DNA of 64,000 nt, from NCBI GenBank assembly GCA_046733335.1, contig JBKPOX010000084.1, positions 6,911 through 70,910 of the forward strand, given 5' to 3'. Shown here in pieces: positions 1 through 64,000 of this stretch; positions within the stretch are counted from its first letter, which is position 1, and the number at the start of each line of letters is the position of its first letter. The stretch is from Actinomycetota bacterium (lineage in GTDB: Bacteria; Actinomycetota; Thermoleophilia; Solirubrobacterales; 70-9). The notes beneath the pieces were generated by a model, which did no database searches, was not told the origin of the DNA, and saw nothing but the letters and a program-made list of their open reading frames with translations. Both the position numbers and the translations under genes were made by a program.

Positions 1-239
1 CCGAAGAGCAGCATCTGGCTGCTGCGCGCACCTAGCCGGTAGGCCTTGCGCAGCCGCGAGGCGCCCCCGTGGCGGCCGATCTCGGTGTGCGGCATCCCGT
101 GCAGCTCGAGCAGGGCCAGGGTCTGCGCGTAGTCGCGGGCGGTCACCTCGACCGAGTGCCCTTCGGCCTCGAGCCGCCGGATGATCGGCCGCAGCACCAG
201 CACGTGCGCGGGCGCGCTCATGTCGACCCAGATCCTCAC
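1..239 (-). CDS. DUF354-like protein, N-terminal fragment (gene runs off the left edge)
   Basis: Not in the ORF track because it is open at the window edge. The reverse complement of 1-239 reads VRIWVDMSAPAHVLVLRPIIRRLEAEGHSVEVTARDYAQTLALLELHGMPHTEIGRHGG. This fits the N-terminal pattern I recall for DUF354 proteins (RIWIDI..P.HV..F.PII..L...GHEV.ITARDY.QT..LL). Start is GTG at 239 or ATG at 221. Confidence 0.4.
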   Translation of the reverse strand, partial: MRIWVDMSAPAHVLVLRPIIRRLEAEGHSVEVTARDYAQTLALLELHGMPHTEIGRHGGASRLRKAYRLGARSSQMLLF

Positions 240-298
240 GGGGACACCATATTGCCCGCCTCAGCGGCTGCCGGAGAGCGGGTGAGGTGGGGTGTGAC

Positions 299-1564
299 CT
301 AGACGGGTTGGCCGGCGGCGGTGCGGCAGCCAGGCGCGGGGTAGAGGCGCATCAGGTCGTGGACTTCGGTCCGCACCCGCTCGGCCACCGTTTCGTCCTC
401 AGAGGCGGCGATCACCTGGTCCATCCACTCGGCGACCTGAGTCATGTGCTCCCGCTCGAGGCCCCGGGTGGTCAGGGCGGGCGTACCGATGCGGACCCCC
501 GAGGGGTCGAAGGGTTTGCGGGGGTCGAAGGGGATCGAGTTCGCGTTGGTGACGATCCCGGCCCGCGAGAGCGCGGTCGCCGCTTCCTTGCCGCTCAGGC
601 CCTTGCCGGTCATGTCGAGGAGGATCAGGTGGTTGTCGGTTCCGCCCGAGACGAGGTCGAAGTCCCGCTCCAGCAGCTCTGCCGCCAGGGCCTTGGCGTT
701 GTCGACGATTCCATGGGCGTATTCGCGGAACTCGTCGGTACGGGCCTCTCCGAGGGTGACTGCGATCGCCGCGGTCTGGTGCTGATGCGGCCCTCCCTGG
801 AGGCCGGGGAAGACGGCGCGATCGATGGCTTTCGCATGCTCCTCGCGACAGAGGAGGATCGCCCCCCGCGGTCCGCGCAGGGTCTTGTGGGTCGTGGTCA
901 TCACCACGTCGGCGTGGGGGATCGGCGAGCTGTGGGCGCCCCCTGCGATCAAGCCGGCGATATGCGAAACGTCGGCGACCATCAGCGCGTCGATCTCCCG
1001 CGCTATCTCGCCGAAGCCGGCGAAGTCGATCGCCCGCGGCACCGCGGTCCCGCCGCAGAACAGCAGCTTCGGCCGGTGCTCCAGCGCGAGCTCCCGCACG
1101 GCATCCATGTCGACGCGGCCGCTCTCGCGATCGACGCCGTAATGGACGGCGTTGAACCAGATCCCGGTCGCCGAGACGCCCCAGCCATGGGTGAGGTGCC
1201 CGCCGGCGGGAAGCGACAGTCCCATCACGGTGTCGCCGGGCTGCAGGAACGCCAGATAGACGGCGAGGTTGGCGGGAGACCCGGAATAGGGCTGGACGTT
1301 CGCGTGCTCGGCCCCGAAGACCTCCTTCGCCCGGGCGATCGCCAGGCGCTCGACTTTGTCGATCACCTCGTTGCCCTCGTAGTAGCGGCGGCCCGGGTAT
1401 CCCTCCGAGTACTTGTTGACCAGGACGGAGCCGTTGGCTTCGAGGACCGATGCGGAGCAGTAGTTCTCGGAGGGGATCAGGCAGAGCGAGTTTGCCTGCC
1501 GTTCGTCCTCCTTCTGGAGGAGGACTGCAAGCTCAGGATCGGTTGCCTCGACGGGTTGGCCCAC
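299..1564 (-). CDS. glyA: serine hydroxymethyltransferase
   Basis: Track ORF 299..1762(-) contains SENYCSASVLEANGSVLVNKYSEGYPGRRYYEGNE, GGHLTHGW and TTTHKTLRGPRG (PLP-lysine region). The first ~65 codons of the track ORF are Arg/Ala-rich and look non-coding. GTG at 1564 (VGQPVEATDPELAVLL) gives a normal ~421-aa SHMT. Start is uncertain by a few codons. Confidence 0.95.
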   Translation of the reverse strand: MGQPVEATDPELAVLLQKEDERQANSLCLIPSENYCSASVLEANGSVLVNKYSEGYPGRRYYEGNEVIDKVERLAIARAKEVFGAEHANVQPYSGSPANLAVYLAFLQPGDTVMGLSLPAGGHLTHGWGVSATGIWFNAVHYGVDRESGRVDMDAVRELALEHRPKLLFCGGTAVPRAIDFAGFGEIAREIDALMVADVSHIAGLIAGGAHSSPIPHADVVMTTTHKTLRGPRGAILLCREEHAKAIDRAVFPGLQGGPHQHQTAAIAVTLGEARTDEFREYAHGIVDNAKALAAELLERDFDLVSGGTDNHLILLDMTGKGLSGKEAATALSRAGIVTNANSIPFDPRKPFDPSGVRIGTPALTTRGLEREHMTQVAEWMDQVIAASEDETVAERVRTEVHDLMRLYPAPGCRTAAGQPV

Positions 1565-1619
1565 CAGGACGATGCTACCAGCGGCAGCCCGTCCCACTTG
1601 CGGAGCAAGGTCGATCCGG

Positions 1620-2402
1620 ATGGATAGCCTCCCGGCGATGCGCCGACTTCGCGCCGCCGCCCTCGCCATGGCCATCGGAGCCCTCGCGATACCCCTCAGC
1701 CGGGCCGCGGCGACGCCCGATCCCTGCCAGGGCCCTGAAGCCAAGGAGCTTCTTTGCCCCAACCTGCGGATCGGCCCGCCGAGCGAGCTCTACCTCGAGC
1801 GCACCGGCGACGGGCACGTCCTCCTGCGGGCCACCAGCGACGTCCGCAGCCGCGGCCGCGGTCCGATCGAGCTGCGCGGGAGGCGCAACGGCTGGCACTC
1901 GATGCGGACCAACCAGCGCATCTACAGGGTCGGGGGCGGCCACATCACGGTCCCGAGCCGGGCCACCCTCCACTTCACCGACGTCGGCACCTACTTCGGC
2001 GGCTCTTATTGGAAGGTCCACCAGCTGGCCCACTTCGACCTGCTGCGCGTGCGTGGCGACGGCAGCCTGGGGCGGGTCGTCCGCACCAGCCCGAAGCTGA
2101 ACTACTGCCTCCGCGACCTCGAGCGCACCCGCCCCGGCCGGCGCTCGCCGCCGGGTCGTCACTACCCCGGATGCAACCAGAACCCCTACCGGGACCGGGT
2201 GGCCTTGGGGACCTCGGTCGGCTGGTCGGACATCTACCCCGCCGGCTACTCGAAGCAGTGGATCGACGTCGCCGGCCTGCGCGGCTGCTTCGCCTACCGG
2301 ATGACCGTCGACCCGAAGGAGGTCCTCTTCGAGTCCAACGAGAACGACAACACCTCCCAGGTCCTCGTGCGGTTGCCGTATCCCGGCCACACGGGCTGCT
2401 GA
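1620..2402 (+). CDS. secreted lysyl-oxidase-like domain protein
   Basis: Signal peptide MRRLRAAALAMAIGALAIPLSRAAA follows ATG 1620 or 1638. The C-terminal half (YWKVHQLAHFDLL ... KLNYCLRDLE ... GWSDIYPAGYSKQWIDVAGL ... ESNENDN) aligns by eye with the animal LOX catalytic domain (WHSCHQHYH ... KASFCLEDT ... CYDTY..DIDCQWIDITDV ... ESDYTNN). Confidence 0.6.
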   Translation: MDSLPAMRRLRAAALAMAIGALAIPLSRAAATPDPCQGPEAKELLCPNLRIGPPSELYLERTGDGHVLLRATSDVRSRGRGPIELRGRRNGWHSMRTNQRIYRVGGGHITVPSRATLHFTDVGTYFGGSYWKVHQLAHFDLLRVRGDGSLGRVVRTSPKLNYCLRDLERTRPGRRSPPGRHYPGCNQNPYRDRVALGTSVGWSDIYPAGYSKQWIDVAGLRGCFAYRMTVDPKEVLFESNENDNTSQVLVRLPYPGHTGC

Positions 2403-2415
2403 GTCACCCCCGCTG

Positions 2416-3057
2416 TCAGTCGAGGCCGACGGAGGCGAGGGCGCTTCTGACGTCGCCGAGGGAGAGGGCGCCGTCGCGGAGGATGCGCCAGCCGCCGTCC
2501 TCGTCGATCGCGGCGACGTCGACCACGGTCGAGGGCAGGCCCGGCAGCTCGCCGCCGTCGATCGCCAGGTCGGCGCCCTCGCGGATCGGCTCCGGCACCT
2601 CGTCGAAGCTGGCCGCCGCCGGCTCGCCGCTGAGGTTGGCCGAGGTCTGGAAGACCGGGCACATCGTCCCGGCCAGCGGCCCGCCGATCAGGCGGATGCC
2701 GAGCCGTTCGGGATCCTGGCGGCAGGCGAGCGGGTAGCGCCGCTGCGGGTTGGCGACGACGAGGGTCACTGGGCCAGGCAGGAGGGCGCTGGCGACCGCC
2801 TTCGTGCGCGGGCCGAGCCCGGTCAGCAGCTCGCGGATCGCCAGCGGCGAGAAGTACATGACCGCCGAGGGCTTGCCGTCGTCGCGGCCCTTGAGCCGGT
2901 GGATCCTGGCGATCGCCCCCGCGTCGAGCGGGTCGCAGGCGAGCCCGTAGAGGCCGTCGGCGGGAAAGACGGCGACGCCGCCGTCGGCGATGCAGCGCTC
3001 CAGTGCCTTGCGGGCGACGTCGGCTTCGCCGCTCCGCAGGCGAACCAGCTCGCTCAC
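2416..3057 (-). CDS. tsaC: L-threonylcarbamoyladenylate synthase (YrdC/Sua5 family, short form)
   Basis: C-terminal 213 aa of track ORF 2416..3810 show YrdC-fold motifs: VAVFPADGLYGLACDP, RIHRLKGRDDGKPSAVM, LPGPVTLV, FQTSANLSGEP. GTG at 3057 overlaps the prmC stop by 4 nt (GTGA). The upstream part of the track ORF is shadow sequence over prmC. Confidence 0.85.
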   Translation of the reverse strand: MSELVRLRSGEADVARKALERCIADGGVAVFPADGLYGLACDPLDAGAIARIHRLKGRDDGKPSAVMYFSPLAIRELLTGLGPRTKAVASALLPGPVTLVVANPQRRYPLACRQDPERLGIRLIGGPLAGTMCPVFQTSANLSGEPAAASFDEVPEPIREGADLAIDGGELPGLPSTVVDVAAIDEDGGWRILRDGALSLGDVRSALASVGLD

Positions 3058-3932
3058 CCCGCACCTCCCGCGCGGCCGAGAACGACGCGCTCGGTCCCCG
3101 CCAGGTCGCGCCGCGCCTCGATCCCGGCAAACCCAGCCTCCCGGAACAGCTCCGTCACCGCGGGCGCCTGCCCCTCCCCCACCTCGACGGCGAGTGTGGT
3201 CGAGCTTCTTCCCGGATCGCGAGCGAAAGCTCGACCACACAGCGGGATGAAGTAGCGATAGGAATCCAAGCCGTCGGGGCCCGCCAGCAGCGCCTCGCGC
3301 GGCTCCCAGCGGGTGACCTCGGGCTGGAGCGAGGTCCAGTCGCGCTCGGCGACGTAGGGAAGGTTGGCAAGCACGAGCTCGTGACCGCCCGAGGCTTCGC
3401 GATCGTCGGGAAGGGTTCCTGCGAGGAAGCTCACGCAGTCGACCAGGCCCAGGCGCTCCGCGTTCGCGCGGGCGACCTGCAGCGCCCCGGGCGAGGTGTC
3501 GGTCGCGGTCACCTCGCACTCCGGCAGCTCGTCGGCTACGGCGAGCGCGATCGCCCCCGAGCCGGTGCCGACGTCGAGCAGGCGCCGCGGCCGCAGCTCC
3601 AGCGATAGCTCGACCAGCAGCTCGGTCTCGGGGCGCGGGATCAGCACCCGGCGGTCGACCGCCAGCTCCAGGCGGCGGAAGCCTTTGCGGCCGAGGATGT
3701 AGGCGACCGGCTCCCGGCGCAGGCGCCGCCGCACCAGCTCGCCGAAGCGGCGCGCCGCCGGCGGCGGGATCTCGGCGGCGGGATCGGCGAAGAGGGCCGC
3801 CCGCTCCCACCCCCCGGCCTCGGCGAGCAGCAGCTCGGCGGCGAGGCGGGCGTCCTCGACGCCCGCCGCACTCATCGCCTCGACCGCCGCCGAGAGAGCT
3901 TCGCCGGCGGTTGCGCCGGCCGTGGCCACCAT
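3054..3932 (-). CDS. prmC: release-factor glutamine N5-methyltransferase
   Basis: Motifs: EPVAYILGRKGFRRLELAVDRRVLIPRPETE, LLDVGTGSGAIALA (SAM motif I), ANLPYV (motif IV variant). The ATG shares one nucleotide with the prfA stop (TGATG). Classic prfA-prmC order. Confidence 0.9.
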   Translation of the reverse strand: MVATAGATAGEALSAAVEAMSAAGVEDARLAAELLLAEAGGWERAALFADPAAEIPPPAARRFGELVRRRLRREPVAYILGRKGFRRLELAVDRRVLIPRPETELLVELSLELRPRRLLDVGTGSGAIALAVADELPECEVTATDTSPGALQVARANAERLGLVDCVSFLAGTLPDDREASGGHELVLANLPYVAERDWTSLQPEVTRWEPREALLAGPDGLDSYRYFIPLCGRAFARDPGRSSTTLAVEVGEGQAPAVTELFREAGFAGIEARRDLAGTERVVLGRAGGAG

Positions 3933-5017
3933 CAGGCCGCGGTCGACGCCGCCGCCTCCAGCCGCTGCCGCTTCTCCTCCGCCGCCAGCGCCTCGGTGAA
4001 CTCCCGCAGCCCCCCCGCCAGCACCCCCTCGAGGTTGTGCGAGGTGTGCTTGATCCGGTGGTCGGTGACCCGGCCCTGGGGAAAGTTGTAGGTGCGGATC
4101 TTCTCCGAGCGCTCGCCGCTGCCGACCTGGGCCTTGCGCTCGGAGGCGATCTTGGCCTGCTGCTCGGCCAGCTCGCGCTCGTACAGCCGCGCCCGCAGCA
4201 CCCGCATCGCCCGCTCCCGGTTCTGCAGCTGGGACTTCTCGTCCTGCATCGAGACGACGATCCCGGTCGGCTTGTGGGTGATCCGGACCGCCGAGTCGGT
4301 CGTGTTGACCGACTGGCCGCCCGGCCCGGAGGAGCGGTAGACGTCGATCTGCAGGTCGTTGGGGTCGACCTCGACCTCGACCTCCTCCACCTCCGGCAGC
4401 ACCGCGATCGTCGCCGTGGACGTGTGGATGCGCCCCTGCGACTCGGTCTCCGGCACCCGCTGGACGCGGTGGGTCCCGCCCTCGAACTTGAAGACCGAGT
4501 AGGCCCCCTCGCCCCTGACCTCGAAGGTGATCTCCTTGAACCCGCCCGGCTCGGAGGGCGACTGCGAGAGCGCTTCGGTGGCGAAGCCGAGCTCGTCCGC
4601 GTAGCGGCTGAGCATCTTGAAGAGGTCGCCGGCGAACAGCGCCGCCTCGTCGCCGCCGGTGCCGGCGCGGATCTCGACGATCACGTTCTTGGCGTCGTTG
4701 GGGTCGCGCTCGACCATCGCCAGGCGAATCTCCTCTTCCAGCTCCTCCAGCTGCGCCGGCGTCTCCTCGACCACCCGCCGCAGCTCCTCGTCCTCGCCGC
4801 CCTCCGCAAGCAGCTCGCGCGCCCCTTCGAGGTCGTCGCGCAGGGTCCGCCAGCGGCCCGCTAGCTCGCTGGCCGGCTGCAGCTCGCGGTACTCCCGCCC
4901 CACCGCCGCGTAGCGCTCACGATCGGCGATCACCGCGGGGTCCGACATCTGCCCCTCGAGCTCGGCGAACCGCGCCTCGATCTGGTCGACCAGCTGCTCG
5001 ATCACCTCCTGAACCAT
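3932..5017 (-). CDS. prfA: peptide chain release factor 1
   Basis: 361 aa. Contains SSGPGGQSVNTTDSAVRITHKPTGIVV (GGQ motif) and a typical RF1 N-terminus (ARFAELEGQMSDPAVIAD). Confidence 0.97.
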   Translation of the reverse strand: MVQEVIEQLVDQIEARFAELEGQMSDPAVIADRERYAAVGREYRELQPASELAGRWRTLRDDLEGARELLAEGGEDEELRRVVEETPAQLEELEEEIRLAMVERDPNDAKNVIVEIRAGTGGDEAALFAGDLFKMLSRYADELGFATEALSQSPSEPGGFKEITFEVRGEGAYSVFKFEGGTHRVQRVPETESQGRIHTSTATIAVLPEVEEVEVEVDPNDLQIDVYRSSGPGGQSVNTTDSAVRITHKPTGIVVSMQDEKSQLQNRERAMRVLRARLYERELAEQQAKIASERKAQVGSGERSEKIRTYNFPQGRVTDHRIKHTSHNLEGVLAGGLREFTEALAAEEKRQRLEAAASTAA

Positions 5018-5018
5018 A

Positions 5019-5058
5019 CGGCGGCGACCCGGGAAGGAGAGGACCCGGGTCGCCGCCG
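5019..5058 (-). terminator. 15-bp perfect GC-rich hairpin between the upstream accessory gene and the prfA start
   Basis: 5019-5033 (CGGCGGCGACCCGGG) is the exact reverse complement of 5044-5058, with a 10-nt loop. On the minus strand it follows the stop of the 5081..5887 gene and ends 1 nt before the prfA ATG (5017). No clear U-tract. Confidence 0.4.
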
Positions 5059-5080
5059 ACCTTGGGGAGAAGAACGTCGC

Positions 5081-5887
5081 CTAGGACTTCGGCGTGCAGG
5101 GATTCAGCAACGTGCCGCTCAGCACCGTCGCTCCTCCGCCACCGACTTCGTCCTGGAAAACAGCCTTGATCACCTTCACGTCGAGGTGCCCGTCCGAGCA
5201 TTTGGCGAGGTCGTAGCTCTTGCGCTCACCCTTGTAGGTGAAGTAGCGCCCGAACCCGAGCGTGAAGCGGGTGATCGAGCCGCTCCCGCCGGCGATGCGG
5301 GGGACGGTCATCACGGCGCGCAGCCCGTAGCGACCGTGGTGGACCTTGCTGATCCTGATCGTGCTGACGATCGCGGCGGGCGTCGGCACGGTGATGAATC
5401 CGTGGATGAAGATCGTCGTGACGCCGCCCTTGACGCCTCCGTTGAAGAGCGTGATCGGGCTCCGGGCGGGGATCGGCGCTTGTTCGGGGAACGCCACCTC
5501 GCCCCAGCCGACGCCGGTGCCGACGATCGCCTTGCCGCAGATTCGCCTCACGGTGGCCACGTCGCGCGCCACGAGCTGACCGAAGCTGCAGGTGGGGAGA
5601 CCCACCGGGTCAAGGGCACCGTCGCCGTCGAGGTCGGCGACCACTTCCCGTAACGCCGGGGGATGCGTTCCGTCAATGGTGGTCAGTTCCCCCCTCGCCT
5701 TGAAGAAGGCGGGGGCGAAATCGTCCCTCGGGCGCTCGAGAGGGAGCACAACCGCGTCCGCCGTCAGGCTCAGGTTGCCAGCCCGCATGACCAGGGGCTT
5801 TGCCGCGGCGACCCCGGCCACGATCAGCACGACCACAGCACCGAACGGCATCCACCTGAGGATTCCCTTCGTCCCGAACCGCCTCAT
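5081..5887 (-). CDS. hypothetical secreted or membrane-anchored protein
   Basis: Inner part of track ORF 5081..6118. ATG at 5887 is preceded by GGAGGGA. The N-terminus MRRFGTKGILRWMPFGAVVVLIVAGVAAA is a signal or anchor. I recognise no family motif. Confidence 0.55.
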   Translation of the reverse strand: MRRFGTKGILRWMPFGAVVVLIVAGVAAAKPLVMRAGNLSLTADAVVLPLERPRDDFAPAFFKARGELTTIDGTHPPALREVVADLDGDGALDPVGLPTCSFGQLVARDVATVRRICGKAIVGTGVGWGEVAFPEQAPIPARSPITLFNGGVKGGVTTIFIHGFITVPTPAAIVSTIRISKVHHGRYGLRAVMTVPRIAGGSGSITRFTLGFGRYFTYKGERKSYDLAKCSDGHLDVKVIKAVFQDEVGGGGATVLSGTLLNPCTPKS

Positions 5888-5943
5888 ACCCGTCCCTCCG
5901 TTCGCAAGCCTTCCAGATTTCGCATTAGTTAGACTAACATGAA

Positions 5944-6342
5944 ATGGAGATGGCGCAAGTACAACTCGAGCAGGGGTCCCGTTGTCTCGGCCTCCCCTCC
6001 CTGCTGAGCAGCGGGGACGTGGAGGGGGCGAGCAGCTGCCTTGCCCGGCACGTCTGCCTCCTGACGCCCGATGCGACGGCGGTGCACGGGAGAGAGGGAG
6101 TCCGCCAAGTGTTCGCACAGCTGATCGCCAGCAAGATCCGAATCGAGGTGGAGGCCAGCAGGGTCCTGGTCGTCGACGACACGGCGCTTTCGCGCGAGCG
6201 CTGGGGGGTCACCAGCAGTGGAATCGCCGGCTCCCGGGGGACCGGCGTGCTCTGTCCGACCTTCTCGTTGCAGCGAATCGAAGGCACCTGGAAGGTGGCA
6301 ATTCTCGTTCTCTGGGGATGGGGAGACAGCCTCGGGAGCTGA
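5944..6342 (+). CDS. small SnoaL/DUF4440-like (NTF2-fold) protein
   Basis: 132 aa. The pattern ...DATAVHGREGVRQVFAQLIA...VDDTALSRERWGVTS...FSLQRIEGTWKVAI resembles NTF2-like/SnoaL-like small proteins. Weak, pattern-level call. Confidence 0.4.
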   Translation: MEMAQVQLEQGSRCLGLPSLLSSGDVEGASSCLARHVCLLTPDATAVHGREGVRQVFAQLIASKIRIEVEASRVLVVDDTALSRERWGVTSSGIAGSRGTGVLCPTFSLQRIEGTWKVAILVLWGWGDSLGS

Positions 6343-6406
6343 CGGACCGGGCATCTATCGTGTCCCTGTGAATCAGGGGGACTCGAAGGCGAAGCGGCCG
6401 TACCGG

Positions 6407-6976
6407 ATGCAGGCGCGAGCCAAGGCCACCGCGAGGACGCGCGAGCGGATCCTCAATGCCTCGATCGAAGCATTCGACCAGCTGCCCACGGACCAGATCA
6501 CCCTGGCAGCGGTCGCGGAGCGGGCCGGCGTGACCGTGCAGACGATCCTGCGCCATTTCGGCGACCGTCGCAGGCTCTTCGAATCCGCCGTCACGCACCT
6601 GGGAATGGAGATGGGGACCGACAGGGGCCTGCCCCCGGTGGGCGACCTGAAGGGAGCGGTCGGACCCCTGATCGACCACTACGAGAAATATGGCGACCGG
6701 ATCATCCGGATGCTCGCCCAGGAACCCGGCAACCCAGACCTCCAGCAGCTGGCTGACCTGGGGCGCCAGTTCCACGCGCATTGGTGCGAGCGGGCCTTCG
6801 CCCCTGCGCTCGTGGCCCTGAAGGGCGCCGATCGGGCCCGGCGCCTCGGCCAGCTCGTCGCCCTCACCGACATCTACATGTGGAAGCTGCTGCGGCGCGA
6901 CCGCCAGCTCAGCCGCCGCCAAACCAAGCTCGCCCTCTACGAGCTGCTCGAACCCCTGACCGAGGGCACGGCCTGA
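6407..6976 (+). CDS. TetR family transcriptional regulator
   Basis: RTRERILNASIEAFDQLPTDQITLAAVAERAGVTVQTILRHFGDRRRLF is a TetR N-terminal HTH. Start is ATG 6407 or GTG 6368; the track ORF from 6218 is over-extended. Confidence 0.85.
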   Translation: MQARAKATARTRERILNASIEAFDQLPTDQITLAAVAERAGVTVQTILRHFGDRRRLFESAVTHLGMEMGTDRGLPPVGDLKGAVGPLIDHYEKYGDRIIRMLAQEPGNPDLQQLADLGRQFHAHWCERAFAPALVALKGADRARRLGQLVALTDIYMWKLLRRDRQLSRRQTKLALYELLEPLTEGTA

Positions 6977-7002
6977 GCCGGGTTCTCGCCTACACCGGCC
7001 CG

Positions 7003-8196
7003 ATGGTCGGTCACCTGTTCCCGCTGGCGGCGATCCTCGAAGGGCTCTGCCGGCGCGGCCACGAGGTTTCCCTTCGCACCCTCTCCTCTCAGGTGGAGTT
7101 GATGCGAGGCCGCGGCATCGAGGCGGCGCCGATCGATCCCGCCATCGAGGCGATCGCGATGGACGACTGGCGCACCGGGAGTCTCCTGAGGGGACAGGAG
7201 CGAGCGGCCCGCGTCTTCCTGCAGCGATCGCGGCACGAGGTGGCCGACCTTCGCGAGGCGATCGCCGCCGAGAGGCCCGACGCGCTGCTGATCGACGTCG
7301 CGACCTGGGGCGCCCTCAGCGGTGCAGAGGCATGGAGCGGGAGATGGGCCTGCTTCAGCCCGTTCCTGCTGCCGCTGCCCTCCTCCCATGCGCCGCCGTA
7401 CGGCTTCGGCCTGCGGCCGGCGCGGGGTCCGTTGGGCCGAGCCCGTGACCGGCTGCTGGAACCGATCCTCACCCACGGCTTCGACCGCATCGTCCTCCCC
7501 GCCCTCAACGAGCTGCGGGCGACGCTTTCCCTGCCGCCGCTCGCCCACGGACTCGAGATCTTCCTGCGACCGCCGCTACTCCTCTCGATGACGGCAGAGC
7601 CCTTCGACTACCCCCATCCAGACTGGCCTTCGCACGTCGTCTCGGTCGGTCCCTGCGTTTGGGAGCCGCCTGGGGAGCTGCCGGCAGAGGTGGACGCTAT
7701 GAAAAGGCCGATCGTGCTCGTCACCACCTCTTCCGATTTCCAGGACGACGGACGGCTCGCTCTTTGTGCGCTGGAAGCGCTCGCCGACGAGCGCTTCCAG
7801 GTCGTCGCCACCTTGCCGTCGGCAGATGTCGGTTCGTCGGACCTTCCACCCAACGCAACCGTCCTCGGGTTCGCCCCCCACGTCCCGCTGCTTGCGCGTT
7901 CGGTCTGCGCGATCACGCACGGCGGCATGGGGGCGACGCAAAAGGCGCTGGCGATGGGCGTCCCGGTCTGCGCCGTTCCGTTCGGCCGCGACCAGTTCGA
8001 GGTGGCGAGGCGGGTGGAGAACGCTGGCGCCGGCACCTGGCTGCCGGCACGACGCCTCACCCCAGGGCGGTTGCGAGCAAAGGTCCACGGGGCGATCGCC
8101 AGGCGTGCAGGAGCGGAACGGGTCGGCCGGACCTTCGCCGCCAAGGGAGCCGCGACCGATGCGGCCGATGTCCTCGAAGCACGGCTCGCGTTGTGA
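7003..8196 (+). CDS. GT1-family (UDP-glycosyltransferase / MGT-like) glycosyltransferase
   Basis: N-terminal GHLFPLAAILEGLCRRGHEV and C-terminal HGGMGATQKALAMGVPVCAVPFGRDQFEVARRVENAGAG are typical of GT1/GT28-C glycosyltransferases. The first ATG is 7003. The conserved first beta-strand (RVLAYTG) lies upstream with only a CTG (6973) in frame, so the start is uncertain. Confidence 0.8.
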   Translation: MVGHLFPLAAILEGLCRRGHEVSLRTLSSQVELMRGRGIEAAPIDPAIEAIAMDDWRTGSLLRGQERAARVFLQRSRHEVADLREAIAAERPDALLIDVATWGALSGAEAWSGRWACFSPFLLPLPSSHAPPYGFGLRPARGPLGRARDRLLEPILTHGFDRIVLPALNELRATLSLPPLAHGLEIFLRPPLLLSMTAEPFDYPHPDWPSHVVSVGPCVWEPPGELPAEVDAMKRPIVLVTTSSDFQDDGRLALCALEALADERFQVVATLPSADVGSSDLPPNATVLGFAPHVPLLARSVCAITHGGMGATQKALAMGVPVCAVPFGRDQFEVARRVENAGAGTWLPARRLTPGRLRAKVHGAIARRAGAERVGRTFAAKGAATDAADVLEARLAL

Positions 8197-8225
8197 ACGC
8201 CTCCGGTTATCGGTTTCGACGGCGG

Positions 8226-9242
8226 CTAAGCGACGATCTCGATGTGCGGCTTCTTCGCCGCCTCCTCGGGCGTCTCCCGGGCCAGCACCGCGTTGAGCGA
8301 GGCGATCGCCACTGCGAGCTGCTCTTCGTCGGGCTCGCGGGTGGTCAGGTTCTGCAGCATCAGCCCCGGCCACATCACCGCCCTCACCCAGGCTTTGCGC
8401 CGGTTCTTCCCCGCCCACTTGATCACCTCGTAGGAGAGCCCCGCGATCAGCGGGATGCCGAGGATGCGCGAGAGCACCAGCCAGTACCAGGCGGGCAACC
8501 CGATCGGCGCGAAGACGAAGATCGCCAGCACCATCACGATCAGCAGGAAGCTGGTCCCGCAGCGCGGGTGCAGGCGGGAGTAGAGCTTCGCCCGCGCGGG
8601 CACCAGCTCGTCTTCGGCCTCGTAGCAGGAGATCGTCTTGTGCTCGGCACCGTGGTACTCGAAGACGCGCCGCAGGTCGGGCATCTTGCTGATCGCGGCG
8701 ATGTAGGCGATGAAGATCCCCGTCCGCAGGATCCCCTCGACCAGCCAGAAGAGGAGGGGCGAGCCGAGCTTGTCCTTGATCAGGCTGGTGAGGCCGACCG
8801 GGACGACGAAGAAGAGGCCGACCGCGAGCAGCATCGAGATCACGATCGTCAGCCCCCAGACCCAGCCGCCGATCTCTTCCTGGTTGCCCTCCTCGTCCTC
8901 GTCCAGCTGCGCGTTGGCCGAGATCGCCAGGGCCTTGAAGCCGATCTTCAGCGACTCGCCGAGGGCAACGACGCCGCGGATCACCGGCAGGCGCCAGAGC
9001 CTATGCCGCTGCGCCCAGGGGACGAGCGATTCGGACTCGACCTCGATCTGCCCCTCCGGTGAGCGGACGGCGACGGCCCAGACGGAAATGCCGCGCATCA
9101 TCACGCCCTCGAGCACCGCCTGGCCGCCGACGGGGGCGTCGCGCTTGGCGACCAGCGCCCCGTCGGGCATGCGGACTGGGTCCCCTCCGTTGGCGGAGGA
9201 GGCCTCGTGCGTCGCCAGTGCCGAGCCCGACCGAGGGCTCAC
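8226..9242 (-). CDS. DUF1385 (YqhQ-like) membrane protein
   Basis: Motifs GGQAVLEGVMMRG and FEYHGAEHKTI..YE plus several TM segments. Sits directly after rpmE, a position I recall as typical for this family. Confidence 0.8.
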   Translation of the reverse strand: MSPRSGSALATHEASSANGGDPVRMPDGALVAKRDAPVGGQAVLEGVMMRGISVWAVAVRSPEGQIEVESESLVPWAQRHRLWRLPVIRGVVALGESLKIGFKALAISANAQLDEDEEGNQEEIGGWVWGLTIVISMLLAVGLFFVVPVGLTSLIKDKLGSPLLFWLVEGILRTGIFIAYIAAISKMPDLRRVFEYHGAEHKTISCYEAEDELVPARAKLYSRLHPRCGTSFLLIVMVLAIFVFAPIGLPAWYWLVLSRILGIPLIAGLSYEVIKWAGKNRRKAWVRAVMWPGLMLQNLTTREPDEEQLAVAIASLNAVLARETPEEAAKKPHIEIVA

Positions 9243-9245
9243 GGG

Positions 9246-9458
9246 CTACTTCCCAGCCCTGTGCTTGGCGGCGCGGCGCTGGAAGCGCTCGACGCGGCCG
9301 CCGGTGTCGACAAGCTTCTGCTTGCCCGTGTAGAAGGGGTGGCACTCGGAGCAGAGCTCGACGTGCAGGTCGGCTTGGGTCGACCGCGTGTAGAACTGGT
9401 TGCCGCACGAGCAGTGCACGTTGGCGAGCGTGTATTCGGGGTGGATTCCTGCCTTCAT
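9246..9458 (-). CDS. rpmE: 50S ribosomal protein L31 (Zn-ribbon type)
   Basis: [62 protein letters not shown]. Start is ATG 9458; the track ORF to 9605 is over-extended. Confidence 0.95.
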
Positions 9459-9498
9459 TCCGACCAAGTCTAGAGAACCGGGCAAGCATTGCCGATAG

Positions 9499-10935
9499 GT
9501 GTCTGTGCGGAACGCGATCGGAGCCCTGCTGCTCGGGGGTGCGACCCTGGTGATCCTCCACGACTGGATGGGGATCGGCGGCGCCGGGCTCGACGTCGCG
9601 ATCAACGGCGTCGCCTACGACACGGTTGTCGTCTGCGCCGGCCTCGCCTGCCTGACCAGGGCTCGACGGGGCGGACCGGAGCGCGGCGCCTGGATCGCGA
9701 TCGCCGCCGCCGTGCTCGCCTGGGCGGCGGGCGAGATCTGGTGGACGCTGTACATCGAAGGCAATCCGAACGCCCCCTATCCCTCCCCCGCCGATCTCGG
9801 CTACCTCGGCTTCTACCCCCTGGCCGTCCTCGGGCTCTACCTGCTGGTCAGGGCGCGGGCCCGCGAGCTCGATCCACGGCTCTGGATGGACGGCCTGATC
9901 GCCGCGCTCGGAACCGGGGCCCTGGGAGCGGCACTGCTCTTCGAGTTCGTCGCCGACCGCACCAGCGGCACGGCGATCGAAGTGGCGACCACCCTCGCCT
10001 ATCCCTTCGGCGACGTGGTCCTGGTCTCGCTTGTGGTCGGAGTGATCGCGCTCACCCGCTGGCGCCCCGGCAGGACCTGGACGCTGCTGCTCGCCGGGCT
10101 GACGGTGATGGCGGTCGCCGACGTCGCCTTCACCCTCCAGACCTACGAAGCGACGGTACCGGGTGGCGACTGGGTCGAACCGATCTACCTGATCTCGGCG
10201 GTCCTGATCGGGGCCGAGGCCTGGCAGCCCGAGGCGGACCGCATCCTCCCCGACGCCCGCTTCGACGGCTGGCGCGAAATGGTCGTCCCGGGGATCGTCG
10301 CGGTGGCGATGGTCGCCCTCGTCGTCATGCAGTACTTCAGCCACGCCAGCGCCCTGACGACCGTGCTCTGGTCGACGACGATGCTGGCGGTGATCGGCCG
10401 GCTCGCGCTCAGCCTGCGCGAGAACAAGCGGCTGCTCGAACAGGTTCGGACCGACCGGTTGACCGGCCTCGGCAGCCAGGCGAGGCTGCAGATGGACCTC
10501 GAGCGCCGCGGGCGCTCGCCCGGTGGACCGCTGGCCCTGATCCTCCTCGACCTCAACGGGTTCAAGCGCTACAACGACACCTTCGGCCACCCGGCGGGCG
10601 ACGCGATTCTCGGGGAGCTGGGGAGGAAGCTGGGTGAAGCGGTGGCGTCGGAGGGGACCGCCTACCGCCTCGGCGGCGACGAGTTCCTCGTCCTGATCGA
10701 CGGCGCCGCCGATCGGGAGGGGGTCTGCAGACGCGCCGCGGAAGCGCTGAGCGCCCGCGGGCCCGGATACGAGCTCAGCGCCGCCTGGGGTCAGGCGGCC
10801 GTACCGGAGGAGGCGGCGACGCCGAGCGAGGCGATGCAGCTCGCCGACGTACGGATGTACGCGCAGAAGGAGTCCCGGCGCCTGGCCGGGCCCCTATCGG
10901 CCCCCGACCGCGAAGCCCTCGAGCAGCGTCACTAG
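9499..10935 (+). CDS. membrane-bound diguanylate cyclase (GGDEF domain)
   Basis: About 300 aa of multi-TM N-terminal domain, then [14 protein letters not shown]...[25 protein letters not shown]...[12 protein letters not shown] (GGDEF with an RxxD-like site upstream). Confidence 0.9.
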
Positions 10936-11517
10936 GACCTCGGTCACCTCGGCCCGCGCCTCGGGTCGCCCGTCGCGGGCGAGCACCATCGCGGCCTCGT
11001 CCAGCGCCCCCATCAGCAGGTGGGCGGACTGCCGCACCGGCAGGGGGCGGATCTCCCCCGCCTCGATCGCCGCCCCCAGGCTGGCTTCGATCAGGCCGAG
11101 GCCGTTGGCGGCGCCGATCTCGCGCCAGCGCTCCCAGCCCAGCACGGCGGGGGCGTCGTGGAGGGCGATCTGGCGCAGCTCGGGTCGCGCGCACTCCTCG
11201 AGGAAGGCCTCGATCCCCGCCTTCATCGCCTCCAGCGGGCTCTCCAGCTCCGAGCCGAGGACGACGCGGGCGACCCGCTCGGTCGATTCCGCCTCGACCC
11301 GCGCGTAGACGGCGTCGAGCAGGCTCGCCTTGTCGCCGAAGTGGTGGTAGAGCGCGCCGCGGGTCACCCCGGCTGCGCGGACGACCTCCTCGGTGCCGAC
11401 CTGCTCGTAGCCGCGCTCGGTGAAGAGCGCGCGGGCGGCGGCGATCAGCGCCTCCCGCGTCGCCTCCGTGCGTTCGGCCTGGGTGCGGCGCCTCTCCGAT
11501 TCTGGACTTACGTGCAT
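10894..11517 (-). CDS. TetR family transcriptional regulator
   Basis: TREALIAAARALFTERGYEQVGTEEVVRAAGVTRGALYHHFGDKASLL. Divergent from the hydrolase gene. Confidence 0.9.
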   Translation of the reverse strand: MHVSPESERRRTQAERTEATREALIAAARALFTERGYEQVGTEEVVRAAGVTRGALYHHFGDKASLLDAVYARVEAESTERVARVVLGSELESPLEAMKAGIEAFLEECARPELRQIALHDAPAVLGWERWREIGAANGLGLIEASLGAAIEAGEIRPLPVRQSAHLLMGALDEAAMVLARDGRPEARAEVTEVLVTLLEGFAVGGR

Positions 11518-11566
11518 GCAGTATGTATGTTACTTGGGTCTTTGAAAAGCCGAAGGAGGCGCAATC

Positions 11567-12403
11567 GTGACGGAGCAACGCAAGGAAATCCAACTCGCCG
11601 GCGGCAGGGTCCGGTACCGGGAGGCGGGCGCCGGCAAGCCGATCGTCTTCGTCCACGGGTACCTCGTCGACGGCCGGCTCTGGGACGGGGTTGTCGACCG
11701 TCTCTCCGATCGCTTCCGCTGCCTCGCCCCCGACTGGCCGCTCGGCGCCCAGCAGGTGGCGATGAACCCCGACGCCGACCTCTCCCCTCCCGGCCTCGCG
11801 CGCCTGATCGCCGAGTTCGTCGAGCGGCTGGAGCTGGAGGACGTGACGATCGTCGGCAACGACTCCGGCGGCGCCATCTCCCAGGTCCTCGCCGCGAACC
11901 ACCCGGAGCGGGTCGCGCGCCTCGCGCTGACCAACTGCGACACCCACGAGAACTTCCCGCCCGGGCCCTTCAAGGCGATGCCGCCGCTGGCTAAGCTGCC
12001 GGGCGGGATGGTCGTGCTCTCGGCGCCGTTCCGGATCCCCGCCGTCGCCCGCCTCGCCTTCGCCCCGTTCGCGCGCACCAAGATCCCGGACGATCTGGTT
12101 GCCTCCTGGATGCGTCCGGCGATGGAGGACCGCGAGATCATGCGCGACCTGAAGAAGGTCACCGCCGGCCTCGACAAGCGCTACACCATCGACGCGGCCG
12201 AGAAGCTTCGCGGCTCACAGCTGACGATCCGCCTGCTCTGGGCGCCGGGCGACAGGTACTTCCCGATCTCCTACGCGGAGCGCCTCGCCGGCGAAGTCGC
12301 CAACGCCGAGATCGTCCGCATCCCGGACGCCAAGACCTTTGTCCCGCTCGACCAGCCCCAGCGCGTCGCCGAAGAGATCGCGAGGTTCGCGCCGACGGGG
12401 TGA
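11567..12403 (+). CDS. alpha/beta-fold hydrolase
   Basis: IVFVHGYLVDGRLW (oxyanion region) and IVGNDSGGAIS (nucleophile elbow GxSxG). 278 aa. GGAGG precedes the GTG at 11567. Confidence 0.85.
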   Translation: MTEQRKEIQLAGGRVRYREAGAGKPIVFVHGYLVDGRLWDGVVDRLSDRFRCLAPDWPLGAQQVAMNPDADLSPPGLARLIAEFVERLELEDVTIVGNDSGGAISQVLAANHPERVARLALTNCDTHENFPPGPFKAMPPLAKLPGGMVVLSAPFRIPAVARLAFAPFARTKIPDDLVASWMRPAMEDREIMRDLKKVTAGLDKRYTIDAAEKLRGSQLTIRLLWAPGDRYFPISYAERLAGEVANAEIVRIPDAKTFVPLDQPQRVAEEIARFAPTG

Positions 12404-12537
12404 TCTTCATGCTCAGTTTCCGGGTTCGCTCGCGCACCTAAAACGAACAGGCGTTCCCAAACGCTCGCAAAAAGCATATTTTTCGTCCGACGGGCTGGGA
12501 AATCTTTGGCCAACGCCCCCTACAGGACGGAGTCATA

Positions 12538-12746
12538 TGTCCAAGCAGATCTTCGACCAGGATCGGCCCCGCAGCACGATGGCGCAGCGCCTCGACGAAG
12601 CGTTCGCCGGCTGCGACCAGTGGACCGTGGTCGCGGCACCGCCGCGCCGCAGCGGTCTAGATCTCAGCCCCGCCACCTCGAGCAGCGCGAGGATCTTCGA
12701 TCGGGCCGCGGCGGCGGTCGGCACTCAGGAGCCGCGCGCGCTGTAA
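12538..12746 (+). CDS. small hypothetical protein (69 aa)
   Basis: ATG at 12538 is preceded by GGACGGAG. Third-codon positions are strongly G/C-biased, consistent with coding. No recognisable motif. Confidence 0.25.
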
Positions 12747-12959
12747 CAGAGCTGTGTGGGCGTGCGCTCGCCCGCGATCTCTCAGTGGTAGCGCATGAAA
12801 ATCCAGCCGCCGCCGAGCCCCACCACCCGGGAGCAGCAGCAAGGATGCCTGCCCGATCAGTTCCTCGTCCGCGCCGAGGAGCTTCAAGCCGATCACCCAC
12901 CCAAAGGTGAGAACGGGAATCGCGAGTCCAAACAGGATGAAAGCAGTGCGCTCGCTCAT
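12657..12959 (-). CDS. small membrane protein; 3' half of the ORF is doubtful (possible frameshift or early end)
   Basis: Strong SD (TGAGGAGGCGAA-ATG at 12959). The N-terminus MSERTAFILFGLAIPVLTFGWVIGLKLLG is a clean TM helix. After about residue 43 the track frame turns Arg/Ala-rich. The +1 frame instead reads VVGLGGGWIFMRYH-stop at 12782. Confidence 0.3.
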   Translation of the reverse strand: MSERTAFILFGLAIPVLTFGWVIGLKLLGADEELIGQASLLLLPGGGARRRLDFHALPLRDRGRAHAHTALLQRARLLSADRRRGPIEDPRAARGGGAEI

Positions 12960-13252
12960 TTCGCCTCCTCAGACATAACATTACCCTATTACCGCAGCAG
13001 CGGCGATGAGAAACACGGCAAGCAGCAGTTCGGCCAAGCCTCCGACCACCGTCGCCGCTCTTACCGACCTCTCGTCCGCCTTGACAAGAGCAGGCGGAGT
13101 ATCAGGAAGCCGCAGATCGCAATGCACGCAGCCATCAGCCCGGCACCTGAGGCGAAATCACCGATCAGGGACCCGACGGGAGGCACCCGCGGACCGTAGA
13201 CGGCAGATCCGCGCGCGGGTCGCGCGGATCGTGCCGCTGGCGAACGGCTCCT

Positions 13253-14956
13253 CTACGTCTCCTGGTACAGCGGGCCGTCGCCGCCCTCGGGCAGGGTGAG
13301 GCGGCCGCCCTTGGCGGTGATCGCGCCGCACTGGACGCAGTTGGAGGCCGTGACGTGGACATCGACCTCGGCGGCGCCGTTCTCCAGCTGCTCCTCGGGG
13401 ATCTCGTAGACCTGCGCCGGGCACATCGAGACCCAGGTCTGGGCGACCTCGCGGGGGACGCGGGTCTGGATGCGGACGTGGTTGGGGGCGTCGTCGCGGG
13501 TCGCGTTGCCGGAGAGGAAGACCGAGTCGAGCTTGTTGAAAGTCACCTCGTTGTCGGGCTTCGGGTATTTGTCCCCCGCGTTGCCGATGAAGACCGGCAC
13601 CTCGGCGTTGTCCTCGACCTTCCAGTGGCCGCCGGGGAAGGCGCCTTTGGTCGCGACCATCGCGCTCCCCATCGCGCCGCCGAAGATCAGGCCGCGGGTC
13701 AGCGGCTGCTTCATGTTCCGCGAGCGGTAGAGGTCCTTCTCGATCTCCGAACCGCGGATCTTCTCGTCGTAGCTTTCGAAGTTGACCGAGTCGATGTCCT
13801 GCTTCAGCGACTCGACGATCGCTTCCGCCGCGTACATCCCCGCGTGCATCGCGTAGTGGACGCCGGCGAGTTCGGCGATGTTGACCATCCCCGCCGCGTC
13901 GCCGGCGACCAGCATGCCCGGCACCGAGAAGCGCTTCGGCAGCGCCCAGTAGCCGCCCGACGGAATCGTCTTCGCGCCCCAGCCGACCCGCTTGCCGCCC
14001 TCGATGATCTTGGCGATGAAGGGGTGGGTCTTGAACAGCTGCAGGGCGTCGTGGACCGAGAAGGTGGCGTCGGTCGTGTCGAGGCCGACGACGAGGCCGA
14101 AGCAGACCTTGTCCTCGCCCATCGGGTAGATGAAGCTGCCGCCCGCCTCCTTGTAGCGGGGGCTCCAGCGCAGCGGCCAGCCGAGCGTGTGGATCACCCG
14201 GTCCAGCGGCTTCGGCACCTCCCAGATCTCCTTCACCCCGAGCTCCCACGCCTGCGGGTCGGAGCCGTGCATGTCGAAGTAGTCGTAGGCGGCGTAGGTG
14301 AGGTGGCCGAGGGTGCCCTCGGAGAGCACCGTCGCCTTGGCGACGACGTCGGAGCCGGGCTCGAAGTTGCCGAGCTCTTCGCCCTCCTTGCCGCGGCCGC
14401 GATCGCCAGAGCGGACGCCCCTGACGATGCGGTCCTCGACCAGGAGCTGGGTCGCGGCGGTCTCGGTGAGGATGTAGACGCCGGCCTCTTCGGCTTTCTC
14501 GGCCAGGAATCGGCCGAGTTTGGAGACCGACATCGTGTAGGTCCCCTCTTTGCGGAAGTTCGGCGGCGGCGGCTTCAGCGGGAACGCTTTGCTCTTGGTG
14601 AGGAAGTAGGTCGCGTCCTTCGTCACCTCCTGGTAGACCGGCGGCCACTCCGACGGCGGCAGGTCGGGGAAGAGCCGTTCCAGCGCCGAAGGATCGACGT
14701 TGGCGCCGGAGAGCAGGTGCGCCCCGGCGACTTTCCCCTTCTCGATTACCGCGACCGGGACTTCGCCGAGCTTCTCGGTCAGCTCCGGCTCGTCCTCCAG
14801 CAGCTGCATGAGCTTGTTCGCGCAGGCGAGGCCGGCGGGGCCGCCGCCGACGATCGCGATGCCGACCTCGATCCGCTCGTCCTCGGGATCCGTCGGCGCA
14901 GCGATGACGCTGTCCGGATCGAACGGCGGCGGGAACTCACTCGGTGCAACCGCCAT
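13253..14956 (-). CDS. electron-transfer flavoprotein:quinone oxidoreductase (ETF-QO)
   Basis: 567 aa. FAD motif IAIVGGGPAGLACA; C-terminal 4Fe-4S region CPAQVYE...ASNCVQCGAITAKGG. Confidence 0.93.
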   Translation of the reverse strand: MAVAPSEFPPPFDPDSVIAAPTDPEDERIEVGIAIVGGGPAGLACANKLMQLLEDEPELTEKLGEVPVAVIEKGKVAGAHLLSGANVDPSALERLFPDLPPSEWPPVYQEVTKDATYFLTKSKAFPLKPPPPNFRKEGTYTMSVSKLGRFLAEKAEEAGVYILTETAATQLLVEDRIVRGVRSGDRGRGKEGEELGNFEPGSDVVAKATVLSEGTLGHLTYAAYDYFDMHGSDPQAWELGVKEIWEVPKPLDRVIHTLGWPLRWSPRYKEAGGSFIYPMGEDKVCFGLVVGLDTTDATFSVHDALQLFKTHPFIAKIIEGGKRVGWGAKTIPSGGYWALPKRFSVPGMLVAGDAAGMVNIAELAGVHYAMHAGMYAAEAIVESLKQDIDSVNFESYDEKIRGSEIEKDLYRSRNMKQPLTRGLIFGGAMGSAMVATKGAFPGGHWKVEDNAEVPVFIGNAGDKYPKPDNEVTFNKLDSVFLSGNATRDDAPNHVRIQTRVPREVAQTWVSMCPAQVYEIPEEQLENGAAEVDVHVTASNCVQCGAITAKGGRLTLPEGGDGPLYQET

Positions 14957-14963
14957 GACTAGA

Positions 14964-15938
14964 TCAGCCGCCCCTCTTCGCCTTGATCGCCTCGGTCAGC
15001 TTGGGGACGATTTTGTGCAGGTCGCCCACCACGCCGAGGTCCGAGAACTCGAAGATCGGCGCGTTCGGGTCCTTGTTGATCGCGAGGATGTTTTCCGAGT
15101 TCTGCATCCCGACCTTGTGCTGGATCGCCCCGGAGACGCCGGCGGCGAGGTACAGCTTCGGCGCCACGGTCTTCCCGGTCTGGCCGATCTGGGCCGCGTA
15201 GGGGTACCAGCCGGCGTCGACCACCGCACGGGTCGCGGCGACGGCGCCGCCCATCGACTCGGCGAGCTGCTCGCAGAGCTCGAAGCCCTCTTTGGCGCCC
15301 AGACCGCGACCGCCGCCGACGAGGATGTCGGCGTCCTCGATGTTGACGTCGGCGCCGCGCTGCTCGCCGCGCTGGACCAGCTTCGCCTTGGACGACCACT
15401 CGGAGAGCTCGACGTCGACGTCGACCACCTCGGCCGCGCCCCCCGACTCGTTGGCGTCGAAGGCGTTGAGGCGGCCGATGATGATGCCGGGCTCGGAGAC
15501 GTAGCCGACGTCGGCGACCTCGGAGTCCTGCAGGATCGGCCGCTCGACGACCAGCTTGCCGTCCTGGACCTTGACCGCGGTGACCTCCATCGTCACGCCG
15601 GCGCCGAGGCGGGCGGTGAGGCCGGCCCCGATCTCGAAGCCGAGCAGGCCACCGCCGAAGAGGGCGTAGGAGAAGCCCTCGTCGCCGATCACCTTGGCCA
15701 TCGCGTCGACGATCGGCTGGGCCAGGCCCTCGGGCACGTTCTTGGCCCGGTAGACCTTGGCGGCGCCGTAGTTTCCGAGGCCGGCGCAGGCGTCGTCGGC
15801 GACCTCGCCGACGACCAGCGCGGCGGCTTCGCCGCCGACTTCGCCGGCCAGCTTCGCGGCCTCGGAGATCGCCCCGAGCGAGTTCTTGTTGAAGTTGCCC
15901 TCGTCGTCGTGGAGGGCGTAAACCAGGATGCCTGCCAT
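14964..15938 (-). CDS. etfA: electron transfer flavoprotein subunit alpha
   Basis: 324 aa. C-terminal FAD-binding region ...VGGGRGLG...AATRAVVDAGW...QIGQTGKTVAPKLYLAAGVSGAIQH. Confidence 0.95.
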   Translation of the reverse strand: MAGILVYALHDDEGNFNKNSLGAISEAAKLAGEVGGEAAALVVGEVADDACAGLGNYGAAKVYRAKNVPEGLAQPIVDAMAKVIGDEGFSYALFGGGLLGFEIGAGLTARLGAGVTMEVTAVKVQDGKLVVERPILQDSEVADVGYVSEPGIIIGRLNAFDANESGGAAEVVDVDVELSEWSSKAKLVQRGEQRGADVNIEDADILVGGGRGLGAKEGFELCEQLAESMGGAVAATRAVVDAGWYPYAAQIGQTGKTVAPKLYLAAGVSGAIQHKVGMQNSENILAINKDPNAPIFEFSDLGVVGDLHKIVPKLTEAIKAKRGG

Positions 15939-16730
15939 CTAGATCAGCTTCCTCTCGTCGAGCCAGGCGACGATCTTTTCGACCGTCTCGTTGGTGTCCT
16001 CGTCCTCGATGATCTCCCCCGCTTCCTTGGCCGGCGGCGGGTTCAGGGCCAGGACCTTCGTCTTCGAGCCGCCTTCGCCGACCTGGCCGGCGTCGATGCC
16101 GACGTCGCCGGTGGCCTTCGAGTCGAGCGGTTTCTTTTTCGCCCCCATGATCGCTTTCAGGCTCGGGTAGCGCGGCTCGTTGATTGCGTCGCCGACGCTG
16201 ATCACGGCCGGCAGCTCGACCTCGACGGTGTCGTAGCCGTACTCAGCCTGGCGCTCGCAGCGCAGCTTGCCGTCGCTGACGTCAATCTGGATCACCTGGG
16301 TCAGCGACGGCATCTTCAGGTGGTCGGCGACAACCGCACCGATCGTGTAGCACTCGCCGTCATCGGACTGCTGGCCCAGCAGGACCAGGTCGGGACTCTC
16401 CGACTCGAGCACTTTCGCCAGCGCGTAGCCGGTTGCGCAGACGTCGGAGCCGGCAAGCGCGTCGTCGGCGAGGTGCACCGAACGGTCGGCGCCAAGCGCG
16501 ACGGCCTTGTGCAGCGCGCGGACGGCGGAGCTCGGCCCCATCGTCACCGCGACGACCTCCTCGACCGGGATCGCGCCACCCTCCTTGATCTGCATCGCCG
16601 CCTCGAGGGCGTGCGTGTCGAAGGGGTTGAGATTTTTCTCGCCGCTGCGGTCCAGCCGCATCGTGTTGGGGTCGATGCGCTTCTGGACGGCGGCGTCCGG
16701 GACCTCCTTGACCAGGACGCAGATCTTCAA
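15939..16730 (-). CDS. etfB: electron transfer flavoprotein subunit beta
   Basis: MKICVLVKEVPD...NPFDTHALEAAMQIKE. The TTG at 16730 has AAGGAGG 7 nt upstream. The track start at 16736 is also a TTG. Confidence 0.93.
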   Translation of the reverse strand: MKICVLVKEVPDAAVQKRIDPNTMRLDRSGEKNLNPFDTHALEAAMQIKEGGAIPVEEVVAVTMGPSSAVRALHKAVALGADRSVHLADDALAGSDVCATGYALAKVLESESPDLVLLGQQSDDGECYTIGAVVADHLKMPSLTQVIQIDVSDGKLRCERQAEYGYDTVEVELPAVISVGDAINEPRYPSLKAIMGAKKKPLDSKATGDVGIDAGQVGEGGSKTKVLALNPPPAKEAGEIIEDEDTNETVEKIVAWLDERKLI

Positions 16731-16827
16731 GTTCAAGCCTCCTTGGGGACGATTCTCAGGTCTTCGCGGGCGGCGGTCTCCGCCTCACGCGGCCCGTCGC
16801 GGGCGCGATCTTAGCGTCTGCCGTCGG

Positions 16828-16843
16828 TTGACTGACGAGTCAA
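16828..16843. promoter_or_regulatory. short palindrome TTGACT-GACG-AGTCAA upstream of etfB (possible operator)
   Basis: 6-bp arms with a 4-nt spacer, about 100 nt upstream of the etfBA-ETF-QO operon start, in a 180-nt intergenic region. Confidence 0.2.
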
Positions 16844-16917
16844 TCAGGATCATACCCGGATCGGCCGGACCTATGCACCGATCCGTGTCGGATATCACGC
16901 AGGGACGGCGTGGGGCC

Positions 16918-17343
16918 TCAGTTTTCGGCGGCGTGGCGGGCGCTGGCGCGCTCGCGGATGAAATCGACGATGTCGTCGGTCCCGGCCCCGGGCGTGAAGA
17001 CCTCCGCCACTCCGAGCTTCTTCAGCTCGGGGATGTCGTCGGCGGGGATCGTCCCCCCCACCGTCACCAGCACGTCGTCGACTCCCTGCGCCTGCAGCAG
17101 CTCGACCACCTTCGGGACCAGCGTCATGTGGGCGCCGGAGAGGATCGAGAGCCCAACCGCGTCGGCGTCCTCCTGGATCACGGTCTCGGCGATCTGCTCG
17201 GGCGTCTGGTGCAGGCCGGTGTAGATCACCTCCATCCCGGCGTCGCGGAGGGCGCGGGCGATGATCTTGGCGCCGCGGTCGTGCCCGTCGAGGCCGGGCT
17301 TGGCGACGACGACGCGGATCTTGCGGGCGGTTGCTGCCTCCAT
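16918..17343 (-). CDS. cobalamin-binding domain protein (methylmalonyl/isobutyryl-CoA mutase small subunit type)
   Basis: [34 protein letters not shown]...GLSILSGAH (DxHxxG B12-binding signature). 141 aa. Confidence 0.9.
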
Positions 17344-17380
17344 GCGGGCGGGAAGCCTACCGGTCCGCCCCCTTCCTCCC

Positions 17381-17429
17381 GAACTGCATCAAATTTCAGG
17401 CCTGCTGGCCCGGAAATTTGATGCAGTTC
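17381..17429. repeat. palindromic intergenic element, copy 1
   Basis: GAACTGCATCAAATTTC (17381-17397) and its exact reverse complement (17413-17429) flank a 15-nt loop. Near-identical copy at 30912-30960. Lies 4 nt after the stop of the HAD gene and before the B12-domain gene (minus strand). Confidence 0.85.
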
Positions 17430-17432
17430 GAT

Positions 17433-18223
17433 TTACGGGCGGACGCGCAGGCGACGCGGCGGCGGGACGCGGCGGCGGGCGGCGACCCGCGAGGCGCCGA
17501 AGCCGGCGACGGTCGCGAGCAGCGTCACCGCCAGCGCCACCAGGCGGCGGCCGAGACGCTCGAAGCGCATCACCTCCCAGCCCTCGGCCCGGGCGATCTC
17601 CGCCAGCGGCGGATCGGGGTTGACGGCGACCGGGTTGCCGACCGCGCGCAGCATCGGCAGGTCGGAGATCGAGTCGGAGTAGGCATAGGAGTCGGCAAGC
17701 TCGATTCCGTGGCTGGCCGCGAACTCGCGCATCGCCTCCACCTTCCCCTCGCCGTAGACGAAGGGGCCGTCGAGGCGGCCGGTGAAGTTGCCGTCCACGT
17801 CGATCTCGTAGCGGGTGCCGATGCCTCCCTCCATCCCCAGCACGTGCGCCAGCTGCTCGACCACCCCGTTGCCGGCGGCGCTGACGATGAAGGTCGGCCG
17901 CCCGGCGTCCTGGTGGGCGTAGACCTCCTCGAGCATCTGCGGGAACACGCGCGGCAGGATCGCGGCCATCACCTCCGGTCCCATCCGGTCGACCATCCGC
18001 GCCGGGACGCCGGTGATCAGCTCGCGCGCCACCTTCAGCACCTCGGCGGTGCGGGCGTCGGTGGTGCCGCGCAGCCGGTAGCGCAGGTGCTCGAACCCCC
18101 AGCTGGCGAGCTGCCGCTTGCCGACGATCCCCTGGCGGGAGGCGATGCGGGCGAACTGCATCCCGCTCGACCCCGCCATGAGGGTCTTGTCCAGATCGAA
18201 GAAAGCCGCAGCGCGCTGAACCG

Positions 18224-18227
<4 letters not shown>
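17433..18227 (-). CDS. HAD-IB family hydrolase (SerB-like phosphatase family)
   Basis: AAFFDLDKTLM (DxD motif I), IVSAAG, YGEGK, AYSDSISDLPML. GTG at 18227 overlaps the thiolase stop by 4 nt. The upstream part of track ORF 17433..18614 is shadow sequence. Confidence 0.85.
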
Positions 18228-19399
<1,172 letters not shown>

Positions 19400-19492
19400 C
19401 TACTGGCGTTCCTTTCCAAGTTCGGTAGGCCTGGCCCCTGTCCGCCAGGGCCGACGGGTGACGATACCGACAGGGCGTAGACTCGCGACCCG

Positions 19493-20923
19493 ATGAAGGT
19501 CGCGGTGGAGCAGGTTGAGCTGGCCGAAAGCGGCGCCGAGGTCTTGGTCGTAGGGCTCGTCGAGGGCGGGGAACTGCCGTCGACGGTGCGCGATGCCGCC
19601 GGTGCCGACACCGCCCGCTCGGACTTCAAGGAGCTGACGCTGCTGCGCCCGCGCGAGCTGCCGCCGCTGCTGGTCGTCGGGCTGGGCACCCCGGGGGAAC
19701 TCGGTGCCGAGAAGCTGCGGGTCGCCGCCGCCCTCGCTGCCAAGGAGGCGGGGCGCCTGCGGGCGACCTCGGTCGCCTGGGAGCTGCCGGAGCGCCTCGA
19801 GCCCCCGGCCGCAGCCGAGGCTCTGGCGACGGGGACGATCCTCGGCGCCCACCGCTTCGACCGCTTCAAGTCCGCCGAGCCCGAGGACTCGCCGCGGCTG
19901 GACTCGCTGACGCTGGTGGGGCCGGCGGCGGCGGCAGAGGCGGCCGAGCGAGGGCGGATCGCCGCCGAGGCCCAGAACCGCGCCCGGGACCTGCAGAGCA
20001 CCCCTGCCAACGTCGCCACCCCCGGATTCCTCGCCGAGCGGGCGGAGGCGATCGCCGCCCGCTCCGACGCCCTCGGCGTCGAGGTCCTCGGTCGCGCCGA
20101 GCTGGAGGCGAAGGGAATGGGCGGCCTGCTCGCGGTCTCCCAGGGCGGGCCGCAGGAGCCGAAGCTGATCGTCCTCCGCTATGCCGGGGGCGGCGGCGGC
20201 CCGAAGCTCGGCTTCGTCGGCAAGGGCGTGACCTTCGACACCGGCGGCATCTCGCTGAAGCCGGGGGCGGGCATGCACGAGATGAAGATGGACATGTCCG
20301 GCGCCGCCGCCGTCCTCGAGGCGGTCGCGGCCGTCGCCGAGCTCGAGCTGCCGGTCGATCTCCTCGCCGTCGTCCCCTCGACCGAGAACATGCCCTCGGG
20401 AACGGCGGTCAAGCCGGGTGACGTGATCACCCAGTACAACGGCAAGACGGTCGAGGTCAACAACACCGACGCCGAGGGGCGGCTGATCCTCGCCGACGCC
20501 CTCGCCTATGCGGTCGAGCAGGGGGCGGAGCGCCTCGTCGACCTCGCCACCCTGACCGGCGCCGTCGTGATGGCGCTCGGCTCGACCTACGCCGCCGTGA
20601 TCTCGAACGACGACGCGCTCGCCGAGGAGGTCCTCCGCGCCGGCGCGGAGACCGGCGAGCTGACCTGGCGGCTGCCGCTCCACCCGGAGTACAGGGAGCT
20701 GATGCAGGGGACCGTCGCCGACCTCTCCAACCTGGCCAAGAAGCGCAAGGCGGGGACGATCACCGCCGGGGCCTTCCTCGAGGAGTTCGTCGGCGAGACC
20801 CCCTGGGCACACGTCGACATCGCCGGCACCGCCTGGGACGTCGGCCGCGCCTACACCGGCAGCGACGCCAGCGGCTTCGGCGTGCGGCTGCTGGTCGCCC
20901 TCGCTCGCCATCACGCCGCCTAG
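19493..20923 (+). CDS. pepA: leucyl aminopeptidase (M17)
   Basis: VGKGVTFDTGGISLKP, MKMDMSGAA and the NTDAEGRLILADAL signature. Confidence 0.95.
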   Translation: MKVAVEQVELAESGAEVLVVGLVEGGELPSTVRDAAGADTARSDFKELTLLRPRELPPLLVVGLGTPGELGAEKLRVAAALAAKEAGRLRATSVAWELPERLEPPAAAEALATGTILGAHRFDRFKSAEPEDSPRLDSLTLVGPAAAAEAAERGRIAAEAQNRARDLQSTPANVATPGFLAERAEAIAARSDALGVEVLGRAELEAKGMGGLLAVSQGGPQEPKLIVLRYAGGGGGPKLGFVGKGVTFDTGGISLKPGAGMHEMKMDMSGAAAVLEAVAAVAELELPVDLLAVVPSTENMPSGTAVKPGDVITQYNGKTVEVNNTDAEGRLILADALAYAVEQGAERLVDLATLTGAVVMALGSTYAAVISNDDALAEEVLRAGAETGELTWRLPLHPEYRELMQGTVADLSNLAKKRKAGTITAGAFLEEFVGETPWAHVDIAGTAWDVGRAYTGSDASGFGVRLLVALARHHAA

Positions 20924-21495
20924 ACGGCTTCCCCGAGGACCATCAGCGTCGAGGTGCCGTGGGCGAGGAGCTTGCCGCTCTGCGCCTCGGTCAGCGTCGC
21001 CTCGGCGGTGGCCTGCCTGCGACCGCGGTAGAGGACGGTCGCCTCGCAGAGGACGCGGCCGGTGTCGCGGGTGATCGGCCGCACGAACTTCGCCTCGAGC
21101 CCGAGCGAGGTGTAGGCGACGCCGGCGGGGAGCGTGGTGTGGACGGCGCAGCCGAGCGCCGAGTCGAGCAGGGTCGCGGCGTAGCCGCCGTGGACGACCC
21201 CGATCGGGTTGTAGTGCTCCTCGCCGGGCTCCCCCTCGAAGACCACCCTCCCCTCCTCCAGCTCGACCGGGCGCAGCCGCATCGTCACCGCGATCGGCGG
21301 CGGCGGCATCTCCCCCCGAACGACGGCGGTCATGTACTCGAGGCCCGTCATCGTCGCCCCCGCCGCCGCGGTCGGCAGCGGGTCCTGCCAGACCAGGGTG
21401 CGGCTGCGGGAGCTGTCGGGGCTGGAGGCGGCGAAGGCTTCGGCCAGCTCGGCGGCGCTGCCTTCGGGCGCGGAGATCACTCCCTCGCCGCTCAC
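20920..21495 (-). CDS. PaaI/hotdog-fold thioesterase
   Basis: C-terminal ~190 aa of track ORF 20920..22098: LEEGRVVFEGEPGEEHYNPIGVVHGGYAATLLDSALGCAV ... GRRQATAEATL. Start is GTG 21495 or 21480 (uncertain). Confidence 0.75.
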   Translation of the reverse strand: MSGEGVISAPEGSAAELAEAFAASSPDSSRSRTLVWQDPLPTAAAGATMTGLEYMTAVVRGEMPPPPIAVTMRLRPVELEEGRVVFEGEPGEEHYNPIGVVHGGYAATLLDSALGCAVHTTLPAGVAYTSLGLEAKFVRPITRDTGRVLCEATVLYRGRRQATAEATLTEAQSGKLLAHGTSTLMVLGEAV

Positions 21496-21666
21496 CGGAT
21501 CTCGATCCTCCGGTAGGGCGTGGCCCGCCGCGGCTCGCGCGGCGCCGCCGGGTAGTGCAGATCGGCGCTGATCTCCTCCTGGGTGATCGAGATCCGGGAC
21601 CTGCGGTGGCGCTGCTGGTGCCTGTTCCTTGGGATCAGCCTCATGCTTGCCTCCGATCGGCTGTGG

Positions 21667-21732
21667 CTTGGTTGCATCAAGCAACTGATCTGACGCGAGA
21701 CTACCCGAAGCGAGTTGCTTGATGCAACCAAG
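21667..21732. promoter_or_regulatory. 20-bp perfect inverted repeat with 26-nt spacer in the thioesterase/hxlR divergent region
   Basis: CTTGGTTGCATCAAGCAACT (21667-21686) is the exact reverse complement of 21713-21732. It overlaps the longest possible (TTG 21715) start of the HxlR gene. Confidence 0.8.
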
Positions 21733-21750
21733 TGTGCGAAGATCACACTC

Positions 21751-22236
21751 GTGCTGCGTCGCGACTACCCCGGACTGGACTGCTCGGTGGCGAAGGCCCT
21801 CGAGGTGATCGGCGAGCGCTGGTCGCTGCTGATCGTCCGCGCGGTCATGCACGGCAACCGCCGCTTCGGCGAGATGCAGGAGTCGCTCGGCATCGCCCGC
21901 AACGTCCTCTCCACGCGCCTGGAGCGCCTGGTCGAGGAGGAGATCCTCGAGCGCCGCGCCTACTCGGAAAGCCCGCCCCGCCACGAATACTTCCTCACCG
22001 AGAAGGGCCTCGACCTCTGGCCGGCGCTGATCGCCCTCCTGCACTGGGGCGAGCGCTACTCGCCCGACCCCGCCGGCCCGCGACGCCTGATCGTCCACAA
22101 GGAGTGCGGAGGCAAGGTCAGCGAGCGCGGCACCTGCGAGAGCTGCGGCAAGGTGCTGACCGCTCGCGACGCCAAGCAGGTGCCCGGGCCGGGCGCGAAG
22201 GTGACGGCCGAGGCGGCCGGCGCCGCGGCGGACTAA
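21751..22236 (+). CDS. HxlR family transcriptional regulator
   Basis: CSVAKALEVIGERWSLLIVRAVMHGNRRFGEMQESLGIARNVLSTRLERLVEEEILERR...YFLTEKG. GTG 21751 is preferred over TTG 21715, which lies inside the inverted repeat. Confidence 0.85.
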   Translation: MLRRDYPGLDCSVAKALEVIGERWSLLIVRAVMHGNRRFGEMQESLGIARNVLSTRLERLVEEEILERRAYSESPPRHEYFLTEKGLDLWPALIALLHWGERYSPDPAGPRRLIVHKECGGKVSERGTCESCGKVLTARDAKQVPGPGAKVTAEAAGAAAD

Positions 22237-22760
22237 CCGTCAGCGTCTTCTTCTTCCCGGCGGCGGAGCTCATCGGCGAGCACCACGTACTCCTCGAGCA
22301 TGTTCCGGTCCTTCGGACGGTTTGCCGCGCGCTTCATCGCAATCAGGTGATCCAGCGAGGCAACCCGCACTGACAACCCGAACACCTCTTTCTCCTCAGA
22401 CGCCGCAGCGAGTTCGTCATAGGAACGGATCCCCCTTATGTCGGCAAGCACGTCGAAATCGCCAAAAGGCGTGACGAAGGTGAAGTTGGCGCCATTTTCG
22501 ATGGTCTGCTCGTCGAGCTGGAATGGCTGGTCTGCGGGTGCTCCCCGGAGACGTACACCGATCTCTTTCAATGCCGAGACCAGGCGCTTCACATTTCCCT
22601 TGTCTCGCGAATAGGCCACATCCAGGTCGAAGCTCGGATAGTTGGAGCCGCGAGCGATTCCAGCCATCCCTCCGACCAGGACGAAATCCACGTTGTGACT
22701 TACCAGGGGTCCCAGGAGGCTCCGAAGGTCCGGCGCTTTCGGGGGCAGCATCTCCTCCAT
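22233..22760 (-). CDS. Pol-beta-superfamily nucleotidyltransferase-fold protein (DUF2204/DUF6036-like), putative toxin-type partner
   Basis: VGGMAGIARGSNYPSFDLDV matches G[SG]-x(9-13)-DxD, with a later acidic FDVLAD. ATG 22760 shares 1 nt with the stop of the upstream XRE gene (TGATG). Visibly lower GC than the neighbours. Confidence 0.55.
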   Translation of the reverse strand: MEEMLPPKAPDLRSLLGPLVSHNVDFVLVGGMAGIARGSNYPSFDLDVAYSRDKGNVKRLVSALKEIGVRLRGAPADQPFQLDEQTIENGANFTFVTPFGDFDVLADIRGIRSYDELAAASEEKEVFGLSVRVASLDHLIAMKRAANRPKDRNMLEEYVVLADELRRREEEDADG

Positions 22761-23098
22761 CAGGATCGCCACGTCTTCCGCTTCGGCGTTGGGCTCATCT
22801 CGATCACCTGGTTTGCGAATGCAATCCCGTAATCAAGGCGCTCCTCCTCACTCATCCGCAGGCGCTCATCGATCAGCGTGCGGTCAATCCCTGCATCACG
22901 CTGCTGGGAGCTCAGCACCAGGTCCTCTCCCATCAGATACAGCAGCTCGGTGAGGGTCTGCACGGTCGGTGAGACCCGTTCCTGCTCGATTCGCGAGATC
23001 GCCGATTGGGTGGTGCCCACCCGCCTTGCCAGCCGCTCCTGGCTGAGCCCGTGTCGAAGTCTGGCAGCGCGGATCAGCTGTCCTGGTTCTAGAGCCAT
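22760..23098 (-). CDS. XRE-family HTH protein, putative antitoxin-type partner
   Basis: LIRAARLRHGLSQERLARRVGTTQSAISRIEQERVSPTVQTL. TATAAT (minus strand, 23116-23111) lies 12 nt upstream of the ATG in an AT-rich patch. Confidence 0.8.
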   Translation of the reverse strand: MALEPGQLIRAARLRHGLSQERLARRVGTTQSAISRIEQERVSPTVQTLTELLYLMGEDLVLSSQQRDAGIDRTLIDERLRMSEEERLDYGIAFANQVIEMSPTPKRKTWRS

Positions 23099-23179
23099 AG
23101 CATATATATGATTATAGCCTAAGTGCGATCAAGGCTGGATCCGCTAGCTTTCGAGAGCAACGGCAACGGGAGGAGCGGG

Positions 23180-24616
23180 ATGGCGGCGGCGGCAGAGCTT
23201 CAGGTCAGGGACAGGATCTTCATCGGCGGCGAGTGGGTGGAGCCGAGCGGCGGCGAGGCGATCGAGGTGGTGAACGCGACCACCGAGGAGGTGATGGGTT
23301 CGGTTCCGGCCTGCTCTCCCGAGGACGCCGATCGCGCCGTCGGCGCCGCCCGCGAGGCCTTCGAGAGCTGGTCGCAGAGCTCGCACGCGGAGCGCGCCGA
23401 GCATCTCCAGGCGATCGCGACCGGCCTGATCGAGCGGTCGGAGGAGATGGCGGCGACGATCACCCAGGAGCTGGGGATGCCGCTGAAGCTGAGCCAGATC
23501 ATCCAGGTCGGGCTGCCCACCTCCCAGTTCGGGGCGATGCCGCGGCTGATGGAGGAGGTCCAGTGGGAGGAGGAGATCGGCAACTCGCGGGTGATGCGCG
23601 AGCCAGTCGGGGTGCTCGGCGCGATCACCCCCTGGAACTACCCGCTGAACCAGATCGCCGCCAAGGTCGCCCCCGCCCTCGCCGCCGGCTGCACGGTGGT
23701 GCTGAAGCCGAGCGAGGTGACCCCGCTGAACGCCTTCCTCCTCGCCGAGGTGATCGAGGCCGCGGGCCTGCCGCCCGGCGTCTTCAACCTCGTCACCGGA
23801 ACCGGCCCGGTCGTCGGCGAGGCGATCGCCGCCCACCCCGGCGTCGACATGGTCTCCTTCACCGGCTCGACCCGCGCGGGCCGGCGGGTCAGCGAGCTCG
23901 CCTCGGCGACGGTGAAGCCGGTGGCGATGGAGCTCGGCGGCAAGTCGCCGAACGTGATCCTCGACGACGCCGACCTCGAGAAGGCCGTGCCCGACGGGGT
24001 CGCGAAGTGCTTCCTCAATTCGGGCCAGACCTGCAGCGCCCTCACCCGGATGCTGGTCCCGCGCCAGCGGCTCGCGGAGGCCGAGGAGCTGGCCAAGGCG
24101 GCGGCCGAGGGGTTCACCCTTGGGGATCCCTTCGATTCCTCGACCCGGCTCGGGCCGCTCGTCTCCGATGCGCAGCGCGAGCGCGTCCGCGGCTACATCC
24201 GCAAGGGCGAGGAGGAGGGAGCGCGGCTGATCACGGGCGGGGCGGAGCCGCCCGCGACCCTCGACCGCGGCTACTTCGTGCGGCCCACCGTCTTCTCCGA
24301 GGTGACGCCAGAGATGACGATCGGCCAGGAGGAGATCTTCGGCCCGGTGCTGGCGATCCAGCCCTACGAGGGCGAGGACGACGCCGTGCGCATCGCCAAC
24401 TCGACGCAGTACGGGCTGGCCGGCGGCGTCTGGTCGGCCGACACCGACCGCGCCATCGCCGTCGCCAAGCGCATCCGCACCGGTCAGATCGAGATCAACG
24501 GCGGCGCCTTCAACCCCCTGGCTCCCTTCGGCGGCTACGGCCAGTCCGGCCACGGCCGCGAGAACGGCCGCTACGGGATCGAGGAGCTGCTCCAGGTCAA
24601 GAGCCTGCAGCTCTGA
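23180..24616 (+). CDS. NAD(P)-dependent aldehyde dehydrogenase
   Basis: [26 protein letters not shown] (catalytic Glu), [10 protein letters not shown] (catalytic Cys), EEIFGPV. ATG 23180 has GGGAGGAG upstream. Confidence 0.95.
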
Positions 24617-24658
24617 GATCAGGCGTTCTCGACGGGGAAATCCGTCTACGAGCGGGGA

Positions 24659-25705
24659 CTACGGCGGTGGTGGCAGATAGTCGTTGGTGAGCAGTCGGGA
24701 GACCGGGATCTGGCGCTCGAGCATCCCCTCCTCGTGCATCCAGCGGATGAGGGCGCTCGCCTTGCCTCGATCCATGCGGCCGGTCTTCGAGACGAGCGGC
24801 AGCGTCGCCTCGAGCTGGGCTTCGGTCACCTTCGGGTTGTCCCTTGAATCCGGTTCGTCGGCGCCCGTCATGAACTGCGCCGCGGCTTCGGGATCGTCCA
24901 GCGCGGCCGCGGTGGCACGGTGGACGGCCGTCATGAAGTCGCGTACCAAGGCAGGTCTCTTCGCGAGGAGGTCCCTGCGAGCGATCACCACGAGTTCTTC
25001 ATAGCTCGGCGAGCCCAGCGATTGCACCCGGCGGATAACGGGGCTGGCGCCTCGCTCTTCGAGTGTGACGCCCTCGAGATTCCATGAGCCGCCGAAGCTG
25101 GCGTCGATCCTCCCACTCAGAAGCGCCGGCATGAGGTTGTAGCCGAGCGCTTCGACGCGCACGTCTTCAAGAGAGAGCCCGGCATTCGCGAGCGCGCTGG
25201 CGAGAAAGCGCTTTTGGTATCGCAGGCCGGGGATGCCGATCGTCTTCCCCTTCAGGTCGCCGAGGGTGTGGAGCTTCGACCTCTTCAGCCAGATCAGCGC
25301 CGCGGTCGGTTGCGAGAGAAGGCTTCCTATGGCGACGATCGGCGCCCCCCTCTCCTTCGCGATCGCGACCTGCGGCAGCTGCGCCACCCCGAATGTGTCG
25401 GTCCCGTCGCTCACGTATCTCACCGGCCGATTCGGCTGAGCCGGTACGGCGACCCAGGGGTTCCTGCCGACCTCATCGAAGAAGCCCCCCGCTGTGGCGG
25501 CCACGATGCCGAGATCCGACGGGCTTTCCCACCCCTCCGTCGTCACTTTCGCGTCCGGTGGCCGCGTCGACGGTTCGGTCACTTTCGCGTCCGGCGGCCC
25601 CGTCGGCGGCTCGGCTGCCTCCTGCTTCGGCTTCGACTGGTCGCCGCACCCGATCGCGAAGGCGGCGACCAACATGAGGCACACCGGCCACCATCTGCTT
25701 CTCAT
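24659..25705 (-). CDS. ABC-type substrate-binding lipoprotein (NMT1/THI5/SsuA-like), orphan
   Basis: Lipobox LVAAFAIGCG, then a Pro-rich linker with the duplication PPDAKVTEPSTRPPDAKVT, then an NMT1-like fold pattern. No permease or ATPase gene is adjacent. Confidence 0.7.
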   Translation of the reverse strand: MRSRWWPVCLMLVAAFAIGCGDQSKPKQEAAEPPTGPPDAKVTEPSTRPPDAKVTTEGWESPSDLGIVAATAGGFFDEVGRNPWVAVPAQPNRPVRYVSDGTDTFGVAQLPQVAIAKERGAPIVAIGSLLSQPTAALIWLKRSKLHTLGDLKGKTIGIPGLRYQKRFLASALANAGLSLEDVRVEALGYNLMPALLSGRIDASFGGSWNLEGVTLEERGASPVIRRVQSLGSPSYEELVVIARRDLLAKRPALVRDFMTAVHRATAAALDDPEAAAQFMTGADEPDSRDNPKVTEAQLEATLPLVSKTGRMDRGKASALIRWMHEEGMLERQIPVSRLLTNDYLPPPP

Positions 25706-25724
25706 TAATAAAAGAATCTAGCGC

Positions 25725-26132
25725 TTACTGAGGAATCGACGGAGTGGCGGTTATCCCGCCTTCCTCGCGCCCGGCAACCGCAGCTGCGCGCCCGACCCTC
25801 TCGCCGATGCCGTAGTGGGCGCAGATCGCCAGCTCGTGCTCGCGGCGCAGCGGCCGGCTCGGGTCGACGACCGGGGCGCTGCGGATCGCATCGCCCTCCT
25901 GGGCCACCCAGACGCCGAAGGGGGCGCCGGCGCAGCTGGAGAAGGGGACGGCGACGACGCGGGCGCGGCGGCGGCGCCCGAGGCGGGCGATCAACCAGGC
26001 GGGCTCGCCCCCCTCGGCATCGACGAAGAGCCCCTGCACCAGTCCGATCGCGGTGCCGCCGAGGGCGGCGACGTCGGCGCCGAGCCAGTCGCTCGCCTCG
26101 GCCGCCGAGACCCGGCGGGCCTCCTCAGCCAT
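25725..26132 (-). CDS. PRC-barrel domain protein
   Basis: 135 aa. LGGTAIGLVQGLFVDAEGGEPAWLIARLG...VAVPF resembles PRC-barrel proteins. Overlaps the meaB stop by 8 nt. Confidence 0.5.
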   Translation of the reverse strand: MAEEARRVSAAEASDWLGADVAALGGTAIGLVQGLFVDAEGGEPAWLIARLGRRRRARVVAVPFSSCAGAPFGVWVAQEGDAIRSAPVVDPSRPLRREHELAICAHYGIGERVGRAAAVAGREEGGITATPSIPQ

Positions 26133-27087
26133 CGACGTGCTTCTCCAGCAGCTGGCTGGCGGCGGTGGCGGGGTCGAGCTCGCGCCGGACGACGCGCTCC
26201 AGCAGCTCGGCCGTCGCCGGGTCGGCGGAGACGGTCTGCTCGAGCCGGCGCCGCATCCGCGAGGCGGCGATGCCGAGCACCTCGCTGCGCAGGTTGCGGG
26301 CGCGGCGCTCGGCCAGCGTCCCCCGCTCCTCGATGAAGGCGCGGTGCTCGTCGATCCTCGCCGCCAGCTCCTCGACGCCCTCGCCCCGCGCCGCCTCGGT
26401 CCGCAGGATCGGCACCTTCCACCCCGCGGGATCGTGCGAGAGGGCGAGGACGCCGCGGACCTCCCGCACCATCGTGTCGGTCATCGGGTGGTCTGCCTTG
26501 TTGACGACGATGACGTCGGGGATCTCCATCACCCCCGCCTTCAGCGCCTGGATCGAGTCGCCGGAGCCCGGCATCAGCGCCAGCACGATCGTGTCGGCGT
26601 GGTCGACGATGTCGATCTCGGCCTGACCGACGCCGACGGTCTCGATCAGAACGTCGTCTTTGCCGGCCGCGTCCATGATCAGCGCCACCTGCAGCGCCGC
26701 CTCGGAGAGGCCGCCTAGGGCGCCGCGCGAGGCCATCGAGCGGATGAAGACGCCGGCGTCGAGGAAGTGCTCGGTGAGCCGGATCCGGTCGCCGAGCAGG
26801 GCGCCGCGGGTGAAGGGGCTCGAGGGGTCGATCGAGAGCACCGCCACCTCGCGCTCGGCCTTGCGCAGCTCCGCGGTCAGCGCCCCGATCAGGGTGCTCT
26901 TGCCGACCCCCGGCGGCCCGGTGAAGCCGACGATCCGCGCCTGGCCGGTGCGCGGGTAGACCTCGCGCACGAGCTCCCAGCCCGCCGGGTCGTCGGACTC
27001 GATCAGGGTGATCGCCCGCGCCAGGGCCCGCTTTTCGCCGGCGAGGAGGCGCTCAGCCAGGGGGGCGGTTTTCGCGGCGTCGGCCAA
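26125..27087 (-). CDS. meaB: methylmalonyl-CoA mutase-associated GTPase
   Basis: GFTGPPGVGKSTLI (P-loop), LSIDPSSPFTRGALLGDRIR, ETVGVGQ, VVNKAD (NKxD). Confidence 0.9.
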   Translation of the reverse strand: MADAAKTAPLAERLLAGEKRALARAITLIESDDPAGWELVREVYPRTGQARIVGFTGPPGVGKSTLIGALTAELRKAEREVAVLSIDPSSPFTRGALLGDRIRLTEHFLDAGVFIRSMASRGALGGLSEAALQVALIMDAAGKDDVLIETVGVGQAEIDIVDHADTIVLALMPGSGDSIQALKAGVMEIPDVIVVNKADHPMTDTMVREVRGVLALSHDPAGWKVPILRTEAARGEGVEELAARIDEHRAFIEERGTLAERRARNLRSEVLGIAASRMRRRLEQTVSADPATAELLERVVRRELDPATAASQLLEKHVDG

Positions 27088-27141
27088 GGGCGAGTGAGTC
27101 TAAGAGTTCGTCCCCCGGACGCCCTCTAAAGTTGCCCCGCC

Positions 27142-27807
27142 GTGCTGCGCTTCCTGGCCCGCAACCGGATGCTCACCCCGCGCTACGCGCGGCTCCTCTG
27201 GCGCTACATCTGGCGCCGGGTCCTCACCGCGGCCGGCCGGCGCTGGCGCTCGGAGGGCCCGTTCTTCCTCGGCCGGCGGCTCGAACTGCGGATCGACCGC
27301 CGCGGCCAGCTGCGCTTCGGCCGCTTCGTCTGGATCGGCGACGGGACCAAGATCCGCTGCCACGAGGGGCTGGTCGAGATCGGCGCCAAGACCGTGATCG
27401 GCCAGGAGTGCACGATCTCCGCCTACCAGCACGTCCGGATCGGCGAGCAGTGCGTGATCGCCGACCGGGCGATGTTCATCGACTTCGACCACGGCGTCGT
27501 CGAGGTCGAGCGCCCGATCCGGCTGCAGGGCATCTACAAGCGCGACGTCGAGGTCGGCAACAACGTCTGGATCGGCTACGGCGCCTGCGTCCTGCGCGGC
27601 GTCAGCGTCGGCGACAACGCGGTGATCGGCACCAACGCGGTGGTGACCAAGGACGTCCCGGCCAACGCGGTCGTCGGCGGCATCCCGGCCCGGATCATCC
27701 GCATGCGCGAGGCGCCGCAGGAGCTGCGCTGGGAGCGCCCGGTCGAGCCCGACCCGGAGGCGTGGACGACGCTGCAGCCGCCGGAGCCGGCGGCGACCCG
27801 GTCCTAG
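27142..27807 (+). CDS. hexapeptide-repeat (LbH) acyl/acetyltransferase
   Basis: Repeated [LIV]G motifs: IGQECTISAYQHVRIGEQCVIADRAMF...VGNNVWIGYGACVLRGVSVGDNAVIGTNAVVTKDVPANAVVGGIPAR. Confidence 0.85.
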   Translation: MLRFLARNRMLTPRYARLLWRYIWRRVLTAAGRRWRSEGPFFLGRRLELRIDRRGQLRFGRFVWIGDGTKIRCHEGLVEIGAKTVIGQECTISAYQHVRIGEQCVIADRAMFIDFDHGVVEVERPIRLQGIYKRDVEVGNNVWIGYGACVLRGVSVGDNAVIGTNAVVTKDVPANAVVGGIPARIIRMREAPQELRWERPVEPDPEAWTTLQPPEPAATRS

Positions 27808-27925
27808 TCCGGCAGGTCGCCGGGGCCACCCGGCTGCGCGAAAGCCTTTGTCTGCAATAAGTCTGTCATCTTTGCTTTGTAGTGTCAGGCACCGCATGAG
27901 TTGCTGCCGGAAAGCTCCTCCCTGC

Positions 27926-28246
27926 ATGTCCCGCGACGGAAGAATCCGGTCCGAGGCGGTGGCCGTCAAGTTCGGCCGCAACCTCTGGCGCTGTCGGCGC
28001 CGCGCCTCCCTCTCCCAGGAAGAGCTCGGGGCCCGCGCCTCGCTGCACCGAACCGAGATCGGGATGCTCGAGCAGGGGACCCGGCTCGCCCGGGTCGACA
28101 CGCTGATGAAGCTCGCCGGCGCCCTCTCGATCTCGCCGATCGAGCTGCTCGAGGGCATCCACTGGAGCCCGGGGGCCAGCTCCGATGGCGCCTTCGCGAT
28201 CAGCGAGCGGACGTTGCCGCGGCGGCGGCGCGACGACTGCGAATAG
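27926..28246 (+). CDS. XRE-family HTH regulator
   Basis: FGRNLWRCRRRASLSQEELGARASLHRTEIGMLEQGTRLARVDTLMKLAGAL. Start is uncertain (ATG 27926 or earlier). Confidence 0.7.
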   Translation: MSRDGRIRSEAVAVKFGRNLWRCRRRASLSQEELGARASLHRTEIGMLEQGTRLARVDTLMKLAGALSISPIELLEGIHWSPGASSDGAFAISERTLPRRRRDDCE

Positions 28247-28256
28247 CCCCCTCCGG

Positions 28257-29447
28257 CTAGGGCAGCTTGGCGCCGGCGAGGTCGGCGTAGACCGCGGCGG
28301 TCTGCTCGGCGACGTCGCCCCAGTCGAAGCGGCGCACGTGCTCGTGGGCTTCGGCGACGAGGCGGCGGCCCAGCTCGTCGTCGGAGAGGACGCGGATCGC
28401 CACCTCGGCCAGCGCTTCGGGGTCGTGGGCGCGGAAGCGCAGGCCCGCCTCCTCGTGCGGGACCACCTCGCGCAGGCCGCCGGTGTCGGCGACGATGCAG
28501 GGGCAGCCCGAGGCCATCGCCTCCAGCGCCACCAGGCCGAAGGGCTCGTAGATCGAGGGGACGACGGTGAGGTCGGCGATCCGGTAGAGCGAGTGGAGCA
28601 CGTCGTCGCCGATCCAGCCGAGGAAGGTGCCGTGCTCCATCAGCCCCAGCTCCTGCGCCTGGCGTTTCAGTTCCGCCTCGTGGGTGCCGGAGCCGGCGAC
28701 GAGGAAGCGAGTGCCCGGCGCCTCCGCGATCACCCGCGGCATCGCCTCCAGCGCCAGCTGGAAGCCCTTCTCGTAGACGAGGCGGCCGATCAGCAGGACC
28801 AGCTTCTGCTCCGGCGCCGCGAACTCCGAGCGCAGCCGCGCCAGGTCCTCGGCCGGCTGCTCGGGCAGGTCGCCGGGGTCGATCCCGTTCGGGATCACCG
28901 TGATCCGCGCCTCCTCGACCCCGAAGATGTCGGCCACCTGTTCGCGCATGTAGTGGGAGCAGGTGATGACGCGGTGAGAGCGGTTGGTGATCCAGCGCTC
29001 GACCCCGTGGATGTAGGTCTGGGGGTGCTTGTCGACCCAGCCCTGGTGGCGGCCGTACTCGGTCGCGTGGATGGTCGTGATCAGCGGGGCGCCGAAGCGC
29101 TTGGCCAGGTGGTCGCAGGCGTTGGCGACGAGCCAGTCGTGGCCGTGGACGAGGTCATAGCTGTAGCGGTCGCCGAGCTCGACGCCGGCGGCCAGCATGT
29201 CTGAGTTCATCCGCTCCACCCAGGCGACGAACTCGCCGAGGTCGGTGGGGCGCTTGGGCTCGCGAATGCGGTGGATGACGACGCCGTCGCGGCGCTCCTC
29301 GGCCGGCGACTCCTCCCCGCCACGGGTGAGGACGTGCACCTCGACCTCGCGTTCCACCAGCGCCTCGGAGAGCTTGCGGACGTGGCGGGCCAGCCCGCCC
29401 TCGATCAGCGGCGGGTACTCCCAGGAGAGGATGAGAACGCGGGTCAA
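28257..29447 (-). CDS. GT4 alpha-glucosyltransferase (Rv3032-like)
   Basis: MTRVLILSWEYPPLIEGGLARHVRKLSEAL, HGHDWLVA, TIHATEYGRHQGW, GRLVYEKG, EPFGLVALEAMASG. This pattern matches what I recall for M. tuberculosis Rv3032 and its family. Confidence 0.88.
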   Translation of the reverse strand: MTRVLILSWEYPPLIEGGLARHVRKLSEALVEREVEVHVLTRGGEESPAEERRDGVVIHRIREPKRPTDLGEFVAWVERMNSDMLAAGVELGDRYSYDLVHGHDWLVANACDHLAKRFGAPLITTIHATEYGRHQGWVDKHPQTYIHGVERWITNRSHRVITCSHYMREQVADIFGVEEARITVIPNGIDPGDLPEQPAEDLARLRSEFAAPEQKLVLLIGRLVYEKGFQLALEAMPRVIAEAPGTRFLVAGSGTHEAELKRQAQELGLMEHGTFLGWIGDDVLHSLYRIADLTVVPSIYEPFGLVALEAMASGCPCIVADTGGLREVVPHEEAGLRFRAHDPEALAEVAIRVLSDDELGRRLVAEAHEHVRRFDWGDVAEQTAAVYADLAGAKLP

Positions 29448-29504
29448 GGTTCGTCGGCTGGGGGTCCGGTGGCTGGTTCCTTGGCTGGATCCGGGCTGGC
29501 TGGT

Positions 29505-30923
29505 TCAGGGCTCCAGGAGCGGGGCGGTGCTGAGGTCCGGGGCGAGCGAGCGCAATCGCGGGTCGGGGTGGCGGCCGCAGTCTATGGCCTCCAACATCGC
29601 CCGTGAGTGGTCGGTGGCGCGCTGGTAGGCGTAGTCCCCGGCCTGCTTGCGCTGGTCGAGGAAGGCCCAGTCGCTCGACTGGGCGGCGAGCAGCTCGCGC
29701 GCCGCGCGCAGCAGCCGGTCTCCCCCCACCCCGGCCACCGCCGCCCGCAGCAGGCGCAGCTCCAGCCGCCGGGCGCCCCAGGCGAGGTCGGCCACGGGGG
29801 GCGAGTCCCAGGTGCGGAGGTCCTTGCCCTCGCCCCAGCTCGAGGCGTGGAGGGTGCGGGCGACCGGTTCGTGCTCGGCGAGCGCCCCCGGGACCGTGAC
29901 CAGGCGGACCCCCGCGGCCTCCGCCTCCTCCAGCACGGTGCGGAGCCAGAGCGGGCCCTCCGACCACCAGTGCCCCAGCAGCTCGGTGTCGATCGCGAAG
30001 ACGAGCAGGCCGCGGCGGCCGCGCTCGGCGGCGTAGGCGCGGAGCCGCGCCGCCACCGCGGTGAGGAACTCGCCCGCTTGACGCCGTGCCGCCGACTCGG
30101 CGGCGGCGGGATCGTAAGCGCCTCCGCCGACGCGCCAGATCCGGATGCCCCGCAGCGATTTGCCGGCGAACTGGGCATGGGCGGGGTCGGAGGGGTACCC
30201 GTCGAGCGACCAGAGCCAGGCGATCGCCTCCCAGTCGATCGGCAGCGCCACCGGCCCCGCCTCGGTCCGCACCGGCGCCAGCGCCTCGAGCGGGTCCCCG
30301 TGCGCGCTCTGGTCGACGCAGAACCAGCGCGCTCCCTGCTCGGCCAGCCGCCACTCCAGCCCCGGCGCGTACGCGCACTCCGGCAGCCAGATGCCGCCGT
30401 CCCAGCCGAAGCGGCGCCGGTGGGAGCGGATGCCGGCCTGCAGCTGCAGCCGCACCCCCTCCCTGGTCGCCAGCAGCGGCAGCACCGCGTGGGTGGCGGC
30501 CGAGGTGGCGAGGGCGATCCGGCCCTCGCTCGCGGCGCGCTGGAACGGGGCCAGGGGATCGCCCCCGGCCGCGTCGAGGAGCTCGAGCGCGTGGGCGTAG
30601 CGCCGGCGCTCGCCCTCGCAGGCGGCCCGACATTCGCGCGGCACCTGCGGCAGGTCAGCTTCGGCCGCGCCGAGCCGCCACTCGACCAGGAACCGCCGCA
30701 GCCGCTCCGCCGCGCCGCGGTCTTCGAGCTGGTCCGCCAGCACCGGCGTCACCGTCATCGTCAGGTCCCGCGCCACCTCCAGCACCGGCAGGTAGGAGCG
30801 GACCACCGCGTCGAACAGCCACTCCTCGCCGAAGGGGTAGGTCCCGAAGCCCTCGACGTAGGGCATGTGGCTGTGCAGGACGATCGCCAAGTCCCCGACG
30901 CCCTCCCTCCCGAACTGCATCAA
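29505..30923 (-). CDS. GH57-family (DUF1957) glucan branching-type enzyme (Rv3031-like)
   Basis: LAIVLHSHMPYVEGFGTYPFGEEWLFDAV is the typical GH57 N-terminus. The track start (30923) and ATG 30920 lie inside the arm of palindromic element copy 2. TTG 30890 is preceded by GGGAGGGAGGG about 10 nt upstream and is the more likely start. Confidence 0.88.
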   Translation of the reverse strand: MMQFGREGVGDLAIVLHSHMPYVEGFGTYPFGEEWLFDAVVRSYLPVLEVARDLTMTVTPVLADQLEDRGAAERLRRFLVEWRLGAAEADLPQVPRECRAACEGERRRYAHALELLDAAGGDPLAPFQRAASEGRIALATSAATHAVLPLLATREGVRLQLQAGIRSHRRRFGWDGGIWLPECAYAPGLEWRLAEQGARWFCVDQSAHGDPLEALAPVRTEAGPVALPIDWEAIAWLWSLDGYPSDPAHAQFAGKSLRGIRIWRVGGGAYDPAAAESAARRQAGEFLTAVAARLRAYAAERGRRGLLVFAIDTELLGHWWSEGPLWLRTVLEEAEAAGVRLVTVPGALAEHEPVARTLHASSWGEGKDLRTWDSPPVADLAWGARRLELRLLRAAVAGVGGDRLLRAARELLAAQSSDWAFLDQRKQAGDYAYQRATDHSRAMLEAIDCGRHPDPRLRSLAPDLSTAPLLEP

Positions 30924-30960
30924 ATTTCCGGCCCCCTAGCCCGGAAATTTGATGCAGTTC
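30912..30960. repeat. palindromic intergenic element, copy 2
   Basis: GAACTGCATCAAATTTCCGG (30912-30931) and its exact reverse complement (30941-30960) flank a 9-nt loop. Lies 5 nt after the stop of the methyltransferase gene (30966). Same arms and same polypurine flank as copy 1. Confidence 0.85.
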
Positions 30961-30965
30961 GCGCT

Positions 30966-31730
30966 TCAGGGGGCACGGCAGACGGCGAGGAAGTCAAGGG
31001 CGCGGTCGAGATGTCCCTCGCGCAGGCTGAAGTCGGAGGCGGAGATGGCGGGGGTGAAGCGGTCGTAGAAGGGCTTCGTCACGCCGAGCCGCTTGTGGAC
31101 CGAGTCCCAGCCGAGCTTGATCGCCAGCTCGTGCGCGCGCAGCTTGCGCGCGTGGAAGAGCCCGAGCATCTCGACCCGCTCGAAGTGCGCCTCGCAGAGC
31201 GCCCGGAACTCCTCGGCCCGGTACTCCTTCAGGTGCCAGGGGTTGTCCGACTTCTCCGCCCCGGCCGGCGCCAGCGTCAGCAGGTTCGGGGTCGAGACGT
31301 AGGTGGCTCCGCCCGGCGTCAGCATCGACCTGAAGTGATCGAGGATCGCGCCGGGGTCCTGGACGTGCTCGATCGTCTGCAGGAAGACCACCGCGTCGCA
31401 GGGCTCGGCGAAGCTCTCGACCAGGTCGCGCTCGAAGCGCAGGTTAGGCCGGCGGTAGCGCAGGCGCGCGTGCTCGTGCGCCTCGGGGTTGGCGTCGACG
31501 CCGACGACGCTGGCGGCGGAGCGGGCGAGGACGTCGGAGCCGTAGCCCTCGCCGCAGGCCATGTCGAGGACCCGCAGCCCCTTCACCCGCTCGGCGATCC
31601 ACTCATAGACGACCAGGTGGCGGCGGTACCAGTAGTTCTCCTCGGGCACGTCGGGCAGCGTCCGCTCCCCGGTCAGGGGCAGCGGCGGCACGCCCGCGGG
31701 CTGGTTCTCCTGGAGGTACTGGCGCTCCAC
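30966..31730 (-). CDS. class I SAM-dependent methyltransferase (Rv3030-like position)
   Basis: C-terminal 254 aa of track ORF 30966..32477: RVLDMACGEGYGSDVLA (motif I), VVGVDAN, AVVFLQTIEHVQDP, LTPGGATYVSTPN. Start is GTG at 31730. Confidence 0.85.
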   Translation of the reverse strand: MERQYLQENQPAGVPPLPLTGERTLPDVPEENYWYRRHLVVYEWIAERVKGLRVLDMACGEGYGSDVLARSAASVVGVDANPEAHEHARLRYRRPNLRFERDLVESFAEPCDAVVFLQTIEHVQDPGAILDHFRSMLTPGGATYVSTPNLLTLAPAGAEKSDNPWHLKEYRAEEFRALCEAHFERVEMLGLFHARKLRAHELAIKLGWDSVHKRLGVTKPFYDRFTPAISASDFSLREGHLDRALDFLAVCRAP

Positions 31731-31769
31731 GGGACCGCACGGTATTGGAGCGCGTAGAGTTCCGGCGCG

Positions 31770-32690
31770 ATGCCGGCCTCCCCCTCCGCCACCCCGGAGC
31801 ACATCAAGGACGTCAACACCCGCTACCACGACGCGGCGGCCGAGGAGTACGACGCCAAGTGGGGAATCGACTTCGGCGAGATCGGTCAGCGGCAGGTGCG
31901 GCTGAAGCTGGTCAAGGCGCTGGGCGGCCAGAAGGGCCGGAGCTTCGGCGACGCCCTGGAGATCGGCTCCGGCACGGGGTACTTCTCGCTCAACCTCGTC
32001 CAGCTCGGGGTGGTCGAGCGGCTGACCGCGACCGACATCTCGCCCGGGATGCTGAAGCGGCTCGCGGCCACCGCCGAGGCGCTGGGGCTCGAGGACGTCA
32101 GCACGGTCGCCACCGAGGCCGAGGAGCTTCCGTTCGCCGACGAGAGCTTCGACCTCGTCTTCGGCCACGCCGTCCTGCACCACATCCCCGACCTCGACAG
32201 GGCCTTCGCGGAGTTCCGGCGGGTGCTGCGGCCGGGCGGGATGATCGCCTTCGCGGGCGAGCCCTCCCGCTACGGGGATCGCCTGGCGGCGATGCCGAAG
32301 CGCGCAGGCCTGGCGCTGGCGCCGGCCTGGCGCCGCCTCACCGGGGCGGAGCTGCGCGCGGTCACCGAGGCCGAGCAGTCCGAGGGCCACTCGCTGGAGG
32401 GCGAGGTCGACGTCCACGCCTTCGCGCCCGCCGACCTGCGGCGCCTGCTGCGCGACGGCGGCTTCGAGCAGCGCCACGTCGGCGGCGAGGAGCTCCTCTC
32501 CAACGCCTGGGGCTGGGGCCTGCGCACGGTCGAGTCGAGCGCCGAGCCGGAGTCGATCCCGTTCGGCTGGCGCCGCTTCGCCTTCAACAGCTACATCGCC
32601 CTGCAGAAGGTCGACACCCGCCTGCTCGAGCCCTACCTGCCGGCCGAGCTCTTCTACAACCTGCTGGTCTCGGCGCGAAAACCCGCCTAG
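31770..32690 (+). CDS. class I SAM-dependent methyltransferase (Methyltransf_11-like)
   Basis: ALEIGSGTGYFSLNL (motif I), ATDISPGML, FDLVFGHAVLHHIPD, LRPGGMIAFAGEP. Divergent from the previous methyltransferase. Confidence 0.85.
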   Translation: MPASPSATPEHIKDVNTRYHDAAAEEYDAKWGIDFGEIGQRQVRLKLVKALGGQKGRSFGDALEIGSGTGYFSLNLVQLGVVERLTATDISPGMLKRLAATAEALGLEDVSTVATEAEELPFADESFDLVFGHAVLHHIPDLDRAFAEFRRVLRPGGMIAFAGEPSRYGDRLAAMPKRAGLALAPAWRRLTGAELRAVTEAEQSEGHSLEGEVDVHAFAPADLRRLLRDGGFEQRHVGGEELLSNAWGWGLRTVESSAEPESIPFGWRRFAFNSYIALQKVDTRLLEPYLPAELFYNLLVSARKPA

Positions 32691-32721
32691 AGCCCGGGTC
32701 CGGCCAGGACGCCGAGCGCCC

Positions 32722-33873
32722 CTAACGCCGCAGGCGCGGCCCGCGGTCCTTGGGTTCGCCGGGGGCGCGGGCGCGGTAGAGCTTGGCCCGGTAATCGAGC
32801 CCCTTGAGGCGGCGCTCGCCGACGTAGGAGTAGTCGAAGTCCTCGCCCGCCGCCTCCTTCGTCTCCTCGTCGAGGACGACGCTGCCGGGGCGGGCGACGC
32901 CGGTGATGCGGCTGGCGAGGTTGACCGCGCGGCCGTAGTAGTCGCCCGACTGGGGGAGGGTGGGGCCGCTGGCGATCCCGGCCCGCAACCAGGGGAACTG
33001 CTGCCCTTCCGCCTCGGCGGCGTCGATCAGCGCCAGCGCCGCGGAGACCATCGGCTTGGGCTCGGTGGAGACCAGCATCACCTCGTCGCCGATCGTCTTC
33101 ACCAGTCGCACCGGCGGCTCGGCGACGGCGGTGGCCATCTCCTCCAGCCGCCCCGCGACCATCCCCAGCTCCTCCGGCGCGATTTCCTCCCCGAGCCGGG
33201 TGAACTCGACCAGGTCGGCGAAGCAGACGGTGAGGTGGACCGTGCCGCCGACGTCACCCGAGGCGAGGTCGGTGGCGCCGATCACGTCGCGGCGGATCTG
33301 TTCCAGCAGGTGCGCCTGGAGGGCGTAGACGACCGTCGGCCCGACCAGCGGCAGCATGTAGTCGGCTGCGGCGACGAAGCGCTGGGCGACGTCGCGTTCG
33401 GTGTCGCCGGGCCGGATCAGGTTGCGGACGATCAGCTCCCGGTTCGCTTCGGCGATCCGCGCCGTGCCCATTCCGATCGTGCGGGCGACCTGCAGCAGTC
33501 CGTCCTCGGGCAGCCCCGCGTCGATGAAGGCCTTCACCCGGCGGGCCGCCTCGAGGTCGGCCTCGCTGGCGCGGCGTTCGTCGGGGTCCGGGTAGGGGAT
33601 GCCTAGCGCGGCGCGGAAGCGCTGCAACACGTCGAGGTCGATCTCCGCCCGCTCGGCCACCTCGCGGGCGGTGTAGCGGGGGCCCTCGCCGGCGAGCGCC
33701 CGCTCGACGGGCAGCAGGGTCAGGCGACCGGCCGCCACCGCGTCCTTCAGCTCCTCGAGCGTGCAGCCTTCCTGGGCGAGCTGGTCGAGCAGCTGCCGCC
33801 GGGCCTCGCGCGGCGCGCCCGCGATCCCGTCCAGCAGCCCCTCGGCCTCGAAGTCGATTTCGGCGCCAGCCAC
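32722..33873 (-). CDS. class III adenylate/guanylate cyclase with N-terminal helical regulatory domain
   Basis: Catalytic domain: TVCFADLVEFTRLGE...VKTIGDEVMLV...LRAGIASGP...GDYYGRAVNLASRI. The N-terminal ~190 aa are helical (possibly Rv1264-type regulatory domain; recollection only). Start is GTG 33873 or TTG 33885, just after the ggt stop. Confidence 0.85.
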   Translation of the reverse strand: MAGAEIDFEAEGLLDGIAGAPREARRQLLDQLAQEGCTLEELKDAVAAGRLTLLPVERALAGEGPRYTAREVAERAEIDLDVLQRFRAALGIPYPDPDERRASEADLEAARRVKAFIDAGLPEDGLLQVARTIGMGTARIAEANRELIVRNLIRPGDTERDVAQRFVAAADYMLPLVGPTVVYALQAHLLEQIRRDVIGATDLASGDVGGTVHLTVCFADLVEFTRLGEEIAPEELGMVAGRLEEMATAVAEPPVRLVKTIGDEVMLVSTEPKPMVSAALALIDAAEAEGQQFPWLRAGIASGPTLPQSGDYYGRAVNLASRITGVARPGSVVLDEETKEAAGEDFDYSYVGERRLKGLDYRAKLYRARAPGEPKDRGPRLRR

Positions 33874-33907
33874 GGGCCCATTCAACCGCCTGGACCGGTT
33901 GCGTGGT

Positions 33908-35413
33908 TCAGGCGTAGGCGACGGCGCCGCCGCGGCGGGGGTCGCCGCCGCCGCTGAGCTCGCCGCTGCGGGGGTCCCGCGCCACCGCCTGCACGCCGCC
34001 GAAGAAGAGGTTGATCGCCGGCCGGCGCGCCACCGGCACGCCGCGCGCTTCGATCCGGCGCAGCGCCTCCTCGTCGATCCCCGGCTCGGCCTGGACGACT
34101 CCCTGCTCGAAGTGCAGCCGCGGCGCCTCGACGGCGGCCGCCACCGGGAAGCCCTGCTCGATCGTGCGGACCACCGTCTGCAGGATCGCCGAGCGGATCC
34201 GGTTGGAGCCGGCGCTGCCGACGGCGAGGACGATCTCACCGTCCCGCAGCACCGCGGTCGGCGCCATCATCGAGGGGACCCGCCGGCCCGGCGCGATGCG
34301 GTGGAAGCCGCCGGGGTTGAGGTCCTCCTCGCCGAGCATGTTGTTGAGGATCACGCCGGTGCCCGGGACGAGGACGCCGGAGCCGGAGCCGTTGGAGCAG
34401 GTGACGGCGGCACAGGCCCCCTGCGAGTCCATCACCGAGATGTGGGTGGTCGAGCCGAGCAGGTCGGCGGCGGCGAGGTCGAGGCCGACCGGGTCGAGGA
34501 AGCTCGTCTCCATGCCCTGCTCGTAGAGCGCCTCGGCGAAGGCGAGGTCGCGGCGGTCGTTCGCCGCCTGCATCGCCAGGACCAGCTGCTCGGGCCCACT
34601 GTGGGGGCCGAAGCGCTCGAGCAGCCCCAGGCAGTAGGCGATGAGAATGCCCCCCGAGGAGGGCGGCGGGTTCGTCAGGACCTCGGCGCCGCGAAACGGG
34701 GCGGCGACGGGCGGCCGCTCGAGCGCCTCGTAGGAGGCGAGGTCGCCGGGGCCGAGCGTGCCGCCGCGGGCGACCACGAACTCGCTGATCCTCGCCGCGA
34801 CCTCGCCCCGGTAGAACGGCTCCGCCCCCTCGGCGGCGAACAGCTCCAGCGCCTCCGCCAGCTCGGGGAAGGCGAAGACGTCGCCCTCGACCAGCCGCCG
34901 TCCCCGGGGCGCGTAGAGCTCGCGCGTCCCCTCCCCCAGCTCATGGATCGGGCCGAGGATCTCGAGGATGTAGGCCTGCTGGCGGTTGACCGGCGCCCCC
35001 TCGCGGGCGAGGCGGATCGCCGGCCCGACCAGGGCCGAGAGCGGCATCGACCCGAAGCGCTGGAGCGCGTGCGCGAGGCCCGCGGCGGTCCCCGGCACCC
35101 CGCAGGACGCCGGGCCGACGTAGAACGTCTGTGTCGTCTCCGCGTCGAAGCGGACCGGGACCGGGACCAGCTCCGCCGTCCGCTCGATCAGGTCCTGCCC
35201 GGGCGCGGCGACGAAGAAGTCGATCAGCGTCGTCTCCCCCGCCTCGTGGACCATCATGTGGCCGCCGGCGCCGAACCCGGTCAGCGGGCTCTCGACCGCG
35301 AACGACGCCAGCACCGCGCAGACCGCGGCGTCGACCGCGTTGCCGCCCTCGCGCAGGACCGCGGCCCCGGCCTCGGCGGTCAGCGGATGGCCGGCTGCGA
35401 CGACCCCTCTCAT
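33908..35413 (-). CDS. ggt: gamma-glutamyltranspeptidase family protein
   Basis: GGHMMV, and the autoprocessing region LLGSTTHISVMDSQGACAAVTCSNGSGSGVLVPGTGVILNNMLGE. Confidence 0.9.
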   Translation of the reverse strand: MRGVVAAGHPLTAEAGAAVLREGGNAVDAAVCAVLASFAVESPLTGFGAGGHMMVHEAGETTLIDFFVAAPGQDLIERTAELVPVPVRFDAETTQTFYVGPASCGVPGTAAGLAHALQRFGSMPLSALVGPAIRLAREGAPVNRQQAYILEILGPIHELGEGTRELYAPRGRRLVEGDVFAFPELAEALELFAAEGAEPFYRGEVAARISEFVVARGGTLGPGDLASYEALERPPVAAPFRGAEVLTNPPPSSGGILIAYCLGLLERFGPHSGPEQLVLAMQAANDRRDLAFAEALYEQGMETSFLDPVGLDLAAADLLGSTTHISVMDSQGACAAVTCSNGSGSGVLVPGTGVILNNMLGEEDLNPGGFHRIAPGRRVPSMMAPTAVLRDGEIVLAVGSAGSNRIRSAILQTVVRTIEQGFPVAAAVEAPRLHFEQGVVQAEPGIDEEALRRIEARGVPVARRPAINLFFGGVQAVARDPRSGELSGGGDPRRGGAVAYA

Positions 35414-35424
35414 GGGGCCGGCGC

Positions 35425-36945
35425 TCAGCTCGGGAGAAACTCTGGGACGTCGATGCCGAGCTCGCGATCGCCGCCGCGGCCGCGGCGCGGGCCTTCGGCG
35501 TCTTTGGTGCGGCGGATCGTCGGCTCGGCGGCGCGGCGCGGCGGCGTCGTCCGGCCGTCGAAGCGGGTGGCGACGACGGTGACCCAGATCTGGTCGGAGA
35601 GCTCCTCGTCGACGTTGGCGCCGAAGATGATGTTGGCGTCGGGGTGGGCGGCCTCGCCGACCACCTTGGCCGCCTCGGACACCTCGACCAGCGAGAGGTC
35701 GGCGCCGCCGGTTATCGAGAGCAGGATCGAGCGGGCGCCGTCCATCGAGGTCTCCAGCAGCGGTGAGGAGATCGCTTTTTCGGCGGCGAGGACGGCGCGG
35801 TCGTCGCCGTAGGCCATCCCGATCCCGAGCAGGGCGCGCCCGGCTTCGGACATGATCGTCCGCACGTCGGCGAAGTCGAGGTTGATCACGGCGGGGAGGG
35901 TGACGAGGTCCGAGATTCCCTGGACCCCCTGGCGGAGGACGTCGTCGGCGACCTTGAAGGCCTCGACCATCGAGGTCTGCTGGTCGAGCACGTCGAGCAG
36001 GCGGTCGTTGGGGACGACGATCAGGGTGTCGACCTCGGCGGCGAGCTCGTCGATTCCCTTCTGGGCCTGGGTGCCGCGCCGGCTGCCCTCGAAGCTGAAC
36101 GGCTTGGTGACGATGCCGACGGTGAGCGCGCCGACCTCGCGGGCGAGGCGGGCGACGACCGGGGCGGCGCCCGAGCCGGTGCCGCCACCGGCGCCGGCGG
36201 CGACGAAGACCATGTCGGAGCCCTTCAGCAGGCGCTTGATCTTGTCCTGCTCCTCGAAGGCGGAGCGGTGCCCGACCTCGGGGTCTGCGCCGGCGCCGAG
36301 ACCGCGGGTCTGCTCGTCGCCGATGTGGACGGTGACGTCCGCGACGCAGAGCTGCAGCGACTGGAGGTCGGTGTTGACCGCCATGAACTCGACCCCCGGG
36401 ATGCGGGCGTCGACCATCCGGTTGACCGCGTTGACGCCGGCGCCCCCGACCCCGACGACTTTGATCACCGGTTGGTGCGGCTCGCCGCTCCCCGGCGGCT
36501 CGTAGGCAGGCTCCTCCCGCCCGTAGCGCGGCGTATCCGTGGTGAACGCATCGCGCCGCGGCTTCGGCTCCTCGTTGAAGACCCTCTTCAACCGATCCGG
36601 CGCCGACTCACTAGAAGTCTCAACCCCGCTCGAACCCTCGACGTCTTGGTCATAGAGGCCGGGAGCTTGCTCCTGCCGTAGTGGAACGTCAGCCGAAGCC
36701 GCTTCTCCAGCGGGTGGCGTCGTAGGGGGGACCCCCTCCTGCCGCGCAGGAGGGGGTGGGTCCCCTGCGGCGACAGGACCCGCTGGCCGATCCGCCTCAT
36801 CCTGAAGTCTCTTTGCCTCGGCCGGGTCTTCCCTGCCGTACCGCGGCGCCTCCGGCGGATCGATCGGCGCGTCCTCCGACGTCGACCGGAAGAGGTCCGA
36901 CAGCGGCCCCTCGCGCATGCTTGCCCGCTTGTTACGCCGAGCCAT
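35425..36945 (-). CDS. ftsZ: cell division protein FtsZ with ~150-aa N-terminal extension
   Basis: Core: [45 protein letters not shown] (tubulin signature), [15 protein letters not shown]-terminal peptide is [13 protein letters not shown] 36945 has AAGGAGG 8 nt upstream and overlaps the ParA-like stop by 14 nt. No credible SD precedes the GTG nearer the core. Confidence 0.9.
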
Positions 36946-38074
36946 GGGACAGAACCTCCTTCGCCAGCTCCCGGTAGTAGTTGGCAGCGCTCGAGTTCGA
37001 ATCGTACTTGAGCACGGAGGAGCCTTTGACGGGGGCCTCGGCGAATTTGATCGCCTTCTTGATCCGCGACTGGAAGACGAGGTCGCCGAAGTTCTCCTCG
37101 AGGATCTCCACCGCCTCCTTGGCGTGGATCGTCCGCGAGTCCAGCATCGTCGGCAGGATGCCCTCGATCCGCACGTCGGGGTTGAGGTTCTCCTGGATCA
37201 TCCGCAGGGTGTTCTGGAGCTGGACCAGCCCGCGCATCGACAGGTACTCGCACTGGACCGGGACGATCACCTTGTTCGCCGCGGTCAGCGCGTTGATCGT
37301 CAGCAGGCCCAGGCTGGGCGGCGTGTCGATGCAGACGAAGTCGTAGTCGCCGGCGACCTCTTTGAGCGCTTTCTCCAGCGAGCGCTCGCGGCCGATCTTC
37401 GTGCTCATCGCGATCTCGGCGCCCGCCAGGTCGATCGAGGCGACGGCGATGTCGATCTCGCGCTTGACGATGATCTCGGCGATCGGCATGTCGTTGACGA
37501 GCACGTCGTAGAGGCTCTTCTCGACCTTGTCGGGATCGATCCCCTGGCTCATCGTCAGGTTCCCCTGCGGGTCGAGGTCGACGCAGAGCACCCGATAGCC
37601 GGACTCGGCGAAGGCCACCGCCAGGTTCAGGGTGGTGGTCGTCTTCGCGACCCCGCCCTTCTGGTTGGCGAACGCGATGACCTCGGCGCTCTTCACCGGC
37701 GCCTCCTCGACCGCCTCCTTCTCCTTCAGGAAGTCGAGCCGCGTCGGCGCGATCAGGTCGACAGCCTTCATACGAGCATCTCCCCCGTCCTCCGGCTCCT
37801 CCTCCACAGCCTTCACCGACGGCTCGGCCTTCTCGACCACCACCTCGGACGGCTCGATCTGCTCCGCCGGCGACGTCTCAGCCGCGGGTGGCGACGATTC
37901 CGAGGACTTTCCCGGTAGGGAGAGCCCGGAATCGGAGACAGGACCTGCGGGCCAGGCGCTCTCGTCCCGTAGGGGTACCGCCTCTTCCATCTCCTGCAGG
38001 TCGTCGACGATCTGCCGCTCCTCCTGAATCTCGACGGGAGCAGGCTTCGGCTTCTTTCGGCTTAGAAATCCCAT
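36932..38074 (-). CDS. ParA/Soj-family ATPase (orphan, PldP/Rv1708-like), possible ~100-aa N-terminal extension
   Basis: [43 protein letters not shown] (deviant Walker A KGGVAKTT), [17 protein letters not shown]. Alternative start ATG 37771 has GGGGGAG upstream. The longest form starts at 38074 ([11 protein letters not shown]...) and has no SD. Confidence 0.85.
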
Positions 38075-38166
38075 TGCGCGGATATTCGTATGGGGGCCGG
38101 CTTTTCCTGCCGGCTGCCGAAATTGCTAGGAATCAGCCAATCCCCGACCTCCTCGACAAGCGGCTC

Positions 38167-39060
38167 GTGATCGTCACCGGCAAGGGTGGCGTCGGCAAGA
38201 CGACCGTCGCCGTGGCGCTCGGCCTGCGCGCCGCGAGCGAAGGCAAGCGCACGATCGTCTGCGAGGTCGCCTCGCAGGAGAACGCCTCGCGGATGTTCGA
38301 GCACACCGCCGTCGGCTTCCACGAGGTGGAGATGGAGGAGAACCTGTGGTCGATCTCGATCGACCCCGATGAGTCGATGCGCGAGTACGTGCTGCTGCAG
38401 CTGAAGGTGCGGGCGATGCGGGACATGCTCTTCCGCAGCCGCATCTTCAACTACCTGGCCGCGGCGACCCCGGGGCTGAAGGAGCTGGTGACGATCGGGA
38501 AGATCTGGGAGCTGGCCCAGCTCGACCGCAAGGTGAAGAGGGGGCGCAAGTACGACCTGGTGATCGTCGATGCGCCTGCGACCGGCCACGGCGTCGGCTT
38601 CCTGCAAACGCCGCGCACCTTCGCCTCGATCGCCCGGGTCGGCCCGATCCACTCGCAGGCCCAGACGCTCGACCGCTTCATCACCGACCACGAGAACACC
38701 GGGGCCGCGATCGTCGCCCTGCCGGAGGAGATGCCGGTCAACGAGTCGGTGTCGCTGGAGCGCGACCTGCGCGACGAGGTCGGCGTCTCGGTCGACCGTG
38801 TCTACCTCAACGGCCTCTACCCGGAGCGGTTCAAGAAGGACGAGGCGGAGCGGCTCTGGCAGCTGGCGGAGAACGAGAACGGGGCGGCGAAGGCGGCGGC
38901 GCGGGCGGCGCTCTCGGAGTTCAGGCGGGCGAAATCTCAGCGCTCGCAGCTGAACCGGCTGCGCCGCGGGGTCGAGGCGCCGGTGAAGACGCTGCCCTTC
39001 CTCTTCGAGCCCGAGCTCGACGTCGAGGCGGCGCGGACACTGGCGGGGAGACTCGCCTGA
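38167..39060 (+). CDS. ArsA/Get3-like ATPase 1 (Rv3679-like)
   Basis: VIVTGKGGVGKTTVAVALG (P-loop), IVDAPATGHGVGFL, VALPEEMPVNES. Start is uncertain: GTG 38167 or upstream to TTG 38074. The track ORF from 37888 overlaps the parA-like gene. Confidence 0.8.
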   Translation: MIVTGKGGVGKTTVAVALGLRAASEGKRTIVCEVASQENASRMFEHTAVGFHEVEMEENLWSISIDPDESMREYVLLQLKVRAMRDMLFRSRIFNYLAAATPGLKELVTIGKIWELAQLDRKVKRGRKYDLVIVDAPATGHGVGFLQTPRTFASIARVGPIHSQAQTLDRFITDHENTGAAIVALPEEMPVNESVSLERDLRDEVGVSVDRVYLNGLYPERFKKDEAERLWQLAENENGAAKAAARAALSEFRRAKSQRSQLNRLRRGVEAPVKTLPFLFEPELDVEAARTLAGRLA

Positions 39061-40211
39061 TGGCGTCGGTCGGCGAGGTCCTCGAGGGCAAGTCGATCTG
39101 CATCTGCGCCGGCTCGGGGGGCGTCGGCAAGACGACGACCTCGGCGGCGATCGCCCTGGGGATGGCGGCGCAGGGGCTGAAGGTCTGCGTGCTGACGATC
39201 GACCCGGCGAAGCGGCTGGCCGACTCGCTCGGCCTTGAGGAGCTGGGCAACGAGGCGCGCCGCGTCGACCCGGCGCTGTTCGAGCAGCAGGGCGTGGAGG
39301 TGAGGGGCGAGCTGTGGGCGATGATGCTCGACGCGAAGGCGACCTTCGACGAGCTGATCGCGCGCCAGGCTCCCGACGAGGAGTCGCGCGACCGGGTCCT
39401 GAACAACCGCATCTACCAGCAGATCTCCAGCGCCCTGGCCGGCTCGCAGGAGTACATGGCGATGGAGAAGCTGTTCGAGCTGCACACCGAAGGCGAGTTC
39501 GACCTCCTCGTCCTCGACACGCCCCCGACCCGCAACGCCCTCGATTTCCTCGACGCGCCGAGGAGGCTGACCCAGTTCATCGAGGGCAAATCGCTGCGCG
39601 TGTTCATGAAGCCGACCGGGCTGGCGGCGAAGGTGACCGGCCGCGGCGTCTCGGTCGCCCTCGGCGTCTTCAAGAGGATCGTCGGCTTCGACCTGCTGGC
39701 CGACCTGGCGGAGTTCTTCAACGCCTTCAGCGGCATGGTCGACGGCTTCCAGGCGCGGGCGAAGCGGGTCAACAAGCTGCTGGCCGACCCGGAGACCTGC
39801 TTCCTCGTCGTCTGCGGGCCCCAGGGGGAGCCGATCGACGAGGCCGTCTACTTCCACCGCAAGCTGGTCGAGGCGAAGCTTCCCTTCGGCGGCGTCGTCG
39901 TCAACAAGGTCCACTACCCCGCGGACGAGCTGCGGGCCGAGGTCGAAGACCTCCCGACCGCCCTCGGCGAGAAGCTCGGCGACGGCGACCTCGCCAAGCG
40001 GGTCGCCGCCAACTTCGCCGATTACCAGGCCCTCGCCGAGCGCGACGCGCGCAACATCGACCACCTCGCCTCCGAGCTGCGGACCAGCTGCGTCATCCGC
40101 GTCCCCTACCTCGACGAGGACGTCCACGATTTGGCCGGGCTCTCCCAGATCGACCGCTACCTCTTCGCCACGGCGCAGGAGCGGGTGGAGATGGCGGCGG
40201 GCCGGGCCTAG
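39060..40211 (+). CDS. ArsA/Get3-like ATPase 2 (Rv3680-like)
   Basis: ICICAGSGGVGKTTTSAAIALG, LTIDPAKRLADSLG, VLDTPPTRNALDFLDAP. The ATG shares 1 nt with the stop of ATPase 1 (TGATG). Confidence 0.85.
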   Translation: MASVGEVLEGKSICICAGSGGVGKTTTSAAIALGMAAQGLKVCVLTIDPAKRLADSLGLEELGNEARRVDPALFEQQGVEVRGELWAMMLDAKATFDELIARQAPDEESRDRVLNNRIYQQISSALAGSQEYMAMEKLFELHTEGEFDLLVLDTPPTRNALDFLDAPRRLTQFIEGKSLRVFMKPTGLAAKVTGRGVSVALGVFKRIVGFDLLADLAEFFNAFSGMVDGFQARAKRVNKLLADPETCFLVVCGPQGEPIDEAVYFHRKLVEAKLPFGGVVVNKVHYPADELRAEVEDLPTALGEKLGDGDLAKRVAANFADYQALAERDARNIDHLASELRTSCVIRVPYLDEDVHDLAGLSQIDRYLFATAQERVEMAAGRA

Positions 40212-40277
40212 GCCCGCTGGCGGCTCAGCCGTTCTTCGAGACGCGCCCGATCGGGCTCGCGGGCTCGGTCACGATCT

Positions 40278-40886
40278 TCATCGGATCACCTCCGCCCCTC
40301 CGTGGCTGGGGGATTCGAAGCCGGCCAGGGCCACCGTCGCCTCGAATCCCGCCTCCCCCGACTCCCGCATCCTGTCGGCAGCGCGGAGCTCGGCTTTCGT
40401 CACCGCTTTGAACGTGGTCCAGAGGATTTCGGTGATCTCCTTCCAGCCCAGCTCGTCGACGATCACCGGGCGCCAGGAGATGTGGGCGTTGGCGCGTGCG
40501 GTGAAGGTCCCGGCCTGGAGGGCCTGGGTCATCCGGCCGATCAGGTCGCGCAGGGTGGTGGACGCGACGATCTGACGCAGCTCGTCGGGCATGATCAGCC
40601 AGTCGCGGTCGCTGAAGACCACCTGTTTGATCCGCCTGTAGATGTGTTCGACCGATCCCCGCACCGGCCTGGTCCGGACCAGCTCCACGCATCCCAGGTC
40701 TTCCAGCGTCCGGAAGTGGTGGGTCACGTTCGAGATCGGTTCGTTGCGATGGGCGGCGAACGCCTTCGGGCTGATCTCCCTGTAGCTGAGGATGCCGAGT
40801 AGTTCCAACCGGGTCGGGTGTGCCAAGCCCTTGAGGAGCCGGATGTGCTCCGCATCGGTCTCTATCCGAATGTCTTTCTTCTTCAC
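40278..40886 (-). CDS. ArsR-like winged-helix protein with C-terminal extension
   Basis: IRLLKGLAHPTRLELLGILSYREISPKAFAAHRNEPISNVTHHFRTLEDLGCVELV. GTG 40886 is preceded by GGGAGGGG. Confidence 0.7.
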   Translation of the reverse strand: MKKKDIRIETDAEHIRLLKGLAHPTRLELLGILSYREISPKAFAAHRNEPISNVTHHFRTLEDLGCVELVRTRPVRGSVEHIYRRIKQVVFSDRDWLIMPDELRQIVASTTLRDLIGRMTQALQAGTFTARANAHISWRPVIVDELGWKEITEILWTTFKAVTKAELRAADRMRESGEAGFEATVALAGFESPSHGGAEVIR

Positions 40887-41036
40887 TGCCCCTCCCAACG
40901 GTCTGCTCAGGTTCGAATACTGAGACAAACCCACCCTAGGTCGCGGGAGCCGCAGCGGGGGACGTTTGGTGGCGGCCGGACGACCGCTGCGAACGGTGTC
41001 GACCGTGAGATCGGCGCGGGGGCCGACTCGCGACTT

Positions 41037-42770
41037 CTAGCCCGCGCGGTTGCGCGAGTAGTCGAACTCGAGGTGGTCGACCTCCCAGTCCGCGTCGGGC
41101 ACCGGGAAGAGGTGACGGACCCGGGGGGTGTCGATTCGCTCGCGGTGCTCGATGTCGCGGTCCGAGGCAGCGGGCCATTCGAGCGAGTCGCCGGGTCGGG
41201 CTTCTGAGACCTCCTCCAGCCACGGCGTGGCGGTGATCCTGATCTCGTCCTCGGCCGGGACCGGCTCCATGATGCGGGTCTCCTGCTCCACGTACTCCTC
41301 CTCCGGTAGTTCGTCGACGGGCAGCTGAAGCTCGGCGGAGGGCTCGGGCTCGGCGATGACCCTGAACTCGGGCTCGGAGCCGGCCTCGAACTCGGGCTCC
41401 TCCAGCGCCGGTGCGGGCTCGGGTTCCGCTTCCACGGGCGTCTCGGCTGGGACCGAGACGGTGATCTCGGCGTCGCCGGCCCCGAGGCCGTTGACGATCA
41501 GGGTCTCGTCGGCGGTCGTGCTGAGGTCGTTGCCGAGGTCCCCCAACGCCGCCTGGCGCAGCAGCCCGCGGGTCCCCTCCTCCATCCAGGTCGCGATCTC
41601 TACCGCCCGCTCCATCGGCAGGCCGTTCATCATCGCCCGCTCCAGCCCGAGCACGTCCTCGATCCGCTCGCGCGCCTCGATCCGGTCCATCGAATCGTCC
41701 TCGATCAAGGCGGCGGCCCGCAGCGGCAGCGAGGCGCCGACGGGGCCGTGGCCCTCGAGCACCGCGCGCATCGCCAGCAGGTGGTCGCTCAGCCCCTCGA
41801 GCGCCGTCGGGCGCTCGCAGCCCATCTCGAAGCGGCCGACCGCCCAGGTGAGGGCTGTATCGGGATCCGGCCGGGCCTCCAGCGCGGCGGCGAAGTCGAC
41901 GAGCGCCTCGGCCTCCGCCTCCCCAAGGCGGTAGCCGCCGGGCCGGGCCGCGGGGGCGCCGGTGGCGATCCGCCGCCAGCAGCCCTCGCCGGTAGGCGCG
42001 AAGGCGTGCGGCCCGAGGCCGATTCCGCCTCCCTTGAAGAGCCTCATCACGCTGATCAGCTCACGCAGCTGCTGCAGGGCCGTCTCGGCGCCGCCGTCGG
42101 CGTCCTGGTCGGCGACGGCCAGGTATTGCGGCTCCCAGGCGGCGCGGCCCATCCCCTCGCTGCGCATCGCCTCCACCGGCGCATCGATCGAGTCGGCACG
42201 GACGATCCGCACCCCGTGGGGCAGCTGCAGCCGCGGCGAGGACATGCGCAGGCCGACGATCGGGACGATCAGCACCTCGGCTTCGTCGGCGTCGCGGGAT
42301 TCGGCGTCGAGGGTGGCGAGAGCCGCCTCGAGGCGCTCCCGGTCAAGCGTGAAGCCGGCGGTCCCGTCCCAGAGGGAGGCGAAGAAGGCGATCAGCATCC
42401 CCTCGGCGCGCTCGCCGGGGTCGGCGGGGACGGGCTCCCCCCGCTCCTCCAGGTAGGAGGCGGCGACGCCGGCTTCGACCGCGGCCTCGCGCGCGGCGGC
42501 GAAGCTCGGCAGCGACCGCAGCTCCTCCGCGTGGCTGCGCACGTACTCGCCGGTCATCGGCACGTAGCTGTAGAAGGCGCCCTCCTCCCCGCCGTCGGCG
42601 GCGACGTCGAAGGGGATCTCCTCCCCCATCGCGACGAGCGAGCTGAGCCGGGTCGCGGCCTCGGTGGCGAGCCGCTTTACCGATTCGTTCAGGAGGAAAT
42701 CACGCACCCCCCAGGCTTCCGCCCCCGGCTGGGCGCTCCTGCGCTTGCACGATCGCTTGCACAGGCGCAT
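41037..42770 (-). CDS. hypothetical protein with acidic Glu/Pro-rich C-terminal third
   Basis: 577-aa ORF with consistent codon bias. I recognise no family motif. The C-terminal region is ...PAETPVEAEPEPAPALEEPEFEAGSEPEF...ELPEEEYVEQE. Start is uncertain (ATG 42770 lacks an SD). Confidence 0.55.
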   Translation of the reverse strand: MRLCKRSCKRRSAQPGAEAWGVRDFLLNESVKRLATEAATRLSSLVAMGEEIPFDVAADGGEEGAFYSYVPMTGEYVRSHAEELRSLPSFAAAREAAVEAGVAASYLEERGEPVPADPGERAEGMLIAFFASLWDGTAGFTLDRERLEAALATLDAESRDADEAEVLIVPIVGLRMSSPRLQLPHGVRIVRADSIDAPVEAMRSEGMGRAAWEPQYLAVADQDADGGAETALQQLRELISVMRLFKGGGIGLGPHAFAPTGEGCWRRIATGAPAARPGGYRLGEAEAEALVDFAAALEARPDPDTALTWAVGRFEMGCERPTALEGLSDHLLAMRAVLEGHGPVGASLPLRAAALIEDDSMDRIEARERIEDVLGLERAMMNGLPMERAVEIATWMEEGTRGLLRQAALGDLGNDLSTTADETLIVNGLGAGDAEITVSVPAETPVEAEPEPAPALEEPEFEAGSEPEFRVIAEPEPSAELQLPVDELPEEEYVEQETRIMEPVPAEDEIRITATPWLEEVSEARPGDSLEWPAASDRDIEHRERIDTPRVRHLFPVPDADWEVDHLEFDYSRNRAG

Positions 42771-42824
42771 CGGATTCTTGGCACACCGGGGTGTGCAGGA
42801 AGTCGGATGGGCCGGCGGCAGCGG

Positions 42825-43172
42825 TCAGACGGCGGCCGGCTGCCGATCGGCGGCGTCGCCGAGCAGCCAGCGCATCCCGTAGCTGCGCATGTCCTCGACC
42901 AGCGGCACCAGCGCCTCGCCCTTTGGCGTCAGCGCGTACTCGACCCGGGGCGGCACCTCGGGATAGGTGTGCCGCTCGACGATCCCCTCCTCCTCCAGCG
43001 CCCGCAGGCGCAGCGAGAGGGTGCGGGGGCTGATGCCCTCGAGCGAGCGCTCGAGCTCGCAGAAGCGGGCGCTGCCCTCGGCGAGGTCGCGGATCAGCAG
43101 CAGGGTCCACTTGCCGCAGACGACTTCGGCGGTCCGGCAGACGGGGCAGCTCGAGTTGCTCTCAGCACTCAT
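42825..43172 (-). CDS. HxlR family transcriptional regulator
   Basis: CPVCRTAEVVCGKWTLLLIRDLAEGSARFCELERSLEGISPRTLSLRLRALEEEGIVERHTYPEVPPRVEYALTPKG. Confidence 0.9.
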   Translation of the reverse strand: MSAESNSSCPVCRTAEVVCGKWTLLLIRDLAEGSARFCELERSLEGISPRTLSLRLRALEEEGIVERHTYPEVPPRVEYALTPKGEALVPLVEDMRSYGMRWLLGDAADRQPAAV

Positions 43173-43222
43173 GATCGAAGCGAGACCGGCGATCGGACCA
43201 ATCTCACTTCAAGAAGTGTAGC

Positions 43223-43251
43223 GCCAATGCTTCAATTACTGAAGCATTGGC
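43223..43251. promoter_or_regulatory. 29-bp perfect palindrome between hxlR and tacA (candidate operator)
   Basis: GCCAATGCTTCA-ATTAC-TGAAGCATTGGC, 12-bp arms. A second small palindrome, CACTTC-AA-GAAGTG, sits at 43205-43218. TACAAT lies at 43304-43309, just before the tacA ATGs. Confidence 0.6.
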
Positions 43252-43312
43252 AATCTGCGGGCCTTCACTTACGAAACTTCTGTTTGCCGGTGCACAATGG
43301 CCGTACAATCCA

Positions 43313-43600
43313 ATGGCTATGGCCACGAAGCCAGGGGAAACCCGAGAGCGCCGCTGGAACCTCCGCGTCGAGGACTCTGAGGACGAGATCGTTCGTGCTG
43401 CAAGCGATCTGGCCGAAACGAGCTACAGCAGCTTTGTGCGAGGGGCCGCCGTTTCCGAGGCCCGTCGCATCTTGGCCGATCGGTCTCAGTTCAGGCTCGA
43501 TCCCGTCGAGTGGCGAGAGTTCAACGCTCTACTGGACCGGTCACCTCGTGTTCCTGACGGTTTACGAGACCTCTTTTCGAAGCCCAGCGTCTTCGAGTAG
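43313..43600 (+). CDS. DUF1778 (TacA-like, RHH) antitoxin
   Basis: RRWNLRVEDSEDEIVRAASDLAETSYSSFVRGAAVSEARRILADRSQFRLDPVEWREF is the typical DUF1778 pattern. Sits 16 nt upstream of a GNAT gene. Confidence 0.8.
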   Translation: MAMATKPGETRERRWNLRVEDSEDEIVRAASDLAETSYSSFVRGAAVSEARRILADRSQFRLDPVEWREFNALLDRSPRVPDGLRDLFSKPSVFE

Positions 43601-43616
43601 CTGGCCCTGCTAACCC

Positions 43617-44126
43617 GTGGCTTACTCGCGGCCCGAGCCCCTACGCGGGAAGCATGATGCCCAGGGCTTCTGCTGTGGGGAAGAGGCTCTGGACAACTGG
43701 CTGCACCGGCACGCGCGTCACGCTGAGGCCACCGGATCTGCCAGGACGTTCGTCACGATGGAGGGGGACAAGCTCGTCGGTTACTACGCCCTTGCCGTCG
43801 GTCAGGTTGAGCCCGATGACGCGACTGACAGGCTGCTCAAAGGCCAACCGTCCAGGCGCCCTATCCCCGTCCTCCTGATCGCCCGCCTGGGCGTGGATCA
43901 TCGATACCAGGGAAAGGGGATCGGAACTTCCCTCCTGCAGGACGCGCTGCTCCGTTGCGCGGCCGCCGCCGAGATTGTCGGGGTAAGAGCCGTGGCGGCC
44001 CATGCGAACGAGGATGCAAGCGGCTTTTACGACCAATTCGGGTTTGAAGCGTCTCCCACCGATCCGCTGCATCGGATCCTGTTGATGAAGGACCTGCGCA
44101 AGTTCCTGGACGAGCTGGACGGCTGA
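43617..44126 (+). CDS. GNAT-family acetyltransferase toxin (TacT/AtaT-like)
   Basis: FCCGEEALDNWLHRHARHAEATGSARTFV...YYALAVGQV...LIARLGVDHRYQGKGIGTSLLQDAL...FYDQFGFE. GNAT motif A (Q/RxxGxG) in the canonical DUF1778-GNAT pairing. Confidence 0.85.
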   Translation: MAYSRPEPLRGKHDAQGFCCGEEALDNWLHRHARHAEATGSARTFVTMEGDKLVGYYALAVGQVEPDDATDRLLKGQPSRRPIPVLLIARLGVDHRYQGKGIGTSLLQDALLRCAAAAEIVGVRAVAAHANEDASGFYDQFGFEASPTDPLHRILLMKDLRKFLDELDG

Positions 44127-44156
44127 TCTACAACCCCGCCAGCTCGAACGAGGAGC

Positions 44157-45077
44157 TCAGGAATCGCCGCTCCTGTCGACGACGACCGGCTCCACCTTGA
44201 GGACGTTGACCTTGTAACGGACGTCGTTCTCGCCGTAGACGAAGGTCTCGGGGAAGGTCGGCTCCATTTCCAGGAGCTGGCAGGTGTCGGTGCCCGAGGC
44301 GCACTTGGCGTCGCCGAAGACGCCGGTGACGTCGGTGGAGACGAGCAGCAGGGGCTTGCTGGTCTTCGGGCTGATGCCGAGGTAGGTGACGACCTGCTGT
44401 TTGGGCGAGGGGAGCACGGTCGAGGGCAGGACCCGATGCCGTTCTTCCGGCTCGCTGGTGACCTTCTTCCCCGACTCGGTGGTCTCGATCCTGACGATCT
44501 TGATGTCGGCCGCGTAGGTGTAGTAGACGAGGTCGCCGGGAGCATCGCCGCCACCACCGGCCGACCCTGGGTCGCTGTCCGGTTTGGTCCCGCCTCCGCC
44601 GCCAGAGGGTTCGCTCGGGACGGGCCCGGCCGCCGGCGGGGGGGCGGGCGCGGCGCCGGTCGAGCCCGGCGCGGAGCCGACCACGCCGTCCTCGCCTTCG
44701 CCGCCCGTCACCGTCGTCGTGCCGCCGGTGACAACGGCTTCGGAGCTGACGGCGGAGCCGCTGAAATGCTGCCTGAAGGGGTCCTTGGCGCGCCGGCCCG
44801 AGAGGCGCTTGTCCGGTTCGCGCAGGCCCGGGGTCGCCCGCACCACTTCGATCGCCGAGGTCTCGGCTTCGGCTTCCGGCGCGATCGCGGCCGGCGGCGC
44901 TTCGGTCGCCTCGGGTCCGCCGCCGGAGAGCAGCAGCGGCACCGCGACGATCGCGACGAGCACCAGCGCCACCAGCGGCAGCAGGCGGCGGTCGCGGAAG
45001 TCCTGGTAGAGGTCGCGCAGAACCGGCGGCACCTTCAGCTGGGAGAGCTCGATCTTCGGACCCTTGAGCCTGTTCAC
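44157..45077 (-). CDS. pilus-operon membrane-anchored protein (PilP-position, unknown family)
   Basis: N-terminal TM (LLPLVALVLVAIVAVPLLL), a long Gly/Pro/Ala-rich linker, and a ~130-aa C-terminal globular part. Overlaps the pilO-like stop by 4 nt. Confidence 0.55.
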   Translation of the reverse strand: MNRLKGPKIELSQLKVPPVLRDLYQDFRDRRLLPLVALVLVAIVAVPLLLSGGGPEATEAPPAAIAPEAEAETSAIEVVRATPGLREPDKRLSGRRAKDPFRQHFSGSAVSSEAVVTGGTTTVTGGEGEDGVVGSAPGSTGAAPAPPPAAGPVPSEPSGGGGGTKPDSDPGSAGGGGDAPGDLVYYTYAADIKIVRIETTESGKKVTSEPEERHRVLPSTVLPSPKQQVVTYLGISPKTSKPLLLVSTDVTGVFGDAKCASGTDTCQLLEMEPTFPETFVYGENDVRYKVNVLKVEPVVVDRSGDS

Positions 45078-45823
45078 GGCGCACCTCCGGTGATGGCCGC
45101 GGCCGGGGTGGCGGTTTCGAGCGCGGCGGTCGCCGAGGGAGCTTCAGTGCTTTCGCCCGGCGGGGTGATGAAGGTGGTGATCGAGAAGGTTCCTTCCAGC
45201 TGTGGGAAGCTGCCGCCGGCCATCGCCCCCAGCGTGAAGCCGTTGACCGTGATCAGGCGGCCGTTGACGTCGACCCCGGCGTTGGTGGACCTGACGAATG
45301 CGTCGAGGCCCTCGATGAAGTTGGCGATGCGGTGGAAGTCGCCGGTGAACTTGACGGTGTAGGGCATCACCCCAAGGCCTGCCGGTCCGACCGTCGCCCC
45401 CAGCGGCAGCAGCGAGGCCGCGACCTCGGTCGGCGGCGCCGGTTCTTCCGGGTTGGCCGGGGAGGCCGCTGCCGCGGGCACTTCCCCTTCGCCTTCGGCG
45501 CCGAGCTCGATTTCCTGGAAGCGGACCCCGGCCCTATCGGCGATTGCCTTCAGCTGCACAAGCAGCGAGGCGGTTTCGTCGTCCCGCGGCACCGCCTTGC
45601 CGAGCACCACCATCTCCCGGTAGTTCTCGGCGAAGCGCGACTTCGCCTCGAGCGCGGCTTCGACTTCCCGCTCGTGCACAGCCAGGCTGCTCCTGGCTTC
45701 GTCGACTCTAACCTGGAGTTTGCTCGCTTCCTCCCGTTTGGGGGCGAGCACCAGCGTCCAGAAGCCGAAGGCGACGGCGGCGGTGACCAGCATCGCGATG
45801 ACCATTTGGTTCGTGCGCGACAT
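45074..45823 (-). CDS. pilO: PilO-like type IV pilus assembly protein
   Basis: TM helix (MVIAMLVTAAVAFGFWTLVL), then a coiled-coil, then a C-terminal ferredoxin-like part (YTVKFTGDFHRIANFIEGLD). Sits directly after pilN. Confidence 0.7.
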   Translation of the reverse strand: MSRTNQMVIAMLVTAAVAFGFWTLVLAPKREEASKLQVRVDEARSSLAVHEREVEAALEAKSRFAENYREMVVLGKAVPRDDETASLLVQLKAIADRAGVRFQEIELGAEGEGEVPAAAASPANPEEPAPPTEVAASLLPLGATVGPAGLGVMPYTVKFTGDFHRIANFIEGLDAFVRSTNAGVDVNGRLITVNGFTLGAMAGGSFPQLEGTFSITTFITPPGESTEAPSATAALETATPAAAITGGAP

Positions 45824-45824
45824 C

Positions 45825-46586
45825 TCAGCCTTCGTCCGTTTCGGTCGCGGGTTCTTCGGCGGTTTCCGTCGCTTCCGGCGCCGCGGTCGCCACGGCGACT
45901 TCCCCTTCGGTCGCCGGGACGGGTGCGGCGTCGAAGGCGACGACGATGCTGAATTCGGCGATGAAGTTGCGGGTGCGGCAGTTGGTGCCCCCGGCGCCGC
46001 CTTCCCCCGTCCCGGCGGCGGTGCCGATCGGCGGCAGCGCCGAGGATTCGACCCCGACCCTGGTGACCCCGTCCATATCCTTGAGCGCGCCGACGAAGCC
46101 GGCGACGCCGGCCTGACCGGTCGCGCAGCCGCTCATCTCCAGGGCGGGTCCGGCGACCGCCTGGCGCAGGCTCCCGGCGCCTTCGCCGCCGCCGCTCGAC
46201 GAGGACGCCGGAGAGGCGCTGGCAGTGAGCGAGGTGAGCCAGACGTCGCCCGGCAGGACGAGCGAGAGTTCGCGCATGACCCGCTCCCAGTCGAAGCGAC
46301 TGTCCGCCAGGCTCTTCACAGTCACCGCCCGCTGTTCGCTCAGCAGCTGGTACTGGGTGTAGGCAGAGAGGCGCTGCGCCCTGGCGGTCGCCGCCGCGTC
46401 TTCGCGCTTCACCTGGGCCAGCTCCGACTTGCGGTCGGCGATCTGGTTCCCGGTCAGCACGACCATCGTCACGCCGGCCAGCAGCGCGACGAGCGCCCCG
46501 AGGACGATGTAGGCGATCGGGCCGGTGCGTAGCGGTGCGCTCTGGCCGCGCCGCTCCTCCGCCGGGATCAGGTTGACCGGGCGCAT
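45825..46586 (-). CDS. pilN: PilN-like type IV pilus assembly protein
   Basis: MRPVNLIPAEERR (the conserved INLLP-type N-terminus), a TM helix, and a coiled-coil. Confidence 0.8.
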   Translation of the reverse strand: MRPVNLIPAEERRGQSAPLRTGPIAYIVLGALVALLAGVTMVVLTGNQIADRKSELAQVKREDAAATARAQRLSAYTQYQLLSEQRAVTVKSLADSRFDWERVMRELSLVLPGDVWLTSLTASASPASSSSGGGEGAGSLRQAVAGPALEMSGCATGQAGVAGFVGALKDMDGVTRVGVESSALPPIGTAAGTGEGGAGGTNCRTRNFIAEFSIVVAFDAAPVPATEGEVAVATAAPEATETAEEPATETDEG

Positions 46587-47810
46587 CTATGCCTCCAGCG
46601 CCAAGCCGTAGGGAAGGGTCAGTCGCGCCGCGGTGGCGGTGTCCACAGCGCCGAGCGCGGGGGGCAGCGCTTGGGCGATCGGCAGCCCGATCCCAGCTTC
46701 CATCTGCGCGGCGATGCCCTGGATGGCGCTGCCGGGCCCGCAGAGGACGACGTTCTCGATCGGCACCGCGCCCTCCTGGGCGCCGTAGTAGTCGAGCGAG
46801 AGCCGCAGCTCGTCGACCAGCGCGGTGACGCCGGACTCGAGCGCAGCCCGGGCCTCGCCGACGATCCCGGGGTCCCCCTCGATCTGCTCGAGCGGAGTCT
46901 CGAGACCGACGTGGGACAGCCACATCGTCGCGTGTTCGGCGGTGAGCCCGCGCCCGACCGCTAGGCGGTCGACGATCGCCCCGAGGCCGGCGTGCGAGGC
47001 CCGGGTGAAGAGACAGGAGCGGCCGCGGGCGACCGCGAGGTTCATGATGTCTCCGATGCTGCAGTAGAGGGTGGCGCTGGTCGGCCGCTGCAGCTCGCCC
47101 TCAGGCGCCTGCACCGTCGGGGCCATGTCCGCCAGGGCTCGGATCATCCCGAAGGCGGAGAGATCGACGCCGACCGGTTCGACCCCTGCCCGGCGCAGGG
47201 GCTGCAGGAAGGCGGCGATCATGTCGCGGCGGGCGGCGATCAGGACGACGTCGATCTGAGGCGGCGCGCCCTCCTCGGCCGGAACCCCGCCGACGACCTG
47301 GTACTCGAGCACCGCGTGTTCGAGCGGCATCGGCATCTGCTCCTGGGCCTGGAAGCGGACGGCCGCATCCAGCTCCTTCCGATCCTCGATCGCCGGCAGC
47401 CGCACGGTCCTCACCACGACCGCCTGGTTGCCGATCCCGAGGCGGACCTGCTTGCCGAGCTTGTGCTCGGAGAAGAACGACCGCAGCGCCTGGCCCAGCG
47501 CCTCGCCGTTGACGACCTCGCCCTCGTGGAACACGCCGGGCGGCAGGGGGCCGACGGCGGCGTTGCCGAGCTGGGCGGTGCCGCTGCCGCGGAGTTCGAC
47601 CGCGCCGACGCTGCCGGCCTCGATCTCGACCCCGACCACGGCCCCCGCCTGGCTCTTGCGGGTCAGCGAGAAGCCCCGCGGGAGCTGCATGCCGCGGAGC
47701 TGGATCTTGGGTAGTTGGATGTCCTTGGTCAGTTGCATCGTCATCGGGGCCGCTTGCGCCGCTCGCCTCTCCATCGACACGTGAGCCGGAAAACTTTTGC
47801 CCTGCAGCAC
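46587..47810 (-). CDS. pilM: type IV pilus assembly ATPase-fold protein PilM
   Basis: Actin-like fold pattern: VGVEIEAGSVGAVEL ... LGIGNQAVVVRTVRLP ... VGVDLSAFGMIRAL ... VLCGPGSAIQGI. Start could be any of several in-frame codons between 47810 and about 47690. Confidence 0.85.
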   Translation of the reverse strand: MLQGKSFPAHVSMERRAAQAAPMTMQLTKDIQLPKIQLRGMQLPRGFSLTRKSQAGAVVGVEIEAGSVGAVELRGSGTAQLGNAAVGPLPPGVFHEGEVVNGEALGQALRSFFSEHKLGKQVRLGIGNQAVVVRTVRLPAIEDRKELDAAVRFQAQEQMPMPLEHAVLEYQVVGGVPAEEGAPPQIDVVLIAARRDMIAAFLQPLRRAGVEPVGVDLSAFGMIRALADMAPTVQAPEGELQRPTSATLYCSIGDIMNLAVARGRSCLFTRASHAGLGAIVDRLAVGRGLTAEHATMWLSHVGLETPLEQIEGDPGIVGEARAALESGVTALVDELRLSLDYYGAQEGAVPIENVVLCGPGSAIQGIAAQMEAGIGLPIAQALPPALGAVDTATAARLTLPYGLALEA

Positions 47811-47816
47811 CGCGAT

Positions 47817-48572
47817 CTAGGTGAACGCCTGGAGGTACCAGTCGACGATCTGATCTCCCGCCAGCAGGCCGACCACTCCACCCAGGGCGAGGAAGGGTCC
47901 GAAGGGGATCGCCCGCTTGCGCGCGGCGGCGCCGTGGCGGGCGATGATCCCGAGCCCGACGAGCGAGCCGGCGAGGAGCGCCACCAGCAGCGCCGGGGCG
48001 ACGTCGCGGCCGAGGAAGAGGCCCATCACCGCCGCCAGCTTGACGTCGCCCAGGCCCATTCCCCGCGGGTAGGCGAGCGCCGCCGCGAAGAGGAGGCCGC
48101 CGGCGCCGAGGGCGGCGGCCAGGCGCTCCGGCAGGCTCGCGGGGTCCCCCATGGCGGCGATCCCCAGGCCCAGCACCGCCCCCGCCAGCAAGACCCTGTT
48201 GGGGATGATCCGCCGCTCGAGATCGGTCACCGTGACCGTGACCAGGGTGCTGACGAAGACGAGCCCGAGGGCGATCTCGGTCGGATCGCCCCAGAGAACC
48301 GCCACCGTCAGCACGTAGAGGAGCGCCAGGGCGACCTCGGTCAGCGGGTAGCGGGCCGAGATGCGGCTCTCGCAGCAGCGGCTGCGCCCCCGCAGCAGCA
48401 CCCAGGAGAGAACCGGGACGTTGTCGTAGGCGGCGATGCCGGTGCCGCAGCCCGGGCAGCGCGAGCGTGGGGCGACGACCGATTCGCCGCGCGGCACCCG
48501 GTGGGCGACGACGGTGAGGAAGCTGCCGAAGGCCAGCCCCCAGAGGAAGATGACGAGCAGCGCGGGGGCCAT
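47817..48572 (-). CDS. pilD: prepilin peptidase (A24 family)
   Basis: CPGCG...CC Zn-site region, MGLGDVKLAAVMG and IPFGPFLALG (the two catalytic Asp regions). ATG 48572; the track ORF to 49001 is over-extended. Confidence 0.9.
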   Translation of the reverse strand: MAPALLVIFLWGLAFGSFLTVVAHRVPRGESVVAPRSRCPGCGTGIAAYDNVPVLSWVLLRGRSRCCESRISARYPLTEVALALLYVLTVAVLWGDPTEIALGLVFVSTLVTVTVTDLERRIIPNRVLLAGAVLGLGIAAMGDPASLPERLAAALGAGGLLFAAALAYPRGMGLGDVKLAAVMGLFLGRDVAPALLVALLAGSLVGLGIIARHGAAARKRAIPFGPFLALGGVVGLLAGDQIVDWYLQAFT

Positions 48573-48574
48573 TC

Positions 48575-49945
48575 TCAGTTGCCGCTTACCGGGGTCGGGG
48601 TTTCGACCTCGATCCGGGCCCGGAAGCTCGGGTGGTCGTACATCAGCGAGACCGCGTCGCCGCCGGTTTTGCCGTCGACGCTGAGCGCCAGCCCGAGGCG
48701 GTGGCCTTCGAGCACGGTGTGGGGACCGTTGAAGAGCATTGGCACCTGCAGCTCGAACCATTCCCGCGGCCACTGGTTGGTGCTGGGGCTCCAGCGCCAG
48801 CCGGCGACCCCGGTCTGCTTGTTCAGCAGGTAGGCGTCGCTGTATTTGGCGCCTTCTTCGGTGCGGTCGAAGAGGTACACGCAGAGGGCCCCGGTGTAGC
48901 CCGTTTCGTTGATCGCCCGCGTCTTGATCACCAGCGTCACCCGTTCGCTCATCACCAGGTCGGCGGCAAGGGGATCGGTCACCCAGCGGTGGACCTGCCA
49001 CTGCGGCACGGCGGTGCCGGTGGGGACGTTGTGGCAGCCGGAGCTGTCGTCGCGGCGCAGCTGGATTCCCTTCGCCGCGGGGCTGATCACCTGCAGGGGG
49101 TAATCGGTCGAGTAGCTGTATTCGAGCGGCTGGGTCGGGTCGGCCGGGGTCGCGTCGGGGGGGGAGCCGAGGACGAGGGCGTCGGGCGCGGTGCCGTCGG
49201 TGGAGGCGCAGGTCCCGAGCGTGTTGTGCAGGGTGTGGCTGGCGGCGATGTCTTCCCGGAGGGCCGTCCCACCGGCTACGCAGCGGGTGTCGGAGAGGAA
49301 GAACTGCTGCGCGGTCGTGACGCCGTTGCCGCCCGGGATCGGGTCGTTTTTGGCGCTGTCTTTCGGGTTGATGAAGGTCGACTGGACTTCGACGTAGCCC
49401 TGCTCGGAGGCCTGGTTCGCCGCCTTGTCGAGCCGCACCGCAATCACCGCCTGTTTGTAGTCCTGCGGTCCGGGACAGGTCGTTTCCGGGCAGCTGGCGT
49501 CGTTGCGCCAGACGATGTACCGGTAGATCTTCCCGCTCACGTTGCCGCTGGTGAAGCTGGTCGGCCCAGGATCGACCGTGCCCGTGGTGATCGGGCCGGC
49601 ACCGTAGAGGCTGCCGGTGTTGTAGACCAGTTCGGGGTGCAACCCGACCAGGTCCCGGTCAAGGTAGAAGGTGCCGTTGCTGACGCGGTAGTTCGGGCTC
49701 TTCGGATTCGTCTCGTGGCCGGGGTTCGAGGTCAGCGCCAGCTGTTCGTCGGAGAGGCCGCGGAGCACCTCCAGCTCCTGCTGGGCGCGGTTGAGGGCGA
49801 CCTGGGTGGCCTTGGCTCGCTGGTTGTTCAGCGTCGCCGCCCGCAGCAGGCCGAAGGCGGTCAGGGAGCCGACCACCATGATCATCGCCGCGATCAGGAC
49901 CTCCACGAGCGTGAACCCCTCCTCTTTGCGCATCCGCTTCTCCAT
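48575..49945 (-). CDS. large minor pilin / pseudopilin (PilV-like N-terminus, ~400-aa C-terminal domain)
   Basis: MEKRMRKEEG-FTLVEVLIAAMIMVVGSL is a prepilin cleavage/methylation motif with E5. The ATG shares 1 nt with the upstream stop (TGATG). Confidence 0.8.
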   Translation of the reverse strand: MEKRMRKEEGFTLVEVLIAAMIMVVGSLTAFGLLRAATLNNQRAKATQVALNRAQQELEVLRGLSDEQLALTSNPGHETNPKSPNYRVSNGTFYLDRDLVGLHPELVYNTGSLYGAGPITTGTVDPGPTSFTSGNVSGKIYRYIVWRNDASCPETTCPGPQDYKQAVIAVRLDKAANQASEQGYVEVQSTFINPKDSAKNDPIPGGNGVTTAQQFFLSDTRCVAGGTALREDIAASHTLHNTLGTCASTDGTAPDALVLGSPPDATPADPTQPLEYSYSTDYPLQVISPAAKGIQLRRDDSSGCHNVPTGTAVPQWQVHRWVTDPLAADLVMSERVTLVIKTRAINETGYTGALCVYLFDRTEEGAKYSDAYLLNKQTGVAGWRWSPSTNQWPREWFELQVPMLFNGPHTVLEGHRLGLALSVDGKTGGDAVSLMYDHPSFRARIEVETPTPVSGN

Positions 49946-50511
49946 CAGTTGGCGAGGGTCGCGTTGCGAAGGCTGGCGCCGTCGGAGACGGTCGTGGTGT
50001 CGGAGCCGCCGCCGGCGCTGGGGATGACCAGCGTCACCTTGACGTAGCTCGCGGAGGGATAAGAGAATTCGGTCGCCGCTCCCAGGCCGCTGACCATCTT
50101 CACCGGAGTGCCTCCGGTCAGGACGCCGGGCATGGTCTCGGTCCGGCTGCAGGTGCCGCTCGCGCACGTGTAGCGAACCTGGCATTTGATCGAGGGCGAG
50201 GTCGGGGCGAGCGCCGTGCCCGAACCGCATGCGCTGCTGCGAACATAGGTTTCGAAGCTGACCGTGGTCGCTTTCGGTTCGGCGACCGAGATCCCGTTGC
50301 GGAGCTCACGGGTCATCCGCTCCAGCGCCCAGCGGGCGGTCTGGATGTTGCCGGCGCTCTCGCTCAGGTTCGGCTGCGCGCGCACGGCCCCGATCAGCAC
50401 CGTCACCACACCGGCCATCAGCACGATCCCGATCGCGGCGGCGACGAGGAGCTCGATCAGGGTCATGCCCGCCTCCCCGTCCCCCAGCCGCCGGCGCACC
50501 GCGGCGACCAT
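49945..50511 (-). CDS. minor pilin / pseudopilin
   Basis: [34 protein letters not shown] is a prepilin-type N-terminus. The ATG shares 1 nt with the upstream stop (TGATG). Confidence 0.8.
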   Translation of the reverse strand: MVAAVRRRLGDGEAGMTLIELLVAAAIGIVLMAGVVTVLIGAVRAQPNLSESAGNIQTARWALERMTRELRNGISVAEPKATTVSFETYVRSSACGSGTALAPTSPSIKCQVRYTCASGTCSRTETMPGVLTGGTPVKMVSGLGAATEFSYPSASYVKVTLVIPSAGGGSDTTTVSDGASLRNATLAN

Positions 50512-52922
50512 CAGCTCACCACCCTGAAACGGCGGGACGCCGGGCGGAGCTCGCGCAGGCCGGAGTTCGACCCTTTGACGCTGAAGGCGTGCTTGCCGGG
50601 CGTGAGCCGCCTCGAGCGGAAGGGGGAGGAGCATCCTCGCCAGCGCCCGGAGTCGACCCGGCACTCGAATTCGGTCCCGCTTTGGCCGGTCGAGTCGTCG
50701 AACCGGAACACGGGGCGGCGCGCCCTGGTCCTGCTGGCGGGGCCGAAGGTAATCCGCGTCAGCGGCACGACCGGCTGGGCGTTGCCGATGCCGCCGCCGC
50801 TCGCCGGCTTCGACGGAGCGGTCGTGCCGCCGCCGCTGGCGGTGGTCGAGCTGCTGCCGGTACCCGGGCTGCTGCCGGTTCCGCCCGAGGACCCACCGTC
50901 GCCGGGGCCTTCCACCGGGGGTTCTGCAGGTGCATCGGCCTGCTGGTATTTCAGGCCAGCCGCCGAGCAGCCCGAGGTGTCGCCGTTGGCGTCGGTGGCG
51001 GTGGCGCGGAAGAACGTCGTCGACCCCGGATCGACGACGACGCGGATCCCGTTCCCGACCAGTTCGGCCGCGGTCCCGACGCCGCTCCTGACCGGCGCTC
51101 CCGAGCAGTCCGGGGACGAGTAGATCTTGATCGAGGTGCCCGGGTCGCTTTGGCCCATCACCCGCGGTTCGAGCGATGGGTTCGGCGAGCCGGGGGAGGT
51201 GGCGGTGAGGATCGGGGTCGAAGGGCCGAGCTCGACCGAGTTGCCGGTGGAGATCAGCCGCGTCTTGCCGGCGGCGCGCTCGTAGACGTCTATCTCGGAG
51301 TCGACGTCCTCGCTGCTGAGGCGCTCCGCGGTGGAGAAGACGAGGTGGCTGCCGTCAGTGGAGACGTCCTCGAAGCTGGAGTCGCAACCTTCTTCGCCGG
51401 GCAGGGGACAGACCCCGGTCGGGGTTCCGAGCAGCGTGTTCGGCGTCCCGCCCAGTTCGCGCAGGTAGACGTCGACCGCCGAGTCTTCGTCGCCTGCCGC
51501 CAGCGGTTCCGCGCTTGAGAAAAAGACCCTGGTGGCGTCCGCCGCGAGCGCTGCGAATCTGGCCTCGGCATTCTCGCCTCCGCAGCCCGGGCAGCCGCTC
51601 GCCGGCGCCGAGATCAGGGTCGTGGCCGCGGTCTCGAGGTCGCGGCTGTAGATGTCGAGAGCGCTGTCGCCGTCGCTCAGGTCGAGCTGCTCGGACGTCT
51701 GGAAGAAGACGTGCTCGCCGTCGCCCGACGCCGCCCGGAATTCCGGGTTGCAGGTGGAGATCGGGCAGGTCCCGCTCGGCGAGACCAGAACCGTCGTCCC
51801 CCCGGCGAGGTCGCGCTCGTACACGTCGGTCGCGGTGTCGCCGTCGTCGCCGGCGAGTGCTTCTCCGGTCTGGAAGATCACCCTGTCGCCGTCGCTGGAG
51901 GCAGCCGAGAAAGTCGCCGGCTTCAGCTGGTTGACGCAGGCGCCGCAGGAGGGATCTGGGCGGGAGACGAGGGCGACACCGCTCGAGGACCAGGCGTACA
52001 GGTCGGAGATCTGATCGCCGTCGCCGGCGTCGATCGGCTGCGTCGTCTGGAAGAAGACCGAACCGCCGCTCGGGGTGGTGCCGCGGAAGACGGCGTCGCA
52101 CTCGAGCCCGACCGGGCAGGCGCCGCTCGGCGTGACGAGGCTGGTGGCGGAGGTGGACAGGTCCCTGCGGTAGACGTCCTGGAACTGGTCGCCGTCGCTG
52201 GCGGCGAGCGACTCGCTGGTGGTGAAGTAGACGACGTCGCCGTCCTCGGAGGAGCCCTCGAAGACCGAGGGAGCCGTGCCGTCTCCGCAGCTACCGACGC
52301 AGCCGGGGGCGGCTTGGGAAACGAGGTGGGTCTTCGCGGGCGCCGCGAGGTCGCGGGCGTAGACGTCGAAGCCGCTGTCGTCGTCTTCCGCGTCGAGGGG
52401 CTCGTTCGTGGAGAAGAAGAGGACGCTGCCGTCCGCGGCGGCGCCGAGGAAGGTCGAGCCGGCGGCTTCGGAGTTGCCGCAGGTCCCGCTGCAGGTTTCG
52501 GTCGCCACCGAGACGAGGCTGGTGGCGCCATTGGCCAGATCGCGCAGGTAGACGTCGTCGCGTTTGTCTTTGTCGGCGGCGACCAGCGACTCTTCCGTGG
52601 AGAAGAACGCCCTCTCGCCGTCGGAGCTGTTGCCCTCGAAGAGCGCGCTGAAGGCGTCGTTGCCGCCGGTCGGTCCGGTGGAGACCTGACGGGTGACGTA
52701 GGTCCCCCCCTCGACGTTCGGGTCGAAGGAGCGCTCGTAGATGTCGGGCTGGCCGTCGGTGTCGCCCAGGACCAGGCGCTCGTCGGTTTCGAAGAAGACG
52801 ACGCTGCCGTCGGCCGCAGATCCTTTGTAGGTCGCCGGCGCGGCGAGAGCCGCTGCCGGGAGGAGCAGCAGGGTCAAGAGCAGCAGGCCCGCCGCGGTGG
52901 TTCCCAGTTTCGCTCGATGCAT
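50511..52922 (-). CDS. secreted 9-repeat Cys-rich propeller-like (PD40/TolB-like) protein with two C-terminal Ig-like domains
   Basis: Signal peptide MHRAKLGTTAAGLLLLTLLLLPAAALAAP. Nine ~57-63-aa repeats with consensus F.G.S.DG..VFF.T.E.L...D.D...DVY.RDL....T.LVS....C..(2-6)C. Then a PDCSG...ATDANGDTSGCS Ig-like domain, a Gly/Ser linker, and an FECRVDSGRWRGCSSPF...GKHAFSV Ig-like domain. Confidence 0.8.
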   Translation of the reverse strand: MHRAKLGTTAAGLLLLTLLLLPAAALAAPATYKGSAADGSVVFFETDERLVLGDTDGQPDIYERSFDPNVEGGTYVTRQVSTGPTGGNDAFSALFEGNSSDGERAFFSTEESLVAADKDKRDDVYLRDLANGATSLVSVATETCSGTCGNSEAAGSTFLGAAADGSVLFFSTNEPLDAEDDDSGFDVYARDLAAPAKTHLVSQAAPGCVGSCGDGTAPSVFEGSSEDGDVVYFTTSESLAASDGDQFQDVYRRDLSTSATSLVTPSGACPVGLECDAVFRGTTPSGGSVFFQTTQPIDAGDGDQISDLYAWSSSGVALVSRPDPSCGACVNQLKPATFSAASSDGDRVIFQTGEALAGDDGDTATDVYERDLAGGTTVLVSPSGTCPISTCNPEFRAASGDGEHVFFQTSEQLDLSDGDSALDIYSRDLETAATTLISAPASGCPGCGGENAEARFAALAADATRVFFSSAEPLAAGDEDSAVDVYLRELGGTPNTLLGTPTGVCPLPGEEGCDSSFEDVSTDGSHLVFSTAERLSSEDVDSEIDVYERAAGKTRLISTGNSVELGPSTPILTATSPGSPNPSLEPRVMGQSDPGTSIKIYSSPDCSGAPVRSGVGTAAELVGNGIRVVVDPGSTTFFRATATDANGDTSGCSAAGLKYQQADAPAEPPVEGPGDGGSSGGTGSSPGTGSSSTTASGGGTTAPSKPASGGGIGNAQPVVPLTRITFGPASRTRARRPVFRFDDSTGQSGTEFECRVDSGRWRGCSSPFRSRRLTPGKHAFSVKGSNSGLRELRPASRRFRVVS

Positions 52923-52982
52923 GAGTTCTCTCTCTATCGGCGCGATCCGGTCATCCGTTTAGTCCTCCGGTTGCGAGGAAAC

Positions 52983-53015
52983 GTCGAAGGGCGGGCCATC
53001 GGCCCGCCCTTCGAC
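52983..53015 (-). terminator. 15-bp perfect GC hairpin right after pilA (terminator/attenuator candidate)
   Basis: GTCGAAGGGCGGGCC (52983-52997) is the exact reverse complement of 53001-53015. It begins 41 nt after the pilA stop. On the minus strand it is followed by GUUUCCU. Confidence 0.5.
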
Positions 53016-53055
53016 AACCTCAGGCTTGCCGGAGAATCCCGGCTAAGCGTCGGGG

Positions 53056-53532
53056 CTATTGACTCCAGTCACCCGGAGACGGGGACGGGCAGCCGCCGCT
53101 TCCGGGGTTGCTGCAGGAATAGACCAGCGACCCATCGGCGTTGCGGACCAGGGTGAAGACGGTGGCTTTACCACCCGTCGCCTGGTTCGAGATCGTGTAA
53201 CCCCCGTCCGGGGTGTCCGGGGTGATGGTGTAGCCGCCGCCGGTGGTCGGGATCGTCGGCTCGACCGTGTGCAGCACCGACTGGATGCAGCTGTCGTACA
53301 CGTTGCCGTGTTCGGTGGCGCACGTCTCCATCGCGACCTGGGCGGTGTGGACGTTCTCCTTGGCCTTCGCGTCGCCTGCCTTTTCCTTCTGGTTGAAGAA
53401 GGCGGGCAGCGCAATAGCGGCCAGGATGCCGAGGATGAGCATGACGACGAGAAGCTCGATCAGGGTGAACCCCGCCTCGCTATCGCCGTTGAGCCGGGCG
53501 CCAACCTTGGCCCGGAGATTCTGGAGAAACAT
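53056..53532 (-). CDS. pilA: major type IV pilin
   Basis: MFLQNLRAKVGARLNGDSEAG-FTLIELLVVMLILGILAAIALPAF is a class III signal peptide with E5. 158 aa with a C-terminal Cys pair. AGGAGG lies 8 nt before the ATG. Confidence 0.9.
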   Translation of the reverse strand: MFLQNLRAKVGARLNGDSEAGFTLIELLVVMLILGILAAIALPAFFNQKEKAGDAKAKENVHTAQVAMETCATEHGNVYDSCIQSVLHTVEPTIPTTGGGYTITPDTPDGGYTISNQATGGKATVFTLVRNADGSLVYSCSNPGSGGCPSPSPGDWSQ

Positions 53533-53602
53533 TAGAGACCTCCTATGGTCCTAATCGTTTGCGCCAGAGCCCCGTCGCGTGAAGCCACGTGGTGTCTGTC
53601 GA

Positions 53603-53690
53603 CCCCGGTGGTAGCCCGGCTGACTCCCCCGAGGGAGTCCCGTCGGCTTTGCGCCCCCGCCTCGCAGCGAGTTTGCCTTTTGCACCGAGG
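53603..53690 (-). promoter_or_regulatory. c-di-GMP-I (GEMM-I)-like riboswitch candidate in the pilA 5' leader
   Basis: Minus-strand RNA: CCUCGGUG-CAAAAGGCAAAC-UCGCUGCGAGGCGGG-GGCGCAAAGCC-GACGG-GACUCCC-UCGG-GGGAGUC-AGCCGGGCUAC-CACCGGGG. It has an 8-bp closing stem (one G-U pair) and an internal 7-bp hairpin. The blocks GGCAAAC and (G/A)CGCAAAGCC are the most conserved GEMM-I blocks as I recall them from Vc2 (GGGCAAACC...GGGACGCAAAGCC). Confidence 0.5.
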
Positions 53691-53704
53691 CACTGGCAGA
53701 TTCA

Positions 53705-54970
53705 TCACAGAGCGTTAATCGACCGACTTGAAGATTCCTCAATCCCCGAAATTTGGGCTTCATCTAGAAAAAATTCGTGATCTCGACGCTCGGGCTGCTC
53801 GCGGAGCCCCTCAGCCGACCAGAGAAAGCCGACGATCGCCCCTCCGACAACGACGAACAAGGCGATGTAGGCGAGGTTGTAGGTGGACACATCGTCGAGC
53901 TGCAGCGACCACTGGCGCAGCGCCAAGGCGACGGCCGCGCCGAGGAGGCCGCGCAGCGGCAGCGAGCGAGCGGAAAAGGCGTCCCAGCCGAGCAGCGCCA
54001 GCAGCAGCGGCTCGAGGTAGTAGATGTTGTCGACGGGGTCCAGGGCGCAGCGCAGCAGTGCCAGCAATGCCAGCAGCGCCATCGCGTCCCCCGCCCCCAG
54101 GTGCAGCCGGCCCCGCCTTCTGGCCAGCAGGAGGGGAAGGGCGAAGACGAGCAGGACGATCAGCGGGTGCGCCAGCGTCCCGACGAGCGCCGGCACCGTC
54201 TGGACGCGGGCGACGAGGATCTCCGGCTGTTCCGCCACCACCGCGGTCCTGGTCGAGGCCAGCGGGTACCAGACGCTCTCCGGGGTGACCGCGCCGCCGG
54301 TGTCGGCGGCGTTGCCGTGTACCTCCCCGAAGCTCTCGGGCGAGGCTACGAGCGGCGGCAGCATGAAGAGCGCGGCGATCGCGAGCGCGGCGGCGGCAAC
54401 CGGCAACCGCCTCCGAGGGAGCGCCATCACGGTCGGCAGGATCGCGATCACAGCCCATTGCTTCGACGCCAGCGCGAGCCCGAGCAGGACCGCGGCCCAG
54501 CCCCGCCTCTCGTCGGCCGCGGCAGCGACGGCGCCCACCGCCAGCGCGGCGGTCAGGATCTCCTCCGGGTGCCCGCCCTGGAGCGCGGCCAGGGTCAGCG
54601 GGTTGACGACGCAGAGCCCGCCGATCAGCCACTGCGCCGACGGCGAGGCGCCGCGACGCTGGGCGACGCGGGCGAGGTAGATGCCGAGCCCGCCGGCCGC
54701 GAGCACGCATGGGAATGCGGCGAGCTTGTAGGCGATCAGCTGCGAGCCCGCGCCGGCCGCCGCCGCGAACGGGGTCTGCACCAGCGTCGAGAAGATCCCC
54801 ATCATCGCTTTGGCCGAGAGGTAATCCCCTAGGTGGCCGTGGCCGAGCGCGTCGATCGCCGGCCAGGAATCCTGAGGCCAATCGCCCATCGAGGCGACTT
54901 GGGAGACCATGTAGGCGCTCGCGAGGACGATCCCCGCAAGCGGCAGCAACCGTCTGGCGAGCGCGGTCAT
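53705..54970 (-). CDS. polytopic membrane protein, DUF2029/GT87-like putative glycosyltransferase
   Basis: 421 aa from ATG 54970, which makes an ATGA overlap with the upstream stop. About 10 predicted TM helices, in the style of GT-C/DUF2029 family proteins. Family assignment is pattern-level only. Confidence 0.5.
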   Translation of the reverse strand: MTALARRLLPLAGIVLASAYMVSQVASMGDWPQDSWPAIDALGHGHLGDYLSAKAMMGIFSTLVQTPFAAAAGAGSQLIAYKLAAFPCVLAAGGLGIYLARVAQRRGASPSAQWLIGGLCVVNPLTLAALQGGHPEEILTAALAVGAVAAAADERRGWAAVLLGLALASKQWAVIAILPTVMALPRRRLPVAAAALAIAALFMLPPLVASPESFGEVHGNAADTGGAVTPESVWYPLASTRTAVVAEQPEILVARVQTVPALVGTLAHPLIVLLVFALPLLLARRRGRLHLGAGDAMALLALLALLRCALDPVDNIYYLEPLLLALLGWDAFSARSLPLRGLLGAAVALALRQWSLQLDDVSTYNLAYIALFVVVGGAIVGFLWSAEGLREQPERRDHEFFLDEAQISGIEESSSRSINAL

Positions 54971-56931
54971 GCTCCGGTATCGGCAGCCCGAGCCGGGCCT
55001 TTTAGCGGCAACCGGCCCACCCGCTGGGCGAAGAAGTCGAGCCGGATCGGCCGCCCCTCGGCACCGGCGATGCGGATCGTGATCGAGTCGGCGTCGGGGG
55101 CGAGCGCGAATGGCTCGGGATAGTCGGCCGCACCGGCAAGGCGCAGGATCAAGCCGTCCACCGCGGTCGCCGGCAACAGCCGCCACCGCCGCCCGCCGCC
55201 CAGGTGCACCGTCCTCGGCCGCGCCCTGTAGAGGCCGTTGCGAAGGGACTCCCACCCCGCGACCTCGACGCCGTGGATGCGGGCGAACACCATCTCGGTG
55301 GGGTGCGGAGGAGCGGGGACGGGGATCGCGACCCCCGTCGTCGCCCGCGCCGACCCGATCCGCCTCGGGGCCCCGCAGCGATCGCGGGCGCGCTCCAACA
55401 GCTGGTAGCGCCCGGTGGTGAGGATCGCGCGGTAGCGGCAGAGCATCTCCCGCATCGCGGCCGGAGACTCCCAACCTGGATAGCGGCCGTCGATCGACCC
55501 CGAGCCCAACCCCGGCTCCCCACCCCGGTACCGCAGGATCGAGGCCGGCCCGCCAGGTCCCTCAAGCGCGGCGGCATTCAGCTCGTCGAGGCCGGGCGTG
55601 TAGGCGCTGTAGGTCTGCGCCACCGGAAGCGGGCGCCAGTTCAGGTCGTAGGCCCAGGCGATCCCGATCTCCCAAGGGTCGATCTGCACGGGCCGCTGGC
55701 CGAGGGCGGCGAGGATCCGCGGATCGAGCCGGTAGGTGGCCCGCATCGACGCCCGCGCTTCGTCGACCAGTCGCTGCCGGTAGCTCGGATCAGACAGCGC
55801 CCTCGTGCCTTCGCGCAGTGCGTCCAGGTGGGGAGTCGCCTGGAGGGAGTGCCAAAGCGAGGAGCCCGGGGTCGCGAAGAGGGCCAGACCGGTCAGCGCC
55901 ACGACCAGGCCCTGGCCGAAGACCCGCCGCGATCCGACCGCGCTGCCGGCCACGGCCACTGCGGCTGCGGCGACCAGAACGAAGAATTCGGGGGTGTTCC
56001 CGTGGCCTTGGCGGACGAACCCCTGCTTGAAGGAGGCGAAGCAGAAGAAGGCGACGAGGGCGACCGATACGGCGCGCCCTCCCCGGCTCCCCCCGCTGCG
56101 GAGAACCGCAGTGGCGATGACCACCGCGGCGGTGCTGGCAATCGCGGCGGGCAGGGCCCACTCGGCGGTGAGGATGTCGGTCGCCATCGCGCTGGAGTAG
56201 CCGGAGACCACTTCCGCCTGCCGCGCGAAGAACGCCGGAAGGAGTCCGAGCTCCTGCCCTGCCGCCAGCCAGAGCAGCGGCAACCCGAGGCAGAACGCCG
56301 GCACGAACATCGCCAGGCTCCGCTTTCTCGCCGGCAGCCCTGCGAGCGCGATCAGCACCAGGCCGAGGACGTCCATCCCGTAATTGGATTTCCCAAGCAG
56401 CTCGAGCGCTGCGAGGAAGCCCCCTCCCACCGCGAGGACCGGCGCCGCGAACGCCGGCGGATCGTCGTCGAGGGCGGCGAAAGCCCAGAGGAAGACGAGG
56501 AGAGTGACGGCTGCCCCGAGGCGCCCGACGACCAGGAGGCAGTAGCAGGCCGCGACCGCGATCGGCAGGGGAAGCGCGCGTCGGGCCGTCCAGAGTAGGG
56601 CGACGGCGACGGCGACGTGGGTCAGCGCCTGGTAGGCGAAGGCGATCGCCCACAGCGCCTGGTCGACGAGGACCGGCACCTCGAGGAACCCGAGCGGGCC
56701 GTAGGTCCAGACGAAGTCGCGACCGAAATCCAGCCCCTCGGCGTGGGCCAGATGCAGACCGATGATCCAGGACGCATCCGGTCCGACCCCGGGCACGATG
56801 CCGTTGATCGGCCACGCGAGGGCGGCGAGGGCGAGCCCGAGGAAGGAGGTGGAGGTGAGGGTCCGGGCGAGCCGTCCGAACTCCGCGGTTCGCCTCCCAC
56901 CCAGCCCGATGTCCGTCGCGGCCGTCGCCAT
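54967..56931 (-). CDS. large polytopic membrane protein with ~250-aa C-terminal soluble domain (GT-C-like?)
   Basis: 654 aa. About 350 aa of TM helices, then a soluble domain (PWEIGIAWAYDLNWRPLPVAQTYSAYTPGLD...). The architecture resembles membrane glycosyl/arabinosyl-transferases. No specific motif recognised. Confidence 0.5.
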   Translation of the reverse strand: MATAATDIGLGGRRTAEFGRLARTLTSTSFLGLALAALAWPINGIVPGVGPDASWIIGLHLAHAEGLDFGRDFVWTYGPLGFLEVPVLVDQALWAIAFAYQALTHVAVAVALLWTARRALPLPIAVAACYCLLVVGRLGAAVTLLVFLWAFAALDDDPPAFAAPVLAVGGGFLAALELLGKSNYGMDVLGLVLIALAGLPARKRSLAMFVPAFCLGLPLLWLAAGQELGLLPAFFARQAEVVSGYSSAMATDILTAEWALPAAIASTAAVVIATAVLRSGGSRGGRAVSVALVAFFCFASFKQGFVRQGHGNTPEFFVLVAAAAVAVAGSAVGSRRVFGQGLVVALTGLALFATPGSSLWHSLQATPHLDALREGTRALSDPSYRQRLVDEARASMRATYRLDPRILAALGQRPVQIDPWEIGIAWAYDLNWRPLPVAQTYSAYTPGLDELNAAALEGPGGPASILRYRGGEPGLGSGSIDGRYPGWESPAAMREMLCRYRAILTTGRYQLLERARDRCGAPRRIGSARATTGVAIPVPAPPHPTEMVFARIHGVEVAGWESLRNGLYRARPRTVHLGGGRRWRLLPATAVDGLILRLAGAADYPEPFALAPDADSITIRIAGAEGRPIRLDFFAQRVGRLPLKGPARAADTGA

Positions 56932-56944
56932 CGGCGGCTTGAGG

Positions 56945-58183
56945 TCAGCGGATCTTGTCGTAGAGGCTGAAGATCGGCAGGTACATCGCGATCACGATGA
57001 AGCCGACGACGCCGCCGACGAAGACGATCATCAGGGGCTCGATCAGCGAGGTCAGCGCTTTCACCTTGGCATCGACCTCGGCCTCGTAGAAGTCGGCGAC
57101 TTTGGCGAGCATGTGCTCGAGCTGACCGGTTTCCTCGCCGACCGCGACCATGTGGCCGACCATCGGCGGAAAGATCGGGTTGGTCTCGATCGGCGCGGCC
57201 AGGGAGCCGCCTCGCTTGGCCGAGGCGTACACGTCTTCCATCGCCTGTTCGATGACGACGTTGCCGGCGGTTTCGCCGGTCAGTTTGATCGCCTGCAGCA
57301 TGGGCACGCCGGCTGCGACCGAGCCCGAGAAGGTGCGCGACCAGCGGGCCAGCGCCACTTTCTGGATCACGTCGCCGATTTTCGCCGGCAGCTTGAGGAC
57401 GAAGCGGTCCCAGACTTCTTTTCCCTTTTCCGTCCGCTTCCAGCGGAAGAAGAGGACGAAGGAGGCGATCAGGCCCGGGATCAGGATGAACCAATACCCC
57501 GTCAGGGCGTCGGAGGCGGTGACGCAGACTTGCGTCGGCAGCGGCAGCGAGGTCTCTTCGCTCGGGTTTTCTTCGCCGATCTGTTCGAAGATGCCGACGA
57601 AGACGGGGATCACGAAGGCGACGATCGCGACCAGCACGACCATCGCGAAGCCGAAGATCAGCGCCGGGTACATCAGCGCCGATTTGACCTGGCGGCGCAG
57701 GCTGTCGGATTTCTCCACCTGGTCGGCGATGCGGGCCATCGCGTCCTCGAGCCGCCCAGACTGCTCGCCGGAGCGGACCATCGCCCGGTAGAGGCGGTCG
57801 AAGACTTCGGGGTGCCGCTCCATCGCCTGCTCGAGCGTGCTGCCGGCCTCGACGTCGGAGCGCAGTCCCGAGATCGCCTCCTTGATCCGCTCGTCCTGCG
57901 TCTGCTCTTCGAGGGTGTGGAGCGTCCGCAGCATCGGCATCCCGGAGGCGACGAGCGTCGCGAACTGGCGGGAGAAGATCGACAGCTCGCGCATGTCGAT
58001 CCCCTTCCAGGTCCGCCAGAGCTGCTCGAGCTTGAACGGTTCGTTCTTTTCGCTGACGTCGAGGACGATCAGGCCGCGCTGGCGCAGCTGCTCTGAGACC
58101 TGGGCCTTCGACTCGGCCTCGATTTCGCCGGACGTGGCGGCGCCCGCGAGGTCCATCGCCCTGAACGCGAAGGTGGTCGCCAT
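56945..58183 (-). CDS. pilC: type IV pilus platform protein PilC (GspF family)
   Basis: 412 aa with two GspF repeats (FSRQFATLVASGMPMLRTL ... WSRTFSGSVAAGVPMLQAI) and three TM regions. Confidence 0.95.
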   Translation of the reverse strand: MATTFAFRAMDLAGAATSGEIEAESKAQVSEQLRQRGLIVLDVSEKNEPFKLEQLWRTWKGIDMRELSIFSRQFATLVASGMPMLRTLHTLEEQTQDERIKEAISGLRSDVEAGSTLEQAMERHPEVFDRLYRAMVRSGEQSGRLEDAMARIADQVEKSDSLRRQVKSALMYPALIFGFAMVVLVAIVAFVIPVFVGIFEQIGEENPSEETSLPLPTQVCVTASDALTGYWFILIPGLIASFVLFFRWKRTEKGKEVWDRFVLKLPAKIGDVIQKVALARWSRTFSGSVAAGVPMLQAIKLTGETAGNVVIEQAMEDVYASAKRGGSLAAPIETNPIFPPMVGHMVAVGEETGQLEHMLAKVADFYEAEVDAKVKALTSLIEPLMIVFVGGVVGFIVIAMYLPIFSLYDKIR

Positions 58184-58186
58184 GGC

Positions 58187-59287
58187 TCAGCCCACCTGTG
58201 CGTACTGCGGCGACTGCGCGCCGCCGAGCAGGCGTTTGAGCTCCTCCGGAACCGAGGCGCGCTGCTCGGCAAGCGCCCGGGTGATTTTTCCCTGGCGCAC
58301 GAGCCGCGTTAGGTCCGCATCCATCGTCTGCATTCCGACTGCGGCGGAGGTCTGCACCGCGGCGTAGATCTGGTGGGTCTTGCCCTCGCGGATCAGGTTG
58401 CGGATCGCCGGCGTCGGGACCAGCACCTCGGAGGCGACGACGCGGCCGGAGCCGTCGGCGGTCGGCAGCAGCTGCTGGGTGACGATCCCCTGCAGCGCGA
58501 TCGAGAGCTGGGTCCGGACCTGCCCCTGCTGCTGCGGTGGGAAGACGTCGATGATGCGGTCGACGGTCTGGGAGGTCGACTGCGTGTGGAGGGTGGCGAA
58601 GACGAGGTGGCCGGTCTCGGCCGCGGTGAGCGCGGTGGAGATCGTCTCCAGGTCCCGCATCTCGCCGACCAGGATCACGTCCGGGTCCTCGCGCAGCGCC
58701 GCGCGCAGCCCGAGGGCGAAGTTCTCGGCGTCGGAGCCCACCTCGCGCTGGTTGACGATCGAGCGTTTGTGCGGGTGCAGGAACTCGATCGGGTCCTCGA
58801 TCGTGAGGATGTGGTCCTGGCGCTCGACGTTGATCAGGTCGAGCATCGCCGCCAGGGTCGTGCTCTTGCCGGAGCCGGTCGGGCCGGTGACGAGGACGAA
58901 GCCGCGCGGTTTCTGGGTCAGGTCGCGGAGGACCGGGGGCACTGACAGGGACTCGAGGCTGGGAATGTCGTGCGGCACGAGGCGGAAGGCCGCGCTCACC
59001 GCCCCCCGCTGGAAGAAGCAGTTGACGCGGAAGCGGGCGACGCCCGGGATCGCGTAGGCGAAGTCGAGCTGTTTGTGGTTCTCGAACTTTTTCCGCTGGT
59101 CGTCGTTGAGGATGCTGTAGACGACCTCGCGGGTCTCCTGGCCGGAGAGCACCGGGAACCCCTCCATCGGGCAGATCTTTCCCTTGTCCCGCATCGCCGG
59201 GGGGAAGCCGGGCGTGAGGTGCACGTCGGAGGCGCGGCTCTCGACCATGCGGCTGAGAACCTCTGCGAAATCGAAGTCCATGGCCAC
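58187..59287 (-). CDS. pilT: twitching-motility retraction ATPase PilT
   Basis: ASDVHLTPG, LVTGPTGSGKSTTLAAM (Walker A), TIEDPIEF, ILVGEMRD, GHLVFATLHT. Size is 366 aa. Confidence 0.95.
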   Translation of the reverse strand: MAMDFDFAEVLSRMVESRASDVHLTPGFPPAMRDKGKICPMEGFPVLSGQETREVVYSILNDDQRKKFENHKQLDFAYAIPGVARFRVNCFFQRGAVSAAFRLVPHDIPSLESLSVPPVLRDLTQKPRGFVLVTGPTGSGKSTTLAAMLDLINVERQDHILTIEDPIEFLHPHKRSIVNQREVGSDAENFALGLRAALREDPDVILVGEMRDLETISTALTAAETGHLVFATLHTQSTSQTVDRIIDVFPPQQQGQVRTQLSIALQGIVTQQLLPTADGSGRVVASEVLVPTPAIRNLIREGKTHQIYAAVQTSAAVGMQTMDADLTRLVRQGKITRALAEQRASVPEELKRLLGGAQSPQYAQVG

Positions 59288-59341
59288 TAGATCGGCCGCT
59301 CCGCCGGATTCCTGGATACCTGAATAGGGGGAACCGCGAGA

Positions 59342-61129
59342 TCAGGCGGTGACACGGAGCACCTCCTCGAGGCTGGTGAGGCCGGCGCGGACTTTGGCGA
59401 TGCCGTCCTCGCGCAGCGTGCACATCCCCTCGTGTCGCGCCACCGAGGCGATTTCTGCCTCGGGTGCCTGCGCCACCGTCATTTCCTTAACCGCTTCGGT
59501 CAGGCGCATCACCGAGTAGAGGCCGACGCGGCTTTTGTAGCCGCTCTGCCCGCAGCGGCCGCAGCCGACCGGCTCGTAGCCCTCGAGCTCGGTGGTGGCT
59601 TTGATCCCGGCCGCTGCCAGCGCCTGCACCGGGATCACCATGCGCCGCTTGCAGTGAGGGCAGAGCTGGCGCGCGAGCCGCTGCGCGACCACGCAGTCGA
59701 CCGCCGAGGAGATCAGGAACGGCTCGATGCCCATCTTCGAGAGGCGGCTGATCGCGCCGGGGGCGTCGTTGGTGTGAAGGGTGGAGAGCATCATGTGCCC
59801 GGTCAACGCGGCCTCGATCGCGATCCGGGCGGTCTCGCCGTCGCGGATCTCGCCGACCATCACGATGTCGGGGTCGGCGCGGAGGATCGAGCGCAGGCCG
59901 GTGGCGAAGTCGAGCCCTGCTTTGCGGTTGACGTTGATCTGGTTGATTCCGTCGAGCTGGTACTCGACCGGGTCCTCGATCGTGATGATCTTCTTCTCGA
60001 CCTGGTTCAGCGCCTGCAGCGCCGCGTAGAGGGTCGTGCTCTTTCCCGAGCCGGTCGGCCCGGTGACCAGGACCGCCCCGTAGGCCTGGCGGAAGGCGTG
60101 TTCGAAAGTCTCGCGGCCGCTGCCGTCCATCCCCAGTTCGTCCAGCGAGCGCTGGGCGTTGTCTTTGTCGAGGATGCGGATCGTCGCCCCCTCGCCGTGC
60201 TGGGTCGGCAGGGTGGTGATACGCAGGTCGACCCGACGGTCCTCGACGGTGACGCTGACGCGACCGTCCTGCGGGACCCGCTTCTCGGCGATGTTGAGGT
60301 CGCTCATGATCTTCACCCGGGAGATCACCGCGCTGACCATCCGCCGCGGCACGTGGGCGGCCTCGCGCAGCACCCCGTCGACGCGGAAGCGGACGCGCAT
60401 CTCGCCTTCCTCGGGCTCGAAGTGGACGTCGGAGGCCCCCTCCCCGACCGCCTGCCCGAGGATGCTGTAGACGAGCTTGATGACGGGCGCGTCTTCGGCG
60501 CTGACCTGGATGTCGCTGACGTCGGCAAGCGGGTCGTCCTCGTCCTCCTCCACGACGGCGTCGGTGACCGCGCTCTGCAGGGTGTTGAGGCGCCCGATCA
60601 GCGCCTCGATGTCTTCGTCGGCGGCGACCGCGACCCGGCAGTCGAGGTTGGTCGCGATCTGGATGTCGTCGACGGCGAGGACGTTGGTCGGGTCGGCCAT
60701 CGCCACCAACAGCGTCTGCTTGTCGACGAAGCCGACCGGAAGCGCTTTGTAGCGGCGGGCGGTGGCGACCGTGATCAGGTTGGCGGCCGCCATGTCGACC
60801 TTGTAGGAGGTGAGGTCGATGTGGTCGAGCCCGTAGCGCTCGGCGGTCGCCCGCGACAGCTGGTCGCTGGTCAGCGCCCCCTGCTCGAGCAGCAGCTGCT
60901 CCGGCGGCTTGCCCGCCACCCGCGCCTGCTCGACCGCTTGGCGGACTCGCTCGGCCTCGACGTAGCCGAGGTCGACGAGGACGTCGGTGACGAAGCCGTT
61001 CGAGCGCCCGCGGGAGCGCGGCGGGGTCAGGCCGGGGGTTCCGTGCTCGGTGGAGTCGAGCTGTGGCGCGGTGGAGTCGCCGGATTCCGGAACGGGTCGC
61101 AGGTGGGGCGGGAAGTCCGAGGAACCCAT
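59342..61129 (-). CDS. pilB: type IV pilus assembly ATPase PilB (GspE family)
   Basis: N-terminal GSPII_E_N-like domain, VTGPTGSGKSTTLYA, TIEDPVEY, IMVGEIRD, and a tetracysteine motif CPHC...CGRC. Confidence 0.95.
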   Translation of the reverse strand: MGSSDFPPHLRPVPESGDSTAPQLDSTEHGTPGLTPPRSRGRSNGFVTDVLVDLGYVEAERVRQAVEQARVAGKPPEQLLLEQGALTSDQLSRATAERYGLDHIDLTSYKVDMAAANLITVATARRYKALPVGFVDKQTLLVAMADPTNVLAVDDIQIATNLDCRVAVAADEDIEALIGRLNTLQSAVTDAVVEEDEDDPLADVSDIQVSAEDAPVIKLVYSILGQAVGEGASDVHFEPEEGEMRVRFRVDGVLREAAHVPRRMVSAVISRVKIMSDLNIAEKRVPQDGRVSVTVEDRRVDLRITTLPTQHGEGATIRILDKDNAQRSLDELGMDGSGRETFEHAFRQAYGAVLVTGPTGSGKSTTLYAALQALNQVEKKIITIEDPVEYQLDGINQINVNRKAGLDFATGLRSILRADPDIVMVGEIRDGETARIAIEAALTGHMMLSTLHTNDAPGAISRLSKMGIEPFLISSAVDCVVAQRLARQLCPHCKRRMVIPVQALAAAGIKATTELEGYEPVGCGRCGQSGYKSRVGLYSVMRLTEAVKEMTVAQAPEAEIASVARHEGMCTLREDGIAKVRAGLTSLEEVLRVTA

Positions 61130-61131
61130 GC

Positions 61132-61725
61132 CTAGGGGTGGTAGTCGAGCGTCCGACCGTGGTAGCGCGCGTCGATCACCGCCTGGCGGACCGTCTCCGG
61201 GCTCTGGTAGCCGTAGCTGACCGAGGCGGAGGGGATGCCGCCGCTGAGGTTCTTCGGGCGGACGACGACCAGCGCCGGCACCTGGCTCACTTCCACGCCC
61301 TGGGTGATCGCGGTGTACCGGGCGATCTGATCGACGGGGACGACGAACATGGAGACGCCCTCCAGGTCGGAGGCTCCGGCCAGGGCGGAGGCGGTCGTGA
61401 TCGCGTCGTCGACGGCGCCCCGCTTGACGAGCATCAGGACGACGGTGCGGTTGGCGTCGAAGGCAGCCGTGACCCGCGGCGGCAACGGACGGGCCGGGAC
61501 CTTCGGCGTCCCCCCGGGCGGCACGGCCGACGCTCCCGCGGTGGGCGCGAGGCCGGGTTCAACGACGGCGGGTTCTTCGACTGCGGTCGCCGGCGCTTCC
61601 TCTTCGGCTTCGCCGCCGCCCATCGAGGACATGAGGAAGAACCCGACGGCAACGAGCAGAGCCGCGACGAGGCCGATCTGGGCGATCGGATTGCTGTTGA
61701 TTGCATCCCTCATACGTCCACCCAT
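61132..61725 (-). CDS. membrane-anchored hypothetical protein (thioredoxin-like fold without CxxC?)
   Basis: TM helix (IAQIGLVAALLVAVGFFLM), a Pro/Ala/Glu linker, and a ~100-aa domain (VVLMLVKRGAVDD...VPALVVV). Its stop is 2 nt before the pilB ATG. Confidence 0.45.
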   Translation of the reverse strand: MGGRMRDAINSNPIAQIGLVAALLVAVGFFLMSSMGGGEAEEEAPATAVEEPAVVEPGLAPTAGASAVPPGGTPKVPARPLPPRVTAAFDANRTVVLMLVKRGAVDDAITTASALAGASDLEGVSMFVVPVDQIARYTAITQGVEVSQVPALVVVRPKNLSGGIPSASVSYGYQSPETVRQAVIDARYHGRTLDYHP

Positions 61726-61781
61726 CTAGCTCGGCAGGGGCGAGCCGGACCTTGAGGTTTGGGGCGCGGCGGCCCGCCGCG

Positions 61782-63197
61782 TCAGCAGCCGGCGTTGGGC
61801 GGCGAGGGCGCCGCGTTCATGCACTCGAGATAGGACTGGCGCGAGTAGATGGTCGCTCCCCCGATTTCCGGGGGTTTGTACCCGTTGGGCTGGGTGATCG
61901 TCGCGTTGCCGGGAATTTCGACTTTCTTCCCCGCGATCACCCCGATGTAGGTGGCGTTGCCGTTGATTTTGAAGCTCGTGTTCGGCCCGTACATAACGAA
62001 CTCGTTTTCGTCCTTGACGTTGCCGTTGAGATCGACCGTGGTGGGGATCGCGGTCGACCCGGTCAGGTAGAAGCCGGGCATTTCGTAGATCTGCCGATCT
62101 TTGTCGTAACCGGTGGCGGTGATCGTGCTGCCGCCGTTCAGTTTGATCTGCGGGTCGCCGGAGTTGAGCCCACAGTTCTCGGGCGTGTCGAAGAAGATCC
62201 TCACCGGTGCTTTTTCGCCCATGATGAACTGGCCGCCGTTGAGGTCGAGCTTGCAGATCCAGTAGTCGCCTCCGGTCAGGGTCAGCGTCGACTTCGACGA
62301 GCTCAGCGAGATCGTCCTCGTACTGGGACCGCTATAGGGGACCGTGGCGGTGCGGTTCGCCCCGGAGAAGCTGTCTTCTTCGCATTCGGGTGGAGAGCGT
62401 TCGGTCGCCGTTTTTTTCACGCAGGCCAGGAGCCGGTTGTTGGAGTTGTGCGTCGCGATGTCGGCTGGCATGAAGCTGCTCACCTCCGGCAGGGTGACGT
62501 TCGCTTCGAGCTCGCCGTAGCCTTTGCACTGGGTGGCGCTGCCGCCGGGGAACCAGTCTTTGCCGATCCCGTGTCGGATGTTGCCGCAGAGTTCGGCGTT
62601 GCCGCTGGTGTAGACGTTGCCGTTGGTGCCGATCCCGACGTGGATCTCCGCGCTGCCGGTGATGTTCATGTCTTCGATCCCGATCAGGCCCTCTTTTTCG
62701 AAGATGCTGCCCGGGTTGCTCGGGGTGAAGGTGACCGCCACCTTGCGGCTGACCCCGGCAGCGGTGCCGGTGGAGACCACGCTCATCGCGCTCCCGGCGG
62801 GCGTGACGCGGTAGCTGTAGGTGCCCTCGCCGACCGTCCCCGTCACGGGAGGGCACCAGCCGTCTTCCCATTTCGTCGTCAGGATCAGGGTCCCGTTGGT
62901 GACCCCGAGGCAGGGGGTCGTCAGCGTGAACGCGCTGGCGTAGCGGTTGAGGCGCAGCAGGGCGATGTTGGCGCCGGCGTCGGCGGCGGCGATCGCCTGC
63001 TTGGAATCGCTGTCCCGGGCGGTGCCGTGCTGGCTGTCGACGGAGGCCATCACCGCCGCGCTGGCGAGGCCGAAGGCGACGATCATCGTGAAGAGGGCGG
63101 TCGGGAGCGCCATTCCGCGCTCGCCGCGGCGCAACTCGCGCGCGCGCAGGAGGATGCGGTCGATCGCTGCCATCAGGGTTTGATCGGCGGCCGGCAA
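61782..63197 (-). CDS. PilX-N-terminal-domain pilus protein with large Gly/Asn/Thr-rich C-terminal domain
   Basis: RGERGMALPTALFTMIVAFGLASAAVMAS...SKQAIAAADAGANIALLRLN matches the PilX N-terminal pattern. The rest is rich in G/N/T beta-strand-like repeats (ITGSAEIHVGIGTNGNVYTSGNAELCGNI). GC is visibly lower than in the neighbours. Confidence 0.6.
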   Translation of the reverse strand: MPAADQTLMAAIDRILLRARELRRGERGMALPTALFTMIVAFGLASAAVMASVDSQHGTARDSDSKQAIAAADAGANIALLRLNRYASAFTLTTPCLGVTNGTLILTTKWEDGWCPPVTGTVGEGTYSYRVTPAGSAMSVVSTGTAAGVSRKVAVTFTPSNPGSIFEKEGLIGIEDMNITGSAEIHVGIGTNGNVYTSGNAELCGNIRHGIGKDWFPGGSATQCKGYGELEANVTLPEVSSFMPADIATHNSNNRLLACVKKTATERSPPECEEDSFSGANRTATVPYSGPSTRTISLSSSKSTLTLTGGDYWICKLDLNGGQFIMGEKAPVRIFFDTPENCGLNSGDPQIKLNGGSTITATGYDKDRQIYEMPGFYLTGSTAIPTTVDLNGNVKDENEFVMYGPNTSFKINGNATYIGVIAGKKVEIPGNATITQPNGYKPPEIGGATIYSRQSYLECMNAAPSPPNAGC

Positions 63198-63249
63198 GCC
63201 GGCCTTTAACCGCGGGCCCGGCCGGCTGCGCCCGAGCTGGACGCTCGTC

Positions 63250-64000
63250 CTAATGAGTTGCGGGCTGCATCTGCTCGATCCCGCTCGCCCGCTGGCCGCC
63301 CGCCGCGAGCATCAGTTTGAAGTCGTGCGGGCTGGAGGCGTACTCGAGGGCGACGTCCTCGGAGACCTTGCCCTCCATCACGTATCCGAGCAGGGACTGG
63401 TCGAAGGTGCGCATGCCGTAGTACTCGCCCTCGGAGATGACCTCGGTGATCTTGCCGGTTTCCTCCGGGTTCATGATCAGGTCCTTGACCCTGCCGGTGA
63501 CGACGAGGATCTCCGAGGCGGGGACGCGGCCGTCGCCGGTGACGTCGGGGACGAGGCGCTGGGCGATCGCCCCCTTGAGGGTGGAGGCGAGCATCACCCG
63601 GGCCTGGTGCTGGAGATGGGGCGGGAAGAAGTCGACGATGCGGTTGATCGTCTCGGTCGCGTCGAGGGTGTGGACGGTGGAGAGGACGAGGTGGCCGGTC
63701 TCCGCCGCCGAGAGGGCGGTCCGCACGGTCTCCTCGTCGCGCATCTCGCCGATCAGGATGCAGTCGGGGTCCTGGCGCAGGACCCGGCGCATCGCGCGGG
63801 CGAAGCTTTCGGTGTCGGAGCCGACTTCGCGCTGGTTGACGATCGAGTTCTTGTCCGGGTGCAGGTACTCGATCGGGTCCTCGAGGGTGACGATGTGGTC
63901 GGTCCTGGTGCGGTTGATGTGATCGATCATCGCCGCCAACGTCGTGCTCTTGCCCGAGCCGGTGGTGCCGGTGACGAGGATGATCCCCCGCTGCTCTTCG
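63250..64000 (-). CDS. second PilT/PilU-family ATPase (5' end beyond the window)
   Basis: The reading frame continues to the window edge: ...GIILVTGTTGSGKSTTLAAMIDHIN (Walker A), TLEDPIEY, ILIGEMRD, GHLVLSTVHT. Confidence 0.9.
   Translation of the reverse strand, partial: EEQRGIILVTGTTGSGKSTTLAAMIDHINRTRTDHIVTLEDPIEYLHPDKNSIVNQREVGSDTESFARAMRRVLRQDPDCILIGEMRDEETVRTALSAAETGHLVLSTVHTLDATETINRIVDFFPPHLQHQARVMLASTLKGAIAQRLVPDVTGDGRVPASEILVVTGRVKDLIMNPEETGKITEVISEGEYYGMRTFDQSLLGYVMEGKVSEDVALEYASSPHDFKLMLAAGGQRASGIEQMQPATH

Follow-up and report, generated by a model that had tools for sequence, protein, structure and literature searches.

In the genome sequences compared here, ftsZ of the class Thermoleophilia is located outside the division cluster, directly behind a gene for a ParA-type ATPase, and the predicted FtsZ protein always bears a near-invariant peptide at its N terminus. 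This combination of the FtsZ and ATPase genes suggests that two proteins place the division ring in a manner not described before.

The locus was studied in a 64,000-nucleotide stretch of DNA from a member of the Solirubrobacterales, called the window below. Its genes and the signals joining them are the following:

36932..38074, minus strand: ParA/Soj-type ATPase gene (parA-like), 380 aa from the first ATG, ATPase core at residues ~130-380 (open reading frame and Pfam)
35425..36945, minus strand: ftsZ, 506 aa (open reading frame, Pfam and TIGR00065)
33908..35413, minus strand: ggt-like gene (Pfam G_glu_transpept, 341 bits), 11 nt downstream of the ftsZ stop
36955..36961, minus strand: Shine-Dalgarno sequence AAGGAGG of ftsZ, embedded in the parA codons for ..AKEV..
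36932..36945, minus strand: 14-nt overlap of the parA stop (TAA, 36932-36934) and the ftsZ start (ATG, 36943-36945)

The original prediction, made from the window alone, placed ftsZ away from the usual division genes, and the coordinates it gave for both reading frames proved exact. The parA-like gene lies upstream and ggt downstream of ftsZ, and no mur, fts or sepF (dcw) genes were found within the 64-kb window besides ftsZ itself. The position at the end of the dcw cluster, which is typical of ftsZ and not obligatory, was found neither here nor in about 200 related loci. The ggt-like gene, which is probably co-transcribed with ftsZ, comes next after it in 53 of the 57 species loci with enough sequence, and also in the loci L001, L002 and L005.

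Coupling of the two genes, also foreseen in the original prediction, is evident from the signals themselves. The Shine-Dalgarno sequence is separated from the ATG at 36945 by 9 nt (8 nt when it is taken as AAGGAGGT), and the majority of the 120 species loci have AAGGAGGT or AGGAGGT in the corresponding position. In 47 species loci the parA stop and the ftsZ start overlap by 14 nt, in 26 by 29 nt, and in 24 others by 4 to 20 nt. Such an arrangement supports the view that the two genes are a fixed pair joined by translational coupling.

The FtsZ protein may be divided as follows:

36880..36945, minus strand: N-terminal peptide, proposed to dock on ParA and activate the ATPase (conservation, DNA-pattern scan)
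36829..36846, minus strand: distal PRYGRE motif, residues 34-39
36616..36807, minus strand: variable Pro/Ala/Glu-rich linker, residues ~47-110, poorly conserved and with indels
36514..36531, minus strand: proximal PRYGRE motif, residues 139-144, preceded by ERLKRVF
35536..36471, minus strand: GTPase core and C-terminal domain, residues 159-470 (Pfam, GGGTGSG, NLDFADV)
35428..35463, minus strand: canonical C-terminal peptide, 12 residues, of which a 10-residue stretch is invariant in relatives

With the FtsZ equivalog model TIGR00065 the protein scores 410.6 bits, above the cut-off of 295.2; its motifs GGGTGSG (residues 253-259) and NLDFADV (355-361) are invariant in relatives, and annotation sources label it FtsZ. 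The C-terminal peptide of FtsZ is the binding motif for membrane anchors (SepF/FtsA). The Pfam domains, Tubulin (PF00091, residues 161-320, 154 bits) and FtsZ_C (PF12327, residues 369-462, 110 bits), start at residue 161, and about 158 residues therefore stand ahead of the core. In the best 120 of about 8000 scored homologues, identity to the window FtsZ is 83-100% over the full length, the extension included.

That this extension is translated, and that it starts with a basic peptide, had been proposed from the window, and both proposals stood up to comparison. Its conserved element is an 18-residue peptide on a variable Pro/Ala-rich linker; this peptide is the best-conserved part of the extension, invariant in close relatives and still present in FtsZs only 57-61% identical. 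It begins 2-8 residues past the start codon in 120 of 120 genomes, the ribosome-binding site ahead of that codon is strong, indels in the extension are in frame, and codons 1-46 of ftsZ in the window differ from those of L001 by 14 synonymous and 6 non-synonymous changes. These patterns support translation of the extension and selection acting on it. They likewise support the notion that its universal element would be the N-terminal basic peptide and not the low-complexity bulk, the length of the extension varying from 45 to 167 aa across species. Judging from the aligned genes, purifying selection acts on the peptide, and the linker is free to drift. In the consensus of 76 sequences sampled from the ParA side, R, S, M, L, L, F and T are invariant or nearly so; L, L and F, which form a hydrophobic face (i, i+3, i+4) like that of L15/L18/I19 in ParB, are present in all 76, and M in 75 of them. 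Basic residues are conserved at positions -6 (K/R), -5 (R) and -1 (R/K), the peptide includes two or three acidic residues, giving a net charge of about +1, and an invariant Ser and an invariant Thr flank the motif.

The ATPase encoded upstream has these features:

37637..37660, minus strand: deviant Walker A motif KGGVAKTT with the signature lysine, residues 139-146
37688..38041, minus strand: acidic, Pro/Ser-rich linker of the N-terminal extension, residues 12-129, variable
38042..38074, minus strand: N-terminal motif of 11 residues, hydrophobic and then with a basic cluster, kept in L001, L002 and nine more species

It scores 207 bits with the Pfam model AAA_31 and 95 bits with CbiA, and its closest solved structures are 4PFS (E 4e-63), Myxococcus xanthus ParA 8RAY (1e-59) and Soj (1e-48 to 1e-50), whereas MinD structures reach only 1e-14. 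The deviant Walker A, recognised already in the original prediction, is invariant in 94 of the 94 FtsZ-coupled homologues. When aligned to 8RAY and 6IUB, the protein presents the Walker A with its signature lysine, the catalytic Asp motif and the Walker B DFVCIDTPP. The original prediction associated this variant with Rv1708/PldP; outside the present family, KGGVAKTT could be confirmed for just one protein, that of M. smegmatis in PDB entry 4PFS, which we assign to the Rv3213c-type paralogues because of its neighbourhood, whiB1...entC-gpm2-parA-...-rhlE.

The adjacency of parA and ftsZ and the basic peptide, both noted at first in the window, are conserved in relatives and were found together in every case from both directions. 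Scanning species-representative genomes with a DNA pattern for the peptide gave 120 matches, each of the 120 being an FtsZ N terminus, and a ParA-like gene ends at the ftsZ start in all 107 matches with at least 900 nt upstream. The opposite search was performed with the ATPase alone. Among its best 80 metagenome loci (61-98% identity), FtsZ lies downstream in 51 of the 51 with enough sequence, and the peptide is present in 70 of the 70 with at least 120 nt downstream, in 63 as the strict pattern and in 7 as variants (SMHEGPL/SMHDGPL, SMKDGLSELFRRT and S[LM][KR][DN]SGLxxLFRAT). In no locus examined was parB the adjacent partner of the ATPase gene, the downstream gene being ftsZ in every one. 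The nearest FtsZs devoid of the peptide (60-61% core identity) are encoded in murD-ftsW-murG-murC-ftsQ-ftsZ-sepF clusters without parA, and those that are named come from other classes (Kribbella, Varibaculum), not from Thermoleophilia. Co-occurrence and coupling prove that parA-like and ftsZ share a function; contact between their products is not thereby proven.

A likeness of the FtsZ peptide to the ParA-activating N terminus of ParB, described originally as loose, becomes better when the experimentally mapped ParA-binding motif of M. xanthus ParB, L11-G-R13-G-L15-x-x-L18-I19 (PMC12462528), is used for comparison. Its counterpart in FtsZ is M10-R11-E-G-P-L15-x-x-L18-F19, and in one lineage without the Pro (M-K-D-G-L-S-E-L-F) the hydrophobic residues are spaced exactly as in ParB. 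The corresponding pocket is preserved in the ATPase, with I221, L255, L257, I260, M292 and L297 aligned to V116, L150, L152, L155, L187 and L192 of 8RAY. Residues contacting the Arg (Y81, E82 and D110 in 8RAY) correspond to Y189, D190 and D215, and the DNA-binding R238 to K343, this position being K or R throughout the family. Pocket, Arg-contact and DNA-binding residues are conserved family-wide, and several of them are lost in the Rv3213c-type protein. N-terminal basic peptides on Ala/Pro-rich unstructured regions are, moreover, a hallmark of activators of ParA/MinD ATPases (PMC7993993). Against docking on the ATPase speak the offset of the basic residue relative to ParB, the acidic residues within the peptide, and the replacement of E117, a contact of the ParB pocket, by Ala, Ser or Gly in the FtsZ-coupled ATPase family; no co-variation was seen between peptide variants and ATPase pocket residues. 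The resemblance to ParABS comprises an ATPase of the same type, whose deviant Walker A, basic residue for DNA binding and hydrophobic pocket for the peptide are all retained, and a partner encoded directly downstream of it, with an extreme N-terminal peptide of four hydrophobic residues and one basic residue on a presumably disordered tether. It differs in that this partner is FtsZ and not a CTP-dependent DNA clamp, in that neither parB nor parS is present here, and in that the FtsZ peptide has a one-residue insertion (G-P) and a basic residue adjoining the first hydrophobic one.

We lean towards the explanation that parA-like and ftsZ constitute a dedicated two-component module, with FtsZ docking by its tail on the nucleoid-bound ATPase. 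[quoted passage not shown] If the peptide docks on the ATPase, it follows that FtsZ itself, being multivalent once polymerised, would be the partner or cargo of a ParA-type gradient, which would set the place of the Z ring relative to the nucleoid. Both the physical binding of FtsZ to the ATPase and the activation of the latter are what we infer from the conserved peptide and pocket, and the effect on the ring may be either positive positioning, as with PomXYZ and McdAB, or local inhibition, as with MipZ. More doubtful, and put forward only tentatively, is the idea that FtsZ might be both cargo and activator of the ParA-type ATPase, in a minimal two-protein system of site selection. In Thermoleophilia, and in certain deep-branching actinobacteria related to them, this system would stand in for Min, MipZ and Pom. 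Z-ring precursors, with many N-terminal tails each, could then ride or deplete the gradient of the nucleoid-bound ATPase and find mid-nucleoid unaided.

Several known systems bear a partial resemblance to such a module. The PomXYZ system of M. xanthus also employs a nucleoid-bound ParA/MinD ATPase, PomZ, for placing the Z ring (PMC7993993, PMC13170346), and the activating peptide of PomX is likewise N-terminal, attached to a polymer-forming protein through an Ala/Pro-rich unstructured region. There the activity resides in the scaffolds PomX and PomY, FtsZ being recruited secondarily, whereas here the peptide is within FtsZ itself; no PomX- or PomY-like genes adjoin parA-ftsZ in the window. MipZ of Caulobacter, a ParA-like ATPase placing the ring by acting directly on FtsZ, receives its position from ParB and acts on the FtsZ core as an inhibitor, and its system uses no N-terminal FtsZ peptide. 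The ATPase described here matches the MipZ family only weakly and in part: it scores 48 bits with PF09140, over profile positions 2-136 of 262 only, against 207 bits with AAA_31. MinCDE has an ATPase from the same superfamily and an activator whose peptide is likewise N-terminal, and it too serves to select the division site. The ATPase described here scores far below the cut-offs of the MinD models (TIGR01968, 56 bits against 213; PRK10818, 24.5 against 508) and has no C-terminal amphipathic membrane helix, and no minC or minE adjoins parA-ftsZ in the window. From the same phylum come the orphan ParA-like proteins of actinobacteria (PldP/Rv1708/parA2 and Rv3213c), which have no parB adjacent. 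Such proteins, Rv1708 and PldP among them, were reported to bind ParB and to affect septum placement, PldP being found at septa and its loss leading to minicells (PMC3989709, PMC10482377, PMC4255298). The 4PFS protein, of the Rv3213c type, differs in being only 46% identical to the ParA-like protein, in lacking several of the pocket residues and in not having ftsZ as a neighbour. Rv1708 adjoins scpA, and MSMEG_3743 likewise has scpA (MSMEG_3742) beside it; this scpA/scpB synteny is absent here, the neighbours being ftsZ and a bagA-like gene. Finally, FtsZ of heterocyst-forming cyanobacteria has at its N terminus a conserved peptide that is specific to this clade and required for normal function (PMC6175996); its sequence is unrelated, and the title and abstract of that paper mention no ATPase partner.

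Other explanations of the conserved peptide have to be weighed. It could bind the membrane as an amphipathic helix, as in FtsZ of Mycoplasma or Odinarchaeota, or else SepF, DivIVA or a Ser/Thr kinase, with the ParA-like protein acting through the FtsZ core, as MipZ does, or indirectly. The pattern G-x-L-x-x-L-F with flanking basic residues does look like a membrane-targeting helix too, FtsZ termini that bind the membrane directly have precedents, the invariant Ser and Thr could be phosphorylation sites, and the peptide-ATPase contact is deduced from sequence. We consider this explanation unlikely: the acidic residues and the low net charge are atypical of membrane-targeting sequences, the canonical C-terminal anchor peptide is retained, so that a second anchor of FtsZ is not obviously needed, and it would leave unexplained why the peptide is confined to FtsZs whose gene directly adjoins that of the ATPase and is missing from those of dcw clusters. 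It is far less probable, indeed barely credible, that the extension is an annotation artefact with the real start near the FtsZ core. DNA of 70% GC gives long open frames by chance, but the strong ribosome-binding site at the upstream ATG, the peptide directly after the start codon in every genome, the mostly synonymous substitutions within it and the in-frame indels of the linker all argue for a real coding sequence.

The whole locus might alternatively encode a second, specialised FtsZ paralogue that, with its ParA, positions or segregates something other than the septum, the housekeeping ftsZ being in a dcw cluster elsewhere. This would agree with the location of ftsZ outside any dcw cluster, joined to ggt and near type IV pilus genes. 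We find it quite unlikely, as the protein passes the equivalog model, has its GTPase motifs and a canonical C-terminal peptide intact and is called FtsZ by annotation sources, and as its closest named peptide-less counterparts stem from classes other than Thermoleophilia; the finding of no second FtsZ in any of about 200 loci adds a weak argument, each locus spanning merely 1-22 kb. Very unlikely, in turn, is mere co-expression, in which the ATPase would be a general ParA or parA2 working with ParB and transcribed with ftsZ simply to link segregation with division, and the tail would tune, for instance, polymerisation, as in Anabaena FtsZ. N-terminal FtsZ peptides affecting polymerisation do exist (PMC6175996), and related orphan ParAs were reported as ParB binders. 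This possibility is disfavoured because the stop/start overlap with an internal ribosome-binding site, conserved across a class, the one-to-one association over 60-98% sequence divergence, and the resemblance of the peptide to ATPase activators exceed what co-expression requires.

Most actinobacteria are not known to possess Min or nucleoid-occlusion proteins, and no established mechanism accounts for their choice of the division site or for the action of the orphan ParA-like proteins PldP and Rv1708. The docking module offers here a genetically explicit hypothesis, namely that FtsZ has an identifiable handle, 18 residues long, by which a ParA-type ATPase acts on it. If true, FtsZ would for the first time be seen to bear an activator-type peptide of its own for such an ATPase of the ParA/MinD kind. 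The rule by which an ATPase partner is recognised from its basic N-terminal peptide would be extended, and division control would be described for a class of soil bacteria that is abundant and barely studied. On the more tentative cargo-and-activator reading, and provided that the same ATPase also serves ParB, the tails of ParB and FtsZ would compete for it, and chromosome segregation would in this way be tied directly to the timing of division. As a genomic marker of this lineage, the combination of peptide and gene order is clean.

A separate matter is the N-terminal extension, of about 100 aa, originally suggested for the ParA-like protein. In its favour, the frame is open in relatives and the first ~16 residues are conserved; its codon-position GC (0.74/0.47/0.76) is coding-like in this frame only, and the length of the protein varies among relatives by in-frame indels (380, 379 and 371 aa). 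On the other side, automatic gene callers choose the internal Met102 as the start in relatives, and third-position GC is weaker in the extension than in the core (0.76 against 0.96). The beginning of the protein, MGFLSRKK, may resemble the membrane-targeting start of MinE. Variants of the 11-residue N-terminal motif (MGLARLLPRPN, MGLFNRGFKPN and MGLFERSRP) were found in other lineages, and with these included it occurs in about 39-43 of 94, i.e. in only ~40% of lineages.

The duplicated PRYGRE motif reported for the FtsZ extension is likewise a partial case. Both copies are real and kept in 14 relatives, but they characterise a subclade only, two copies being present in 6 of 96 species. In the same set of 96, PRYGR occurs in 23 species, and a [YWF]GR[EDQ] motif located 15-24 residues (mostly about 20) before the FtsZ core in 31 cases. 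As for the linker between the two copies, GC at third codon positions is 0.58 there and 0.96 in the core, and a flexible, disordered character is presumed for it from composition because the single-chain structure model of FtsZ is poor, with a mean pLDDT of 41 and low confidence everywhere. Pieces of this linker are weakly repeated in the ParA extension, 36768-36807 matching 37933-37972 and 36689-36722 matching 37863-37896.

In the window, a ParA-like gene, ftsZ and a ggt-like gene lie closely packed on the minus strand. Every checkable detail of this locus in the original prediction (reading frames, ribosome-binding site, overlap, Walker A sequence, lack of dcw genes, downstream ggt) proved right.

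Features of the parA-ftsZ-ggt locus
36932-38074, minus strand: ParA-like open reading frame, 380 aa counted from the first ATG
36955-36961, minus strand: ribosome-binding site AAGGAGG, upstream of the ftsZ ATG
36943-36945, minus strand: ftsZ start ATG, overlapping the parA stop by 14 nt
36932-36934, minus strand: parA stop TAA
35425-36945, minus strand: ftsZ, 506 aa
33908-35413, minus strand: ggt-like (gamma-glutamyltranspeptidase-like) gene, starting 11 nt past the ftsZ stop, with a cytoplasmic-looking product

The FtsZ passes the curated equivalog model (410.6 bits, cut-off 295.2) and ends in a canonical C-terminal peptide. Its domains are recognized from residue 161 onward, which leaves about 158 residues ahead of the core. 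The Walker A motif of the ATPase includes KGGVAKTT, and upstream of parA, in divergent orientation, there is a BagA/BagB-like pair of ArsA/Get3-type ATPases. No genes of the dcw cluster were found in the 64-kb window, where genes of metabolism and a cluster encoding type IV pili are located instead. Near-identical proteins bear names that assign the window to Solirubrobacterales.

The FtsZ extension had been proposed to be translated, and this is borne out by the placement of the ribosome-binding site, the invariably frame-initial position of the N-terminal peptide, the excess of synonymous changes (14 synonymous and 6 non-synonymous in codons 1-46 against one relative, 9 and 4 against another) and the in-frame indels of the linker. 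Third-position GC in linker codons 47-110 (36616-36807, minus strand) is 0.58, versus 0.96 in the core. Among 14 relatives (85-94% identity), residues 1-46, a short DVPL..LYDQ block and residues ~111-158, with ERLKRVF and the second PRYGRE, are kept, while the Pro/Ala-rich stretches between these blocks drift. When 1.8 billion cluster representatives were searched, few clusters matched the extension. In the more distant homologues P0122-P0126 and P0166 (57-61% identity) linkers are unrelated and shorter, yet the first ~20 residues persist. An exact match to the window FtsZ was absent from public assemblies, as was one to P0123. The exact PRYGRE duplication pointed out previously is real (by a rough estimate, a six-residue repeat in 155 residues is expected by chance ~0.002 times), and both copies are kept in relatives; it is, however, a feature of a subclade. 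PRYGR was found in 23 of 96 species and two copies of the [YWF]GR[EDQ] motif in 6, the proximal one, 15-24 residues ahead of the FtsZ core, being present in 31 cases. An AlphaFold2 model of FtsZ built with the 14 close relatives had a mean pLDDT of 41 and was not usable.

The association between the peptide and the ATPase was approached from both sides. When one genome per species was searched with [KR][KR]x[ST]MR[ED]GPLxxLF rendered as degenerate DNA, at least 120 loci came up. Among the 120 matches listed, the peptide always stood 2-8 codons past a start codon, the FtsZ core followed wherever the 8-kb block permitted, and neither chance hits nor non-FtsZ proteins with the peptide were seen. 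These matches came from Solirubrobacterales, Solirubrobacteraceae, Thermoleophilaceae, Gaiellales, Gaiellaceae, Thermoleophilia and unresolved Actinomycetes/Actinomycetota MAGs. Within the same matches, wherever 900 nt or more of upstream sequence were available (107 loci), a ParA-like gene (62-98% identity) ended at the ftsZ start; ggt followed in 53 of 57 loci with sufficient downstream DNA, and the extension varied from 45 to 167 residues. The junction was conserved in these matches, AAGGAGGT being encoded within the ..AKEV.. codons of parA, with a stop/start overlap of 14 nt in 47 loci, 29 nt in 26 and 4-20 nt in 24, and KGGVAKTT was invariant in the coupled ATPases (94/94).

Independently of the peptide, metagenome contigs were searched with seven aligned ATPase cores, and the best 80 loci (61-98% identity) were retained. 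Among these, FtsZ was encoded in all 51 loci whose downstream sequence reached 900 nt (45 by pattern, 6 by inspection), and the strict peptide pattern in 63 of the 70 whose downstream sequence reached 120 nt. The remaining seven carried peptide variants: SMHEGPL/SMHDGPL, SMKDGLSELFRRT (no proline) and S[LM][KR][DN]SGLxxLFRAT. In the resulting consensus R(-5), L, L and F were invariant (76/76), and S, M and T were kept in 75 of 76. Five divergent metagenome loci (L199, L201, L202, L203 and L204; ATPase identity 64-67%, some with 64% GC) had short FtsZ extensions of ~40 aa with the variant peptides MKDGLSELFRRT and S[LM][KR][DN]SGLxxLFRAT. Since such loci carry the module, its range exceeds the named Thermoleophilia orders. 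Two MAGs labelled Bifidobacterium breve (L011, 73% GC) and Bifidobacteriaceae (L046, 71% GC) also contain it; spread outside the lineage was rejected as an explanation because DNA of 71-73% GC indicates probable mis-binning.

The closest peptide-less FtsZ representatives (P0127 and P0130, 60-61% core identity) are encoded in the standard actinobacterial order murD-ftsW-murG-murC-ftsQ-ftsZ-(yfiH-ylmE)-sepF-yggT-divIVA, with no parA; the named FtsZs of this kind are those of Kribbella and Varibaculum. Thus, the peptide, an adjoining ATPase gene and a position outside the dcw cluster occur as a set.

By sequence grouping, the ATPase belongs with chromosomal ParA/Soj-like proteins. Identity as MinD or MipZ was dismissed, as model scores are far from the thresholds and the C-terminal membrane helix is missing.

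Solved relatives of the ATPase
4PFS, M. smegmatis ParA-family protein: E-value 4e-63
8RAY, M. xanthus ParA: E-value 1e-59
H. pylori Soj: E-value 2e-50
T. thermophilus Soj: E-value 4e-48
MinD: E-value 1e-14

The sites that experiments have mapped in M. xanthus ParA (PMC12462528) were transferred to the window ATPase by alignment.

Correspondence of sites, M. xanthus ParA to window ATPase
ParB-peptide pocket: V116, L150, L152, L155, L187, L192 to I221, L255, L257, I260, M292, L297
Arg-contact site: Y81, E82, D110 to Y189, D190, D215
Arg-contact site: E117 to A222
DNA binding: R238 to K343

Across 68 FtsZ-coupled ATPases the pocket is hydrophobic, the contact sites are aromatic or acidic and the DNA-binding site is basic throughout; the E117-equivalent position is always small. 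No co-variation of peptide variants with pocket residues was seen in a comparison confounded by phylogeny.

The 4PFS protein, 268 aa long (L208), has 46% identity to the window ATPase and the same KGGVAKTT, which confirms the deviant Walker A sequence for an orphan actinobacterial ParA; its pocket has lost several residues (Y81 to H, V116 to A, L187 to D, L192 to T). KGGVAKTT may also be the variant of Rv1708/PldP. The 4PFS gene is flanked on one side by a gpm2-like/entC-like pair and on the other by a DEAD-box helicase gene (rhlE), with whiB nearby. In the M. tuberculosis gene order, whiB...entC-gpm2-[parA]-...-rhlE is the neighbourhood of Rv3213c, Rv1708 adjoining scpA instead. The 4PFS protein was therefore rejected as a Rv1708/PldP orthologue, also because the Walker A lysines are close to its N-terminus, versus K52/K57 in MSMEG_3743. 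The PDB entries of this protein, 4PFS, 5IHP and 5IF9, are deposited under 'cobyrinic acid a,c-diamide synthase', and literature searches for KGGVAKTT and 4PFS gave no relevant match. It was shown previously that a second parA is universal among actinobacteria, that PldP localizes to septa and its loss leads to minicells, and that Rv1708/MSMEG_3743, a binding partner of ParB and ScpA, can complement an E. coli min mutant (PMC3989709, PMC10482377, PMC4255298).

Activators of ParA/MinD ATPases include ParB, SopB, ParG, MinE, PomX and probably McdB and TlpT; their hallmark is a short N-terminal peptide of positive charge, in many cases borne on an unstructured stretch rich in Ala and Pro; the peptide by itself suffices to stimulate the ATPase (PMC7993993). 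In the ParB motif, Φ-G-[RK]-G-Φ-x-x-Φ-Φ, four hydrophobic residues enter a pocket at the dimer edge and the basic residue touches an acidic/aromatic patch (PMC12462528). The FtsZ N-terminus resembles this motif more closely than first suggested: M-R-E-G-P-L-x-x-L-F has the four hydrophobic positions with one extra residue, and its basic residue adjoins the first hydrophobic one. The proline-less variant M-K-D-G-L-S-E-L-F matches the ParB spacing exactly. The most economical reading of the peptide pattern, along with its conservation, translation, co-occurrence with the ATPase, contrast with peptide-less FtsZs and retention of the pocket, would be docking of the FtsZ tail on dimers of the adjoining ATPase that are bound to ATP and DNA. 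Judged from sequence, such direct binding seems somewhat probable. It is very likely, as a weaker claim, that parA and ftsZ make up a single functional module. How the two proteins are built and conserved, that they occur together and which interface residues they keep are direct observations; we infer that the FtsZ peptide would bind the ATPase and stimulate ATP hydrolysis, with one of two plausible cellular outcomes. FtsZ assemblies may position themselves at mid-nucleoid by flux or ratchet, for which PomXYZ and carboxysomes provide the model, or FtsZ may be antagonized locally over DNA, as modelled on MipZ.

It is unlikely that the peptide serves instead as a handle for the membrane or another partner, as it has acidic residues and is associated exclusively with the ATPase. 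A specialized second ftsZ is quite improbable, the protein being fully canonical-looking but for its tail, and we give slightly less credence still to an adjacency that reflects co-expression alone. A mis-called FtsZ start is effectively excluded. Our literature searches found no paper describing an FtsZ with such a peptide, a parA-ftsZ unit or Thermoleophilia division genes. The components are known in kind; what is new is an activator-type peptide built into FtsZ, an arrangement that is fixed class-wide and goes along with an ftsZ that has left the dcw cluster. The module offers a directly testable model of division-site selection for actinobacteria without Min and Noc.

The N-terminal extension suspected in the ParA-like protein has an open frame and a conserved start; its support is good, though weaker than that of the FtsZ extension. 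GC by codon position (0.74/0.47/0.76) is coding-like in this frame only, third-position GC in codons 1-101 (37772-38074, minus strand) being 0.76, versus 0.96 in the core. The start block running to [PS]APVEI is kept in the relatives L001 and L002 and nine more species, and gene callers place the start of the relatives' parA at Met102. Other lineages begin with MGLARLLPRPN, MGLFNRGFKPN or MGLFERSRP, followed by linkers of 20-150 residues.

Optional ParA N-terminal motif
38042-38074, minus strand: MG[LF]xxR, then basic residues and proline; also in some of the species loci L006-L125

The motif occurs in ~40% of lineages and is clearly absent from others, and is therefore an accessory feature. 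The MG[LF]xxR start may resemble the N-terminus with which E. coli MinE targets the membrane (MALLDFFLSRKK); a literature search for that sequence gave no match, and PDB chains confirm MinE residues 12-88 only.

In some genomes a RPAGPV...SSPPAG segment is common to the linkers of ParA and FtsZ, 86 nt at 98.8% in one species (L078) and 27 + 29 nt in another (L056); in the window similarity is ~70% (36768-36807 with 37933-37972, 36689-36722 with 37863-37896). This pattern suggests intra-operon duplication or gene conversion, and the segment, confined to a subclade, was discarded as a module-wide functional motif.

Neighbouring features in the window
38074-40211, plus strand: two ArsA/Get3-type ATPases resembling mycobacterial BagA/BagB, divergent from parA
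46587-61129: type IV pilus genes (pilM-, pilC-, pilT- and pilB-like), within a 41-63 kb region
41037-42770, 48575-50230, 50511-52922, minus strand: large open reading frames without Pfam match, interspersed with the pilus genes
32722-34239, minus strand: adenylate cyclase with an Ad_Cy_reg regulatory domain, the real start probably near 33870

In its longest frame the first BagA-like gene has a TTG start (38074) that shares a single base with the parA ATG (CATTG); should the long start of each gene be real, zero intergenic promoter space would be left. Among related loci, 32 of 73 have a divergent BagA-like gene ahead of parA. The order parA-ftsZ-ggt is found in L001, L002, L005 and, among the matches listed, 53 of 57 species loci, and adenylate cyclase comes after ggt in the window, L001 and L002 alike.

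Follow-up and report, generated by a model that had tools for sequence, protein, structure and literature searches.

The window, a 64-kb stretch of DNA from a bacterium of the Solirubrobacterales (Thermoleophilia, Actinomycetota), carries a major type IV pilin gene on its minus strand (53056–53532). The gene encodes a protein of 158 aa with an N_methyl motif, in which a 21-aa leader peptide precedes the sequence G/FTLIELL, and an exact look-up of this protein in public assemblies returned no record. It is surrounded by a pilus cluster with PilB, PilD and PilM/N/O. PilB contains a Pfam MshEN domain, but the c-di-GMP-binding motif described in the literature did not turn up in it under strict criteria, and we rejected PilB as a second c-di-GMP receptor. 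The GGDEF cyclase that the initial annotation had placed elsewhere in the window (9499–10935) is borne out at the gene level by a Pfam GGDEF match (E = 3.9e-25) and by an intact GGDEF motif at residue 392.

The pilin gene has a leader of ~176 nt. Upstream of it on the same strand, positions 53743–53716 resemble a promoter of the sigma-28/WhiG type, with a −35-like ATTGAG (53743–53738), a 14-nt spacer and the −10 element GTCGATTA (53723–53716). This likeness is to a consensus that we take to be TAAA-N15-GCCGATAA. A scan of the leader region for a sigma-70 promoter gave none. Almost every one of the 80 orthologous pilin loci compared has the corresponding motif, T(A/C/T)AAG-N14-15-G(C/T)CGAT(G/T)A, conserved at the same distance, irrespective of whether the aptamer described below is present or absent.

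The Rfam model RF01051 (c-di-GMP-I) matches the leader at 53607–53687 (minus strand) with 59.3 bits, where the gathering score is 35 (E = 4.6e-09 in a search of all 64 kb). The full model is covered (positions 1–87 of 87), and this is the only Rfam match in the 64 kb. The aptamer lies in the 5′ leader on the sense strand, with its 3′ end 74 nt before the pilin AUG. The initial annotation had described the leader as far from random and had proposed a GEMM-I (c-di-GMP-I)-like riboswitch, to be checked with RF01051 and with RF01786 (c-di-GMP-II) as a control. The RF01051 score is far beyond chance and supports the proposal, and the control model gave no match in the 64-kb window at its gathering score, nor in 53400–53850 at E ≤ 10. 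We put the probability that the element is a c-di-GMP-I riboswitch controlling the pilin gene at about 0.9.

The aptamer is closed by P1, an 8-bp stem between CCUCGGUG (53690–53683) and CACCGGGG (53610–53603) with a lone G–U pair, U53688–G53605. This stem was found where the initial annotation had drawn it, and so were the three elements inside it: CAAAAGGCAAAC, GGCGCAAAGCC, and a 7-bp UCGG-capped hairpin (GACUCCC/GGGAGUC) followed by AGCCGGGCUAC. As in the Vc2 aptamer of Vibrio cholerae (RF01051), P1 closes two side-by-side hairpins joined by the junction blocks GGCAAAC and CGCAAAGCC, and the first hairpin bears a GNRA loop. In the covariance-model alignment this first hairpin, P2 (53651–53676), consists of a G–C and a C–G pair, an AAA/GGC internal loop and a 6-bp stem, with GCGA at 53665–53662. 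The second, P3 (53613–53648, UCGG loop), is short and differs from that of Vc2 in lacking the 11-nt tetraloop receptor, the receptor positions of the Rfam consensus being absent (gaps at CUAA and uAu). The aptamer is thus of a sub-type with a GYGA tetraloop, where Vc2 has GAAA, and without the 11-nt receptor. Members of the c-di-GMP-I class with a GYRA loop often lack this receptor.

The 80 orthologous loci all come from metagenome-assembled Solirubrobacterales genomes, and 60 of them have an RF01051 match at the gathering score that occupies −155 to −75 relative to the pilin start codon. Across 59 leaders both strands of P1 are 100% paired, and P2 and P3 are 97–99% paired with compensatory changes; columns 65:80 of P3, for example, are AU in 25, GC in 19 and GU in 13 cases, and columns 37:42 of P2 include UG, CG and UA variants. 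For the aptamer fold as a whole, 98.5% of cells are paired and five pairs are changed on both sides. The observed covariation was reached by none of 500 shuffles, and slid controls gave 32–52%. Every one of the 65 distinct aptamers has GCGA or GUGA as its P2 loop, and the junction blocks GGCAAAC and ACGCAAAGCC are invariant in the 59 leaders except for a G at position 43. The two stems that the initial annotation had singled out for comparison across related pilin leaders are both kept, P1 being fully paired and P3 varying in a compensatory way.

These data bear on the possibility that the RF01051 match arose by coincidence or marks a decayed relic without function. Some related leaders do look degenerate: L080, L191 and L153 are deletion forms, and an aptamer-like stretch in L031, considered as an A20 variant, has no GEMM match at E ≤ 10 and so is best read as decayed. 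However, the E value of the window match, the intact state of all core positions and the conservation with covariation in more than 130 distinct leaders leave a relic or a coincidence with a very small probability, and we consider this reading already effectively refuted by the covariance-model score and the covariation.

Two details of the fold had been seen as departures from the family. The first hairpin had been drawn as CUCG-CUG-CGAG, lacking a GNRA loop, but the model pairs CUCGCU with GGCGGG around GCGA. The CUG-loop hairpin is rejected because its U33–A41 pair is a C–A mismatch in 44 of the 59 related leaders, against 99% pairing of the model stem. An A-to-G deviation in the second junction block had been thought to weaken the match. 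The deviation exists, at position 43, and distinguishes the aptamer from Vc2, but it is harmless. In the Vc2 structure position 43 presumably makes no ligand contact. Here it changes together with the second nucleotide on the 5′ side of G20: A there goes with G43, and C goes with A43 (8 of 10 cases).

The nucleotides that contact the ligand are canonical. Alignment to the RF01051 consensus places the equivalents of G20, A47 and C92 at 53677, 53650 and 53611 (minus strand), and all three are invariant in the 59 leaders. In Vc2, we take G20 to recognize one guanine of the ligand, A47 to intercalate between the two ligand bases, and C92 to pair with the second guanine. We therefore expect the aptamer to bind c-di-GMP, in preference to cGAMP or to whatever the c-di-GMP-I-GGC variant (RF03167) senses. 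That variant is very similar in shape and length, and we know of no ligand assigned to it. Its model gave the better E-value in a small-region search (53.4 bits), and nine related leaders pass its gathering score of 59 (59.4–62.8 bits). The window score nevertheless falls below that threshold, and the RF03167 consensus (...ACGCGAAgCc) has G after ACGC, at position 47, where the window and all 59 leaders have A (CGCAAAGC). The 3′3′-cGAMP riboswitches of Geobacter (GEMM-Ib) share the common fold and are associated with pilus and extracellular electron-transfer genes. Position 20 is A in these cGAMP-selective aptamers, whereas it is G in every copy here, which disfavours 3′3′-cGAMP. A ligand other than c-di-GMP is accordingly very improbable, both alternatives being rejected on their defining nucleotides (positions 47 and 20).

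GEMM-Ib switches act by transcription antitermination, whereas the pilin leader has no terminator: between the aptamer and the pilin start codon no intrinsic terminator was found, the sole terminator-like match being the hairpin that holds the RBS. The expression platform looks translational. The RBS hairpin, AAAC-G-AUUAGGACC / AUAGGA / GGUCUCUAAU-GUUU (53560–53527), is predicted in 80 of 80 distinct RBS variants, among which its stem shows compensatory changes, and it also occurs in leaders without the aptamer. Its pairs take in the final GG of the SD (AGGAGG, 53544–53539) as well as the pilin AUG (53532–53530). Pilin codons 3–7 (CCAGA...CUCC, 53524–53514) can pair with 53573–53564, lengthening the hairpin; these codons are invariant, synonymous sites included.

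RNAalifold run on the 59 leaders returns P2, P3 and two further structures, P0 and H, that provide alternative partners for both strands of P1. P0 pairs GCCAGUGCCUCG (53697–53686), of which the 3′ part overlaps the P1 5′ strand and which is invariant except for C/U opposite G, with CGGGGCUCUGGC (53574–53563), for which pilin codons 3–7 are the alternative partner. The anti-P1 hairpin H, CCACCGGGGUC-GACA-GACACCACGUGG (53611–53585, −11.7 kcal/mol), takes up the P1 3′ strand and C92. In the 59 leaders the 40-nt stretch from aptamer to RBS hardly varies, as it should if every base took part in two folds.

These alternatives suggest a strand-exchange model. Without ligand, the P1 3′ strand would fold into the local hairpin H, and the P1 5′ strand together with the upstream GCCAG would pair with CGGGGCUCUGGC, giving P0 as a long closing helix. 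Binding of c-di-GMP would lock P1, at the cost of H and the inner half of P0, and the freed CGGGGCUCUGG would pair with pilin codons 3–7. The RBS hairpin would grow in this way from 13 to 22 pairs and bury the initiation region, so that c-di-GMP would lower pilin translation (an OFF switch).

Calculated energies, nearly equal for the two folds, are compatible with such an exchange. In the window the apo fold (P0 + H) comes to −81.3 kcal/mol and the holo fold (P1 + P0′ + extended RBS helix) to −79.0 kcal/mol, other combinations being 6–15 kcal/mol worse. Over the 59 leaders the P1-forced optimum lies 2.3 ± 1.5 kcal/mol above the P0 + H-forced optimum, a gap relative to which the ligand-binding energy of the c-di-GMP-I class is large, and forcing P1 brings about the pairing UCUGG:CCAGA in 59 of 59 leaders. 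The unconstrained minimum free energy of the window leader (−95.1 kcal/mol) belongs to neither model fold; plain MFE folds break the aptamer and are therefore not relied on. In both constrained ensembles the AGGA of the SD is open and its GG and the AUG are paired, the predicted difference being restricted to codons 3–7. The sequences of P0, H and the lower RBS helix do not vary and so give no covariation for or against the model, covariation in the extended RBS helix (MAFFT alignment) is no better than in shuffles, and some leaders carry a U-to-C variant in GCCAGYG that makes the P0′ helix of the proposed holo fold weaker. We consider a canonical GEMM-I riboswitch in the pilin leader to be a strong overall explanation. 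Within it, the odds on the strand-exchange platform are about even, and those on the OFF direction are even or slightly better.

The same aptamer might instead act in the opposite direction, with c-di-GMP turning the pilin ON. For example, an mRNA with P0 formed may be closed or unstable, or the CUCC motifs of codons 3 and 6–7 may be contested between the SD and the freed GGGG. Two anti-SD-like CUCC motifs do lie just past the AUG, RNAalifold pairs the GGA of the SD with the UCC of codon 3, and thermodynamic models are uncertain for this leader. OFF is also not the sole biological precedent, since pilA1 of Clostridioides difficile is activated by c-di-GMP. The SD:CUCC pairing is, however, weaker than the covariation-supported RBS hairpin and is excluded by it. 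Moreover, leaders without the aptamer keep P0 constitutively, and this makes more sense if a strongly expressed gene has P0 as its permissive state. Activation is thus the less probable direction, at something under one chance in three. Still less likely is control by Rho-dependent termination or RNase access in place of translation initiation. The leader has no intrinsic terminator, the holo fold exposes the C-rich ACAGACACCAC (53602–53591), and riboswitches of Mycobacterium tuberculosis combine translational platforms with Rho termination (PMC12810186), but the exposed stretch of only ~12 nt is short for a Rho-loading site.

Orthologous leaders without an aptamer retain the hairpins of P0 and of the RBS and could still form the extended helix. 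It therefore seems that the choice between P0 and the extended RBS helix came first and that the riboswitch was grafted onto it.

The leader has a further property that bears on the output step. An upstream ORF (uORF) of 58 codons (53532–53708, minus strand) begins with GUG-AUG at the predicted +1 (53708/53705), runs through the whole aptamer and platform, and ends in a UAA (53534–53532) that overlaps the pilin start codon as UAAUG (53534–53530). Its frame stops precisely at the pilin start codon in 52 of 55 genome loci, and among distinct metagenome leaders this is so in 92 of 95. In all, ~97% of the 139 distinct leaders preserve the overlap or adjacency of stop and start. The leaders fall into 20 length configurations, 17 of them in frame and the three others singletons. 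From these patterns of length, the uORF seems to have been kept intact by evolution.

Pilin output may thus run through a translated, leaderless uORF, termination at UAAUG and re-initiation. Ribosomes loading at GUG-AUG may read the 58 codons and open the RBS hairpin, and a ligand-locked P1/P0′ helix beginning 9–16 nt past the uORF start codon, with P1 itself beginning ~16 nt past it, may hinder loading or early elongation and so turn the pilin off. Ligand would then block the ribosome on the uORF rather than mask the pilin RBS directly. This route is compatible with the identity of the aptamer and competes with the strand-exchange model for the output step only.

The evidence for it lies chiefly in the indels. 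Recurrent length changes among the 139 distinct leaders are all multiples of three (−3 in P3, −3 in the linker) or compensated, a +1 in J1/2 going with −1 in P3 and a +1 in the loop that follows H going with −1 or +2 in the linker, and the 51-nt aptamer deletion of L191 is also in frame. Out-of-frame configurations (L020, L055, L103 and L163) occur as singletons, two of which are G-run deletions in assemblies that we believe to be nanopore-based. On a rough count, 10 of 13–14 indel events are in frame (P ~0.002–0.004 if one-third is expected). Constant spacing, as an explanation of the compensated indels, does not cover the −3 and +3 cases. A conserved G lying 8 nt past the −10 box is that of the GUG; in leaders without the aptamer this site reads GUAAA or GCAAA and offers no start codon. 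Upstream genes generally do not read into the uORF start; most loci have no long ORF reading into GTGATG in any frame, and we rejected the idea that the uORF is the tail of, or coupled to, an upstream gene.

Other observations weigh against translation of the uORF. The transcription start is itself predicted. All three frames are open across the GC-rich leader, each with a stop in the last 27 nt, so that openness is uninformative and only length modulo 3 counts, and the leaders are closely related, so that indel events are few. The peptide is conserved no further than the RNA imposes, frameshifted stretches giving unrelated peptides; six aptamer-bearing leaders (L034, L039, L043, L050, L059 and L065) lack the AUG; and continuous translation would unfold the aptamer. 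We regard the uORF route as a serious possibility that falls somewhat short of an even chance; its fullest form, in which pilin synthesis depends on re-initiation and the ligand acts by blocking the ribosome on the uORF, is a little less likely still.

Coupling of this kind has a precedent in the actinobacterial B12 riboswitches of M. tuberculosis, which also have translational platforms: at ppe2 the riboswitch acts on a uORF whose stop overlaps the main start codon and which is linked to ppe2 through termination–reinitiation, and metE has a uORF inside its aptamer (PMC11260477). Those switches belong to another ligand class, and there the coupled uORF follows the aptamer and has its own SD (PMC11260477), whereas the candidate uORF here would be leaderless, would span the aptamer and the whole platform, and is supported by frame conservation only.

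A parallel in target is C. difficile pilA1, likewise a major type IV pilin gene of a monoderm bacterium under a c-di-GMP riboswitch. Bordeleau et al. reportedly described, in 2015, a c-di-GMP-II riboswitch upstream of pilA1 through which c-di-GMP activates. The C. difficile switch is a transcriptional ON switch of class c-di-GMP-II (RF01786), to which the pilin leader here has no match; here control is expected to be translational and probably OFF. With the RF01051 family the pilin element shares, besides its full-length model match and G20/A47/C92, the sense orientation and the position in the 5′ leader of a surface or motility gene. It differs from the reference example, Vc2, in its host, a Thermoleophilia actinobacterium, and in a platform without a terminator.

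The riboswitch is an ordinary member of a well-known family, and the core finding is confirmatory, because c-di-GMP-I riboswitches are well understood and a pilus-gene target fits the known regulon of the family. We found no literature on type IV pili regulated by c-di-GMP at the RNA level in Solirubrobacterales or Thermoleophilia, and the finding places such control in uncultured soil Solirubrobacterales. Leaders that carry the aptamer, lack it or bear an in-frame deletion in it, all with a common promoter, closing helix and RBS hairpin, form a natural comparison set that shows how a riboswitch can be grafted onto existing mRNA structure. If the uORF is translated, the system would extend the mycobacterial interplay of riboswitches and uORFs to cyclic-dinucleotide signalling and to leaderless mRNAs. 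The c-di-GMP-I aptamer class has an extremely slow ligand off-rate; in that case the riboswitch would gate leaderless translation, and the passage of ribosomes would forcibly reset the aptamer.

The only Rfam 15 match at gathering score in the whole window is a full-model match to c-di-GMP-I (RF01051) at 53607-53687 on the minus strand, in the pilin leader (score 59.3 bits, cut-off 35, E = 4.6e-09). The initial annotation had proposed a c-di-GMP-I-like riboswitch here, and its 8-bp stem and three enclosed elements agree exactly with the minus-strand sequence: in stem P1, CCUCGGUG (53690-53683) pairs with CACCGGGG (53610-53603), with one G-U pair, around CAAAAGGCAAAC, GGCGCAAAGCC and a 7-bp UCGG-capped hairpin followed by AGCCGGGCUAC. 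The c-di-GMP-II control (RF01786) has no match in the 451-nt region searched, even at E <= 10. The first hairpin had been read as CUCG-CUG-CGAG and thus as lacking a GNRA loop, a reading ruled out by the covariance-model alignment to RF01051, which gives CUCGCU-GCGA-GGCGGG with a GCGA tetraloop. In the same alignment the equivalents of G20, A47 and C92 (Vc2 numbering), the ligand-contacting positions of the Vc2 structures, fall at 53677, 53650 and 53611 (minus strand). In the window aptamer, gaps stand where the model has the 11-nt tetraloop receptor; members whose loop is GYRA instead of GAAA often lack it. The c-di-GMP-I-GGC model (RF03167) gives a better E-value in a small-region search, but its 53.4 bits fall under its own gathering score of 59; its consensus has G where the window RNA has A47. 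Every defining feature of the c-di-GMP-I family that could be put to the test is present, and those of the GGC-variant, cGAMP-class and c-di-GMP-II readings, each tested, were not found.

Searching with the pilin protein retrieved 80 loci (pilin identity 55-80%), all from metagenome-assembled genomes labelled nearly all Solirubrobacterales or Actinomycetes, which places the window in a Solirubrobacterales (Thermoleophilia) bacterium. Of these loci, 60 have a c-di-GMP-I clan match at gathering score at the same distance to the pilin start. Alignment of 59 distinct leaders bears out the proposed RNA. G20, A47 and C92 are invariant, 98.5% of cells in the aptamer fold are paired, and five pairs have changed on both sides, with one P3 pair occurring as AU (25), GC (19) and GU (13); none of 500 shuffles reached these values, and slid controls gave 32-52% pairing. 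P1 is 100% paired, its sole changes being C/U opposite G. The A-to-G change at position 43 (window 53654), previously counted as weakening the match, covaries with window 53679, two bases 5' of G20. An A there accompanies G43, and a C is found in 8 of 10 A43 cases against 1 of 55 G43 cases; both positions are unpaired (alignment columns 24 and 49), and their covariation hints at a tertiary contact instead of a defect. The RF03167 cut-off is also passed by nine of the 60 loci, each with A rather than G at the defining position 47, so the variant model can mislabel canonical high-GC aptamers; evidently it resembles the short aptamers of these loci in general shape. Aptamers are reported under that model in L002, L036, L038, L044, L058, L071, L074 and L077 (59.4-62.8 bits against 59).

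Nearly all leaders, aptamer-bearing or not, are preceded by T(A/C/T)AAG-N14-15-G(C/T)CGAT(G/T)A, about 20-50 nt upstream of CTGCCAG in L001-L080; the window copy is ATTGAG-N14-GTCGATTA at 53743-53716 (minus strand). This fits what we take to be the sigma-28/FliA/SigD/WhiG consensus, TAAA-N15-GCCGATAA. The motif recurs in better form (TAAAC-N15-GCCGATAG, 52961-52934, minus strand) ahead of the gene for an 803-aa protein after the pilin gene, against a chance expectation of about 0.2 such matches in the window. Exactly 8 nt past the -10 box both leader classes conserve a G, that of GUGAUGAAU in aptamer-bearing leaders or of GUAAA/GCAAA in the others, which is likely to be the transcript start.

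Between aptamer and start codon a terminator scan finds no terminator-like site. The lone site it reports is a hairpin over the ribosome-binding site (RBS), AUUAGGACC-AUAGGA-GGUCUCUAAU lengthened by AAAC:GUUU, which pairs the AUG and the last two G of the Shine-Dalgarno (SD) sequence. All 80 distinct RBS variants are predicted to form this hairpin, its stem showing clear compensatory changes, and the 40-nt interval separating it from the aptamer is almost invariant in the 59 leaders. From these leaders RNAalifold predicts P2, P3 and two further helices: an anti-P1 hairpin, H (53611-53585, minus strand; CCACCGGGGUC-GACA-GACACCACGUGG), which takes the P1 3' strand and C92, and a long closing helix, P0, of GCCAGUGCCUCG (53697-53686) with CGGGGCUCUGGC (53574-53563, minus strand). 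Both P1 strands thereby have an alternative partner, which a switch needs; the platform helices are invariant in the 59 leaders and show no covariation. Imposing P1 frees UCUGG, which then pairs with CCAGA of codons 3-5, while CUCC of codons 6-7 is available to GGGG, and the RBS hairpin grows from 13 pairs to 22. For the window sequence the ligand-free fold (P0 and H) has -81.3 kcal/mol, the ligand-type fold (P1, GCCAGUG:CACGUGGC and the extended RBS helix) -79.0 kcal/mol and the remaining combinations are 6-15 kcal/mol worse; unconstrained minimum-energy folds differ from both model folds. Across the 59 leaders the P1-forced optimum, always with UCUGG:CCAGA, lies 2.3 +/- 1.5 kcal/mol above the P0-and-H-forced optimum, a gap of a scale that, on these modelled energies, a tight ligand could easily pay. 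In either state the SD AGGA is open, and the SD GG and the AUG are paired.

Seventeen loci lack an aptamer yet retain the promoter, a P0 hairpin whose apical loop is small, the RBS hairpin and the potential for the extended helix. Leaders of this kind (L003-L006, L010, L013, L015, L017, L028, L029, L062, L064, L066, L067, L073 and L075; from about -95 to -1 relative to the pilin start) keep a 5' hairpin, GCCAGUGCCUCGG...GGGCUCUGGC. Given these shared elements, the aptamer and H seem to have been inserted at the tip of a hairpin that was already there. In the mechanism we propose, c-di-GMP would lock P1, P0 would open and the initiation region would close further. Taken together, the fold alternatives and the aptamer-less leaders make a translational OFF switch for the pilin our best guess at the direction, with a probability of roughly 0.5-0.55; the lack of covariation in the platform helices, the differing unconstrained folds and the SD and AUG pairing common to both states weigh against it.

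The output step, though not the aptamer identity, could instead run through a translated upstream ORF (uORF) with termination-reinitiation, a proposal that we place somewhat short of even odds. This 58-codon frame (53708-53532, minus strand) opens with GUG-AUG at the predicted +1, crosses aptamer and platform, and ends in a UAA overlapping the pilin AUG (UAAUG). Because all three frames are open across the GC-rich leader, each with a stop in the last 27 nt, an open frame says little and length modulo 3 is the informative measure. In the genome set, 52 of 55 leaders have this frame ending precisely at the pilin start; JGI metagenomes, scanned independently with the platform sequence, contributed 120 further loci, and 92 of their 95 distinct complete leaders do the same. 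The 139 distinct parseable leaders have 20 length configurations, 17 of them in frame, and about 97% keep the frame by 3n or compensated indels. Every length change seen more than once is a multiple of three (-3 nt in P3; -3 nt in the linker after H) or compensated (+1 in the aptamer junction J1/2 with -1 in P3; +2 with -2; +1 after H with -1 or +2 in the next linker), and a constant-spacing constraint, as an account of the compensated indels, leaves the +/-3 cases unexplained. Extra A's are confined to after the stop (UAAAUG), and a 51-nt aptamer deletion in L191 is in frame. The out-of-frame leaders (L020, L055, L103 and L163) are singletons, two of them single-G deletions in G-runs, presumably from nanopore-based assemblies. 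On a rough event count, 10 of 13-14 are in frame (P ~0.002-0.004 if 1/3 is expected), and upstream genes generally do not read into the GUG.

This frame conservation argues for uORF translation, as does actinobacterial precedent in the M. tuberculosis B12 riboswitch uORFs. At ppe2, the uORF under riboswitch control ends in a stop that overlaps the ppe2 start, ppe2 being translated by termination-reinitiation, and a translated uORF lies inside the metE aptamer (PMC11260477); an M. tuberculosis Mbox controls a uORF as well, together with Rho termination (PMC12810186). The UAAUG here resembles the ppe2 arrangement. Against translation, the transcript start is a predicted one, the leaders are close relatives, the peptide has no conservation of its own and six aptamer-bearing leaders lack the AUG.

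Deletion and decay forms of the leader also occur. L191 and L153 have lost P2/P3 and kept the P1 strands, platform and uORF start, and L080 retains the platform alone. L031 has a diverged aptamer-like stretch with A at the G20 position and a loop that is not GNRA, and a search at E <= 10 gives it no GEMM match; its upstream frame continues in frame into the pilin. L057 carries two c-di-GMP-I aptamers of identical score (2846-2925 and 3673-3752), one before the pilin and the other about 220 nt past its end, suggesting tandem duplication of a leader-plus-pilin unit.

The downstream ORF (53532-53056, minus strand) encodes a type IV pilin with an N_methyl motif, the mature protein following a 21-residue leader peptide (G|FTLIELL). 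Synonymous sites hardly vary in its first 15 codons (53530-53488, minus strand), which contain an AAU codon for Asn, although the genome is GC-rich, and two CUCC motifs that complement the SD; the codons of the leader peptide also hold a conserved hairpin, CCGGGC...GCCCGG (53515-53494, minus strand). Just past the pilin stop, a strong 15-bp GC-rich hairpin, GUCGAAGGGCGGGCC-GAUG-GGCCCGCCCUUCGAC, followed by GUUUCC (53015-52982, minus strand) and missed by a simple terminator scan, probably serves as a terminator whose U-tract is weak, and would make the pilin gene monocistronic. The pilus cluster comprises PilB (61129-59345, minus strand), a GT87-like membrane protein (53705-55474, minus strand) between PilB and the pilin, the 803-aa protein, which is secreted, and a pilin-like protein next after the pilin, a prepilin peptidase (49001-47817), and PilM, PilN and PilO (47810-45074). 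The GT87-like ORF extends through the pilin promoter to a TGA inside GTGATGAAT; as most other loci have no long ORF there, its last ~30 codons are possibly not coding in reality. PilB contains an MshEN domain (Pfam), but a strict search did not detect the c-di-GMP-binding motif described for it in the literature, RLGxxLLxxGLLxxxxLxxxLxxQ. The GGDEF cyclase gene previously noted at 9499-10935 is confirmed, with its GGDEF motif intact.

Full-text literature searches turned up no publication dealing with GEMM riboswitches or with the regulation of pilins in Solirubrobacterales. The known monoderm pilin case, in C. difficile, is a class-II c-di-GMP switch, whereas that of the window is c-di-GMP-I. 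The riboswitch itself, found by a standard Rfam scan, is unsurprising; the points of note are the platform that looks grafted, the promoter of motility type and, most of all, the uORF with its conserved frame. If the promoter motif is of the sigma-28/FliA/WhiG type, it would link the pilus genes to a sigma factor of motility or development.
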